This document shows, in pieces, positions 1 through 64,000 of a DNA stretch of 64,000 nucleotides. Source of the DNA: Patellaria atrata CBS 101060 (Eukaryota); NCBI GenBank assembly GCA_010093705.1, contig MU006103.1:62001-126000 (forward strand), written 5' to 3'. The notes beneath the pieces are model-generated. The model saw only the letters and a list, made by a program, of their open reading frames with translations. It searched no databases and was not told the DNA's origin. The position numbers and the translations under genes were made by a program. Position 1 is the stretch's first letter. Each line of letters starts with the position of its first letter.

Positions 1-1756
1 CTGCAAGAGATGCCGTCTCGATGTCTCTGGCTCGCTGCCAGAATTTCATCATTGCAGCATTTGATGTAGGAGGTTGATACCGGCCACCGTGAGGTGCAAG
101 GGCAGTTGTCGCATCTATCCATGGGCGGGTCACACTACTATCGGGAATGTTCGAATCTTGAGTGGATTTAGATGGGAAATATCCGCTATCCTCATCTAGA
201 TACTCAACTTCTACATCCGCCGGGGGAGAGTCTGGTTGATCGTCCGCATCATTATCATAATCTTCTCCAAAATCACTCCTTTCATCGATGTAAAGGCCAG
301 GGCCAGGAATCTTTGAGTCATCATAAATCATAGTTTGCACATCAATCCCCGAGGTCCCATTAAAAGTTTCACGAATAGCTACGTCATTCGCACTTTTCGC
401 TCTACGTCTATTCACGATCTTCTTAGAACGTACTCCTGGGTCTGGTGGTGGAGGCTCTCCAGTCTCACTGCCAACCTTACTTCGTGTGAGCCACTCAGCA
501 ACCTCAAGCTTCTTCTCATCAGCTTTTCGTTGTTCTTCTTGTTCCTTGAGTGTAGGCACATAAACATCTGCTAGTTGATGTCTCGTGTCCGGGTCGAGTC
601 CTGCCTGACCTGAGCTGGATGGTATTCGCCATGAACCATCATCATTCCGAAGTGTGGGCTGGACAACATGAGCAAGCTCTGATGTTGATGTGGTAAGATC
701 AATAGTTGGTTCTAGTTGCTCTTCTTCGTCTGAAGAATCATCAACTGGATACGGTGAGAGATGAGTTCCGGATCTTTTACTACCATGACTTCGTTTGCTC
801 CGACTCCGGTTCATCGAGCCTCTGGAGGGTGACTCTTCGCGACTATAATTCTCGACACGAACAATAGGGCTCACAAGGTGTGCAGCCATGATCGGTCCAC
901 TTGCAAGCGAACTACTTGCTGGACTTTCAGTACGGGCTGGACTGTGTTGCTGCTTGTTGCTCGTAACCAGACGTGCATTTAAGGGAGCATTTGCTAGCAT
1001 GGAACCATTGGTCTGAAAAGGGTCGGCTGGCGGTAACTGGGTCGTAGTGGCGTGTGGAGGTGATGAGAAGGACTCATTTTTTAGTCCAGGGCTTGAAGTA
1101 TTTGTCAGGCTTGGAGACAATAGTTGGGATCCAGAATATACTGACGCTGGCGGGATGTGGTGAGTGCTTTGATACTGGAGGGAAGAAGTGTCGTTCATGT
1201 CACTAATTTGAGTACTAGTGGTCAAATAATTGTTATCGTAATCGCTTGGATTTGTGTCGTCGAGGTTAAGCATTGGGCCAAATTGGGTGTCAAGAAATTG
1301 ATCATCGAATGTCGGGGTGGTGTAATGACTATTGTAATCCGCGTAATTAGGGTCAGATAGATATCCTTCAGAGCTCAACTGTTCTGTAATCGAACCCGAT
1401 GGCGAAAAGGTTGATTGAGCTTGAGATAAAGGGATCATATCCGGTTGTTGCAAATAATTGTTTGACTGAGAAAGGAAATTCTGGTTTGCTAGATCGGATG
1501 CAGTGAAAGCGTATGAATTTTCAGACTGAGAAATGCCTTGCACTCTGCCATTGGGATCAGTGAAATCCCCTTGTGGGAAACTATGGATATCCATCGAAGG
1601 ATTCTGGTTCCCCGTAAAGGACAAACTAGCGGACGGATCCGCCGGAAAATGACTCTCTAGAGCTTGGTCGGGAATGAAGTTGATATTCTGGTGGTTGGAG
1701 TTCTGATGTAAACGCTCATGGCTGTTCTGCCTCTTGGTATTCATTTGAGCTGACAT
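1..1756 (-). CDS. 5' part of a large Ser/Pro/Gln-rich conserved fungal protein, probably a C2H2 zinc-finger transcription factor (runs off the window start)
   Basis: ATG at 1756 (MSAQMNTKRQNSHE...); segments I translated by hand stay in one frame to position 2 (585 codons). Absent from the ORF track because there is no stop in the window. Motifs SPIVRVENYSREESP, AGLDPDTR..TLKEQEEQRKADEKKLEVAEWL and QPPTSNAAMMKFWQRARDIETASLA resemble a Pezizomycotina C2H2 family from recall; the fingers themselves would lie outside the window. Confidence 0.75.
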   Translation of the reverse strand, partial: MSAQMNTKRQNSHERLHQNSNHQNINFIPDQALESHFPADPSASLSFTGNQNPSMDIHSFPQGDFTDPNGRVQGISQSENSYAFTASDLANQNFLSQSNNYLQQPDMIPLSQAQSTFSPSGSITEQLSSEGYLSDPNYADYNSHYTTPTFDDQFLDTQFGPMLNLDDTNPSDYDNNYLTTSTQISDMNDTSSLQYQSTHHIPPASVYSGSQLLSPSLTNTSSPGLKNESFSSPPHATTTQLPPADPFQTNGSMLANAPLNARLVTSNKQQHSPARTESPASSSLASGPIMAAHLVSPIVRVENYSREESPSRGSMNRSRSKRSHGSKRSGTHLSPYPVDDSSDEEEQLEPTIDLTTSTSELAHVVQPTLRNDDGSWRIPSSSGQAGLDPDTRHQLADVYVPTLKEQEEQRKADEKKLEVAEWLTRSKVGSETGEPPPPDPGVRSKKIVNRRRAKSANDVAIRETFNGTSGIDVQTMIYDDSKIPGPGLYIDERSDFGEDYDNDADDQPDSPPADVEVEYLDEDSGYFPSKSTQDSNIPDSSVTRPWIDATTALAPHGGRYQPPTSNAAMMKFWQRARDIETASLA

Positions 1757-1921
1757 ATTGGTAACTGATAAATTGGCAACAACAGCCTAGACGCTCATTA
1801 CTGTACAATACCTATTTGATTTCATTGTAAGTAAACACCAGGGATTTATATTCAACATTAGAGAGGGAGTATGTACCAGGTATAAGTTCGATCATCTGCG
1901 ACTCATATTACGGCGCCATTC

Positions 1922-1950
1922 GAGGGGCACGAGGGGGCACGAGGGGGCAC
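1922..1950 (+). repeat. Near-perfect 10-bp tandem repeat (GAGGGGGCAC x3)
   Basis: gaggggcac gagggggcac gagggggcac read directly; each unit contains AGGGG/CCCCT (STRE-like). Confidence 0.85.
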
Positions 1951-3478
1951 GACGTCTATTAAGCGGGACGCGAAACTGAATCACCACGAGAGAAAGAGGA
2001 CGAGAACAAAAAGAGGAAGTGAGAAGGAAAGCACAAGACCTGAAAAATTATACAGGCGAAAGTGTCAACGGTGATCTGTTGGTAAAGTCTTTCGCGTTGG
2101 ACGGCGACAGCGGTTGTGCTGTAATGGGCGCGATTGGCCAAGGTAGCCTAAGCCGCAGTAAATAGCCACGCTGCTGGGGATACAATCCGTTGGTACAACA
2201 GATGGTGAGTTTCTAGAACTGCTTTGGAAACATTTAGCGGGAGAACAGTAAGACGTCGACACTTGATAGTAGAATCGTTGACCAGAGCGTCAGAAGAGAA
2301 TATGCTCTAGGAGTGTGATAGATGTGAAGTCCTTGTGCACAGGAACGCCTGTCGCGCGATGGCTGTCATACAAGGCTGATCGCGAGGCGGGCTTATGTGA
2401 TTTATCTCGCCAAGTTTTCGGGGGAAAGCGACTGACAGGCGCACTAATAAACACAGTAAGTAGTATAGTATGAAAAGACTGAAGGTACTATATGGTATCT
2501 TGAAGATATCTGAAAGATATCACCTTAAGAGACTAGAAATCTAGCCTAGGGTTTCAAGGCATAAAACATCAAGCGTCAATGCAATCAATACGATATTTGG
2601 TGTGAGCGCGGTCTGAGCCTTTTGACGAGGCGCATTTGGAGTTTTGGACGTTTTAACAAAGATCTGTTTCAAGGTGTATTCCTCGATCCCTCGACCATTC
2701 AATTGGAGTAGAATCGCTCCGCCACCTTGCGTCAATATCCATTACCCAATTTAGTCGTGAGGAAGTCGTTTATTAAGAGTCAATACTGGAGATCTTTTTG
2801 ACGAAACATGCGTGTATGGTCGTAGCTCAGCCACAGATCCCTAGGGTCATCGATTTATATTGCGGGTTGTGTGACCTTGTACATTGTCCACAGCGATAAG
2901 GTCGCGGCGTTTTTTCAACTGCTCAAGTCCTATGACGATGTTAAACGACGTCTACGGTGCTCTGTCACACATTTGACGCGTGGTACTTCGTACATGGTAT
3001 CTAAATATACAGCACATATACGGTTTGAAGGAATCGAGATATAGCCAAAATGCTTTTATCGTAAGCCTCCTTTTCGGTAAGAAGGGGGCCAAAGTGAGAT
3101 AAGCGAACTATGTCAGGAGGTGACATACTCCGTCCGCATAGATCTATGATCAAAGTTGTATGTATATGTGATATACTATATAGATATATATAGAATAGTT
3201 GGTATGCGTTCTTTGAGCCATTGAGACCTCAAAACACGAGTTGAAGAATGACAGAAGCAATGCCATCCAGAGATAGCTGAACTAAATCATTTCTCCTAGG
3301 TGACACAGCACTTGAAGTTGTCGTAATCAGCGCTCCTACTAACAGTCTAGAAGATGCTAATGAAGCTTGTCCGATATATGAGGTTCACACTGAAGAAGGT
3401 GACGGTATGTTGCTGGATCTTCAGATCCAGTATTATTCCCTGGTGTGGTGATGTTGGTCGAAACGTCAAGGAAACCCA

Positions 3479-4543
3479 TCACCTAATTCGGAAATAGGTG
3501 AGCGGTGATTCAATAACGTCGCTTTTAAGAAGGGAAATGCTCCCCTGTCTAAACTGTACAGAAGGTCGTTGATTGATACACTGTTTGATGTCAGTACCTT
3601 CGCATCGTTCATAAATATTCACCATTCCTAATGCCGTTGCGATTAGGTTATCCGTCCCGATCATGTAACAAATTTCCATCTTTGAAATTACTGGTATATA
3701 AAGAGCCTGGAATTCCATGTTGGGTGACAATGGAAAGAAGATGCATCAGAGTAACCTCTGCACTTCTGGCGATCCTGGGTCTATAAACGCAGCGTCGATA
3801 GGAAAATTGCAGGTAGTTCCCGGTACAGAATTTTTTCCATCGACTACACCGGCCCTGTCAAGTCCTTCAGCCATGACCGTTAACCTAGCATACTCCATTG
3901 AGTTCGTCTGAGTTGAGGGTAAGGTTTGGAATCCGTGACCCATCAGTGGCTGGTCTAGAGGGAGGAACGATAATAAGTTGTGTACCCATCGGAAATGTAG
4001 AAGAACCTACCGTGGATCCAGAGTTTCGACGTTAACCCGGTTGCAAAGTCCAGATTGAATAAGTGAGGTCTAATTCAGTTTGTCTTTGTACGAATACGGT
4101 GCCTGGGTTTTCGACCTTTGCAAAGACAACTTCCCCAGCTCCACCGGTCGGACCTGTGCCACGGTTGCTGTACTTTGTATCCTTGAGCAATGTCTCGAAT
4201 GTCGCACCGTCCTGGTTACGGAATCTCGACGATTGAACATCGCCCAGTAGAGTGTGGTACGAGATAACAACAGACTTCACCGCTGGTCCTACAGCTGAGA
4301 ACTCCACAACGGAATCTCTTGCATATTTTCAAAAGCACCGTCACTCAGTATTAGTACAGTATGAATGCTATCAGTCGATGTTACACTTGTGAAAAGGCCA
4401 CGAATGATGGAATCATTTGAAAGTAGTTCTCTGAATTTGGAAAGCTGAGAAAATTGTTCAGTCGCATTAGGAAGACTTAGTGACGAAACATAATATATGA
4501 ACAACGAAAGACAGCTTAGAGAAAGAAAAAGAAGACTCATCAT
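3479..4543 (-). pseudogene. Fragmented or multi-exon putative secreted-protein gene, possibly decayed
   Basis: Signal-peptide-like start MMSLLFLSLSCLSLFIYYVSS at 4543, followed by a chain of protein-like ORF pieces (4032-4307, 3746-3943, 3479-3730) in different frames. One plausible GT..AG intron near 3958-4011. I could not build a clean gene model. Confidence 0.3.
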
Positions 4544-5366
4544 GACTTGTGCCAATGGATATAACTGACAAATATTGCTTCCCATGGAGAGATTGCGGCC
4601 TTCACGGTGGTAAAATTGTTTTTATACTTCTACCATCCTGTACCTGCAGTCTAGAAAATATCTATCCTCAAAGACACAGATTATCATCTTCCAAGTGCAT
4701 AAATAGCAATTTTCTCTGGGCGATATAAGTCAGCATATTCTCCTTCTGGCACCTCATGGAGAAGTATTCTATAGGACTCATGCAGCAGGAGTCCTCATGG
4801 GCGAAAGCCATCCTCTATCCTATCAAGTCTTCGTTAGTGTCATCGAGGAGTACAATGGATATCGCGGTAAGATTGAAGTTTTGCTCGTACAGAGTCATGG
4901 TGGGAAAAAAAAGAGGAAGCTTCCCTTGTTCCTTGTTCTATCATTCCGTGAGCCTTGGCGGTCTCCCTGCAGGCACCACCAGTTACCTCCACTTCGGGCG
5001 CTCATGCGGAAAACTCGCGACCACGTTCCCCAGATGGATCTCGGATGGATGGAACTGTACACCAAAGCAGTAGACATACGCGGGAGTGGGTTAATAACAC
5101 CTCAAGCTAAGTATTCATCTTCAATTTTCTTCCTTTTCCTCTGCTGAGAATCTCATCATGGGCAAGTAAGCATTTCTTCAATTTGTATCTTGACTGAGGT
5201 GTTCATTTGCTCCCCACTTGCATGTGACAGTAGCCGCGCTGGTCGATCAGTTCGAAGCATTCTGCATCATAAGGTAGTCCCTGTAAAACTACTCCACACA
5301 TATTCGATCCTCAGCAAGCATTTCCTCCTCTCTCTTACCTTTGTATTACAAGTCCACTTCCTCAAA

Positions 5367-6542
5367 ATGGTCCAGTATATTCCTCCACCCGATACATCTC
5401 TCCTCCAACCGCTTCTGGCCTGCTTGCCGACTGCCTTTGTCTCGTCACGTCCTCCCCCCGCTTTACGACCTATCCTCTCACCCATATTACGACAAAGAAC
5501 ACAGTTACTCTCAGGTTCAAACCATTCCTCAGATTCCTGGCTTCTACTGCTATCATGGGATCCACAGCGTGCGGCGAAACTCCCAGCCCTCGTCGAAAAC
5601 ATTCAAATCGAACCACATCCAGTATCCGGAGAAATAGAGCTTAGTGAAGTCAAGGATATCAAGTATAGGAGGCTCGATTCGGAAACACTCCACGCGAGAG
5701 TACCACTTGATCAGTTCGACCTTCTTCCAATATTCCTTTGGTGCATGAATGATGAGGTGGGAGGTGGCAACGGCTGGAGGCTAGCAGAGCTTCGTGCTTT
5801 AGAAGACATTGACGATGGTACAGAGTGGTTCGATACCATGACTGAAGCTACTGATGCTAGCAAGAATTCTTTCTCGAACGGCACGAACGCAGTGAACGGG
5901 ACGAACGGGAGCTCCGCGGAGCAAGAGAAGGATGAAGACGACGATGATGACTACTGGGCATCATACGATAGAACCCCAGGCCGAACACCAGCCCAAAAGC
6001 GATCACCAGCACCTGGCTCAACGTCAGTACAACTACCCACACGCTCAGAGATCGAATACTGGACACGCTATGCCACAGAAGTCCAACCTGCAATGGACGC
6101 TGAGGACCCAGACGAGGCGGGACCAGGGCCCGGACAGTCCACCTTGAGCGGGAACGAGCTGACATCCAGAGTATTGAGAGAACCCCAAGTCGAGCCGACA
6201 GCCACGACAAATCTCGGACCACAAGGATACGACTCTTCACTACCCCCTCCATTTGTAAATAGCGATGCCACCATTTCAAACGGACATCCTACGATAGAGC
6301 AGAGTGAAATCGAGCATCCTCGACCGTCGTCTTCAGCATCGTCGCTATCTGGATCTGTAGAAAAATTAGAACAGCAAGCCGCTAATCAGACGCAAGCTGA
6401 GATCGGAATCAAAAACCATATCAGCACGGATATTAAGAGTTTGTTTCGCTTAGCTAGATCAGCTGGTATTCCACGGGAGGAATTCGAAAGGATTGTGAAG
6501 ACAGAATTGGATGTTCTTACGATGTTAGAGAATGACGATTGA
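5367..6542 (+). CDS. Conserved hypothetical fungal protein (391 aa)
   Basis: Single ORF; likely start MVQYIPPPDTSLLQPLLACLPTAF at 5367. Has an acidic DDDDDYWASYD stretch and a C-terminal HISTDIKSLFRLARSAGIPREEFERIV helix. Confidence 0.85.
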   Translation: MVQYIPPPDTSLLQPLLACLPTAFVSSRPPPALRPILSPILRQRTQLLSGSNHSSDSWLLLLSWDPQRAAKLPALVENIQIEPHPVSGEIELSEVKDIKYRRLDSETLHARVPLDQFDLLPIFLWCMNDEVGGGNGWRLAELRALEDIDDGTEWFDTMTEATDASKNSFSNGTNAVNGTNGSSAEQEKDEDDDDDYWASYDRTPGRTPAQKRSPAPGSTSVQLPTRSEIEYWTRYATEVQPAMDAEDPDEAGPGPGQSTLSGNELTSRVLREPQVEPTATTNLGPQGYDSSLPPPFVNSDATISNGHPTIEQSEIEHPRPSSSASSLSGSVEKLEQQAANQTQAEIGIKNHISTDIKSLFRLARSAGIPREEFERIVKTELDVLTMLENDD

Positions 6543-6899
6543 ATATAAATACTATGTTCAGGTATACTAACCAATTGGCTACGCTGTCTTGGCAATGTAT
6601 ATATTTTCCCGTCTCGGCGTACTTTACTCCCCGTATTTCAGGTGTAATGGTGTATATCTGGTAGCATATGGAAGCTTAGCGACCGCTTTTCGGCGGCTTC
6701 AAGTTGAGGCACTTCTTGGTTACACTATGTTGTTATGTCTTATGAGGGTATCATTTATAGCATCTATGAAACAGAACTAGTAGCTTATGGAATCTCTTTA
6801 TAAGCCAGAATCCGATCCATCCAGTTTTCCACATCATCAATTGTGCCTCCCGACCCTTTGGGTCATAGTTCCATAATGCCCTTGAAAACTTTTTTTTTC

Positions 6900-7714
6900 T
6901 CACACCTTCCGCTTCCTCGTTGGTGGACTTCTCCCATCTCCCACCCCACTCGCCATCCCCTTCTCCTCATTCACATTCCCCCTCCCAATCTCCTCCACCA
7001 CGTTCGACGGATCTTGCTCCCCTATCAACGGCACCTCAGACGCAAGCCACTGCTGAAACGGCTTCGCGACAAAATATCCCTCAGAAGTAAACCAGCGGGT
7101 AAAAGACGCCTGGATCTGAATCTCCTGGGGCTTGCCCTTCTCCGAGTCGTAATCCACGGTCAGGAAGTAGATAGGTTTGTGTTTTTCTGTGCGGGAGGAT
7201 ATACGGATCTATGTGAGATTGTTAGGACCAATGTAGAAGCCAGATTCTTGACGTCACTCCTCAATTGTGCCCCAAACTACATATTACCCCGCCGAGATAG
7301 AGTAGGGAGTTTAAACCCACCTTTCGCCCCCCTACGTCCCCCATGAACACAACGCCCCTCTCCACCCTCCATATCCACCACGTGAACGCCCCGTTCAGTA
7401 TGAAGTAGGCCACCACTGCCGGTAGGGTATAGGGTTTTGTCACATCCCACCCCTGCTTCCAGTCGAAGTAGAATAGTGCCCCCGAGATGAGCACGGCGGT
7501 GTAGCCGAGGAGTAAACGGACGTCGGTGAGTTTGTGGGATTGTTTGAATTGGAGGGAGGAGAGGTAGTTTGGGAGCGCGTCGTCGGTGGTGTTTTTGAGG
7601 TCTGGGAATCATAAGTACGATACAATACACCTTAGGCTGTAGTTTGCAGGTGGAGAGATGAGAATGGTACATACCGGAGACGGAGTAGACGGCGATTTTG
7701 GCTGGGGCTGACAT
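6900..7714 (-). CDS. SPC2: Signal peptidase complex subunit 2 (SPC25 family)
   Basis: Three exons (7714-7675, 7601-7321, 7208-6900) give MSAPAKIAVYSVSDLKNTTDDALPNYLSSL..TDVRLLLGYTAV..two TM helices..FTRWFTSEGYF, the SPC25 signature. Confidence 0.93.
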
Positions 7715-7966
7715 GACTATGACCGTAAGTTGAAGGGGATTGACAGTGTAGAATTAAAAGTAGGAATTTTAGAGGAATTGCAGAGCTCCCCTCGTGTTGT
7801 TAGAATCGTCTGAAGCTCCAGCAATGTGTTCACAAAAGTGCTAGGATATGGCCATTACGGCCGCCGCATCGTACCACCCACGCACAAATATTGTTCAACC
7901 TCCCGCTCAGATACCATCAAGCTATCACCACCACGTCCCCAATTCTAGCTATAAAACCAGCACAAG

Positions 7967-8965
7967 ATGGCTCAACCGGTGGTGCAAACGATCCACAGGG
8001 ATCCAGCTCTCTTGTCCGTCCTCCCCATCTCCTTACAACAATCTAGCTAATGCACACTCAGCTACTGGATCCTGCTCCCTATCACCATCGTCATGGTACA
8101 AACCTCTCACTCTCCCCCCGAAAGAACCAACCACTTAACACCATCAGATCCTCACCGGTATCCTCCGCCACTACGCCATGATCCTACTCCAATCCCCCCC
8201 AAAAAAGCAACCCCTCCCCAAACTCCGTGAGGCCCGCGCTCTCATGCGCGGCATCAACCTCCGCAACAACAACGCCGTGCTCTCCCCCTCCTCCTTCAGA
8301 GCGCGCAAAGCCGTGACGATCCAGGCGTTCAAGGAAGGCGCTTTCCTCGCCGACCCGGACGCGAAGGGGAAGCCGAAGGGGAACCCGATGACGGACCCGG
8401 CGATGATGGAGGGCATGATGGGCATGATGAAGGGGAATGTGGCCATGATGGTCCCGCAGACGCTCATTATGGGGTGGATTAATGCGTTCTTTTCCGGGTT
8501 TGTGATTAGTATGTTGCCCTTCCCTTCTTCGGGGTGTTTTGGGGAATTAGAGCGCTGATTGATTTGCTGCCCAGTGAAACTCCCCTTCCCCTTAACCCCC
8601 CAGTTCAAATCGATGCTCCAGTCCGGCGTCGGAACCCGTGATCTTGACGTCCGCTGGGTCTCAAGTCTGAGCTGGTATTTTTTGACACTGTTTGGATTGC
8701 AGCCGGTGTATAACTTCATATTGGGGAGTAATAATTGTGAGAACCCCCCCTCCCCCAACGTACTCTTGAGAACTGTGACTAACCCATGGAAGCTGCATCT
8801 CAAATGTCCCAACAAATGGCCCAAATGCCCGGCGCGGGTCCCATGGGCCCCGAACAAGATCCGGACAAGCTTTTCAACGCTGAGGCGGAGAACCTGGAGG
8901 TCGTGGAGCATCATTGGGTGCTCGAGGGGGTCGAGGACAGGTTGTTAGCGCGGTGGGGGATGTAG
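7967..8965 (+). CDS. EMC3: ER membrane protein complex subunit 3
   Basis: Multi-exon: MAQPVVQTIHRDPAL..YWILLPITIVM..GILRHY..MMGMMKGNVAMMVPQTLIMGWINAFFSGFVI..KLPFPLTPQFKSMLQSGV..DLDVRWVSSLSWYFL..AEAENLEV. Confidence 0.96.
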
Positions 8966-9406
8966 AGGAGATGAAGTTATGGGCATAGACTTATTTAGAG
9001 GATACGCAAAAGTGGTTGTTACCTGTATCTTAGAAGCTTATCTTTAAAATTCGAGGACGGTATAATTCCCCTTACGCAATGTGTGGATGGATGGGATATA
9101 CAAGGCTCGGTTGAGGTGTCTAACTAACTGACTTTTACTTTACGCATATTTTAGTTCGGCTCCAGCTCACAGCAGCACTATCTCACCCCATCCCAGAAGT
9201 AGTCACGTACACTCTAAAAAGTAACTAAAATGCGAACACAGGAAACATCCACCCCGCATATTTCATTTCCACACAAGTATGCCACTCCATCCGTTCGCAT
9301 AACACCTTCACTCACCCTCTCACAAAAGAAAGAAAAGCCCAGATCGGCACAGAACCCCGACAAACGAAAAATATAGAAGTAAGAGGGACCGTACCCCGGA
9401 GCTTGC

Positions 9407-9570
9407 CTACGATCTTCCCTCCGTACAGGCACGTCTGAGGGTTGACACACTGTTCCAGTACAGTACTGTAATCCGATGATGCCGTATTCGGCAGCTTGGG
9501 GGTTAAGGACTCACGTGGGATCCTGATGGGGGTGGTCGATGTGTTCTGGTATACACTGAGGCGACCGCAT
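9407..9570 (-). CDS. Candidate micropeptide gene (MRSPQCIPEHIDHPHQDPT, 19 aa unspliced; 27 aa if intron 9514-9435 is spliced)
   Basis: ATG at 9570 in context CACAATTCAGG-ATG after a C/A-rich leader. Upstream 5'-UTR intron 9944-9701 has GTAAGT donor, CTAAC branch and CAG acceptor. The second intron has a GTGAGT donor but a weak branch site. Confidence 0.35.
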
Positions 9571-12500
9571 CCTGAATTGTGGGGAGTATTGAAGGGAGGG
9601 GAGAGTGAGTTTTTCTTTTTTTTTTTTTGGGATTGATGGGGATGGTTGGTATGTGAGGATTGTGTGGTGGTGTGTACGGCTCTTTCGATGAGGCGGGGGT
9701 CTGTCGGGTTATGTTAGGATGATGTCGAGGTGTCGCGGTTCTCTTGTCGGAGCCGCTGGGAAAGTGCTATTGTCGATGAGGTTGGTTGTCCCGATCGTGC
9801 CGTTCCATACGATTTGATTTTGTTCATGTGGGTTATACCCAATTCCTGGTTGCTGGATAAGAGTCGAGGTGTGGTGTTCGGATCCTCGTCGGGGGTTTAT
9901 TCTATTCTGAGTGTTGCGGAAGATGAGATATTTTGGACACTTACTCTGAAGTGCGTTCTAGGCTTGTCCAGACATTGTGCTCCATGATTAGGAGGTGTGT
10001 CTGGTTCTAAACCCTAGCTATCGCCTTGCGTCAATGAAAAGAAACTTTTGGCTTGAAATCGCTAAAGTTCTGCTTGCAGTTGATGTTACAAAAGAAATAA
10101 TAAGGTATGGATGGCCATACTCATATCAATATTGTTGTGCTGAACGATCTGAAAATAGTGTTGGATATAGGGGTACCTGAGAGTGATAGATTTGAATGAC
10201 TCCTAGACTTAGGAAATTAGGGCCAGAAGAAAATGTCCGGATATTACATATGAGAGAATAAGCTAGCTCTGTGCGAACCTGCAGTCAAAACACCATCGTC
10301 AATAGCTCTTTACTTTCTCTATATCTCTTAGATGGTGGGGGAGATCCATGGTCCATTGGTGTGCTTGATAAGTATGTTGGCCAAGTATTTACTAGAGCGC
10401 TTGTTGGAGGTCAAAGACATGTATGAATCGACCCGTGGGCATCGTTGAGCGAGACGCCGTAGTAACACGTTCGTTGTTTTTATATTTGCTTTTGTATGGC
10501 TTTGGTATCTTTGTAATACCTTGGAGCGTGGAGTGCTTATGCTCTTTGCCCTATTAAAAGAGCAACGGTTTCTGCAGTGGACTGAGGGCAAACTTGACAT
10601 GTGTAACTGTGGAGTAATAGGGTAAACTAGAACAGCGTGGTACCTAAAGCACACAGAAGATAGTTGGGGCAAAACAATAGGTGAGGTAGCTCTATGCAAT
10701 AGTGCCCTGTGCCTGAACTCAGATAGGGAATCATATGTACTTCTTTGGGATAAGTGAACAAAATCAAAGCAACTGTTGAAGATCAAGAGAATGTAGGCAA
10801 ATTGATCGACAACATTGAAAAGCTTGACCATACTTGATGATAAATGAGCAGCAGTTCTAGAGTTCACAGCTTGAAGAGCCGCTTCACAATCTACCAGCGC
10901 AAGGTCTAAACATCCATTCTCATGACAGGGAGTTTTCAAACGACTCAATCTTTCAGTCTCTTGTCAAATCTTCCGGAAAAGGTCCTGAAAATCGAGGTCC
11001 AGAGTCGCAGAGCCTCATGTAGCTTTAAGTCTCGGGATAGGACTTTCTTTTCGGTTCCTGCGGCGTTCTTACAAGCGGCAACGAAGGCGCCTCACGTCGA
11101 AGATCATGATCACAGCCCCCATATTCAGTGATATCCTGGCGGTTGGCTTGACCCGATGAAGCCTGGACTTTGGGTACAACCAGTTGTGGTAATTCTTGTG
11201 AAAGCGGGCGCAGCTATATGCTCGTACAGAGAACTGGGTCGGTAAGAAGTGAAGACGATTGGATCAATCGGCCGACGGGCAAGTTGTTCGTGGGAGCTTC
11301 CACCAGTTCTTTGAGTCCTCAACTCTTGACTCCAGGCAGCAATTCCTACCAAACCCTCAATCCTGAAACAATATATCCCTCCCTCATCGTTTGCATTTTT
11401 AACCATCTCACAGCAAAACGGGGCGAAAAGAGACGAGGCAATGCAGGACAATCCCTGGATACTGGAGCGAGAAGAGCGGGTGATGCCTGATTTGACCTCC
11501 TTTCGATCTGACCTCCAGTGCTGGATTTCTCCCACCCTCCGTCCCACGGTCCCGCCAGTATTTGAGCAGCGGCATGTCATTTCTAGCATTGTATAGCGTA
11601 ACAAGCTTTCGATCTCCTATGCATGGTTGCGTTTTCGACCTTTAGACTCTGGCTGACTTCATACTATACCTTATTTCGCCCTCCATATCCAACAGGCGCC
11701 GGAGAGAGTTTCGGGCTCTGTACTCTGTATGGTCCAAAGAAGAAAAAGTCAAACAGGCTGGAGTTGCTTTACCCCCTTTGTCAGTCGTTTCCATTGTTTT
11801 CACTTTCTCACTCGAGTCACTTCACAGATACAGTCTAGTAAGTACTGTATAGTACAGTCAGTATATAGATGTTTCGTTTCTCATTCTCTTTCTCAGCCCC
11901 CAATGTCCATCATAGCCCCCCTTGCCTGCCAAGTGATGAATTGGCTCAACTCTCAATATCTCCAATTCTCCCCAGCCGCAAATAAAAACCCCCATGTTTT
12001 GCGAACCATCAACATGGTAGAGGTCAAGCCAAGGCAAGGATCGACCCGTGTTAATCCATGATTGAATTGTCTTCTGTCTCGGGGGTAGGTTCTTACCATC
12101 GATTTATGCCCGAATGCACCTGGTGATAATCAGTTGTGTGCTGCACGTCTTGACACAGCTACTTCGCCTGAAAGGCTTGTGTCTGTCCAACCATAACCCA
12201 TGTTCATCTTCCGGTCAACATTAGCTGCAGGGGTCATTTCACAAGCCATTATCTTTGAACATTGGGGCCGGATCTTTTGGTACCTCGAGAATTGCGGCTC
12301 TGCTTGATGTGCCTGAGAGTGCTCTCCCAGTTTGACCATAAATGTCACGGAGGCCATGAGACAATCAAAGATACTGACCATCAATCGACCTCGAGGGCGG
12401 TGCATAACATCGATTCCCCAGACCCTCTACCGTCTCTTCTTGCCTTTCCAGAAAATTCAAGAAGCTCTTATATTTGCTTCGCCTCCTTTCTATCAAGCCA

Positions 12501-12779
12501 TACTTGCACGTCATTGCAAGAGGCCTTTCAATCGGCCGTATCAGTAGTGGCTCAGTCAGTTTTCGTGTGGAAGATCTGATAATCCATACGCAAATACAGA
12601 TGTACGAGTCTATTCATTATTATCTATATCTTGTCTCCATTGCTCATGCGAATCGGTCAGCCTTTGTTCGAAACGATACCTAAATACCAACGGCTTTATT
12701 CACGTTCCGATAAACCAATCTTGTGGCCCCTTATAATCATTTCCCCCCTTGAACTTTATGCTGTACAGCTTCGCGCATC

Positions 12780-14378
12780 ATGGCAGCTTTGCAACCATTC
12801 AACGACCTCCCCCAAATCCATGTCGACGGAGATAGCCCCTTTTGGGCAGCGTTTGGGGGTGATCTGGACAACGGTCGCTGCGACAATCCTCTCACAACTC
12901 GCCAGGCCAATCTATTTTGTACGCAAGGGACCATCAATGGCATGAATTCTCTGTCTAGCATGCAACGCTTCATCAGTGGCCGAGACAGTCCACCGTTTTC
13001 TCCCGTGGGACTCAACACGGATATCAAGAAGTCGTTCATGGCTCCATGTTCGCAGCAGACTTTCGAATTCAATGGGTACTGTGCAACTCAATCGCCTTGG
13101 CCAATCCTTGATCCTCTCCAGCGGGATCCTTCTCCGGATGGCAGCAGTTGGTCTCAATCAAGCGGCCACAGCATCAATCCTTACAGTGATGAATTACAAT
13201 CCCCAATCTCTGGCCACAGGCTTTCCTATAGCAGTAACACTGAAAACCACCTTCACGGATACCCCAGTTCTAACTTCTCGGCTTTTCCTAGTACATCAAG
13301 GGAGCTCATCCCAAGTGGTGGAAGTGGCATTGCCCTGCGAGAGATTCAGGGTTTCGCAGATGTGATCCCGGAGCCATCGATTGGAGATTATGATCGTGCA
13401 GAAGTTAAATTAGAGCATACTTCATACGATGCGGAAGACTCATTCTGCTATTCGAAAATAGATACCACTCGAGACAACTTCGGTGAAGATTCCGGGCTAG
13501 GAGAGTCCGTGAGGGATGCCGAATCAGTACAACCCTATTCAAAGGAGGATGAGGATGATGCAGGTTCTGAGTATGACCCAACCACTTCTACTACCCAGCA
13601 AAAGCGTCCGCGACGCCGTTCTTCCCACTCTAGTACCACTTCTGTGAAGGTTGAGACGAAGCGCACCAAAGCTCGAAAGTCATCTACAAGTTCGGTAGTG
13701 GGCTCTGCACGGGTCCAGAAGAAGACCAAAGCTTCCCCAGGATCGGCGCCCGTTGAAGGAGTTGAGCGGCCATTCCCCTGTCCTTTCGCAAATTACTCAT
13801 GCAAATCGAGCTTTTCATCAAAAAACGAATGGAAACGACATGTTCATACTCAGCACATCAAGCTTGGATTCTGGCGCTGCGACCTCTGCCCTACTACGAC
13901 AGATGGTAGCAATGTTCCATCATACAATGACTTTAATCGCAAGGATCTCTTCACCCAGCATCTCCGCCGTATGCACTCTACACGAGATTATGTCCCCAAA
14001 CGGCGCCGAGATCAGTCGGCTCCCGTGAAACCACCTACGGATGAACATCCAGTCACAGAAGAGAATCTAGTAGACCATCAGACAAGATGCTATCACCGAA
14101 TCCGCGAGCCTCCGACCCAGTCATCTTGTCTCTTCTGCACCAAGACCTTCAGTGGTTCTGGCAGCTGGGAGGATCGCATGGAGCATGTTGGCAAACATTT
14201 TGAAAAGGAGAAGAAGGGAGTTTCAGACTTTTTGAACGCCAGCAATTGGAAGACCGACCCCTTTCTTCAGGACTGGTTGCTCACTGAGGGTCTCATCGTG
14301 AGGAATGCCAGGGGAGGATGGGACCTTGGCGATGGGCAGCCTAGACGGCCGCCGATGGCTAATGCTCTACGGGAATAG
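12780..14378 (+). CDS. C2H2 zinc-finger transcription factor (532 aa)
   Basis: FPCPFANYSCKSSFSSKNEWKRHVHTQH, WRCDLC..FNRKDLFTQHLRRMH and CLFCTKTF..WEDRMEHVGKHFE; basic NLS-like KRPRRR; Ser-rich N-terminus. Confidence 0.92.
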   Translation: MAALQPFNDLPQIHVDGDSPFWAAFGGDLDNGRCDNPLTTRQANLFCTQGTINGMNSLSSMQRFISGRDSPPFSPVGLNTDIKKSFMAPCSQQTFEFNGYCATQSPWPILDPLQRDPSPDGSSWSQSSGHSINPYSDELQSPISGHRLSYSSNTENHLHGYPSSNFSAFPSTSRELIPSGGSGIALREIQGFADVIPEPSIGDYDRAEVKLEHTSYDAEDSFCYSKIDTTRDNFGEDSGLGESVRDAESVQPYSKEDEDDAGSEYDPTTSTTQQKRPRRRSSHSSTTSVKVETKRTKARKSSTSSVVGSARVQKKTKASPGSAPVEGVERPFPCPFANYSCKSSFSSKNEWKRHVHTQHIKLGFWRCDLCPTTTDGSNVPSYNDFNRKDLFTQHLRRMHSTRDYVPKRRRDQSAPVKPPTDEHPVTEENLVDHQTRCYHRIREPPTQSSCLFCTKTFSGSGSWEDRMEHVGKHFEKEKKGVSDFLNASNWKTDPFLQDWLLTEGLIVRNARGGWDLGDGQPRRPPMANALRE

Positions 14379-15185
14379 GAGTATGGAAAGTATACGGCCC
14401 ACGTGGAATGCAATGGGGATATTCATACTGCGTTGGGAAATGCTCGCCACGAAGGCACGATGTTATGACATGACTTGTTAGCAGAATTAGATACCCTGTT
14501 CGACCGGCTATGTTTTTTCTTATCTCTCGGTTTCTGGTGTATTGTACTCTCGTCTTAGTATACGCTTCCTGTTTTTTCTCTACTCGAAGATAGATCTCAA
14601 GGAAGAGTAATGATACGAAATTTTCATCGTTCTACTATCGACTACTTGATTTGGGAATGCTAGTGACTGAAGCTTTGGAGTAAGGTATGCCAATGTTCGT
14701 CTACATAGAAGCACGAGGCACAGCCCCTTTCTCCAGCCCCATAGCACGAAACTGATGATGCTAAACTCACCACCAAAAATCATGATGCTATACAGTGCAG
14801 AGAAAGCACATACTGCAAGCACCTCTCCTCCACAACCGGTCCAGGCATCCGCAGCAGGTAGAAAAGCCCCCATCGATAGCATCCATAAATATTTTCAAGT
14901 TCCGGTGGCATCCCACTCGGTTGAAACAAACATACATATAAACAGCTATATGACTACATATATACCGGTATGTCTTGAAAGTCCCTCCCGCATATAGGCG
15001 GTTAAAAGGCGCGTATCCTCCCCTCCGTACAAACTTACCGGTACATGATCTGGGGGCGGGATCAAAACATGTGGGGTACTCTAGCTATCACTGTCTGAAC
15101 AGAATCTTTTCACTAACATATTTGGTTTTTCTTTTTTTTCTTTTTTTCTTTTTTTCTTTTTTGGTTTTTTTTTTTGGTTTTTTTT

Positions 15186-15285
15186 NNNNNNNNNNNNNNN
15201 NNNNNNNNNNNNNNNNNNNNNNNNNNNNNNNNNNNNNNNNNNNNNNNNNNNNNNNNNNNNNNNNNNNNNNNNNNNNNNNNNNNNN
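15186..15285. other. Assembly gap (100 N) next to a T-rich low-complexity tract
   Basis: Run of N preceded by poly-T/C tract at about 15121-15185. Confidence 1.
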
Positions 15286-15755
15286 CATAAACCGATCGGC
15301 GCGTTGGAAAGCGCGTAATGTGGGTCAGGTGTTGGAGGTTAAGAGAGACCGGATTGTGGGTGAGGGACGCATAGGGTATGTCGGGTTCGCGGAGCTGAGG
15401 GAGGTGGGCTTACAGGACTTTTGGTTTCCGGTGAGGATGGGGTTTGTGGCGTGTCTGAGAGGAGAAGGGGTTAGGATAGTGTAGGGTAAGGGGGAATTTG
15501 GGCAGGGCGGAAGGTGGAGAGTGGTATGTTCGCCCTGAGGTTGGGGTTTCGGGGAAGTTATGGTTATAGGTACTGTATGGGTACATGGGCCTTTGAATTG
15601 GTGTTGATGTTGTTTACCTTATCGTCGTGGCTGTGGAGCTGGGAGCTCGATGGGGATGATACCGGAGTTCAACCACCAAAAAAGAATCTTGGCATAAGTG
15701 CAACTTTCAAATCTACCTCAATCCTCAACATCTTCATCGATTCCCATCAACAATA

Positions 15756-16916
15756 ATGCAGATCCGACTTTCCCACCCTTCAATGGGCTTGGGCCGAACA
15801 GTGTCGAACGAAATACCCATTTCAACCGTCCGTATTTGCCGCTTCCACGCCGCAGCATCCCGCAAAGCAGAAGAAAAATGTACCATCCCATATCCTCCCT
15901 AATCCTTCATCTCCATCCCCATAGTCACCGTAACACTCAACACTTCCTACTCCATCGCCCACTAACATCCTCAAGCCGAACCCTTCTCCCTCGCGCGCCG
16001 CTCCCGCGCGGCCGCCTCCACGATCCAAACCCTCAAACCCCGATCCCCCATCCCCCCCCGGCACGTCATCGCCGGCCTCCGCGGCGGCCAATTCCGCTCT
16101 GGGCAGCGCAACGACGCACCCAAAGATGCGAGCACGCAGTCAAACCCGTCGACAAGCGCGCAACGGCCCAAAGAGCTGATCCGGCGTGTCGTCTTTGACA
16201 TCAAGGAATCACCGCCGTCAGGTCAACGGCCCCGGGAGCTAACGAGACGAAGCACCTTTCCGCGCAGCGGTGGCCCCGGGGCCGGGACTCGACTCCGCAC
16301 GGGGGGAGGGCCGAAACGGCGGACGGGGGAGAAGCGCAAGAGGGAGAGGAAGGGGGAGAGGGCGGAGGAGGAGAAGTCGCTCGAGGAGGGGCTTTCGGAC
16401 GAGATGATCAAGCTGCTGCTTTCCGAGAACGCGAAGTTTCATAATCGGGCTGAGCGGATTAAGTTGCGGGAGCCCGAGGAGCTGATAGGGTCGGGCACCA
16501 GTGTTGCGACGCTCGCGACGGAGAAGGGCGCGAGGGATCTTGTGAAGAGGCGGTTGGAGATTGTGGGGAGGAAGGTTGAAGGTTATATGAGTCCCAGACG
16601 GATCAGGCAGAGGAGCTCGTGGAATCAGTTTGTGTTTCTGGATGGGGAGGAGGAAATTAAGGGCGCTAAAGACGCCGGGGCGCTTGGGATTGAGAAGGTG
16701 GATGAGGAGGTGAGGAGGGAGGTTGTTGAGAAGGTTGTTGGGGGGAGGTATGCTTTGACTGAGATGGGGTTCGGGGAGCAGAGACAGGGGGTTTTGAGCG
16801 CGCTGAGGAAGAACCCGAGCTTTGTGGTTGAGGATGAGAGGAGATTTTTGGGCGTGTTAGATCCGCTGGTACCGGCGACTGCTAAGGGAGGGAGTGAGGT
16901 GGGAGTGAAAACGTAG
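15756..16916 (+). CDS. Hypothetical, probably mitochondrion-targeted protein
   Basis: Exon 1 15756-15879 (MQIRLSHPSMGLGRTVSNEIPISTVRICRFHAAASRKAEEK, presequence-like). Intron 15880-15975 with CTAAC branch. Exon 2 is in frame with ORF 16404-16916. Confidence 0.75.
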
Positions 16917-17499
16917 GTTGGTACTAAGTCGATACTGGGTCGATACTGAGTCGGTGTCGAAAAGCATTATTAGATATGTAAGATTACGGAAGAATTTATA
17001 CTGTATTGGATTACTTTAGTCTCCCGGCCTAATGTCCTCTGCACTTACCCACTCATGGACTAAATATCCTTTTTTTTTTTCTGGGATGACTAGTGCAAGA
17101 GGCTGACAATAAAATATCAAACCCAAAACTCACACAAACATACCTATCTGAACGCAAAGCGCGGTTATGAAGGGGATGGGTGGGTTTGAATAAGGGGTAC
17201 GGGGTGGTTTCCTGGGTGTCTATCCAGGGCACCCCTTTTTGTGGTTCTTTAACTGGCCTCAAAAAGTCACGTACGGGAGGGGAGGGGTTCAAGGGTTAGT
17301 AAAAGAGAGATATTTAATGGTTTATTTGGTGTATTCCGTGGTGTATTTGATCAGTTTTCAAATTCGGTTTGGCACTTCCGTCGAATCTCATATCTCACTT
17401 TTGCAATCTCACTTTTGCACCTAGGGGTCTTTGTAGTTCTTTCCAAGTCCTTTTCTTTTTTTTTTTGGGGGGGGGGACGGAGGGGGGTATTTTCTATCT

Positions 17500-17504
<5 letters not shown>

Positions 17505-17542
<38 letters not shown>
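17505..17542 (+). repeat. (CT)n microsatellite, about 19 units
   Basis: Read directly. Confidence 0.95.
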
Positions 17543-17549
<7 letters not shown>

Positions 17550-17849
17550 TCTGCAACACAATCCATGACACACTCCAGCTCAGCTATGTAAGAACAATAG
17601 ATGATGACCCGCTATGCAAGATAAAAAAAAAAAGGGGGTATATGGTGGTAAAATAAGGGGAAATCGCCACCGTGTACAAGGGGTGGTACATGACTAAGTC
17701 CAGGTTATGACATGAATGATATGAGAACATAGAGTACCTGTTAGATGTTCATAAGGGTACACCCCCCAACAATGATTCGAACACCATCTCCTCGGTACAG
17801 TTCCACAAATCCTATAATTGTGCTTTCAACAGTACATCCGTTGTACCTC

Positions 17850-19469
17850 TTACTCCTCGCCAGACCCATCATTTGCTTGAATCACGATATCAGCAACCGC
17901 CGGAGCCGCCGGCATAAGATGAGGCGGAATAATAAAACTCGTAGTGGCATTCCCACGCAGAAGGCGAGCCGCTGGAAGTCCAGTCGGACGCGTCAGATTC
18001 ACCGACGAAAGATCCGCACGCCTAAGATCCACAACCACAGGCGTGTTCCTCGGCGTGGCTATATGATGAAGAGTCCTACGCGCCCGACGTCTACGATTCG
18101 GAGCCTGACCCGCAGCACCATGATTCGTCGTCCGTCTACCAACAACAGCAGTCTGCTGAGCCCCTTGCTTCCTGAGCTCGGCATCGTAGACCTTCGCATC
18201 GGGGTCCGTGTCCAGCGCATCGGCTCTCGTCCTCATGACACCGGTCGTGTGCGCGTCGAACCCGAGGTCCCACATGAACTCCGGATGACCGGCCGGTCGG
18301 CGCTTATTGCGCTCCCAGAAGAACTTCTCCTTCCAAAACGGGCCCGTGCTCTCGCACACGCGCTTCAGGTGCTCCGAAAACGTCGGGTCTGCGCCCTCGA
18401 TGATGGCGCGGTTGACGCCCCGGACGCGGGATAGGGGCTCGAGGAGCCACTGCTGACGCTTCGTGTTAGGCGCGGGACGGCGGAGGACGTCGTCGACTGG
18501 CGCTTCGCAGCACATGAAGCATTCCTTCCTGACGCTGAGGGTGTCGTCGGGTTTGACTACTTTGGAACGCGGACGCCAGGTTGGGATGAATCGAGGCTCC
18601 CATGCGGCGCGGATCTCGATGGTCAATTTACAAATGCAGTGACGGTGCTCGAGGATACCCGCGAGGTGTTCAAGGGCGAGTCGACACTCGCCTTCGGAAT
18701 GCGGTTCGACGATGAGCTTGAGGCGTTTAAATCGCTCCGCGTGGAGGTATACGACGTTCCTGATCGGTGTGTAGGTCTGCTTGCAGGAGATATGGAAAGT
18801 GAAGGTGTTATTGCGAAACATGGCGTCGACCAAGTTTGGTATAAACCCGTTGCTTGAATTTAGGATACGCATGCTCTCGATAAAGGTCCAGGCACTATTG
18901 AGGAAGAACCTGCTAGCCACCATATTCTGTGCAAAGGTCTTCTTCTTGTCTTTGGAGTAGATCACAAGTTGGCCGGTGTAATGCCTGAGGAGTGTCCACC
19001 CGAGATGACCAGAGACGAAGGGCTTGCACATCTCGTGGAGTGCCCAAGAACAAGTGATGATCTCTCCGCTTGGGAGGAGGTAGTCGAAGAATTCGTTTTG
19101 GATCTCCTCGGGGAATTTATCTAGATTCGAAGTAAAACGACCCCGATAGGTATTGACTGCGAGTCTAGCCGCCGCATAGGGCATCACAGGTACTGGGCCT
19201 CGACGATGAGTCCCGATTCGCTTCACCCTCGAATGACGATCGGTGTTAGAATACCTTGAATCATACGAGGGATCCTGTTGCTCTTCAGGAGACTTCCTGT
19301 TGACAGAGGTACTCGTATCAGTGACCGATCCTGAAGTTACAGGAGTCGCAACGTTGTTCTGCAACTGCATTAGGTTGCGAGCGAGAATTCTACCAGTTCG
19401 AAGTTGTAACCCCTGGCTCCGGGTTCCTCTACTAGGGGTAGAAGGAGGATCAGGCTGCCTCGGGGCCAT
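17850..19469 (-). CDS. Hypothetical protein with F-box-like motif (539 aa)
   Basis: Intronless ORF; LDKFPEEIQNEFFDYLLP resembles the fungal F-box/2EXR-like LP.E....I...LL motif; WLLEPLSRVRGVNRAIIEG further downstream. Confidence 0.8.
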   Translation of the reverse strand: MAPRQPDPPSTPSRGTRSQGLQLRTGRILARNLMQLQNNVATPVTSGSVTDTSTSVNRKSPEEQQDPSYDSRYSNTDRHSRVKRIGTHRRGPVPVMPYAAARLAVNTYRGRFTSNLDKFPEEIQNEFFDYLLPSGEIITCSWALHEMCKPFVSGHLGWTLLRHYTGQLVIYSKDKKKTFAQNMVASRFFLNSAWTFIESMRILNSSNGFIPNLVDAMFRNNTFTFHISCKQTYTPIRNVVYLHAERFKRLKLIVEPHSEGECRLALEHLAGILEHRHCICKLTIEIRAAWEPRFIPTWRPRSKVVKPDDTLSVRKECFMCCEAPVDDVLRRPAPNTKRQQWLLEPLSRVRGVNRAIIEGADPTFSEHLKRVCESTGPFWKEKFFWERNKRRPAGHPEFMWDLGFDAHTTGVMRTRADALDTDPDAKVYDAELRKQGAQQTAVVGRRTTNHGAAGQAPNRRRRARRTLHHIATPRNTPVVVDLRRADLSSVNLTRPTGLPAARLLRGNATTSFIIPPHLMPAAPAVADIVIQANDGSGEE

Positions 19470-20285
19470 GTAGACAACAGGTAGCTTTCGGTGTAAAGGA
19501 AGTGAGTGTGGGAGGAATTGTACCGGTAGTAATGGATAATATATAGGTTAGATTGTAAGAGATGTAGGTATGAAATTGAGGTTGTTGGTTGAGATCCAAA
19601 GGTTCTTCTCTGTCTTTTGTCTGGGGAAAGAAAAAAGAAGCTAATATCTAAAATCGAGGAATTTATAGGCAATTGGAAAGCACTGGGAAGCACTGTGAAG
19701 AGACTATGGTTCTTATAATCATAAATGCCTAACCAATATTCAATCTCTAAATCCAATCTGTATGGCATATTCACGGTACTGTGAAGAAAATCCATGATAC
19801 ATAAAGAACACAATGAAGAAACTAGGGACGTATGTTATCATCTGTGAGAAAACAATGTAGAAAATAGGGGTGTAAACTAACTTAGGCACATGGCATTGTA
19901 ACAGATTATAACAAAATTCTTGTTTGCGAAAAGGACAGTGAACGGTAGTTCAGAGGTTAAAATTGATTTCACATTTTGTAACAGCAGAAATTCAACAGAT
20001 TGGGATCAGATTAGGATCACGAATATCTATGATTACATCGATTAAAGTTCATACAGTGAAGAGTTTTAAGATTCGGGTTGCAAGTACCATGACCAAGTAG
20101 AATAAAGACAAGGTCAGACCTTGGGTAGCTTAATTGCATATCAGTACGAGCTGCAGGAAATCAAAGAAAACGCCTTGGACAGTTAGCACTGTGTTCAAGT
20201 ATGTCCCGATTACTAACCGAATGCTGACTGTCTATCAGAGGAAAGCCATACTTCGGCAGGTAAAATCACAGCTCCCACCTGAATG

Positions 20286-21519
20286 CTATGGCCAATGTGT
20301 TCCCTCACCAATGTCCTCGTGGGGTACATTGTCATAATTGACGATAGCCTTAAGACACTCCCATTGGTAAGATGGAAACAATAGTCCCTCATCATCGAAT
20401 AATCCGATGAAAGGGTTTAAGACAAATACAGGGAGTTCAACCTTTACCTTCGACATCATCGTTGATCTTAACTCGTCCCGGAAAGTTGGATGGATGCAGC
20501 CGCTGAAGTTGACCTCCTCAATTCCGTATAATCCAGCCAATGGTTCCAATAAGAAAGTCTGGTTAGGAACGGCGTGAAAGACAAGATGTCGGTTGAAAAA
20601 GTAGTGATAGCAACTACAAAGCTCCTCTTCCGGTTCAATGGCCAAGATTTGAGACAGCGTTCTACCATCAGACTGCACGGGTTGCATGACTGGCCCAAAC
20701 TTAACGCCATGTTTCAAGCGGATCTTGATAGATTTGATAGCGTGGTTGACTCCAAACATCTTTACCATCTCTTGGAGGACGTCGCGGGCTTCAGAATCGA
20801 AATGAGGCTTGATGAAGATCTCGCACTTGGTGATCAACTGCGAGTATAGGGACAAGAAGTGTTTCGTGCCCCGCCAACTGGTTTTGCACGACACATGTAG
20901 TCGGATCTTCCGGGTTTTGAACATATATTGAACGGCCTCATCATAGATTCGTTGATTGAGTCGGAATACAGTGGAAGAGCCATGTGGTGCATTGAAAGGT
21001 GCGAGTAGGGGCTTCTCCCTTGGCGTCCAATTGACGAATGAAGTCAATGAGAGCGGATTGGATATCAAAGGGTGGCTGGGTCGAATCTGCCATGAAATAG
21101 ACTTGAGTTTAGACGCGATATCTTTCGACGTAGAGGAGATATCCTCATCCTTGACTGTCCTGCAGGTAAATGCTTCGTTTTTTGGCAGGATCTCTTCATA
21201 GATCATCAAGCGAAGTTCGGCTGGGAGTTTCTCGAAAGCGAATATGGTTGTATCTTCGCGAGCTTCCTCTGCTTCGTTCACTTAAACTGAAGATTAGCTC
21301 CAAAAGCTGGTGGGCGGGCGTAATTAGATACTTACTATTTTGAGCTGGTCCTTCATTCCGTACATCTACCATTTCGACATCATGCACAATATCTTTCTGG
21401 TTACGAGATGATGTCGTTGCGGAGCAGTTTTCTTGGTTATGTTCAGTGTCAACGCGTTGATTTGAATGCTGTAGATCTAATTCTACGGGGACGGATGGTG
21501 AAGATGTGTCTAACTCCAT
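20286..21519 (-). CDS. Hypothetical protein with F-box-like motif, paralog of 17850-19469
   Basis: Exon 1 21519-21336, intron 21335-21281 (GTAAGT..GCTAAT..AAG), exon 2 21280-20286. Contains FAFEKLPAELRLMIYEEILP and FLLEPLAGLYGIEEVNFSG. Confidence 0.8.
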
Positions 21520-22098
21520 CGCGATTAATTCCGTTGAGCTGAGGTGTGAGGCATGTATTTGTTTTGAAATCCACGTCTCCAGAACCTTTAGCAGCTGGGT
21601 AGCTCAAGTCAAAGTAACCCTCTAAGAGTGCGCTGGGGTAGATGTAGAAGGTGGGTGAGCCATGGTCGGTCATTCCTTCCCCTCCAGGCATGATTTGCCC
21701 CACCTACCAAGAACGGAACGTCTTCCATTTATTATGTTGATTAGGTAAGAATACTGTACAGTACAGTACACATGAAAGTACTTTAGATACGGTATATGGA
21801 TCTCTAAGCACTGGACTGTGGAAAAGTAAGGTACTTACTTTAGTTGTTGTCTTTTACATGTACTGTATTGTACAGTACAACGACATTATTAGCCATATGT
21901 GCTCGGTACTTTTATATTCTTCCTCTGAATATCGAGCCGTAAGTTCTCTCGATAGACTAATAAAGATTACATATATATCGTAAGTTAACTAAGACACCCG
22001 GACAGTCAATGTCGATGGGCCATAGTGTTCATCAGTGTCAAAAGTCGATCTCATAACGCCTGAATGGTCTATTCCCTTTAACCTGAAGCATGTGCCGC

Positions 22099-23315
22099 TC
22101 ATAAGGTAATAAAACAAACGCCAGCCAGAAATAATAACATTAACATTGAGTTTGTTGCATCCTCGCTTCCCGAATTCCTGCTCGGTAAATCCCTCCCAAT
22201 GAAACCATCCGGTGAGTCAGCAACGAAGCCATCGCCGGTGTCTCGGCCACCACCGCTCTGAGGAGAGATTGAGGAATCAGGGCTCTGAAATGAAGGGTTC
22301 TGTGTGTTCTGCGGGTTGTTGGTTGATTGTGTATTTTGAGGATCGTTTGCAGTTGGATCATCTGAATTCGGATTGTTTGAACTTGGATTATTTGAATTTG
22401 GGTTATTGAACCCAGGAACGGTGGTGCTACCTGGGATAATCGGATCTTGATTCTGATCTGTGCTGGATATAGAAACAGGTCCCTCTAGGTATGGTTGTAT
22501 GGATGGAACATTTGTTGTCCCCCGTAGATCTCCGGGACTGAGGAGTCTATTCTGTAATAAATCGCAAGATATCCGTCCACCGTCGCCATCAAATGGCCCG
22601 GGTTCAGGATTATCATTCAATCTCGATGGACGTTCTGGGATGCTATTCGTGACAGAAATCGGAAGGTTGAAAATTGTAAAGAAATCGGTACCGTTGAGAC
22701 GGTAGTTCTGATGGATTGTAATATTATATTGACCACGAGCGCTATCAGGACCTGCCCGCTGGCCATCTCCAACTAGACATCCAGGCCATGCCCAGTTGAC
22801 ATGCTTGACAGTACTTCCCGGTTCCTGGTTAAGGATAGGCGCAAGAGGAGGAGCACGTGTTGTGCCGTTCGATATAGTAAAGTTCTTATTGGTATCGTAA
22901 CTTGTTAAAAACAGTGTGATGTTGAATAATTGACTTAGTGGGTCCACATTGTTAGGAGGTGGACGTAAACGTCCATTTCCGCTTATGTCTATAGAAATAT
23001 GTAGAAAGTCTGTTAAGTGATGATTTAGTACTCTATACATTCTGAAAGTTTGCTGGAATCTCAGATGAACACTTACCACCACCCATAGGCGTAAAAGGCT
23101 GCGGCTAAGGAATATTAGTTCTGCTTCGATTCTAGTCATTTTCAATCGTTACTTACAGAATTTACAATGGCAAGGCCGGGAGTATAAATTTGACCACCCA
23201 CCACATTGAAACCATTATTTATGGATTGCGACAATACTTCGCAATGGAATAATTGAAGTAAAATCACAATAAACCTTAAATATTGTGAGAAAACCGTCGA
23301 GAACTGATATGTCAT
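22099..23315 (-). CDS. Conserved uncharacterised secreted protein, probably GPI-anchored
   Basis: Start MTYQFSTVFSQYLRFIVILLQLFHCEVLS (signal peptide). Spliced core GGQIYTPGLAI..PQPFTPMGG..DFLHISIDISGNG..QEPGSTVKHVNWAWPGCLVGDG..NLPISVTNSI. N/P/S-rich stalk and hydrophobic C-terminus MLMLLFLAGVCFITL. Confidence 0.85.
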
Positions 23316-24429
23316 AAACATTGCAACATGGAGGGCGATCTATGATGCGATACAGAAATTTTTTGGAGATGAGAACTGGGTGACAATGGGAAAGAAGACT
23401 GAGGTTGACTATAAACTTGGAAGACGTAATTATCGAGGTTTGCGAATATAATATTGAAGGTAATAAGATTATGACAGGGTCTTTCCTGCTTGATACCTTC
23501 CCACTCGAAGCTAGGACGCTTCGCTTCCCGATTTGGTAAACAGGGAGTAGCCTGATACATCTCTTGCGACAAGCGACATGTTTAAGGATATGCTGCTCTA
23601 CTCACCCGGTCACACCACTATTATTCATGCTTTCTTGATGTGGTGTGGTTTTCATAAGAAAAAGAGTCATCTGTGAATCATAAAAGTGATTGCGTTAATG
23701 ATGTGATAGTAAGGTAGTTCCATACAATTAGGTTGTTCTGGCAATTCGTACGGCGACAGTGAATAATACGAGCCATGAGAGTACAAGGCTTTATTGACTA
23801 TATACGTACGAGAGAAGTATTGTGTGTCTTTCACAATGTCGGTGCAGCTGAAACTACATATCTCTTGCGCTAGGTCCCAAGAGAGTGATCATACTGCACC
23901 GTTCGAGATCTCGCCCAACACATTGTGAAGCATCCAGATCACCGGATGATTTGGCCTGCATAAGGATCACGGCTGCTCAAAAGGCCGGACTGATTTGACA
24001 TAAGGGTTACCACTCCGTAACCTAGGATCTGTTCGGACGAGGGATTACGTTCAAGCCGGTCTAGGCGATGATGAACCTTATAGATCGTAGTACTGGAGCT
24101 GTGGAAAGTGAGAATGATCTCTTGCACAAAAGAATGTCTGTCTTCGATAAGTTGTCAATTAATACTGTCGCATTTGAGTGAACAATCTTGGGAATCGGTT
24201 ATATAAAGTCTAAACTAACTTTAGCACGTGTGAGCTGCAATGGAAGCGAGTTCCGTACGAGACCCTGGAATTAGTCCCAAAGGAGCTAGAACCAAAATGC
24301 ATCAATAACCTTGGGTAGGTACATAGTTCCTCAGCTGTACGGAACTTAACACCCCGCTGCCACAAGAACCAGTTGAACGTAGCTACAGCTCACCCAGTTA
24401 TCCAGATATCAAATTATCAATAAGAGTCT

Positions 24430-26447
24430 ATGGATTCTACGCAAGGCACTATTTTTATGAATAAAGACACAACCAAAAAGGATAGCAACGACGCAGAAAC
24501 ACCTTCCGAGTCGGATAAGCCGGCTACTAACGAGTCCAGCGATGAACGCGCGGCGGCCAAGGTGATTCAGGTAAGACAAAGATGTTGAGTGAATCCAATA
24601 TTGTTCTCCATTCTATATATTTCATCCACACCGATATATGGAGATTGATCGTAAAAGCGAAATTATCGAGGTCATCGCGAGCGTAGAAAGCTCCGCGGAA
24701 TGGGCTTGGATCCTTCAACTCGATGGTTCGAGGTATGAAGTCTAAATCGATACTATCGAATTGCACATAAGGGCTGACCTACGGGGAAGGCAATCAAAGA
24801 GGGTGACCCTATCCATTCCTCTCCGCTCACGTTCCCTGGCTAATCTCGGTTCAGCTCAGTATAGAGATGCGACGAGACCTATATCGCGCCGAAAGCGCAC
24901 CAGCATGAGAGCTCAACAAGCTGAGCAAGCTCTGCAAGTTGGCTCAACTGAGCAACCCGAACAGTCTGGCGAAGCCCCACAAAGCTTACATTCCCCTAGC
25001 CATAGAAGACAATCCTCGGCTGCTCGGGATGCTTGGAAACGAGTCGGCATCGTAGCACGGCGGGCAGGGGAGAACGATACAAGCGACAGTGTATCCGATG
25101 AAGACAAAAGTCTTACGGAAGAGCAGCGAAAAGCTCGATATGAGCAGAAAATGAAGGCTAAAAGGGAGCGGGAAAAGACCGCTAAGATGATGGACTTACA
25201 ATATTTCCTAGAGATGGTAGACCATAAACATCGATATGGCTCAAACCTACGAGCATATCATGAAGAGTGGAAGAAGTCTGATACGCACGAAAATTTCTTC
25301 TATTGGTTAGATCGTGGTGAAGGTAAGCACATTGAGCTGCCGACGGTATCGCGCGAACGACTGGAAAGAGAACAGATACGTTATCTTTCTAGAGAGGAGC
25401 GTCAAAAATATCTCGTCAAGATAGATGATGAGGGACGCCTTAGGTGGGCTAAAAATGGACAAAGGATTAGCACCAATCTGGAATGGAAGGACAGCATTGA
25501 TGGCATCGTCCCAAGAGATGACAACACCACTCCAACTTTTCGTGATCCAACCGAATCTATAGAACAGCATAAGGCCAGAGCAGCGTCTATGACCTCTTCA
25601 AGTGATTCATCTCTTTCTACTGATAGTGAAGACGAAGCTGAAGCAGCGCACTATGTCAATCACGAACTTCGTCAAGCGAAGGGACTTAATAAAATCAAGC
25701 ATGTCTCTGCGGCAACGATTCTCAATCATCTGCTACGGCGATCAGTAAAACCTAATTCATGGCTCTTTGTAGGGAAACTGTACTTACGATTTGTTGTTGA
25801 TACTGACGGTAGAATAGGTTGCCGACACCTCGTTCCGACTATATATTGGTATCAAGCAGTCCGGAGCATTTCAACATAGCTCTTTTCTACATGGATCCCG
25901 GATATCAGCCGCAGGGCTCATTAAGGTGAAGGACGGACAGCTACGGCGATTGTCTCCTCTATCCGGCCATTATCGACCACCAACCGAGAACTTCCGCGCC
26001 TTTGTTCATGCACTCAAGGACGCAGGTGTCGACATGTCTCGAGTCTCGATTTCTAGATCGTATGCTGTCTTAGTAGGACTGGAGATGTACACCCGAACAC
26101 GTAAAAAGCTCAAGCATGGCGCTGAGCATGCGAGTGAACAGAAAGAGAAAGCCTTTCACCCAGAGGAAGCTCGCAAACGAGAAAAGGAAAAGGAAGATAA
26201 TAGTAAGAGTGCGCAAAAGGAGCGAGATATCATTGAGGAGAAGATGCAGATTGAAGAAGAAGTCAAAAGAGACCAAAGCTTGCGGCATAAGTTTATGCGT
26301 AAGTTAGGGTTTAGGTCTAATCCATCATCGGAAGCTAAAAAGGATGTTGATAGCCCAGGGAGAAGGAGAATATTGAAAAGATTGAATGCTCCAGGACAAG
26401 GTGCAGAGGATGCTATACCGCCAGATGGTAAGCGGGAATCCATTTGA
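24430..26447 (+). CDS. IQ calmodulin-binding motif protein (IQM-like family)
   Basis: Spliced IQ motif AAKVIQ|RNYRGHRERRKL; conserved LQYFLEMVDHKHRYGSNLRAYHEEWKK..NFFYWLDRGEGK, FQHSSFLHG..AAG and LSPLSGHYRP. Introns 24571-24657, 24733-24789, 24803-24854, about 25770-25818. Start codon is uncertain. Confidence 0.9.
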
Positions 26448-28584
26448 GTGGGTTTCCTTGCATCCAACATGTTATTTATGAATGATGATAGACGACGTTA
26501 TGGATAGTTATTGCATATAATGCCATACCCGGCGCTGCGTGTTACACTGACAATTTCCTACCATAACGTACTTTACCACTTTATCATTGCACCAGCATGA
26601 TAGTACCAGAAAGGTTATGTCCTCCCATACAGGACAGGTACGACGTGATATCCCGGTGCAATCCAGATCGATTCTTACGGTTACCTTACTGAAAGGGTAA
26701 CTGCGACTCCCCTCCCTTGGCTATCCTGGCTGATATCTTTAAAAATCATTAATCCTTCTGCATCTCAAGTTCTACAAATATTTTTCATTATCCAATACAG
26801 AAACTATATTCAATTGATGACTCTATTATAGATGGTTCAACCAGAATTGCTGTCTATGATCAAGACCCTATGAGTATGGACGTCATCTTCCCCTCGCGCG
26901 GGTGGGATGAGACCCTGACGTTGCTTGCTTTCCCGTCGAAATCTGTTAGCTGCGTCTAAGTTCAACCTCACTCCTGGAAAAGCGATCATCCCGTCTGGAA
27001 CTCGGCGAACAAAGCCATCATTTTCATCCCGAGAATCGAAATTTCGATGCAGGAACAGGACGAAGATAAAGCAACTTCTCAGGAACCACACGCAAGAGCA
27101 GGCTTTTGGGTGTTCAGAAGTTCGGGAACCTCTCGGATCACCGCAACCTTCGCACAGACGAGGCGTTCAAGAAAACGCGCCTCTTCGATCTTCATCGGAC
27201 AATTCCATCGCGAAAACGGAGTCATGGAGGCGACACAAACGAAAAGTTATCAAGGAGATCGCTGTTGGCCTTTGCAAGAAACAGGCATTTTACACGAACT
27301 TACACAGACGACGGCAAGGATGGACATGGCACCAGCCTGCGTGAGCATCAGCCACAGTAGTCATCAAAGCGCCGGAAGGTGGCCATCGACCAAGTTTTTC
27401 CACCCGCCAAGTTCGATTCACGGTCTGATTAACGGTGGCCGATCGTTGCTGGTAGGGCCGCGAGATCCCTTGATAGGCTAGCTGCAACTTTCTCCGAACC
27501 CTGACAACATCGTCCAACGTCAATCCAACCCAGAACTTGAGACCTTCCCGTCTACGCATACCCCGCGTCTCAGAAATACATGCGAAATTATGAGGAATCA
27601 CTACTAGGAATATACGGAGGTACTTGCAGTCGTAGCGAACTCTGTGCCGTTCTCAAGTCATCCTTCGTCTAAACTTTACCTTCGGCGAGCTTACCGATCG
27701 CTTCGGTGCTTGCCCTTGAGTTGTTATAGTGAAACGATTACGTCCGATAGCAGAGAGTTGGTAGTAAGTGCCGCGGTGACTGTGGGCCCCCCGTAATTTC
27801 CTATCAGTCAGACACAGTATCATTCTGTGTGCAAGCTCATGTTGTGCTTGTACTTCGTCCTTTCTTTTACCATATCTTTTGGGAACTGGTTCAGTTATAC
27901 TTGTACTAACGTTGTAACACGTGCCTTTTAGGGTAATGCTTGGTTATACTGTAGGTACAGGTACAAGCATGTAGATATATTACAATAGTAATACTCCGAT
28001 GATGTAGCCCTAACCATCATCATCGATTAAACATGCCACTCCCTCCTAAACGCTCTGGTACAGGTACATCCTAGCCACACCTGTTAGCTGGTAAACTCTT
28101 GTGTCCCACTCCACGGTATGGCTGTTGCCCCACGCAGAGGCTGGAACTCTGCTGGTCTGACGCAATTGCAAACTTATATCACTGCAAATCCCTCTCGATA
28201 TGGTAGATCATTTGGATGATTCGCGTAACTTGCAGTCATCACCAGCCTCGAAAACTTGTTTTCTAGCCTCTTTCCTAGCAATGGTGCATGGGTCTGAGAC
28301 TGAGGCGCGAGCTCCCCGGTAAGACAGCTTCCAGAAGTACCTCTCCTATGCTACGTCATGGCAAATGCTGTTATTCCCCATCCCCCTTATTACCAAAGTC
28401 ACATCTGCCCATACAATTCCCCTTTTCCCTTTTTCTCTATACACGTCTTTATTGACGAAATTACATGAACAACAGTCCATCATCTTACGCATACTACTCT
28501 TTTCCCCCAACACCGAGTAGAACAACTATACCCAACTCAAAATCGAAAACATCCACACCAGAAACTGTACGAACATCAAAAAGT

Positions 28585-31500
28585 ATGGCGCCCTCACCGG
28601 CAGCAGGAAAGGCATCAGAAACGCCTAAGACTCCTACAAAGTTAGGACGTAAGCCACAGTCAAGCCAAACATCAAAGCTTGGCGAGCAGAAACAACCCCC
28701 TAAACTGTCCAAATCGACATCAGATGATGCTTCCGAAAGAGCGTCGGAGTCAGCTGACCAACCACCAAGTAAGGTGGAGATGAAGGATAATGACGACACT
28801 AGCGAGATATCCGAGAAGCCCAAGGATGATATGAAAGAAGCTGAACCCAAACCGATTGACGATTCCGAAGATGCTTCTGCTGGTGCTGAGGCCGATACGG
28901 AAGATACAGCAGACGACGCTACTGAAAAAGCAGGCGAAGTAGGCGAAAGTGCAGAAGATACAGCCGAAGACGAAAGTGAAGCTCCATCTAATCAAGCTAG
29001 CGGTTTGACAGGAAAAGCTAAGAACCTCGCCGGGCGTGCCGCAGGTACAACAAGCAAAGCATTCGAAGATCCTAAAGGAGCCGCCGAGGAGACCTCAAAT
29101 GCAGCCCAAGATACGGCAGGTGATGTTGCCCAAGGTACCAAGGATACCGCAGGCGACGCTCAAAACGTTTTCCAAGACAAAACAGGTGGCACTAAAGACA
29201 CAGCTGAAGATACCGTCGAGGGAGCCAAAGATACAGCCGAAGATACCACTGAGGAAGCCAAAAGCACCGCTGAAGATACCACTGAAAAAGCCAAAGAAAC
29301 CGGAAAAGACGCCGCCGAAGGCGTTAAGAAGACCGGCGAAGACGTTGCCGATGGTGACGCCACTGAAGCTGCTGATGATGTGAAAGACGCTGCGAAAGAT
29401 ACCACCGAAGATGTCGCTGATAACGCCCAAGACAAGACTGCAGAAGCTAAGGATACCGCCCAGGGAGTAGCTGACGAAGCCAAAAACACTGCTGATGATG
29501 CTACCGAGAAAGCTAAGGATACTGCCGAGGATGCCACTGGAGAGGATCTGCCCAGCACACCCGATCTTTCTATTCTCAGAGGGCTCGAAGTCAACAAAGA
29601 CGGCCTCATCTTCGACAAGCAGGGTAACCAGGTCGGTAAACTCGTCGAAGGTGACGCAGAAGACCTCGAAGGTTTCAAAATTGGCGACAACGGAGAGATT
29701 CTCGATGATGACGGTGATCTTGTCGGTCGTTGCGAGCTTACCCCTGAAAAGGCACAAGAGCAAGCCGACAAGGCCAAAGAAGCTGCAGAAGGACCGAAAA
29801 TGCCTAATATCAGCATCCTCAAAGGATTGTCATGTGATCCCACCGGCTTGATCTTGAATGATGAGGGTGATACTGTTGGACGTATCGTCGAAGGAAATCC
29901 TGAAGAGCTTCAAGGTATGGAGATCGACGAGAATGGTGAGATCCTTGATGAGGATGGCGACCTCGTCGGTCGTGCAGAACTTCATGAGGAAGCTGCTCAG
30001 CTCATTGACCAAGAAGGCGACTTGCCAGAAGGCGTTGACGGTGCCAAAGACAAAGCCGAAGACGCTGCTGAAGAAGCAGGCGAGGCCGCTGGTGATGTCG
30101 AAGATGAACTCCCCGGTGTTGAAGCACTTGAGGGCAAGCAGATCAACGACGACGGCCAGATCGTTGATGAGGAGGGTAATGTCCTTGGTGAACTTACCGA
30201 GGGTAAGGCCGAAGAAGTTAAGGGTCTCACCGTTAACGATAAAGGCGAAGTTGTCGATTCAGACGGCAACGTCCTCGGAAAGGTGGAACTGGCAGATGGC
30301 GCAGCTGAGAAGCTTCAGGAAACCGCCGGCAGGTTCACACCAGATACTCGCATTCTCAAAGGCCTCAGAGTCAACAAGAAGGGCAAGATTCTCGACGAAG
30401 AAGGAGAAGTTATCGGAGAGGTTTCTGAAGGAGAGATCAAGGACCTAGCTGGCAAAACCGTCAATGACAAGGGCGAGGTTCTCGACAAGGAGGGTAATGT
30501 GCTCGGAAAGGTCGAGGTTGTCCCTGGTGATGCCGCTGATGAAGCGATGAAGAACCTGCTTGAGACCCTTGACGAGCAACCGCAAGTGAAAGAAGTCTTC
30601 CCTGATCTCCAGATCTTGGATGGCCTTAAGGTCAATAAGAAAGGTCAGATCTTGGATGAGGAGGGTGAACCCATTGGAGAACTCGTCGAGGGTGAGCTTT
30701 CGGACTGCGCCGGAAAGAAGGTCAACGACAAGGGTGAAGTCCTAGACAAGGATGGTAATGTCATCGGAAAGGTCAAGACTCTTGCACAGCAACTATCTCC
30801 AGAGGAGGCTCAACAGGCAATCGATGATGGTGCACACGAAGCGCAAGAAGGTGCTGAAGAGGCACAGGAGGGCGCTGAAGAAGCAGCAGAAGCCGCCGAG
30901 GACGCTGCAGAGGATGCCGGAGATGATCTTCCTCCACCCTCAATTCTTGAAGGTTTGAAGGTCAACAAAGCCGGTAAACTCATCAACGATGACGGTGTTA
31001 TCGTCGGAGAGCTCGTTGAAGGTGACGCCAAAAAGCTGTCCAAGTCCGGAATCACTTGTGATGATCAAGGTCAATTCTGGGACTCTAAAGGTCATGTCAT
31101 CGGCCGCGCACAAACCGTCAAAGTCGATGAGCCCGAGGAAGAAGCACTTTTCGCAGGTCTTGAAGGTCTTATCGTTGTCAAAGACGGTTTTGTCGAAGAT
31201 GAGAACGAAAACAAGGTCGGCAAGGTTGTGGAAGGCGATGCAAAGAAACTCGTTGGCCGCGCCGTCGACGAAGACGGTGACATCATTGATAAGAAGGGCA
31301 CCGTTATCGGTCATGCTGAGCGCTGGGAGGAACCAGAACCCGAAGAGCCCGAACCCGAACCTGAAGCAGATCCACTTGACTTGTCCAGCTTGGCCGGTAG
31401 AACTGTCAACAAACAAGGCAATGTCATTGGTGATGAGGGTGTCCCCATTGGTCGCCTCGTAGAAGGTAATCCTAAGGAACTCGCAGGCAAGAAGATTGAC

Positions 31501-33585
31501 AAGAATGGTCAGATCTGGAATGATGAAGGTGAAGTTATTGGTCGTTGCGAGCTTATCCCTATGGAGGAGCGCGAGAGCAAACCTGAAGGGCCTTTCGCTG
31601 GTCTTCAAGGATTACGTGTTGTCAAGGATGGCCAGATTGCTGATGAAGATGGTAATGTCGTCGGCACTATCGTCGAAGGCAACCCTAAGCGTCTCGTCGG
31701 TCTCGCTGTTGATGAAGACGGTGATATAATTGACAAGTATGGCAATGTTAAGGGCCATGCTGAGCCATTGGAGGAAGAACCCGAGGAAGCCCCTGCTGAC
31801 CTTTCGATCCTTGAGGGCAAGACCTTGAACAAGCAAGGATTCGTCGTTGGTGAAGATCAGATTCCCGTCGGCCGCCTAGCAGAGGGTAACGTCAAAGAAC
31901 TTGCTGGACGCAAGTGTGATGGCGAGGGTCTCATTCATAGCGACACCGGTAAGGTCGTCGGCCGTTGTGAGCTCATTCCAGAAAATGAGCGTGTCAGCAG
32001 GCCGGAAGGTCCTTTCGCTGGTCTTGAAGGCCTCAAGGTTGTCAAGGATGGCAAGGTCGAAGATGACGATGGCAATATCGTCGGTATGATCGTCGAAGGC
32101 AACCCTAAGAAGCTCATCGGGCACAAGGTTGACGAGGATGGCGATATCATCGACAAGTATGGTAATGTCAAAGGTCGCGCTGAGCCATGGGAGGAAGAAG
32201 AGGAGGCGCCAGAAGATTTGTCTAGTCTCGCCGGCTGCACCGTCAATAAGGCTGGCAATGTTGTTGACTCTAACGGGAACATCCTTGGCCGTGTCGCTGA
32301 AGGCGATGCGAAACAAATGATCGGAAAGAAGGTCGACGGTCAAGGTCAAATTTGGGACAATGCAGGCAATGTAATCGGCAGGGCAGAACTTGCTCACGGC
32401 CAAGATAATACTCCCGAGGGCCCATTCTCCGGCTTCGATGAAGCTACTGTTGCAAAAGACGGAACCGTCCAGACACCAGACGGAAGTATCATTGGTCGTA
32501 TTATCGAAGGCGATGTCAAGAAACTCGTCGGTCACAAGGTTGATGAGGATGGTGACATTGTCGACAAGCACGGTAACCAGATCGGTAAGGCTGAGCGCTG
32601 GGAACCTGAGGAGAAGGAGAGGCGCATCAACCCAATGTCTGGTATGCGCGTGAACAAGGAAGGCGAAGTCCGCGATGAGAATGGCGATGTCATCGGTGTG
32701 CTTACTGCTGGTGACCTTGGCCATTGCGCTGGTCTAGAAATTGACGACAATGGTTATGTGGTCGACAATGATGGAAATAAGGTCGGCGAGGTCACTCTGC
32801 TTGAGAACCTTCAGAAACCTGAGGAAGAGATGACCGATGAGGAGAAGAAGAGGAAGGAAGATGCTGAGTTAGCGGACAAGATGGCAAACATTTGCCAGCA
32901 GACACTGGAACGCATTCAACCCGTATGCAAGCAGATCACAGAGGTAAGTTCCATCTATATCACTATCTTAATACAATATGTTCCTATACTAACACACGAT
33001 CAGCACATCGAGAAAGCCGATCGCACCCCCCGCGAGGAGCTCGACGAAGAGGAGCTCGTCAACAATGTCAAGCCACTTATCGAAGAAGGCTCCCGCATCC
33101 TACAAGAATGCAATGGCTCCCTCCGAGGTCTCGATCCCGACGGCCGCATCGCCAACCAAGCGAAAGGCCGGGCCAATACCCGCGAAGCCACACCGGAGGA
33201 GTATAGGCTCGCAGACTGCCTCAAGGAACTCACCACTACAGTCGTTACGACGATTGATAACGCGAAGAAGCGTATTTCTGATATGCCACATGCGAAGAAA
33301 AAGCTTAATCCACTTTGGAGTTTGCTCACACAGCCACTATTCCAAATCATCGCTGCCGTCGGTCTCTTGCTCACGGGTGTGCTGAATCTCGTTGGTCAGC
33401 TACTCAATGGATTGGGTTTAGGGGGCCTTGTTAACGGTTTACTTGGGGGTTTGGGTATAAATAAACTCCTTGGAGGTCTAGGTCTCGGAAGTATTGGTGA
33501 TGCTTTAGGAGGAGGTGATAAGAAAAAGAAGTCCGGCGGGAGCAACATGCCCCTCATCGGTGGTCTTCTAGGTGGTGGGAAGTAA
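28585..33585 (+). CDS. Giant LEA-like / DUF3659-type repeat protein (about 1650 aa)
   Basis: N-terminal acidic 11-mer repeats (AKDTAEDTTE), many L.G..V.K.G.I.D..G..IG...EG....L.G..V...G.I.D..G...G.AE repeats, and a helical Leu/Gly-rich C-terminal domain. One in-frame intron 32944-33003. Start may be 28465 or 28585. Confidence 0.92.
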   Translation: MAPSPAAGKASETPKTPTKLGRKPQSSQTSKLGEQKQPPKLSKSTSDDASERASESADQPPSKVEMKDNDDTSEISEKPKDDMKEAEPKPIDDSEDASAGAEADTEDTADDATEKAGEVGESAEDTAEDESEAPSNQASGLTGKAKNLAGRAAGTTSKAFEDPKGAAEETSNAAQDTAGDVAQGTKDTAGDAQNVFQDKTGGTKDTAEDTVEGAKDTAEDTTEEAKSTAEDTTEKAKETGKDAAEGVKKTGEDVADGDATEAADDVKDAAKDTTEDVADNAQDKTAEAKDTAQGVADEAKNTADDATEKAKDTAEDATGEDLPSTPDLSILRGLEVNKDGLIFDKQGNQVGKLVEGDAEDLEGFKIGDNGEILDDDGDLVGRCELTPEKAQEQADKAKEAAEGPKMPNISILKGLSCDPTGLILNDEGDTVGRIVEGNPEELQGMEIDENGEILDEDGDLVGRAELHEEAAQLIDQEGDLPEGVDGAKDKAEDAAEEAGEAAGDVEDELPGVEALEGKQINDDGQIVDEEGNVLGELTEGKAEEVKGLTVNDKGEVVDSDGNVLGKVELADGAAEKLQETAGRFTPDTRILKGLRVNKKGKILDEEGEVIGEVSEGEIKDLAGKTVNDKGEVLDKEGNVLGKVEVVPGDAADEAMKNLLETLDEQPQVKEVFPDLQILDGLKVNKKGQILDEEGEPIGELVEGELSDCAGKKVNDKGEVLDKDGNVIGKVKTLAQQLSPEEAQQAIDDGAHEAQEGAEEAQEGAEEAAEAAEDAAEDAGDDLPPPSILEGLKVNKAGKLINDDGVIVGELVEGDAKKLSKSGITCDDQGQFWDSKGHVIGRAQTVKVDEPEEEALFAGLEGLIVVKDGFVEDENENKVGKVVEGDAKKLVGRAVDEDGDIIDKKGTVIGHAERWEEPEPEEPEPEPEADPLDLSSLAGRTVNKQGNVIGDEGVPIGRLVEGNPKELAGKKIDKNGQIWNDEGEVIGRCELIPMEERESKPEGPFAGLQGLRVVKDGQIADEDGNVVGTIVEGNPKRLVGLAVDEDGDIIDKYGNVKGHAEPLEEEPEEAPADLSILEGKTLNKQGFVVGEDQIPVGRLAEGNVKELAGRKCDGEGLIHSDTGKVVGRCELIPENERVSRPEGPFAGLEGLKVVKDGKVEDDDGNIVGMIVEGNPKKLIGHKVDEDGDIIDKYGNVKGRAEPWEEEEEAPEDLSSLAGCTVNKAGNVVDSNGNILGRVAEGDAKQMIGKKVDGQGQIWDNAGNVIGRAELAHGQDNTPEGPFSGFDEATVAKDGTVQTPDGSIIGRIIEGDVKKLVGHKVDEDGDIVDKHGNQIGKAERWEPEEKERRINPMSGMRVNKEGEVRDENGDVIGVLTAGDLGHCAGLEIDDNGYVVDNDGNKVGEVTLLENLQKPEEEMTDEEKKRKEDAELADKMANICQQTLERIQPVCKQITEVSSIYITILIQYVPILTHDQHIEKADRTPREELDEEELVNNVKPLIEEGSRILQECNGSLRGLDPDGRIANQAKGRANTREATPEEYRLADCLKELTTTVVTTIDNAKKRISDMPHAKKKLNPLWSLLTQPLFQIIAAVGLLLTGVLNLVGQLLNGLGLGGLVNGLLGGLGINKLLGGLGLGSIGDALGGGDKKKKSGGSNMPLIGGLLGGGK

Positions 33586-34324
33586 ATGATTTTAATTTTG
33601 GATGAAATTGGTCATGAATGATATGAATGGAGAAAGACAGTAAGTGTCACTCCTGGGGATGAGGGGATGATTGTTCATGGATGGATACCATACCTGACAT
33701 ATTGACTTGACGGTCATGTCTTTTCCTTTGTGTCCTTCTCAAAAGTATTCCCTGTACCAGTATCCTTTGTTTTGATTGGACGTAATGGGTGGTTGGGAAT
33801 TGTGTATTTCTAGCGTGTATTTCTGGCTACTTAATGCACCATCGGCTGAGATTGTATCATAGTATAATTACGAATTTCGGTTTTTTGCTCGACGCGGCGT
33901 GTCATATTTGTTCCAAGTGCATGAAGATATTCGCAAGCTATTCATCTAATACTCGATACTGAGATACTCCCTTATACGTTACTATCGGCCCGCTACCGCG
34001 GACACGGTAGGGATTTCCCATGTGTCAGCGAAGTCTCACCGCTGCTGATACTAGGATGAAAACGGATGGGGTCCCATTGTTTGATCCGGCTTGATGACTG
34101 GCGACATTACGATATCGTCGATTTGGGAAAAGAAGCATCACCTTTCCCCGCGTAGAAGGCAGGAAGGACCACACGTCGTTTCTGGGTAGGAGCGGGGTCG
34201 ATAAAAAACTCCTCCCCACGTCCTCGCGCCTCTTCTTCCTTTCTTCCACTTCCGATCAATTCTTCTTGGCTGAAAGAAACTTAACATCACAAACACTACC
34301 GCTGAAACTTCATCAATCATCAAC

Positions 34325-34810
34325 ATGACTGGACAGAATTCGGGTTCCTCTGGGTCTGGTGCTGCATCTGGGTCAAGCGGCTCGGGAGGGTATACAACTA
34401 CGAGCAGTGGGACGAATAGTCAGGTATGTTCATTATCATAGGTGGTGTTAAGCAAGGAACCTCCTTTCCATCCGTATATCTGTCCTAAGGTTGGATGGTG
34501 AACAGAACATATCACTAACATTATGTGGTTAGGGAAACCACTATTGCAGTAGAGACTACGGCTCCTCTGCTTCAAACTCGAACTCGTATCACTACTCAAA
34601 TACGTGAGTTCCATGTTTCTTTCCCGCTTGTGTTCTTCTACCGCTTCCTCATAATTACGGAAATCAAATCAAATGCTGGACCTTTACCATTAGAATCAGT
34701 TGACTAACATCTCTCCATGCAGCAATGGGAGCTATTACTACTCCAACCCCAATGGAAGCACGTACTATAACAGCGGAAGCGGATACTCCAACTATAACAG
34801 CGGAAAATAA
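34325..34810 (+). CDS. Small S/G/N/Y-rich conserved fungal protein (85 aa), copy A
   Basis: Exons 34325-34423, 34533-34603, 34723-34810, all with canonical donors and CTAAC branch sites: MTGQNSGSSG..YTTTSSGTNSQ|GNHYCSRDYGSSASNSNSYHYSNT|NGSYYYSNPNGSTYYNSGSGYSNYNSGK. Confidence 0.9.
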
Positions 34811-34969
34811 ATCTGAGGTTGTTTCATGAACAATCCTGGATAAACATGGAGGAGGTCAACTTATGTGAACGGATGAACTTGGATCCAGGAACAGCCAACT
34901 TGAAATAGTCTTATAACTGAATGCAATGCAGCATACATTAGTATAATCATATGCTAGATCTATATTCTC

Positions 34970-35390
34970 GTCTATCCTGCGCCCAATGACAATTGAGTCA
35001 GCACCCCACCAACTTCATCGTTTATAGCGCCTCGATAAGCCTCCATTCTAAAGCAATTACCAGAAGCTTTAGCCCGGTTTATGTCCGCAACGCTGTAAGT
35101 TTTTGCTCCTAGCTCAGCCAATTCTCTTAAGTTTTATTGACTCAGGGTTTTATCTGTCTCCTCTTCTGCTCTATCGCTATTGTCAGTTGGAAAGATTATA
35201 CGTTCTCGACTGGTTGTGACACATCCCACGTAGGCGCAACTCTTTCTCTAGCTTCCACGTCATCTTGAAACCACTGCATAATCTCAGCTTCTCGGCAATG
35301 CTTCCCTATAAATATGACAGTGTCTGTAACTCCTCCTCCAGACTCCCTCATGTCGTCTGAGGAAGTTTCATCCTCGTTTCCTAGGATTAT
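34970..35390 (-). pseudogene. Possible decayed coding relic
   Basis: Protein-like text (DMRESGGGVTDTVIFIGKHCREAEIMQWFQDDVEARERV.. then, after a frame change, IIFPTDNSDRAEEETDKTLSQ*NLRELAELGAKTYSVADINRAKA..) with one frameshift and one stop. No family recognised. Confidence 0.2.
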
Positions 35391-36050
35391 GAGCGCTTAT
35401 CTGCAGTTTATATCCTACCCAACCCACCTCTCACGCAATGCATCATCGGCTAAGATTGTTTCATAAGAGAGTTACAAATTTCATTATCTATTCACTGCTG
35501 CTCGACTGGTTTTGTTTTATCCTGCATTCTCCGCCAAGATGTTGACAGACTGAGCAACAATATAACAGAAAATCAATATTATCTGATTAAAATAGTTGAA
35601 CGTTCATCTGTTCTATACTATTTCGGTGGATTTACCATACATGGCGCTAATGCATTATCGCTTCTGTCCGAACTCTCGGGAATTCGCACGAGGCTGCGCC
35701 GCCGCCAACCCGCACAAGGCTCAATGCTTGTCAAGATTCACTAATCTGCCCATTGATTCATTCTCACGAACTCGTCATCCGTGATGCATCACAGCCACAT
35801 GCATCCCACCAGAAAAGGAAAGGGAATACCCCGCGATGGTTTGGGCGGTAACGGATGAAAAGCTTCGTGTCACAGCCTCGTGATGTGTTTAGGCGACGAC
35901 ATAGATAAAGAGTACCGTAACCCGCAGCCTCAGGCACCTTTCTCTTTCCTCAATTTTCATTCAATTCACAAATCAAGCACCCAAATCTGAAGCAGCCGAA
36001 CACTTTTGATATATATTATCACACTTCGACGAATGTGTGTGGAGCTGAAC

Positions 36051-36763
36051 ATGGTTGGTTCCAATCTAGGAGCGGACTCTTGCAATGGATATACTGGATA
36101 TAAAGGAGCGGGAAATTTCATTATCACTAGTGTTGGGATAAACGCTGAGGTATATAGTTTGTTCGATTTCAGTCGGGTTGGTTGAGAGCCCTAAAGGTAC
36201 CTGCTACCGTAAGAGCTAGGGCTATTATGGACTACAATATCACCATCCCCGTCCTCATGTGTTACCTGGATGAATTTAGGTGGATTCATGAGTACTGCAG
36301 GGTTTGACTTATAGTCCTGTACTCTACGTTTCTCTGTATAGGAGATCAGTGTCTGATGCTAACACTGTGTTGTATTAGGGAGATCACTACTGCAGCAGAG
36401 ACTATGGTCCTTCAGCCGCGAATCGAAACGCATTTCATTATATTCACGGGTGAGTTTAGCACCTCTTTACCCCTTTTGGCTCTTCACCCTTCATCATCCT
36501 GGTATTATCAGAGATAGAGTAGCAATCAAGGCAAGAAGGTGGAATCAACCCTTGAATTAGATTAGGGCCGCTCCACCTACTGTTTAACTATGCTATCGAA
36601 CGGAAGAAAATACATTAACTAACATCCACACCCTTTGGGTAGAGACGGAAGTTACTACTACTGCAACCCAGACGGGAGCACGTATTACAACAACGGTCGG
36701 GGACGCGAGCGATATGAGCCTCCAGGCACAAGATATGGGAATTCCCACTCAGATTCAGATTGA
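36051..36763 (+). CDS. Small G/N/Y-rich protein (96 aa), copy B, paralog of 34325-34810
   Basis: Exons 36051-36149, 36379-36449, 36643-36763: MVGSNLGADSCNGYTGYKGAGNFIITSVGINAE|GDHYCSRDYGPSAANRNAFHYIHG|DGSYYYCNPDGSTYYNNGRGRERYEPPGTRYGNSHSDSD. Confidence 0.85.
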
Positions 36764-37077
36764 CAGATTCACCCCCACTACGATAATGAATCCTCTTACG
36801 GTAACGGTTTTTACTACTGGACTTGACATTGGCGTTAGAAAATAATATGGAGGACTGAGACACTGGAGCGGGCTCATGGAGTTATTAGAGGTTGGTGCTT
36901 ACATTAATCTATGCTATATTATATATGTATATACCCGAACACCTATGGTATCTCTTTGAATATGTCAACCCGGTAAACACCCCCATGACCGTCATGAACC
37001 GATGCACAAATGGTCTATATATCTAGCTCTATGCATCACTTAGCCACTCAGTCCATTACGGCTCCGTCTTTCTCCTT

Positions 37078-38898
37078 CTATTTCTTCTCTCCACCTTCCT
37101 CATCCCTCTCTTTCACCTCATGCTTGAAGCCTTGTTCGGTCTCCAAAGCCCTATCCAACGCCAACCCCTCCACAAACAGATTAGCCACCATAACCAGCCC
37201 CGCCAAAACAGCCATGACGATCCACACATATCTCAAGCCATCCGTATAGCTGACGCGCAAATCATGCTTGAACTGCCCTTCCGGCATCTGCTTCAAGATC
37301 TGCACCAACCCGCTCGCATCCCTCGAGTACTCGCTCGCGAACGGCGCGAGCTGCGGAAACGCGAGCATCTTCCGCCTCATCTGGTTCTGGAAGATGACGC
37401 CGCCGATAGCGACGCCGACGGTCTGTCCGAAGGCCCGCACGAACGAGAACATGTTCACGGCGTACGCTTGGTCCGCGTTCGAGGAGGCGGCCTGGATCGC
37501 CAGACTCATGGCTGGGAACAGGATCCCGGTCCCCAAGCCCGAGACGAGGTTGATGAAGACCCAGGCGGGGGTTGAGGTGGAGGTTTTGAGGTAGGTCAGT
37601 AGTCCGAGGCCGAAGACGGTCAGGAACCAGCCGCTCCACAGCGCCCAGCGGTAACGGCCGGTGATGGCAATGGCGGCGCCAGTGATGGTGGCGGCTGGGG
37701 CGACGGTGAAGGTTTGAGGAAAGAGGGAGACGCCGGCGAGGATGGGGGTATAGCCTTTTACCGCTTCGTAGTAGAGGGGGAGGTAGTAGAGGACGCACCA
37801 GAGGATTAGGCCGTGGATGAAGGAGGCGCTGAAGTTGATGTTTGCGGTTCGGTTGGAGAAGACGGAGAGCCGGATTAGGGGCTCCGACGCGAGTTTAGCT
37901 TCGTAGAGGACGAAGAGGAGCATGCCGATACTGCAAAGGATTAGGGGGACGAGGGTTCGCCAGGATGACCAGGCGTATTGAACACCACCCCAGGTGATGG
38001 GGATGAGGAAGCCGGTCGAAGAGGAGAGGAAGAGCACCATGCCGAGCCAGTCGACGCGCCGTAGTTTGGCGAGGAAGGAACTGGTTTGCTGGTGTAGGTT
38101 TAGGAAGAGGATTATCATCGCTAGCCCGATGCCGATGAAGGGGAGGTTGATCCAGAAGATCCAGCGCCAGGTTACGTTTTGGGAGAAACCACCACCTGTT
38201 TTGAGGTAAGCCTGGTCACGAAACGGAGGGGATATATTGTTGGGATAAGGGGGAATTTACCTAATAGCGGCCCCGTAACCGTTCCGATGGCCCACATGCT
38301 ACTCAGGAAACTGAACCACTTCCCGCGCTCGCGCAGGGGCACCATATCCGTGACTGTCATTTCGGTCAGGCAGATGATACCGCCGCCGCCGATACCCTGG
38401 ACGCTGCGGCCGACGAGGATGACGGTGAAGTTGTCGGCCACGGCGGCGACGATGACGCCGGCGCCGAAGAGCGCCAGGCTGATGTAGATCAGCAGCTTGC
38501 GGCCGAAGATGTGGCTGAAGGAGCCGATTATCGGTTGGAAGACGGTCGAGGTGAGGAGGAAGGAGGTCCCGGCCCAGAAGGCTTCGATTGCGGAGCCGTT
38601 GAGGAGACGGGCCATTATCTGCGGTGTGTGAGTTTGTGGTGTTTATAAGGGGAAGGGGTTAGAGACGTACTGGAAGCGCTACGGAGATCGATGTAGCGTC
38701 TAGTGCTGCCATCAATGTGATGGTGGAGAGGGAGGCGAAGGCGAGGTAGAACCTCCACCCTGGATTGAAGCCTGAGGTCTGCTTTCCGGTCTGTGATATG
38801 GTTGACGATTGATCGGATGTGATGACTTTTTCCTCTACTGGTGGTGGCGCTCTGTTACTTCTTGTCCGAGCTAATGTTATATCTGGAGACTGTTCCAT
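37078..38898 (-). CDS. MFS drug:H+ antiporter-like transporter (DHA2 type)
   Basis: Exons 38898-38671, 38618-38261, 38195-37078. Motifs LMAALDATSISVALP, SHIFGRK, GRSVQGIGGGG, VPLRERGKW, WRWIFWINLP. Confidence 0.95.
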
Positions 38899-40785
38899 GG
38901 TGGATCTCTTTTGCTTGACCAAACGAAATATTATTCCAGAAGACTATTTCAAGTAGAGGGTATGAGAGTTTGAATAGAGAAGTTAAGGGGCTAATGTTTG
39001 TGCTCTTCCCAAACAGTTTGCCCAACACTTTTTTGATTTACCAACATAAAAATCATCTCGATGCACCTTACCATAAGGTTATTTTATATCCTTCCCATCG
39101 GGTTCCCAAACCGATAATCGGTGGAACTCGCAGACAAGCGCCGTTAGAGCACTCTCTAATCTGCGTGGTCATCCTTAGGCTCCTCCCCTTCAAGGCACGC
39201 GATGGAAGCCTATTCGTCCTTTTACACAGGATACCTACTTTCTGCCATATAGAAGTCGAAGTTTGAATCGGCTTCGGCTGGATTGAGCTGGTAGCCGTGC
39301 ATCGATTGACCATTTGGGGAATGGTTGCGATCAACCGAGGAGTCGGCCTGATGGTTCCTCCGCTCCTCTTCACCTCTGGTCTTTGACTTCACGGCTTTGA
39401 TTATAAAGCTGAAGGGACGTTGTGATATTGCGCCGACGCATAGGGATGCAGTTTTGCTTCCATACCGAGATGTGATGAGGAGAATAATCAACCTTCTGTG
39501 ACAACGCGAGGGTTGGGGAGCTGGCGATTTGGCAACACTATTCCAGACCGCATGTTCGATACGGCGTGGGCTTTGAGGACCCCTTAGACCTGAATGTTAC
39601 GGCCGGATCTACTTTTTGGTCGGTATCTAATTTCTATTTCCACCGATCTGAAGAGGAATAATAATGTATCTCCATCGGAAAAGCTCCTCATTCTCACCCG
39701 TTTCTGGTTCCTGCGTTTTGGGTACATCTACAATACTCCAGCATGTCAAGAGTAAAAACAAACGAGAGGAAATCTCTCCCCAGAGAATCGAATCAATATA
39801 AGACATCAATTCTAAGGACGGATTGAAACGGCCTCTTCTCGGCTCCCTGGATAGTCCTCGTACCTGGAACTAGAGGGAGGTGAGGGGAATCGTTAAATCT
39901 ATCCTAAGTGGGAACCGGTAGAGAATTCGTTTTTAGTTTTTTGAGCACATAGTATTTTGCTATTACAGACAAATTCTTCTGCGATAAAGTCAGTACACGT
40001 TGTGTCTGTTCGTCTCGTGTTCATTCGCTAACTGCGCCATGTGTTCAAATCTGTTGTTTTTGCCTACTGTTTCTTTCTTATCGGAATTTTGAGCTGTATA
40101 AGTCCATTATATTGTTAATGCATATTCCCACTGGATGTATAACAATATAAAGATAAATTCTCCTCTCCCGACGCTGTCTTATCTTCACGTTATTCTCATT
40201 ACTGTATCTGTCCTTCCTCACAATTTTCTCGGTAGAAGAACGCTTGCTAGAACTATAATTCGATCACTACACCGGCGATTCCAACTTTTCAACCAGTTTT
40301 CATATTGTGTACAATTCAAGCGTCTGTATAAATGTTAAGAATGGAAGTAATAACCGATAAAGGAAATGAATATGCTATATGCCCACGTTTTTCGTGAAGA
40401 CACATAGTTTCCATTTTCCCAGTGTTTCTTTTGCAGCATTGTTTTTGAACTACGAAGTAGTAGTCTCATATTGACTGAATTTCAAATCAAAAATTTGTTC
40501 CATTGATGTTCTGGAAAATCACCGGATTTGGAAGCGCAGTGATCACTTTGTCTTTGTCTCTTATCTTATCCGGAACAACACGAACTCGCACCCACAGTTG
40601 CATACGGTGATGGAAGTTTCTTTGTTCATGCTCGCAGTTTATGACATCGTAACTTTCTTTCCAACGAATCCCCTTCTAGGGACATTTATTTTCTCCTCTC
40701 GAATTGGAACCCACGCGGACCCATCGTTCACAATTGCTCGAGACCACGAATATATCCCTGAGAAAAGAAGACATCTATCAGCGCG

Positions 40786-43215
40786 ATGAATACGACCAAA
40801 CCCCCAAGCCCGCGCAATCACACGCACACCGTCCCCTATGCACGGCGCCCCAGTCCCGGCCCAATCCCTACTCCCACCTCTCCTTCTTCCAGCCTATCCG
40901 GCATGGAGATTCCTATTCCCTCATTTAAATCATTCGTTACACAGACCAGTCGAACCCCTTCCCCACATACCCTCTATCCTCCATCTCCTCCGACCCTTCG
41001 ACCTTCTACTCCAATCCTTCGGGCGTCCCCACCACCCCAGATTACCCCTTCACCTTCTCCCAGCCTCAACAAACCACTCCCTCTCTCTCCTGTCCGGGAA
41101 AATAGTTGGCTTCCATCGCCAGTCTCGTTATCTTCCACTGTGCCAGTTTGCGAGAATAGCTGGCTCCCTTCGCCCGTCGCACCGTCCTCCGTGGCCAGCG
41201 TAGGAACCCTCATTCGAGAACTTCAGCGCAGCAGTAGCATATACAGCCGACACGCGGTGAGCAACTGGGAGGCGCCCGCGGGCTGGGACGTCGCGGGCTC
41301 AGACGGCGAAGAGGAGCGTCAGTCCGGGAGCCGACAGACGAAATCCCGCGACAAGATGCAGAGCGGAGAGCGCGGGATCAGAGATGAAAATACGGGTAGA
41401 ATTGAGGGCATAAGGGAATACTCACCCCTCATACCCTCCCCGATACCTAGTCCTCCACTACCCAGGGCACTGACGCCAGACCTCCCGCCTACCGTCTGCG
41501 CGCAGCCGGAGCGGCAGGCGCCGAGTCCTCGTGGCTCGCCGGGCGCGAGGGCGGTGTTGGTGACGCGGCAGGAGACACCGTCGCCGAGGTTTTTGACGCC
41601 GGGGGGTTGGCCTGAGCGTAAGGGAACGGGGAACAGGAAGGAGAAGCCTGATACGACGTTCAAGCTCGAGATTCCGCGAGGGGAGGGGCAATTATCGCCT
41701 CCGGTTACGCCGATGCCGTGGCGCGGTGGGAGCGGTAGTGGGGCGGGGAGTGCGAGTAGTGCGAGTCCGCCGCTTTCGAGGGGGAGGACGAGGAGTCGGC
41801 AATTTGGACCTGCGGGGGAGGGACCGGGGGAGAAGCAGCAACGGAAGATGGGGGGGCGATCCGCGAAGGCGACGCGGAAGTCTCTGTTGGGGAAGCCGGC
41901 GGCGATGGAGAGAGGGAGGTGGGAGAGTGTGGATGGGGAGTGGGTTGATGAGGAGGAAGATGTGCGTGGGGACGAGAAGGTGGAGATGAGGGATATGTTG
42001 GCGACGGGGAAGAGTTATGAGGAGTTGGTGACGGAGTATCAGGAGGCTAGTGGGCGGCATCCGGATCAGAGGGTTGAAGAGGGGGAGGAGGTTGGGATGG
42101 TACCGCAGCCGTTGTTTTGGCAGAGGGATAGTATGCTCTCGGGTCAGCTGGCGGATGATGAGGGGAGAAAGGATAATGGGATGAAAGGGGGAAAGAAGCG
42201 TAGTTTCAGCGGAGGATTCAGGAAGCATGAGAAGCCGTCTGCTATGTCTATGCCGTTGAAACTCATGTTGACGTCGGGGAATGGAAGATATTCCCCTGAT
42301 GCTTCGTTCGATGGAAAGGCTGCGACTTCTGTCAAGAGTCCAACGCGATCCGTAAGGTTTCGAGACCGATCAACATCCAGGAAGTCCTCCAAGTCCTCGA
42401 AATCCAGCAAGGAAAAGAAGAAAAGGACACCTCTTATGCCTCCGCTCACTCTACATCTTCCAAAGAAGCTTGTAGGAGCGGCAAAACCTGCGAAACCGGT
42501 CCACAAGGATGATAAGACCTCTCAGAAATCAGTCTCACTGCCTAGGCTTAAACATGCATCGCTGGGCCCACGGCTCAGAAAAACTCCAACAATAGAAGGA
42601 AGGGATTGGTCCGAACGCGGCTACGACCCGAGATTGCATCCTTCAACGATGAATTCGAATACTCCTACCACTTTATCAGTTCCACCGCTTTTATCGAATG
42701 AGCCGGTAGTATTTTCAGGTCTAATTGACAGGGCAAGCAAGATACGACCAGTGAATGTCAAGACAGACAGTGCTTCATCGGGAACTCCGTCATCGTCTTT
42801 CAGTCCCGTCACACCCGTCTCTCCGCGATCGAATCGCTCTTCGCTTCTGGCGCAGGTGGTCGAAAAGGCATGGTCGACTTCTGTTTTAGGTCATCGGAGG
42901 CATGATAGGAATGTTTCAGTAAAGAGCAATCTATCCACTAGTATAAATCAAGGAAGTAAAGTCGAAGAGAAAATGGAGGAGAACCGGCGCAAAAGAGCAT
43001 CTAGTCTCAAATCAATGCGGCCTGCTTTCCTCAGTAGGAAACTTGAGGGTCGACGGGAGCTAGAGAGGGAAAGGAGGAGGGAAGAGCTTAAGAAGAGTAT
43101 TAGATTTGTCGGACAGATAGATCCGCATGCAAGAGCGAGTTATGTCAGGGATGAAGAGCACGGTTTGAAGGCTCCGTCAAGTCCTAGGAGTCTGAAAAGT
43201 AAAGGCTGGATTTAG
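40786..43215 (+). CDS. Pro/Ser-rich low-complexity hypothetical protein (809 aa)
   Basis: Intronless ORF containing LNKPLP, RSSSIYSR and C-terminal ERRREELKKSIRFVGQIDP motifs. Confidence 0.8.
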   Translation: MNTTKPPSPRNHTHTVPYARRPSPGPIPTPTSPSSSLSGMEIPIPSFKSFVTQTSRTPSPHTLYPPSPPTLRPSTPILRASPPPQITPSPSPSLNKPLPLSPVRENSWLPSPVSLSSTVPVCENSWLPSPVAPSSVASVGTLIRELQRSSSIYSRHAVSNWEAPAGWDVAGSDGEEERQSGSRQTKSRDKMQSGERGIRDENTGRIEGIREYSPLIPSPIPSPPLPRALTPDLPPTVCAQPERQAPSPRGSPGARAVLVTRQETPSPRFLTPGGWPERKGTGNRKEKPDTTFKLEIPRGEGQLSPPVTPMPWRGGSGSGAGSASSASPPLSRGRTRSRQFGPAGEGPGEKQQRKMGGRSAKATRKSLLGKPAAMERGRWESVDGEWVDEEEDVRGDEKVEMRDMLATGKSYEELVTEYQEASGRHPDQRVEEGEEVGMVPQPLFWQRDSMLSGQLADDEGRKDNGMKGGKKRSFSGGFRKHEKPSAMSMPLKLMLTSGNGRYSPDASFDGKAATSVKSPTRSVRFRDRSTSRKSSKSSKSSKEKKKRTPLMPPLTLHLPKKLVGAAKPAKPVHKDDKTSQKSVSLPRLKHASLGPRLRKTPTIEGRDWSERGYDPRLHPSTMNSNTPTTLSVPPLLSNEPVVFSGLIDRASKIRPVNVKTDSASSGTPSSSFSPVTPVSPRSNRSSLLAQVVEKAWSTSVLGHRRHDRNVSVKSNLSTSINQGSKVEEKMEENRRKRASSLKSMRPAFLSRKLEGRRELERERRREELKKSIRFVGQIDPHARASYVRDEEHGLKAPSSPRSLKSKGWI

Positions 43216-43258
43216 ACACCACAAATCTTATTTGAGGTACTGTAGTTAGAACCCTAGC

Positions 43259-44572
43259 TCATAGAGAACCATCTAATCGACCAAAATCACCCCTGCGTAC
43301 GTTTAGTTCTCCAAGAATTTCGTTCGCCTGTTTGATGTGCTCCTCGCCAATGTCTATCTTCTCGCGAACAAAACCGTCTGTTTCTCCCCTTGCGGCTTTA
43401 TCTGCTTGCTCCCAGGCAAGTGTGCTGGTAGACCCTGGAGGTACAAGATGGCTTTCGTCCGCAAGTCGAGAGAGAGTCCGGTCTGTTGTTTTGAGTGCTG
43501 ATGCTAATTGACGACGTAGATATGATTGTTGCTGGAGGAGCGAGCGTTCGTTGCTGCTGGTCTCTAAGAGTTCGCGCAAAAAAGGTAGATACCTAGCAGT
43601 ATCGGACAATGTACTTGTGCTCTTAACAGCAGACTGAGCCACTACTGTGTCTGTTTTCGACTGGTGTACGGTCATCTCTGGTGACTTTATGGTGCATGTT
43701 TCTACGAATTGCTTCCTAGCAGAGACATAGTTGTCGTATAAGTTCTGAATTTTCTCGGTATTGATTTTAAGGCTGCCATTCTCTTGATCATGTGTAGTTC
43801 CCGGATGTTCTTCGGTCTCCTCTTCATTTATCTTTGCAAGCTCTCTTTCGATCCAATTGATGAGCTCATCTCGTGCGCAACGAAGTGCGTAGACCTTCGT
43901 CTTGACGTCCGGCTGATGCGAAGAATCTCTGGATCCTCGGACTGTATTATATGCTTCTTTGGAGTTCTCCATACATCCCTTGGCTCTCAAGACTTCCTTC
44001 TTGAGTGCGAAGATGGATTCGTCCGCGTGACCCTCTGCAGACTCTCCTTCAAGCGCTGATGCTGGAGGGAGAGGGACCTCGCCTAGCTCTTGCTTTTGAA
44101 ACTGTTTTAAATTCACCTGAGTTGGATTTGGCTCCACCTCAGTAATTTTCCGCACAGACTCCTCAATGATCTGGAGTTTCCGGTAGCATCTCCGTTGCTG
44201 TAAGAAAGAGAGATAATCATCTAGCCTGTGGTCTGGAGGATTGGAAACATTGCCATCACTCTTCTCCTGGCTAGAAAGTGCCCCAATCTGAGCTTGCAGT
44301 GCATCCCGGCGTTTTCGAGCCTCACTATTCGCCTTCAAAGCTTCGAGATATCTCTTACGAAACCCACTAGTCTCGGAGGATAACTTTTTGACTTTAAGGG
44401 ATTGGTCACACAAAAGCTCGAGATGTGAAGGAGTACCCTCAGACGAGTTTTCGAGATGTGAAGTTACATAACTTGTCAGAGCTTGCCGAATCTTCAATGT
44501 CTCCTGACGCGTGTGAATATAGGGTCCTAATCTTGATTCGACATCAGGCAGCGGGAATTCAATGGATGACAT
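43259..44572 (-). CDS. Conserved hypothetical coiled-coil protein (437 aa)
   Basis: Intronless ORF MSSIEFPLPDVESRLGPYIHTRQETLKIRQAL..; helical E/K/Q/L-rich composition. Confidence 0.85.
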   Translation of the reverse strand: MSSIEFPLPDVESRLGPYIHTRQETLKIRQALTSYVTSHLENSSEGTPSHLELLCDQSLKVKKLSSETSGFRKRYLEALKANSEARKRRDALQAQIGALSSQEKSDGNVSNPPDHRLDDYLSFLQQRRCYRKLQIIEESVRKITEVEPNPTQVNLKQFQKQELGEVPLPPASALEGESAEGHADESIFALKKEVLRAKGCMENSKEAYNTVRGSRDSSHQPDVKTKVYALRCARDELINWIERELAKINEEETEEHPGTTHDQENGSLKINTEKIQNLYDNYVSARKQFVETCTIKSPEMTVHQSKTDTVVAQSAVKSTSTLSDTARYLPFLRELLETSSNERSLLQQQSYLRRQLASALKTTDRTLSRLADESHLVPPGSTSTLAWEQADKAARGETDGFVREKIDIGEEHIKQANEILGELNVRRGDFGRLDGSL

Positions 44573-44615
44573 GTTAGTTGGCTAGTCAACGTTACGCGTC
44601 TGGTTATCGGGTCTC

Positions 44616-44862
44616 TAGAACTAGAACTAGCATTACAGCGTGTTGTTTTCACTTTGACTAGTCTAGCATTAGATGTGATAGAACTAGAATAGACACTTAT
44701 TAGAGGACTGGAATGTGGACTTTGAATTTTCAGTTTCGGTAACTTCAAATGTTTGAATCGATTAGTTAGCAAAACAACCACAGAACGCGGTATCCGTGCT
44801 CACCGCGTTTTCCAAAACGCGTTTGGTGCGTTTTGAAAACTCCAGCAGTAGTTCTAGTTCTA
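44616..44862. repeat. 247-bp segment bounded by a perfect 14-bp inverted repeat (MITE-like)
   Basis: TAGAACTAGAACTA at 44616-44629 and TAGTTCTAGTTCTA at 44849-44862, plus inner GTTTTCA (44645) / TGAAAAC (44834). Confidence 0.5.
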
Positions 44863-47800
44863 AACCTAGAAATGTCTCATCCAAACTTTCTTTCAACAAC
44901 GTCTCAGTCTCCAAGCCGATAATCAGACACCGCGATCGCAGATATGTATCTTCTGCGTCCTAATCTGATAAACTGTTCAGGGAGCCATATCAGGCAAACG
45001 ACACTGCGACCCAGCTACTACATCATTTTTCACCGGAATTCTTCCAATCCTACCATGGAAGTATGAAGACCATCTAATATAACAACCGGACCTTCTCCCG
45101 AAAATAAGATAATAATGCAAATCATCTGTGGCATATAGCGAATGGGGCTTGCGCACGTAATCAGATCATAATAAAGAAAAGATTTATGATATTGGTGATG
45201 GGAGAATTCTGAATACACGTAAAGACGATCAAATTCTACGTAAGATGGACAATGAGTAGAGGATTCCATATATGGTCAAGATAAGACCGATGGAGGGGCT
45301 AAGTCCAAGTCAAGAGAGGGAACTGGATCCAATCCTACTACCATGCATATTCTGTCAGAGTATAGCAGGATGTCGTCTCAGAATAGGGCCGAGCAACTCC
45401 TTGAGTGCGAAGTAAAAGTAAAGATTCTGGTTTTAGAAGGAGATGGTATAATTCTATCAGAGGCTGAGTCGCATGCTTTTAACCATGTCTCCCGGATCCC
45501 ACATGCGCACCAATATCCAATTTAGCGGGTCCAAAAGGTCATCTGCCTGCATGATGCAACGATGCTGGTTAGCATTCTGTAACTCTTTCCTTAGTTAGTT
45601 TGTATCCCTTCACCTGGCGCCCGCTTAGATATAGTATTTTGCAAGAACTCCAGCCACGTTCGTTTGGGGATGTTTCCTTGCACTACCCTTATCTCCTAGA
45701 ACGGTTAACCTTTACTCGGACGGACCGAGAGAACATAATGAGCGGTAGCTTACCGTGCAACGTCATGACGTGCTCCTCGTACTCTTCAAAACTCGACCTA
45801 GCGGCTAGACGAACTGTATACCGAAATGTTTGCACCCTAGACGTAGCTCTCGTCACCGTCCGCGTGGAATCTACTTTTCAGCTCATGGGCAGCGTTCGAA
45901 TCGTCAGAGGTCACAGCGCACTGTCGGCCGTTTGTTTGGAGTCTAAATGCGTCATAGCGCAAAGTCCAGACCAGATGCAAGCGCTGCTCGTCGCCTTATT
46001 ATACCAAAGAGCGCGACGTGGCTGTCCCTTGGAAAATCCGTACTAAGTCGTAGTAGGGATATCTGGCCTAGGTCTTTCAGCTTGGTACATTATCATTATT
46101 GCAGGTTGAGGTTGTAGACATGGGTACTTCTCGAAGCATGAAGCCCCTTCTCGAGGGTGATTTGGTGGGGTTTGCAGCCCTGAAGCGTCATCTTTTGTAA
46201 CGTCTTGCCGGGTATTTACATCTAATGGATCTGTAAGTTTACCTAGCTAAATCTACACGTGACTGATGCACTGTAGGTTACTTCAGCTTCAAGGTTGTCA
46301 TCACTTGGTAGTGATGAGCATCCAGTCATTTTGGCTCGTTAACTGCTTTCTCGTCTAGGTTAATCCGCCTGGTTTAATGTTAATCTCTCAAGTCTTCTAA
46401 AAGGAAACTCGTTTCTCCTTTACTTTTGTTTCGCGCGTAAAATTCTACGAGGCTTTCAGGAGACAATTTTCCGTGATATTACTCTCGAAGTACATTGAAG
46501 GTATTTTCTACCATTTTCCGTTAGTAGAACTGTAAGCTTCGCAAAACCCCTAAGAATCTCCCAGGAGCGGAACATCCATGGGAGAAGCCCTGCGATCCGA
46601 AATCCATAGTGAGAAACTGTGTTCCTGCGTATGCCTCATCGACAACAATTCAGATACCGGCAAGTTTTTGATGAGTGCGTAGCCCCGCCCGCAAACTGCT
46701 TAGTCAGTACATATTGTGCTAAAACTCAGCCACCAGCGGTTCATCGCATTCTCTAACATGGTTTAAGTTCGGTAATGGTAACGTGAATGGTATTACCGCA
46801 TATCCCATTGGATAAAAAGAAGCTGAGTACATCAGCGGAATATTAATATTTCTATACTTCAAGCATACAGCATGAGCTGGCTGGGTTCCTCTTTTGCCGC
46901 TTGTTTTAGCCGTTCGTCAACGCTCCTTGCATCCAATTCTTACCCTCGCATACATCCTCTTCTAGATCTGCGGATTAGGCGAGGACGATCTCCTGTAACG
47001 GGATGGCGGCGCATTCTCCGCTAGCAGTAATGCTCTGCGCAGGCAAATGCTAAAGTTTTCAAGCTGTACATTACCAGTTCATTGGGATCTTGGGATATGT
47101 ATGATAAGCATGGTGGTATTCAACGGTTTACAGCGATGTCTGTTACAAATCGCAGCACGGTCCCACATGACCTACCTATTTTAACGTCTAGGGAATCCCG
47201 CGTGTTGTTCGTAAAAGGGCGAAGTTACTAAATTCACCTGTGGCAAACCGATCTCTGCTAAATGATTCCAAACTATTCGCTCCCTATTGACTTCCTAATC
47301 ACCCCTTTTGTAGACATGATAAACCATAGTACCACATTACTGACGACGACAGAATATATTACACAACCCCAAATATTTACCAAATATCAACCCCTGATCA
47401 TGTTCTTGATCTTCTTTGAGTTTTAGCCTCCCTCAGTGGAGTCTAATTTCATTACTGGGCTAGTCAAACCCTTATCTTGGAGGTGAGGAATATATGAGGA
47501 ATGACATACGTGACAATGTTTTCCTTCATAAAGAGTCCGAAATCAAAACGTTCTCCCACGAGGATCATTTCTTCAATCTTACCAGTTATACATTAGAAGT
47601 TGATATCGACAGGTTCGTACTACGTTGGGTACTATATCCGTTCAATTCTTTGTTTACTTCAATAGACCAATTGAGCGCTTGTTCTAGACCAGACGGTACA
47701 GTTTTCCCACGGCGTCACGAGATTGTTCAGGTGTAGCACGCTCCTAATCCTTAAGCTTCAGCGTCGTAGATCTCCTGAGTCGGTTCTACGGCCGCCATAC

Positions 47801-48428
47801 ACAAGCGGTAGGACCAAGAGATAAAAGGGGCAGAACCATGAGCTTGAACAGTACCAATTTAGTTTCCTCCAGCATCTAGCACACCATGGGAACTAATTTC
47901 CATTCCAACCCGCTTCCGATCTCCCCGACCGGCCTCCTAGTCTTCTCTGAATTCTGTTAACCTTCTCCGTATTTTGGACCGCAACCTATTATCGGCGATG
48001 AATGGTTCAATCTGTCTCGCCCCCGATAGTGGGTTATTATAGGTCAGTTGCAGTGCGTTATCACAACCAAAATACTTCCAAGTACTCCAAAAGAACCCCA
48101 TAACTTTTCTAACCCATACTACCTCAGCTATACCTATCTAGAGATCCGGTGAAGACGTTGGTTCAGGAGATATAAACCTTCTAATGTGCACACCACTGTG
48201 TTAAAGCCTACCCCATATAATCAACGTCTCTACCTTCAAGTCTCAAGATATCGACATCAGTTTCTATACGCACGGATAGGACAGTTATTTACTTCGAGCG
48301 ATACTCTACCCCTTACAATCATTACATCTGTCAGGAGTACTAAGCACAACCCCTTTTTCACGGAAGAGACTTTGGTAAGTATCCCGAAAGATCCCAAGGG
48401 AGAAGTATTAACAGCGGAACAGACCACG

Positions 48429-48783
48429 ATGGCTAATTCGGAAGCGAACCAACCCACCGCGCCAAATAACAATGGGGCCCTACCACGCCAGTGCGACGGT
48501 ACGGCAGCGGCAGTGAACATGAGCGGGGCGTGTATGACCGCGACGCAAGACACGCCGTATGCAATTCGCCGGTACCTCGAACAAGAAGTCCATGAGGATC
48601 CCTTCGTTGGCCTCGAAGATCAGTACAAATGTCGTCTGAATGTAGGTGCTCTAATTCGGGCTTTGAGAAACATTATCGTTTCTCTGACCAACCCTATCCT
48701 TGGTATAAAAGCTAACCGGAGCTATATAGGCTCTATTCCTTTCCCTTGATAAGGCTACTGCAACCTTTAAGAAACGGGAATGA
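48429..48783 (+). CDS. Small hypothetical protein (88 aa)
   Basis: Exon 48429-48641 (MANSEANQPTAPNNNGALPRQCDG..IRRYLEQEVHEDPFVGLEDQYKCRLN), intron 48642-48729 (GTAGGT..GCTAAC..TAG), exon 48730-48783 (ALFLSLDKATATFKKRE*). Confidence 0.55.
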
Positions 48784-50234
48784 TATAACAGTGATGTATA
48801 TCAAGCTAGTTCTGGGTGACCGAAAGCGTTTTGAGGGGCATTGTTGTCATTTAACGTCTGTACACTGTATGTTAGCCGGTCGTTGATACTGTCAGATTAC
48901 GGAGTAGAAAAAAAAAATAGATCTCTGCACTTTGTGCAATACATTTCTTTGGACCTTCTATAGCCTAAGCCTTGCAGCCTGCCTTCCTGGAGTGTGAACG
49001 AGTTACGCCACGCTAGCTATTACCCATAGGTAGTACTTACTTAATACAAAAAGATAAACTAAGATGACATCTACGTAGTCCGTATAAACCTATGTACTCC
49101 CTACCGTTCATGATACCGCATAGTCTTGTCTATTTGCACACTGGCTAGGTACTCTACTCCCGCAAAACATGTTGACGTACTTTCACTAGATCGATGCTTC
49201 ATACCCAATAACAAGCGTAACAACCGGTTTCACTAGAGAGAAGTTTTCAGCGCGGTCGAGTCCCTTCAATTCGCTTCACTTTAGGTAGAATCGCAAAGGT
49301 GGACGTAAACATCAAGCGGCTAATTCCGATTTTCTATGATAAATATACAGAAATAGAGGGAAATTGAGGTAACTTTTCGTTTGCTTTCGTTTCGGTCTCA
49401 GCGCAAGGGTAAAGGGGCCATCAGTCAAGATTCACTTAATTTTGATGAGTCAGCGTTCACTTCCCGAAACGGTTAGCTGCAAGCACGATTATATTCGATA
49501 CGTTTTTCGAGAAATATTCGTCTTCCTTACATCTCACTTTGAGCAGACGTAACTCACTTCTAGCAGTCGTAAGTCATTTCTTTTTTGTGAATTATAAACG
49601 TCCCATGGTGCGACTACCCATGGACCTACCCAATGGACCAAGGTGTCAACCCATGGGACATCAACACAGGTTTGCTCTTGATTCTCATTACAATTCTTTC
49701 CCACTAAACATGTTGAAAGTCGTCCATTCTTTCAATGTGTTCTGGAGTTTACGAATCTATTTAACTTTTCCAAATGCAGTCTTCGCTACTGCAGAATTAT
49801 TTTCCTCTTCCAGTCTTCGAAACCCTTAGAGTCATGGTGCAGGAAAAATTTCCTGTTCTGAGCCTCATAAAATCATACCATGGAGAGTTAGCTCTACTTA
49901 GAATTGAGTGGTATCAACTACCTGTACATGGTATCTGTACGGCGTTGAGACGTACTCACATGCGATACACGATTCGATATAGAGATGTGAGCAAACCAGA
50001 CAAGTGGTGAACGTAACGTCCTCTTTTAGGAAAATAAGTTAACAAATCATAGGCGCAGACTGAGATAGAAGTCTCTACACACAATTATCTCGACATTCAC
50101 AATCCTCCCACTGGGTACAGCACTCTTCCTTCCTCCATATCATCACGACATATTCATTCGCCGCCCGAAACACACAATACCACCGCACACAGTAAATTAT
50201 CGATACCATTGTACGAACCCAAACCTAAGAGACC

Positions 50235-51104
50235 ATGGCTACTACGAGTAGATGTGTTGTCTGCCTGGACACTGAAGAAGAGACTTCAACAGTCATACAC
50301 CGCCTAGGCTGCCCCGGACACCATATGTGTACGGACTGTTTGAAGGAATCCTTCGAACGAGCAATGAGGTTCGAGGGAGACTACCCCCCAACCTGCTGTG
50401 GACGAGAGGAATTATCCTTCGTCCAGTACTATCCCCTGATGGACCCGGACTTTGTCAGGAGATACGAGGCCAAAGAAGAAGAGTACAGTGTCCCCCAGGG
50501 GGAGCGGAGATACTGCTCAAACAGCGAATGCACGACATTCTTGTCCCCAGAAATTCACAAAAAAGATACGTCAAGGGCAAAATGCCCCAACTGCAATACG
50601 ATCACCTGCACCGAGTGCAAGAGCGAGGTCGCCGTCTCTCCCAACGGCGAAACAAACTCCCACCACTGCGAATATACGCAGGAGGAAGTCGGCTTCGAGA
50701 GGGCGGTCAGAGAGCACAGATACCAGCGCTGCCCCAATTGCGATCGAGTAGTTGAGCTCATGGAAGCATGTAACCATATAACATGCGTATGCGACCAAGA
50801 ATTCTGCTATATTTGCGGAGAAGAATGGGCAGGCCTTCATGCTTGCCCACAATACGGGCATCCAGAGTACGATGCAGAAGGGTATAACCAAGATGGCTTC
50901 CATCGAGATACCGGCTTCGACCGGGATGGTCACCCTGCATTCGATGCTCGGGGTGGTGGTAGGGGAGAAGGAGAAGAAGAAGAAGAAGAAGAAATAGGAG
51001 AACGAGAGAACCAAAGGTTCACAAACGCATATCTCGAGTTCGCCAGGTTGTTAGCTCAAGACCGGTTCCGCGGAGGCTTTGGCTTTGGACAGGACTTTGA
51101 TTAG
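50235..51104 (+). CDS. RBR (RING-IBR-RING) E3 ubiquitin ligase (289 aa)
   Basis: CVVC..CPGHHMCTDC..PPTCC; IBR YCSNSEC..CPNCNTITCTEC..HHC; RING2 RCPNC..EACNHITCVCDQEFCYICGEEW, including the catalytic Cys. Confidence 0.95.
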   Translation: MATTSRCVVCLDTEEETSTVIHRLGCPGHHMCTDCLKESFERAMRFEGDYPPTCCGREELSFVQYYPLMDPDFVRRYEAKEEEYSVPQGERRYCSNSECTTFLSPEIHKKDTSRAKCPNCNTITCTECKSEVAVSPNGETNSHHCEYTQEEVGFERAVREHRYQRCPNCDRVVELMEACNHITCVCDQEFCYICGEEWAGLHACPQYGHPEYDAEGYNQDGFHRDTGFDRDGHPAFDARGGGRGEGEEEEEEEIGERENQRFTNAYLEFARLLAQDRFRGGFGFGQDFD

Positions 51105-53860
51105 AACTAGATCGCCAAGCCTTTGCTTTCTGCCCATTTGGCCTTAGTGTAGCTCTAACTATGTAATACATAAGCATATTTGGACGTCTACCCATCCTGA
51201 CTCTCGCTCTCATTTAATTCCGTACGAACTCATTTTATACTTATAGCTTCTGTAGTGTAGGGATTGTGAGAAAGTATGCGAACCGTGGCAAGGTCCAAAG
51301 GATCGCTGAGTAAGCTTACAATACGGCCGCACTCCGTTGACATGTTTCACCCTCCCTTGCGAGTGCATACCTTATGATCCACACTCGACGGTTCTTAGTA
51401 TTGGAACGATTATATCTTAGATCAGCGGTGAGCGTATACCCATAATCGAGATAAGTACTCTCCTTCCGTATTGATACACCTACAGCTCCCTCTCGACGAA
51501 TCGGGCCATATATCACACTGGGAGTCGCACCAAGCGTCTTATACTATACAAGTACCGTATGGCCCCATAAACGGTGTTTCGAGCATTTCGTGGTCTCCTT
51601 TTATAGCATGAAATGATAAGGTGAACTTGCGGAACGTCTTGAGATGGGAATATGCGTAGGCCGGCAATCTTTTCTTTCTGGATTGGATCCGATCTATACA
51701 GAGTACTATAACGTCCTATGGAGACTTCTGACGGCATCCCGGATTTGCGTTGTTTGGAATTTAGAATGACGCATCGCATTGCACATGGATCAGTCAGCAT
51801 GAGACGTGGGATTGTTGAACACCAAGGACCAGAATGCCGGACGATGTTCGATAGATGCGATGATCATGCATCGCTTCGATCATCTGTGACCAGGATCTAT
51901 CAGCCGATTCAGGGTATGGTTCCTACAATTCCCGCTCATTTTGCATATATTTCAGACGATCACAAGAGCCCTACGACACTCAGTTTAAAAGGACTTATCG
52001 GTACACCTAATATACTGGATCTTAGGTGGAGTCTGCCTTGCAATGACATGTTGACTGTCCAGTTATATATGTGATCAAGGTGGGTCTATCACAGTCACAT
52101 TTAACCGTAAACCCAAATCTCACGTAACATTAGGGTTTCCTGTTTGGACTTTCATCCTTCCGCAAATTTCTCTTCTGTTTATTCGCGTATTAGATCAACT
52201 ATACAGTCATTCCGTGCTTTATACTTTAAGATTAGGATAGATAATTGCTTAACTCCACATTGATTCTTCTTCATTATGTATTTCTATTTAACTCTTATGT
52301 TACACCGAATATTTCTCATCCCGAGCATATTGAAACATTCAACATCTCCTTTAGGTCTGACCATACAACCTTATGTAGGGCCTCACCGCCCATCTGATCC
52401 ATTATACTTCTCTTTCACCTACCAGCGTTTATACCTTCTAAACTAAGTCCTATTTTGAACTCGTAACATTAGCAATCATCACGCCAAGCAAACTTATCCT
52501 ACATTTTTATGATAGAGGAACATTTAGGAAATAAGCTTCATATTAGTGAGTAACCTTTCAGCAACTTCGGGGGTAAAGAATCAAGTCAGCATAAGCGGTT
52601 CAAACAAGAAAGATTTATAAGTTACACCAAAACGGTCAGGCACAGCACCACGCTTTTGTGTCATTCCATATAGCAATCTATCGAGCTATATGTGAATATT
52701 TACGCCACATGTACTTAGGAAGGCCGAATAAGAAAAATACTCGCTAGACAGCTTACGACCTATGCGGAGAACGATCCTATTAGGTTTATTGTCTACTCAG
52801 GTTTAGGTCCTCTGACGAGCAAAGTTTGAGCCTACGTCGTGACGAAATCCTTGATAATGCACCTGCACATCGGCCATTGCTACTAATTGTGATTGAGGTC
52901 CCCAATGGTTCCGTGCCGTGGATGTTCTATAGGTCCTGATCCAACCACTTTCGTCTCCTAGACAAGGGACACGGCTTACTCTGTTCCATTCTGCATTCTA
53001 TGATTGAGCACAGAATAACGACTGGATTTTCTCGGTACGTGAAACCCCCCATTGACTGATGTGGAGCATTTGTGGATCCTGAAGTATCCGCTGCTTCCAT
53101 AACTTGCCACCGACGCACATGTTAAGCCCATAGTATTTTGTTATATTCGATATACGGTGTGAAGGTTCTAATCATTGAAATATTAAACTGATTTTGATAT
53201 TAGGATCCAGTGTTCCGCATGCATGGAGCACTGCTATAGGAGTAGCCCTAAGAAATATAAGGCTGACCAGCCATAGTCTTAATCCTCAAAATCACACCCT
53301 TACGAACTCTGATAGAAGTGCTCTGATAGAACCCAATTGTGGCTTGAAGGATCATTTTTTGACGGTCAGGAGCAAGTCAGTTTGGTTGCCTCTCCTATCA
53401 ATACTCACTTCGGCAGATATCTCTTTCACACTCTTGTAACCATTGCCGTCAGAAGGGATCAAGCCGCCATTCACAGCTTCAAGAATTTCTAAAAAATGTT
53501 TCATTATAGCAGTCTAAAGCGGAAACAAGTGGTCCACCAATCCATGCTCGCAGTGTCGATATAATTAACAATTAACTTTCCCTTGTTGCCGGCGTCATCA
53601 GCTAATGAAGGAATGTGACCAACAACTAGGTTGTCATACCACAGCCTCCTTTTGTATCCAGAACAAGGATACCCCATTCTATGCTCATGCAACGTCTGTC
53701 AGACAGGAGGACGTCGTTGCGTCCATCTTGAAGTATATAAGGAGGCAAGTACAACATCAAATTCCCCTCATCGCTCAACAGCATCTGCTCTTTCAATACA
53801 AAGAAAGGACTTAAACAGCAAATCTTCCATACAATCCTACTCTCCCCTCAACTCGCAAAC

Positions 53861-54289
53861 ATGCATTTCTCCACTATTGCTTCTTCAGTCCTCTTGGTCG
53901 TCTCTGGCGTCACTGCTGCCCCAAACCTCGTCGTTCGCGACATCGCCGCTGAGGTCGCCCTTTACACGGGCCGTGGCTGCACGGGCGATGGTGTCAGGTT
54001 CGGGACCGCTTTCCCTCCAGATGATGGTTCCTGCTTCGTCATTCCTCAAAACCAGGGTATCGCCAATAGTGGCATGATCGACACTCCAATTCCCGCGGGC
54101 TGCACACGTAAGTTATTCCGTTTCAAGGTTCGATGATGCTCGAAACTAATGGGTTCTGGGCCAGTCACTTTCTGGGCCAATCCGACCTGCAACAGCACCA
54201 ACTTTGTCCCTGTCAGTACTCAAAACCAGTGCTTTACCTTGGGGGATGCTGGTCCCCTCCGCTCTGTTCGCTCCAGCGGGCCTTGCTAA
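53861..54289 (+). CDS. Small secreted cysteine-containing protein (123 aa, effector-like)
   Basis: Signal peptide MHFSTIASSVLLVVSGVTA. Exons 53861-54107 and 54165-54289 (LTFWANPTCNSTNFVPVSTQNQCFTLGDAGPLRSVRSSGPC*). Six Cys. TATATAA upstream near 53734. Confidence 0.9.
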
Positions 54290-54925
54290 GTAGATCGCTC
54301 GAAGGGTGGTTGTAGGGGCGTATGTTTTGGTGTATAGAATTCGGATTGCTTGGGGTTCAACACCCCAGTTGAGATTTTGAGGGTGATGGGATCTATTCGC
54401 TCGCTCTTCGGATCATGGTGTCTCGAAATAGTCCTCTTCGCCTCGGTCTTCAATACAAGCATTCCTCCATGATTTGATCTGTTAAGTGAATGTGATGAAT
54501 GCTCCTCCTCTTGTCATGGTGCTCAATTCTTCCCGCGCTGAATTTAGGTTCACAGTAAGGTTCCCCTTTATGTAAGTACATCATGCTATTGAGGTTCAAA
54601 ACTGTGGTATTCTATAATAGACCATCCTCTTCAAGTTTGGTCAAGTTGAAAGATTGTCATATAATATGGGAGAACAGAGACTTGGAATCACTTACTCGAC
54701 TACGAGACGTCGCGTCGTACCCCTGAAAGAGTTATGGTGTCGGCGGATCTTCGGAAAATTCCGACAACTCGGTGCACGGTTCGCCTTGCACGAGTCGATC
54801 GTCCGCCCTTTCAAAATAACAATCTCAGATCCTTTTGCAAAATATCCTCACCGCTCGCTATCTATTCTATACCACCAAATCCCCTTCCGTACCTCAATAT
54901 ATTCCCACCAGATATTCTTTCTACT

Positions 54926-55159
54926 ATGCTCCGCCGACCCCCAACAAGAATACAACTAACATCCGACGACATCGCAGCGTATGAAACACGCAGACAACAG
55001 AGACTCTACGTCGCGCAGCTGAATCAACAGTCAAGTAGTGATGCGGGAAGAGCAAGTGCCAGTAGGGAGAATTCGGGGTTGAATGAGGAGATGGGGAAGG
55101 AGAAGAGCGGGTCAAAGATGGAGAGGATCATGGGGGCGAGGACTGGGGGGAGGAGTTGA
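54926..55159 (+). CDS. CDC26: Anaphase-promoting complex subunit CDC26 (77 aa)
   Basis: N-terminus MLRRPPTRIQLTSDDIAAYE matches the CDC26 signature MLRRxPTxIxLxxxDI. Confidence 0.9.
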   Translation: MLRRPPTRIQLTSDDIAAYETRRQQRLYVAQLNQQSSSDAGRASASRENSGLNEEMGKEKSGSKMERIMGARTGGRS

Positions 55160-56041
55160 GATGTGAAGAGAGTTATGACGAGGATTGGATTATGAAGGGA
55201 ACGGGGAATGAGAGCTGTTTTGACTGGGCACTACGAGGCTCCTTTTACGAGGTACGGCGAATAACTATGCGTCCACATTTCCCTCCAGGGCCTCGCGTCA
55301 CGTCCCTACCAATTTGGCATCATGCTTGAGGGAGTGCGGCTTTTTAGTCACCTTTCTGACTGCCATACCTTCCGGGGAAGCTATGAAGCCAGAGTCTACG
55401 TCCTGAGTGCGAGGCGGAGACGACGTCGTGCTCCCCTCACTTGTCCAGCTTCAGCAGCACAATGGGGATTTTGGCTGCTACATTGGTCATTGACCCTCTC
55501 CGTTCTACCACTTTATATCTGTCTTTTACGGACCGATCCGCCAATGGATTTGTCCAACCATAGAATTTGGTGGCTAGAACCTCAGTGACTTCGCGCATCT
55601 TCTTCTGGACCAAACCTCCACCGACCTTATCCTATTAAGTGGCATGTTCATGCAGGAAAACTCCCGCTCTGATTTTTAGGAATACATATCCTATATCTCC
55701 TGTATCTCGTCTTGGATATCAAACATCTGACGTTTAAGCGTAGAAACGATATCTCCCGATTATCAAGAAGGACTACTCGAACAGAGAATCACAGTAGCTC
55801 CTATTCCAATTCAATACCCTAGTGTGCGATAATTATTGTTGCATTACTGAGATTAAGTCTTGCAAATACATTGCTGGTAGAGGCAACTTCAAATGTTTAT
55901 CCTCTAGGTAATTTTAATGCAGTTTTCTAGTAACTGTCAATCTACATAGCAACACATAAATAATTGCCTTCTTCCAATAAAAAGCTTCACAAATGCATAT
56001 ATGAGGATCCAAAATGAGCATTGTTGAAACGAAAGTGACCC

Positions 56042-56051
56042 GTCACGTGAC
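56042..56051. promoter_or_regulatory. Palindromic E-box GTCACGTGAC upstream of nuclear ATP8
   Basis: Perfect 10-bp palindrome about 110 bp upstream of the ATG; a CCAAT box lies at 55974-55978. Function is inferred only. Confidence 0.35.
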
Positions 56052-56162
56052 CCTCGGTCTAATCCCGGAAGTAGCTCCCAAGCCCAGCAGCTTCCTTCGG
56101 ACCTCAATTGACGACTTCATACCTCACAACATCCATCTCGAACTCCAAATTACACATCCATC

Positions 56163-56596
56163 ATGTCTTCCGCACGCCTCTACCGGCCTCTGACAAGGGC
56201 CTTCCAAGCTCAATCAGCTATTACACGCTCAATTGGTACCACCGCCGCCGCGAGCCGCTTCCTCGCATCCAAGACGCCAGCTAAGCTCGGCATGTTCACG
56301 CCCTCAGTCTCTGCGCAATTCAAGGAGGGACGACAAACTACGGCGCTGTCTAAGAATATAGGCATAGTAAGTATCCTATAGGAAGACTGTGGATGGGGGT
56401 TTTGAGAGGGTAATGTCTGATAACGGGACAGATCCAACTCCAGTCCGCGATGCCGCAGCTCGTGCCGTTCTTCTTCGTCAACGAGACTGTCGCTGCTTTC
56501 ATCCTTATCCCGACGCTTATCTATGTCTTTTCGAAGTATGTTTTGCCGCAGAGGGTGCGCAATATGTTAGCAAGGGTTTTCATCACTAAGTTGTAA
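56163..56596 (+). CDS. ATP8: Nucleus-encoded mitochondrial ATP synthase subunit 8 precursor (122 aa)
   Basis: Exon 1 56163-56366, intron 56367-56431 (GTAAGT..CTGAT..CAG), exon 2 56432-56596. The C-terminal 48 aa from 56450 (MPQLVPFFFVNETVAAFILIPTLIYVFSKYVLPQRVRNMLARVFITKL*) match fungal Atp8 in length and motifs. They follow a 74-aa leader with 10 Arg/Lys and 1 acidic residue. Confidence 0.93.
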
Positions 56597-57007
56597 ATAT
56601 GAGGGAGAATAAATATGAGGTGGGGAGGAAGGGGGATTGATAGAGATCGGGATAGAATATATTCCAGTTGCTCCTGTGTGCTTGAGAAATTGGAGATCGT
56701 GATTTCATAAAGTTGTGCTATAGTTGAGGACATGGTTTGGTCTCGATTCTGAGGGAGATTCATCAGGACGGAACAATGCTTCAAGTTCGGAATCGGCACT
56801 CCATCGGAATTGGCTATTTGCGATTTATATGGCTTCCGAAAAAGAAACATCACGTACGAGCAAACCATCCATCCACAAAGCGTTACAAAAAATAAAATGA
56901 AAAAGAAAAAGGCAAAACAGTTTCGACCCGCTCCCCACGGATCGAGATCCATGCAGCGGGGTGGTACTTCTGCTTGAGTGCATTATTCCCCCTCTTCATG
57001 TTTGACC

Positions 57008-57190
57008 TCTGGACCGGTTGGTTTTGGCCTGATCAGTGTGGTGGGATTTTCTCACCACTAGGCCACGGGTCTCTGGGATATAGAAAGAAGTAACGGTTTG
57101 TTTGTTTATAAACTGTAAGTGGAAGGAACCTTTTTAGCGGGGGAGGGGTATTAAAATAACACCTCCCTTTCTTTTCACCTGTAAACAACC
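57008..57190 (+). ncRNA. Candidate box H/ACA snoRNA
   Basis: Hairpin 1 (GACC/GGTC, TGGCCT/AGGCCA, GTGGTGGGA/TCTCACCAC), box H-like ATAGAA at 57080, hairpin 2 (GTTTATA/TGTAAAC, GGGGGAGG/CCTCCCTT), ACA at 57185. Folded by eye. Confidence 0.4.
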
Positions 57191-57871
57191 CCTTTCCCCC
57201 AAGAACCCTTAGGTCTCCCCAATTTCTTGTCTAGAGTCAAGGACAACCATCAAATAACTATAGAGATGTCGGGAAACGAAGTTATACTGACGCGAACTGT
57301 AGATCTTACGATCATGAGGGGGAATTGGCTAAGGAAATGTGATAAAGGGGATTCTAAACTATTGCCCACATCACTCAGCTATGCTACCATATAAACGTCG
57401 CGAGGCTCGCGTTGAATTATAGTATATGTCTTGGTTCTTAGTTCATAGTGGGAACATGTGAATCACTGCCGTAGACGAGTTTTCATATTTGGGTGCATGG
57501 TGAATAAGAAAATACTTTTGGGTAATGAAGTGATTATTGAATGTACTACAGCACTGTCAATTTTGAGCATGTTTGGTTAGTAATAAGATGCGTGCGAAGA
57601 GTACTCGTAAGAACATCCCAGAGTTAGGATACTGATTTATAATCATATCAATGCTTCCTGGGCTCCTTTGGGCTTTTTAAACGTTACGTCTCGCATTTGA
57701 CATGTTCAAAAAACCTTAAAGACACCTTACAAATCGTAGTCATATTATGCATGAACGCTTAGACTACAATATTCTCAGCTCCCTATATTTAGTTCATCAG
57801 ATGATGGGCTTCCCCTGTAGAGCCTTCAGAGAATCTATAGCCATGTTATCGTTGGTTAGAAATCCCCATAT

Positions 57872-60800
57872 CTAATAGTCCAGTAGATCCCCTAACAGCA
57901 GCCGCTGATACTTCTCAATTACCTCCCCACACCTCACCAGCACACCTGCCGCCAAACTCCTTATCCTCTCATCCTCATCACCACGCCCCAACCTATCAAA
58001 CACCAGCTTCATCCACCCCTGAATCTCGAGTAAAGCCTTCGCGTGATCCTGGGCAAGCCGCTGCTTATCCTCATTCACTTCCAGGGACATCAGCACCGCG
58101 AAGAGCCATGCTTCTAAGATCGCTGGCTCGTCGGCGTTGGATCGGATGGAAAGCAACAGGTCCCAAAGTTCGGAGGTCATTTGGGGGAGAGAGTGTGTTG
58201 AAGGACCGGAAGCGTGGAGAATGATAGCGAGGGTTTTGAGGTAGACGGGGAGGACTATGGGAGAGAAGTAGAGGGATTGGTTGCCGTATGCTTGTAGATG
58301 CGTCCACCATCTACCGGTCAACGGGAAGAAGAAACTCTGTGATACGATCTTAGCAAGTTCGTTGGGAATTACTTTTTTCCTCTTCTTTTCCACCTCCATG
58401 CGTGAGGAGAAGGTTCGGACTTTCAGTACGCTGGGACCGCTGAGTCGGTCTGCGGCATCGAGAGCTAGTGGCTCCATCACAGAGCGTTGAAGCCGTTTGG
58501 ATATGCTCTCGACAGGAGAAATTTCCGTTGCATAGATCTTGTGTAATCTTTCTGGGAGTTTTTTAGACGGAAAAGATTGTACAGCCGGAGTATTTGTGTC
58601 GTCTGAGCTATATCCTGCGAGTTCTCGAGCTCCCAGACCCATTGTTGTCAACAAGGTAACTCTTTGAGATAAAGAGTAATCACCCTCAAAGAAGGCTTTT
58701 GCGAACCACTGGCCCATTTCAGCCGGTTGGGCAAGTAGAGTCGCTACCATCGCTTGTTGTCTCATCTCATGAAATTTCTCGATGTCGAAGTTATCTTGCA
58801 ACCCTACGAGTGTCGAAGCAAGATCGTGTATGTGGTCTATAACCTCTTTGCCAAAGTTAGACTTTCGTCGGATGAGACTAGTAGATGTTTGAAGAGCTAA
58901 TATATGGCGATCATAGTTTTCGGAGTCTTTCAATCCCGCAATCAGATCACGAACGTATCTATAGAGTGTCAATATTGAGTTAAACAGTGCATTTGCCTGA
59001 TATCTACTTACACCGGGGCTATAGGCTTATTCCTCTGGACAAGGGTGGCATCCTCTGTGTCGTCCTCAGGATCGGAGTCTGGTTTACTATATGGTACGAG
59101 ATCATCGTCTTCAGAATCATCCAGAATTTCGACAACTCTTGGAACTTTTATCTCTGTGATCTTTGAACTGGATTTAGCATTTGATTTGACAGATTCAAGG
59201 TTTGCTTTTTGGGTAGTCAAAATCTGCTTAGATCTCTTTTGCGGCTCCCTTTCATCCATTTTAAGATCTTCTATTGTTCCAATGTTATCTTTGATTCTTG
59301 TAAGATCAGTAAGATATTCCACTTCCGTCTTTTCTGATTCATCAAAGTCGAACTTCATACGACTCTCAGGTTTGTCGACGAGTTCGGAAATTGCTACTCC
59401 AACAACCATACCCAAAAATCGAGCGCGAGGAGACGAAGCAGCGATACGGTTTGTCATGCCGCTACCATGTGTACTCGATCTTGCTATCATTAAGAGCGCG
59501 ATGGGTTGCTTACGATGAACATATCCGCATGCAAGAAGGAGCCTTTGGGCGAGTGCTGCTCCTGTTAGTGTTAAGTCAACTGGATATCATGATAACATTA
59601 CCTTCCTGTTGTAGTATTGGGGTATGCTTAATAAAAAGTTGGTCTCCAAATATATCGAGATTTTTCTCCAGGATTTGCTGTAAGCTGTCTAATCCTGTGG
59701 TCAGCTAACCCCTTATGTAGAATATTTGTCCCTTTTACCTTCATTATCGGAAAGCACAGCAAAGGCAACACGCAACATGCGGACGGATGAATTTAAACCA
59801 GCGGTTGTAGCGGATGTCGTCCACGTTACGACTATCTCCAGTAATCTTTCATTGTCTGACAGTAACCCGGCTAACAAGGCGGCGGATCCAGAAATATCTT
59901 TTGGTGTTTCCCCTTCCTTTTCATTGACATTGCTATTAGAGAATTTGAGAAATTGTCCACTTATGACCGATAGTACAGAGACTATGAATTTTTTCTGTTC
60001 ATGCAGAAGCAATTTGCTGACCAATTTACTCAGCGCTACCACGGACTTCCCTTGCGTGAGGACAGTCGAGCAGATGATCTCTCCTACTAGAGAGTCTAAG
60101 TAACCGAGAGTCATAGATTTTCTTAAGAGAAGGGACAAATCCGTCTGATAGGTATCATCATCAGCGTCTTTTGAGCCAAGCATTAGAACGATATTTCGCC
60201 CAAGCCATTTCGATGTATCACTCCCAGTCGCAATCCATGCCCTATTTACAGATGGTACCTCCTTTGATTCCTTGAGGACGTCTTCAGCTTGTGCACTAGC
60301 TGTAAGTACTTTCCCAGAAGCAACCAAAGAGACGAACTCTTTCCAGATCAACGTTCTCTGCAAAGGGCTAGCAATATGAAAGTAGATGGATTTCCAGATT
60401 TCATATGTTGTATTACCATCATGCAACACGAGTTCTAAGACTTCGAGTAGGTTAGATATGTGCTGAACGACTGATTTCCTCTCTCCTCGTCCCTTTTTCT
60501 GCTTGCTCTCCAACACCAAAGCTTTAAGCCTGGCTACAATCGCTCCTATTCCTGAGGTATTCCTAAGACATGTAATAATATCTTGCTTGATTAAGCGCTG
60601 AGACTTCTGTTTCCCTAATGATTCCCAGAAGTCGGGTATAATGATCGTGACAAGAGCATTAATGAGTTGAGACGAGACAGGACCTGGTACGGTAATCTGT
60701 AAAAAGTTCCTTGCACCACCGTGATTGATATAGCTGAGGACATCTTGCAACTGTTGTCCATCAGGTTGTGATCTTAATACATCTATAATGTCCTCAGCAG

Positions 60801-60909
60801 ACGTGATGGGTTTATTGGTGGTCAATTTCGTTTCTTTGCTTAATGAAAGACCATTTTCAGTACTCTCTGTAAGCGGTGTAGTCTTGACGGGAGTCAAAAA
60901 GTCGTCCAT
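57872..60909 (-). CDS. TEL2: Telomere length regulation protein Tel2 (TTT complex)
   Basis: Multi-exon: MDDFLTPVK..; HTPILQQE; RARFLGMVVGVAIS; PYSKPDSDPEDDTEDATLV (CK2-site motif); P.YVRDLIAGL; LIRRKSNFGKEV; SLSQRVTLLTTMGLGARELAG. Confidence 0.95.
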
Positions 60910-61159
60910 AACCACTAATTGACTTTTTAACAATAGAGAATTTAGATCTTAGTTGCATTGCATGTTCGAAGTTGTTAAATAAGTTTGTAGACTGAACGTT
61001 GAAGCCGTTTTATATGCACCTAGCCGCCCTTTGCCGCTATCGCGCTTATGATAAAGAGTACTTTAAGCTCGACCTACTTAATGGTCTCCGACTTGAGCAA
61101 TAGGACAATAACTTTTGCTTGCTCTAAAGATAGTTTCTCCTTTCTTCTATACCTTTCAA

Positions 61160-62756
61160 ATGGCGGAAGTACTCCAGAAGAATGGTGTTTCAGCTCCTCG
61201 CGCTCGTTGGTACGCCAGTTTTTTTTCCCAAAATCCACTACCGTCTGATATAAAACAATTAGACTGACTACGCAAAAGGAAGCATCTGGACAAAATTCTC
61301 ACTCGACCAGGCCCTTTCACGGATGAGGACTGGGTACCCGGAGAAGATGTGATCGAAGGTCTATCAAGAACGAAAATCTTGTAATTATCTCCCTGAATTC
61401 TTCTAAGCGTACTAGCTAATACCCCTACAGAGTCATGTCAGTGAAATCAAAAGCGCTTCCCACCCCTAACTAACTTCCATCCCAGCGGCGCCGGAGGCCT
61501 AGGCTGCGAGATCCTCAAGAGTCTCGCGCTCTCAGGCTTTAAAGACATCCACGTCATCGATATGGGTAAAACAACCTCCCATATTCCACGCGATCACGTG
61601 GTCTTACCTTCCACCCCTTTTTATACTAACACCTCTCAGACACAATCGACGTCTCAAACCTGAATCGACAATTCCTCTTCCGCCACTCCGACGTCGGGCA
61701 ACCCAAAGCCACCATCGCGGCCAAATTCGTCGAGCGGCGCGTGCCCGGTGTGAAAATCACGCCCTTCGTCGGCAAGATCCAAGACAAAGACGAAGACTAC
61801 TACCGGCAATTCACCATGGTGGTCTGCGGCCTCGACAGCATCGAAGCGCGGCGGTGGATAAACTCGACGCTGGTCGACATGGTGGACGAAGACGACCCGG
61901 ATTCGCTGAAGCCGCTGATCGATGGCGGGACCGAGGGCTTCAAGGGCCAGGCGCGGGTCATCCTGCCGACGATGACGAGCTGCATCGAGTGCCAGCTTGA
62001 CATGCACGCACCGCGGGCCGCGGTGCCGCTGTGTACGTTGGCGACAATCCCGAGGCAGCCCCAGCATTGTATCGAGTGGGCGCATATCATCAAATGGGAG
62101 GAGGAGAGGAAGGATGTCACGCTCGACACTGACGATCCCGAACACATCACCTGGCTTTATCAGAAGGCGCTGTCGCGGGCGAAGGAGTTCAATATCGAAG
62201 GTGTCACGTATAGCATGACGCAGGGGGTTGTCAAAAACATCATCCCGGCTATCGCGTCTACGAATGCGATTGTCGCGGCGAGTTGCTGCAATGAAGCGTT
62301 TAAGATCGCTACGAATACGAATCCACCCCTAGGACTACCGGGTGGGAATAATTATATGATGTATAGTGGCGATGATAGTATATACACTTACACTTTCGAG
62401 CACTTGAAGAAAGATGATTGCCCCGTCTGTGGGAACGTCGCTAAGAAGCTTGAAGTGAATGGGGACATGACATTGGAGTCGTTCCTGGAGAGCATGGCTG
62501 AAAAACCAGAAGCGTGAGTTTACTTCCCGCCCGAAATGTGTAAGGTTTAATTGCTTATGAGCACAGACAACTCAAAAAGCCATCGATACGGTCGGAGGAG
62601 AAGACGCTCTATTATCAATCACCACCTAGCTTGGAAGAGCAGACTCGTCCGAACCTGAAGAAGGAATTATCAGAGCTCCTAGAAAACGGTGAGGAGGTCG
62701 TTGTGACGGACCCAGCATTTCAAATCAGCTTCAAGTTTAAGCTGTTATTCAAATAG
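61160..62756 (+). CDS. UBA3: NEDD8-activating enzyme E1 catalytic subunit
   Basis: Spliced [57 protein letters not shown], catalytic [33 protein letters not shown]. Confidence 0.97.
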
Positions 62757-62949
62757 GGGGCTTATGAATGACATATGATATCAAAGCATGCAAGTAAGGC
62801 GTCGGGCATAGCACCGGGTTTTGAAAATTATGCCATAGCGAAAGTTGCATAGTTAGAATCTCAGTGGTAGGGGGTTTACCATTACGTGACATAAACGGAT
62901 GGTATGGCATCAGAAAAGCGAATATGGAAACTTCGAACAACATCTCTGA

Positions 62950-64000
62950 TTAGTAATACCCTGGTGTACTATTATCATACTCGCGGCTCGTCCCCGGAAA
63001 TGCTCCAATCGGTGTCCCCCTACCCTCTTCATCCTCATCCGCACTGTCGGCTTCCTGGCTTTTGAATGTCTCCCCGCTGGGGTCAGGGGGAGCACGCATA
63101 CGCGTGATAATATCTGCGTCGAGTGAAGGAGGGTGGAAGATGGGTGGATTTTGATGGTATTCGCGACCCGTAGGCATCCTAGAGAGTAATGGTGCGATTG
63201 GAGGGATAGGAGAGGTAGAGATCTGGGAAATGTGTTAGTGCTGCTGTCAGAACATCTCACGTCAGAAGTTCCCTGGGTTCCATAATGTAGTTCCTCCTCA
63301 CGACCAACCACGTTAGACCCTGGTCAGATCTAGAACGAGATCTGCTGCGTTCGACAAATATTTGGACAATTTCCTCTTCGGGTGCATGAGTGGTCGAGGA
63401 AATACCGTGCCAAAATAATATACTGTAAAACAGACGGTATGGAAGGTTAAAATCACAAAACAAAATAAACTCACCATATCATTCTGTTTCACCCACTTCA
63501 CTTCCAACATCTCTACAACCCTCCCTTCCTCTGCCTTTCCCGCATCAATACCCCACTCCCCGCCCTTTTCAACCCTCTTATCTTCCCTCCGCTCTTGCCA
63601 TCCCTTCTTCAGCTTCGACAATCCACTCACTTTTCCCTCCTCTCCCTCTTTACCAACCATGATCCCCAGCTCCCCCTTTGCACCCCTCAACCACGCAATC
63701 CCCTCCGCCGTCGCCCCTCCAGCTTCCGCGTCAATGCCGAAAAACCTACAGGCCCTCGCTTTCGCAGTCCGCCGTAAGTCATCGACGTACTTGATCAACC
63801 CTTCGTCGACCCCTTTGACGCGTCCTAGCATTACCGCTGCCCGCGCTGCGTGTTCCGACGCTGCGATACAGAGTCTAGCAAACAGATGCGCGCGGACCTT
63901 CGGGATCGATGGTGCTTTGAACATCCAATCCTTGTTCTCCTTGTTTCTAGCATCAGCTACGACGGAGGGGTATGGATCATCTTTCAGAACGGCGATGAGT
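62950..64000 (-). CDS. palC: pH-response regulator PalC (BRO1 domain), 3' part
   Basis: [83 protein letters not shown]. Intron 63474-63223. Confidence 0.92.

Follow-up and report, generated by a model that had tools for sequence, protein, structure and literature searches.

The atp8 gene, which encodes subunit 8 of the ATP synthase Fo sector (Atp8, or A6L), is carried by mitochondrial DNA in most fungi and is kept there in most eukaryotes. Departures from this location have been described in the Pleosporales. As set out in the cited part of the Stemphylium lycopersici mitogenome report, the mtDNA of that fungus is without atp8 and atp9, and nuclear homologues of both genes are present, N-terminally longer and provided with mitochondrial targeting peptides as predicted by TargetP; other Pleosporales mitogenomes missing both genes are also listed there (Franco et al., 2017, PMC5626475). 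In the corresponding sections of further studies, neither atp8 nor atp9 is recorded in five Pleosporales mtDNAs (PMC4366305), atp8 is missing in 9 of 20 mitogenomes and was hence dropped from that study's analysis (PMC7225605), and all reported Pleosporales mitogenomes are said to be without the two genes (PMC8956966). Two other arrangements are touched on in the excerpted text of PMC3420929. The nuclear atp9 genes of Neurospora crassa and Podospora anserina likewise encode an Fo subunit that is small and hydrophobic and is made with a long, cleavable presequence, atp9 being a different protein from ATP8, and yeast ATP8 is functional when expressed from the nucleus, given a targeting sequence and code adjustment; this allotopic yeast gene is nuclear in its expression like the gene described here, but artificial. 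The gene that we analyzed is most directly comparable to TW65_04673 of S. lycopersici in being a nuclear atp8 with an N-terminal extension, which in Stemphylium is the predicted targeting peptide (PMC5626475, in the part cited). The earlier note on this DNA had suspected that a precedent may exist. Nuclear relocation is indeed published in the cited portion of that paper and is annotated in many species; therefore, the novelty that the note implied is absent.

The gene is on the forward (+) strand of a 64-kb window, by which we mean the whole stretch of DNA that was analyzed (64,000 nucleotides), and is predicted to consist of two exons. Exon 1 (56163-56366) starts with the ATG at 56163 and, in 204 nt or 68 codons, encodes residues 1-68 of a leader, the presumed mitochondrial presequence. 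A spliceosomal-type intron of 65 nt in phase 0 (56367-56431) follows, with a GTAAGT donor, a branch-like site CTGAT(AAC) at 56417-56424 and a CAG acceptor that is the first AG after this site. Exon 2 (56432-56596) holds six leader codons, 48 ATP8 codons and TAA: its codons 1-6 encode the hexapeptide IQLQSA (56432-56449), which ends the leader and abuts the mature Met, the mature ATP8 domain starting MPQLVPF occupies 56450-56593, and the TAA stop codon, as read from the sequence, is at 56594-56596. Translation of the spliced product yields a 122-aa precursor composed of a 74-aa leader and a 48-aa mature ATP8. The earlier note had described a 65-nt intron joining a 74-aa leader to a 48-aa Atp8, and we reproduced its coordinates exactly. 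If the transcript were left unspliced, the frame of exon 1 would meet a stop four codons further on, giving a 72-aa ORF. In the frame of exon 2, a stop occupies 56411-56413 and no ATG occurs ahead of 56450, such that IQLQSA can be translated only by way of the splice from exon 1. An alternative in-frame AG acceptor was seen at 56443, 12 nt past 56431, the use of which would cut IQLQ from the leader; on comparison with the relatives, we would favor the acceptor at 56431 over that at 56443.

Two ATG codons precede the atp8 start (region 56002-56193), at 56002 and at 56014, the latter opening an ORF of 59 aa that runs across the atp8 start codon in a different frame. They would serve as upstream ORFs if the transcript begins that far 5'.

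No full-length identical protein was found among the proteins of 96-2000 aa in the protein collection, where the sole entry for the gene is a 52-aa piece (P0009). A search with exon 2 at near-equal length returned two candidates, which were this same 52-aa piece and one 48-aa protein with 73% identity. Apparently, the two-exon precursor is without a full-length entry for this genome, and the presence in the collection of just the 52-aa piece fits the previous remark that the track of open reading frames misses the gene. Gene models of the nuclear atp8 of relatives often look mis-built (P0133, P0136, P0137, P0141, P0135, and P0147). Some begin in the intron or just past it and are 56-83 aa long, for example with a few residues ahead of MPQL; others have unrelated N-terminal extensions, as seen in a 141-aa Pleosporales sp. 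entry and in a 132-aa Pyrenophora teres entry. A two-exon gene this short seems to be systematically difficult to annotate.

The mature part is a fungal ATP8. It matched the Pfam family PF05933 with 68.4 bits (curated cut-off 26.1; E 6.2e-19) over positions 1-48 of the 48-position profile, which is the outcome expected from the profile search that had been proposed for the 48-aa domain; the leader exon matched no Pfam family. Among solved structures, residues 1-48 aligned with residues 1-48 of the yeast ATP synthase protein 8 chain 6b2z_A (E 2.3e-9; the chain is also in 6cp6 and others), such that the mature part is alignable end to end with a structurally solved subunit. All 27 columns that are invariant across nine sequences (this gene and eight relatives) are kept. 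The Saccharomyces cerevisiae protein is alike in its 48 aa, its MPQLVPF start and its FISKL-type end. It is unlike our gene product in being made inside the mitochondrion and in having neither leader nor intron, whereas the gene described here is nuclear, has nuclear codon usage, and its product would need import and processing.

Relatives of the whole precursor were sought among proteins and among metagenome loci. The longer-protein search gave 7 matches at E <= 0.001 out of 10 candidates, all of them PF05933 proteins of Dothideomycetes (Tothia, Lindgomyces, Dendryphion, Ampelomyces, Lojkania, Lophium, and Mytilinidion) of 99-124 aa encoded on contigs of 0.2-4.6 Mb, several being named 'ATP synthase protein 8' in UniProt. 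An exhaustive search of representatives retrieved 126 proteins at E <= 0.001, 26 of which were taken for comparison. A similar N-terminal leader was present in 8 of these 26, and seven of the eight could be named by cluster: Venturia (three species), Eremomyces, Trichodelitschia, Aulographum, Lasiodiplodia/Macrophomina, Vermiconidia and a metagenome-assembled genome (MAG) labelled Pyrenula ochraceoflavens. In a further cluster look-up, the named members were from the Pleosporales only, the others being unnamed metagenome proteins. From a metagenome scan for atp8, the best 80 of 529 confirmed loci were taken. These 80 split cleanly by GC content into 8 loci at 0.46-0.62 (L001-L008, hereafter nuclear-type), 70 at 0.21-0.33 (mitochondrial-type) and 2 at 0.40-0.44 (L037 and L041).

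The leader is homologous to those of other nuclear ATP8 precursors. Its N-terminal motif, M-S/N-S-x-R-x-x-R-P-x-x-R-A, recurs in annotated proteins from many Dothideomycete orders, and residues M1, R5, R8, P9, R12, and A13 are invariant in comparison with seven annotated nuclear ATP8 precursors. A tblastn search with exon 1 found the leaders of L006 (E 3e-7) and L007 (E 5e-8) among the best 80 of 529 metagenome loci. In a 23-sequence alignment, identity to the 22 relatives went from 9/63 to 27/68 in the leader and from 29/48 to 39/48 in the mature part; the leader of Vermiconidia is the least similar (9/63), yet it retains an FSTK-like block. At the end of the leader, IQLQSA aligns with T[IV]LKSA, VLQA[AG], and MLYA[AG] in the relatives.

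An extra leader block with FTPS is common to this gene, Tothia, Lasiodiplodia, L006, and L007, is reduced to PS in Venturia, and is absent from the Pleosporales and Mytilinidiales proteins. On this alignment, the gene is assigned to a long-leader form. The precursors of the Pleosporales type that were compared here are 99-105 aa long, and their leaders, at about 51-57 aa, are shorter than the 74-aa leader of this gene. The Venturia inaequalis protein KAE9969107.1 (119 aa) and the Tothia fuscella protein P0002 (124 aa), both annotated 'ATP synthase protein 8', are also of the long-leader form, as are the 122-aa products of L006 and L007. All four share with our gene the N-terminal motif and the hexapeptide before MPQL, and L006 and L007 also share the intron position. 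Their identity to the gene is 33-38 of 48 residues in the mature part and 21/67 to 27/68 in the leader; at the positions where their C-terminal AR[LF]FISKL carries L or F and S, the gene carries V and T.

With high confidence we regard the locus as an orthologue of the nuclear-encoded Fo subunit 8 (Atp8/A6L) known from Pleosporales and other Dothideomycetes. It is an intact nuclear gene that almost certainly functions, with a putative mitochondrial leader. By analogy with relatives, the mtDNA copy has likely been lost in this fungus. The account that competes best with such a loss is that the transfer is incomplete, with a functional nuclear gene accompanied by an intact mtDNA atp8, the subunit being dual-coded; we consider this improbable, at roughly a fifth of our belief. 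The parallel is that some fungi have both a nuclear and a mitochondrial atp9. In the sections cited, mitochondrial atp8 is still commonly shown in mitogenomes of most Dothideomycete orders, for example Mycosphaerellales (PMC8956966, PMC5626475). Vermiconidia calcicola, of the Mycosphaerellales, has an annotated nuclear precursor, so coexistence of the two copies may occur within the class. Dual coding would also agree with the neighboring Tel2 gene, the best named matches of which include Aureobasidium at 63%, a genus outside Pleosporales. Taken together, the best named Tel2 matches, to Aureobasidium (61-63%), Lasiodiplodia (60%) and Neofusicoccum (60%), suggest a Dothideomycete-like fungus for which no close relative is annotated. 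Dual coding agrees less with the pairing of a nuclear precursor and an atp8-less mtDNA, which is found in Stemphylium (PMC5626475, part cited) and in Macrophomina, where a nuclear ATP8 precursor is annotated according to the cluster look-up and where atp6 and atp9 are the only such genes listed in the quoted portion of the mitogenome report (PMC8451660). That the nuclear copy is under strong purifying selection, as documented below, fits a sole copy without proving one.

The locus is in nuclear, not mitochondrial, DNA. GC content is 0.43-0.53 all along the 64-kb window, the contig carrying the gene is 684,788 bp long, and the nearby genes are nuclear, encoding a Tel2-type telomere-length regulator, a ThiF-family protein and IBR-domain proteins. 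No tRNA genes were found in 52000-60000. Third-position GC (GC3) reaches 0.71 over the mature codons and 0.61 over the leader codons, against a mean of 0.14 (range 0.06-0.25) in the 70 mitochondrial-type loci among the best 80 of 529, in agreement with the GC-balanced, nuclear-style codons that had been claimed for the gene. When positions 46001-64000 were compared by blastn with the same best 80 of 529 loci, matches occurred only in the 8 nuclear-type loci and only within the gene.

The mature part is under purifying selection. By the Nei-Gojobori method over the 48 mature codons, comparison of the gene with its seven nuclear-type relatives L001-L007 gave pN of 0.165-0.214, pS of 0.62-0.73 and dN/dS of 0.08-0.17, values to be read with synonymous sites near saturation. 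In the leader, the close pair L006 and L007 differ with pN 0.043 and pS 0.187. These results bear on the possibility that the locus is a NUMT or a decaying relic, that is, an inserted piece of mtDNA or a dead former gene which is not expressed. The gene is short and is without a full-length entry in the protein collection, as could be said of a relic. However, its reading frame is unbroken and keeps all 27 of the columns invariant in the family, its GC3 of 0.71 compares with at most 0.25 in mitochondrial copies, its flanks are not mitochondrial-like and are without tRNA genes, dN/dS is 0.08-0.17 even with synonymous sites near saturation, and a leader and a spliceosomal intron at the same position are kept across distant relatives, such that we give a relic hardly any credence. 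The earlier note had read the locus as a functional nuclear atp8 carrying a presequence, as opposed to a NUMT, and this reading is sustained by the Pfam match, the nuclear composition and neighbors, purifying selection, the homologous leader and the conserved intron.

The two loci of intermediate GC (0.40-0.44), together with P0131, were considered as candidates for a nuclear 'poly-ATP8' polyprotein with in-frame tandem ATP8 units. The candidate was rejected: the repeats are placed downstream of the 3' end of cox1, and these sequences are mtDNA because the upstream cox1 frame reads TGA as Trp. In L037:1456-1854 and L041:804-1202, the last codons of cox1 (...NSLPKPHPFVNLPLQSG) and the whole of atp8 form a tandem in-frame repeat with a period of 195 nt. 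Two copies of this unit of cox1 tail and atp8 are visible in L037 and L041, and three in the 178-aa P0131.

Elsewhere in the window, a 1709-codon open frame at 28456-33585 (+) contains 14 DUF3659 repeats (996 bits), followed by DUF6987 and a weak beta-flower match. Its product is a large repeat protein.

We then turn to the intron. In 8 of 8 nuclear-type loci among the best 80 of 529, the reading frame traced back from the mature Met runs into a stop within 6-23 codons, with no ATG in between. An AG acceptor is positioned 18 nt 5' of the Met codon in this gene and in 7 of the 8 nuclear-type loci from the same best 80 of 529, L005 having it at 21 nt, and branch sites of the CTAAC or CTGAT type are found just 5' of the acceptor in these loci. 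A leader ORF with the family N-terminal motif was located 52-67 nt further up in the 7 loci with enough upstream DNA, and the spliced products match the junctions of annotated proteins, QQM|T[IV]LKSA. A spliceosomal intron would thus be present between leader and mature part at a conserved position. We infer splicing at 56366/56432, since the intron position is conserved and the hexapeptide is translatable only once spliced. That each piece is a free-standing ATG ORF could suggest two unrelated ORFs, the 48-aa one leaderless or the 72-aa one from another transcript and the splice a coincidence, a reading we dismiss as extremely improbable because the six conserved residues before the mature Met are behind an in-frame stop without ATG and need the splice, exon 1 is homologous to the N-termini of annotated single-polypeptide precursors, and the GTAAGT donor, the branch-like site and the first AG are all canonical. 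In the literature searched, we found no published discussion of the conserved intron or of a class-wide origin, although such discussion may still exist.

The composition of the leader fits a presequence that targets the matrix, at the level at which charge and amphipathicity can predict it. The 74 residues include 6 R, 4 K, no D and 1 E, giving a net charge of +9, and 18 of them (24%) are Ser or Thr (10 S and 8 T), in line with the basic, hydroxyl-rich leader that had been described from the sequence. The maximum helical hydrophobic moment over 18 residues, scanned in the first 40 residues, was 0.599 at residues 5-22; this value was reached by 3.6% of 2000 shuffles (shuffle 0.401 +/- 0.103) and is modest, a composition proxy and not the output of a trained predictor. 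A search of the ESM Atlas with the leader exon gave a best score of 0.82, to unnamed clusters and below the 0.9 taken as lead level, and no clue to the origin of the presequence. Inspection by eye for the R-2, R-3, and R-10 processing motifs found no convincing match before the mature Met.

The probable route of the product can be proposed from these features. The mRNA would be spliced and then translated in the cytosol, and the amphipathic, positively charged N-terminus would direct import into the matrix by way of TOM and TIM23. Cleavage of the leader would occur at or close to the conserved x-L-[QK]-[SA]-[AG] / MPQL junction, after which the short N-tail would be exported and the single helix inserted by an Oxa1-type 'conservative sorting' route. 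In yeast, subunit 8 has its N-terminus in the intermembrane space and its C-terminal tail in the matrix. The Oxa1-type route would reproduce this topology, with the basic C-terminal tail on the matrix side, whereas a stop-transfer route would yield the opposite orientation. The subunit would then join the base of the Fo peripheral stalk.

As for the history of the transfer, the intron falls exactly between the leader and the part derived from the mitochondrion, which fits a presequence gained as a separate upstream exon and suggests that the transferred atp8 acquired its presequence in this manner. A 48-column tree was built from 95 rows. Nuclear forms made up 24 of these and mitochondrial-type forms 70, with a single tandem row; L041 and the first of the L037 repeats were excluded. 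All 24 nuclear rows fell on one side of a branch with an SH-aLRT value of 89, unstarred, in a tree in which most forks are unresolved and the mitochondrial rows are without taxonomy. Of the phylogeny that the earlier note had called for to count independent transfers, what stands is that the nuclear rows group together; a single transfer is neither proved nor refuted by it. As the tree is poorly resolved and its mitochondrial rows are without taxonomy, the leader and intron held in common are the main guide to the number of transfers.

The same leader motifs are present in precursors of at least nine named Dothideomycete orders or incertae-sedis lineages, and also in Vermiconidia (Mycosphaerellales, Dothideomycetidae) and in the Pyrenula-labelled MAG (Eurotiomycetes). 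The intron, too, sits at the same position wherever genomic DNA could be compared. We tentatively consider, with somewhat less than even confidence, that a single ancient transfer took place, older and wider than in the published Pleosporales picture, with long coexistence of nuclear and mitochondrial copies and repeated independent mitochondrial losses. Transfer beyond Pleosporomycetidae is a lead and not a result, because the Vermiconidia leader is the least similar of those aligned and the Pyrenula record is a MAG.

The record in question, from the MAG labelled Pyrenula ochraceoflavens (Eurotiomycetes, Pyrenulales), is P0143, a 131-aa precursor in which the N-terminus of the leader is Dothideomycete-like. 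Either the relocated gene extends beyond the Dothideomycetes, or the contig derives from a Dothideomycete that co-occurred with the Pyrenula.

A natural nuclear atp8 is a template for allotopic expression and for the question of why genes stay in the organelle, and is useful in this respect because most eukaryotes keep atp8 in mitochondrial DNA. This argument was raised earlier for Pleosporales, and artificial nuclear expression of yeast ATP8 is long established. What is new here is an additional orthologue, whose lineage has no close annotated relative; a correction of the gene model, the two-exon precursor being apparently missing from the protein collection; and the long-leader form with its conserved hexapeptide and fixed intron position, which could guide a survey of the date of the transfer and of the cleavage site. 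If the transfer was single and ancient, the intron would be the scar of the capture of the presequence as a separate exon, and this lineage would be one more sampling point of that history.
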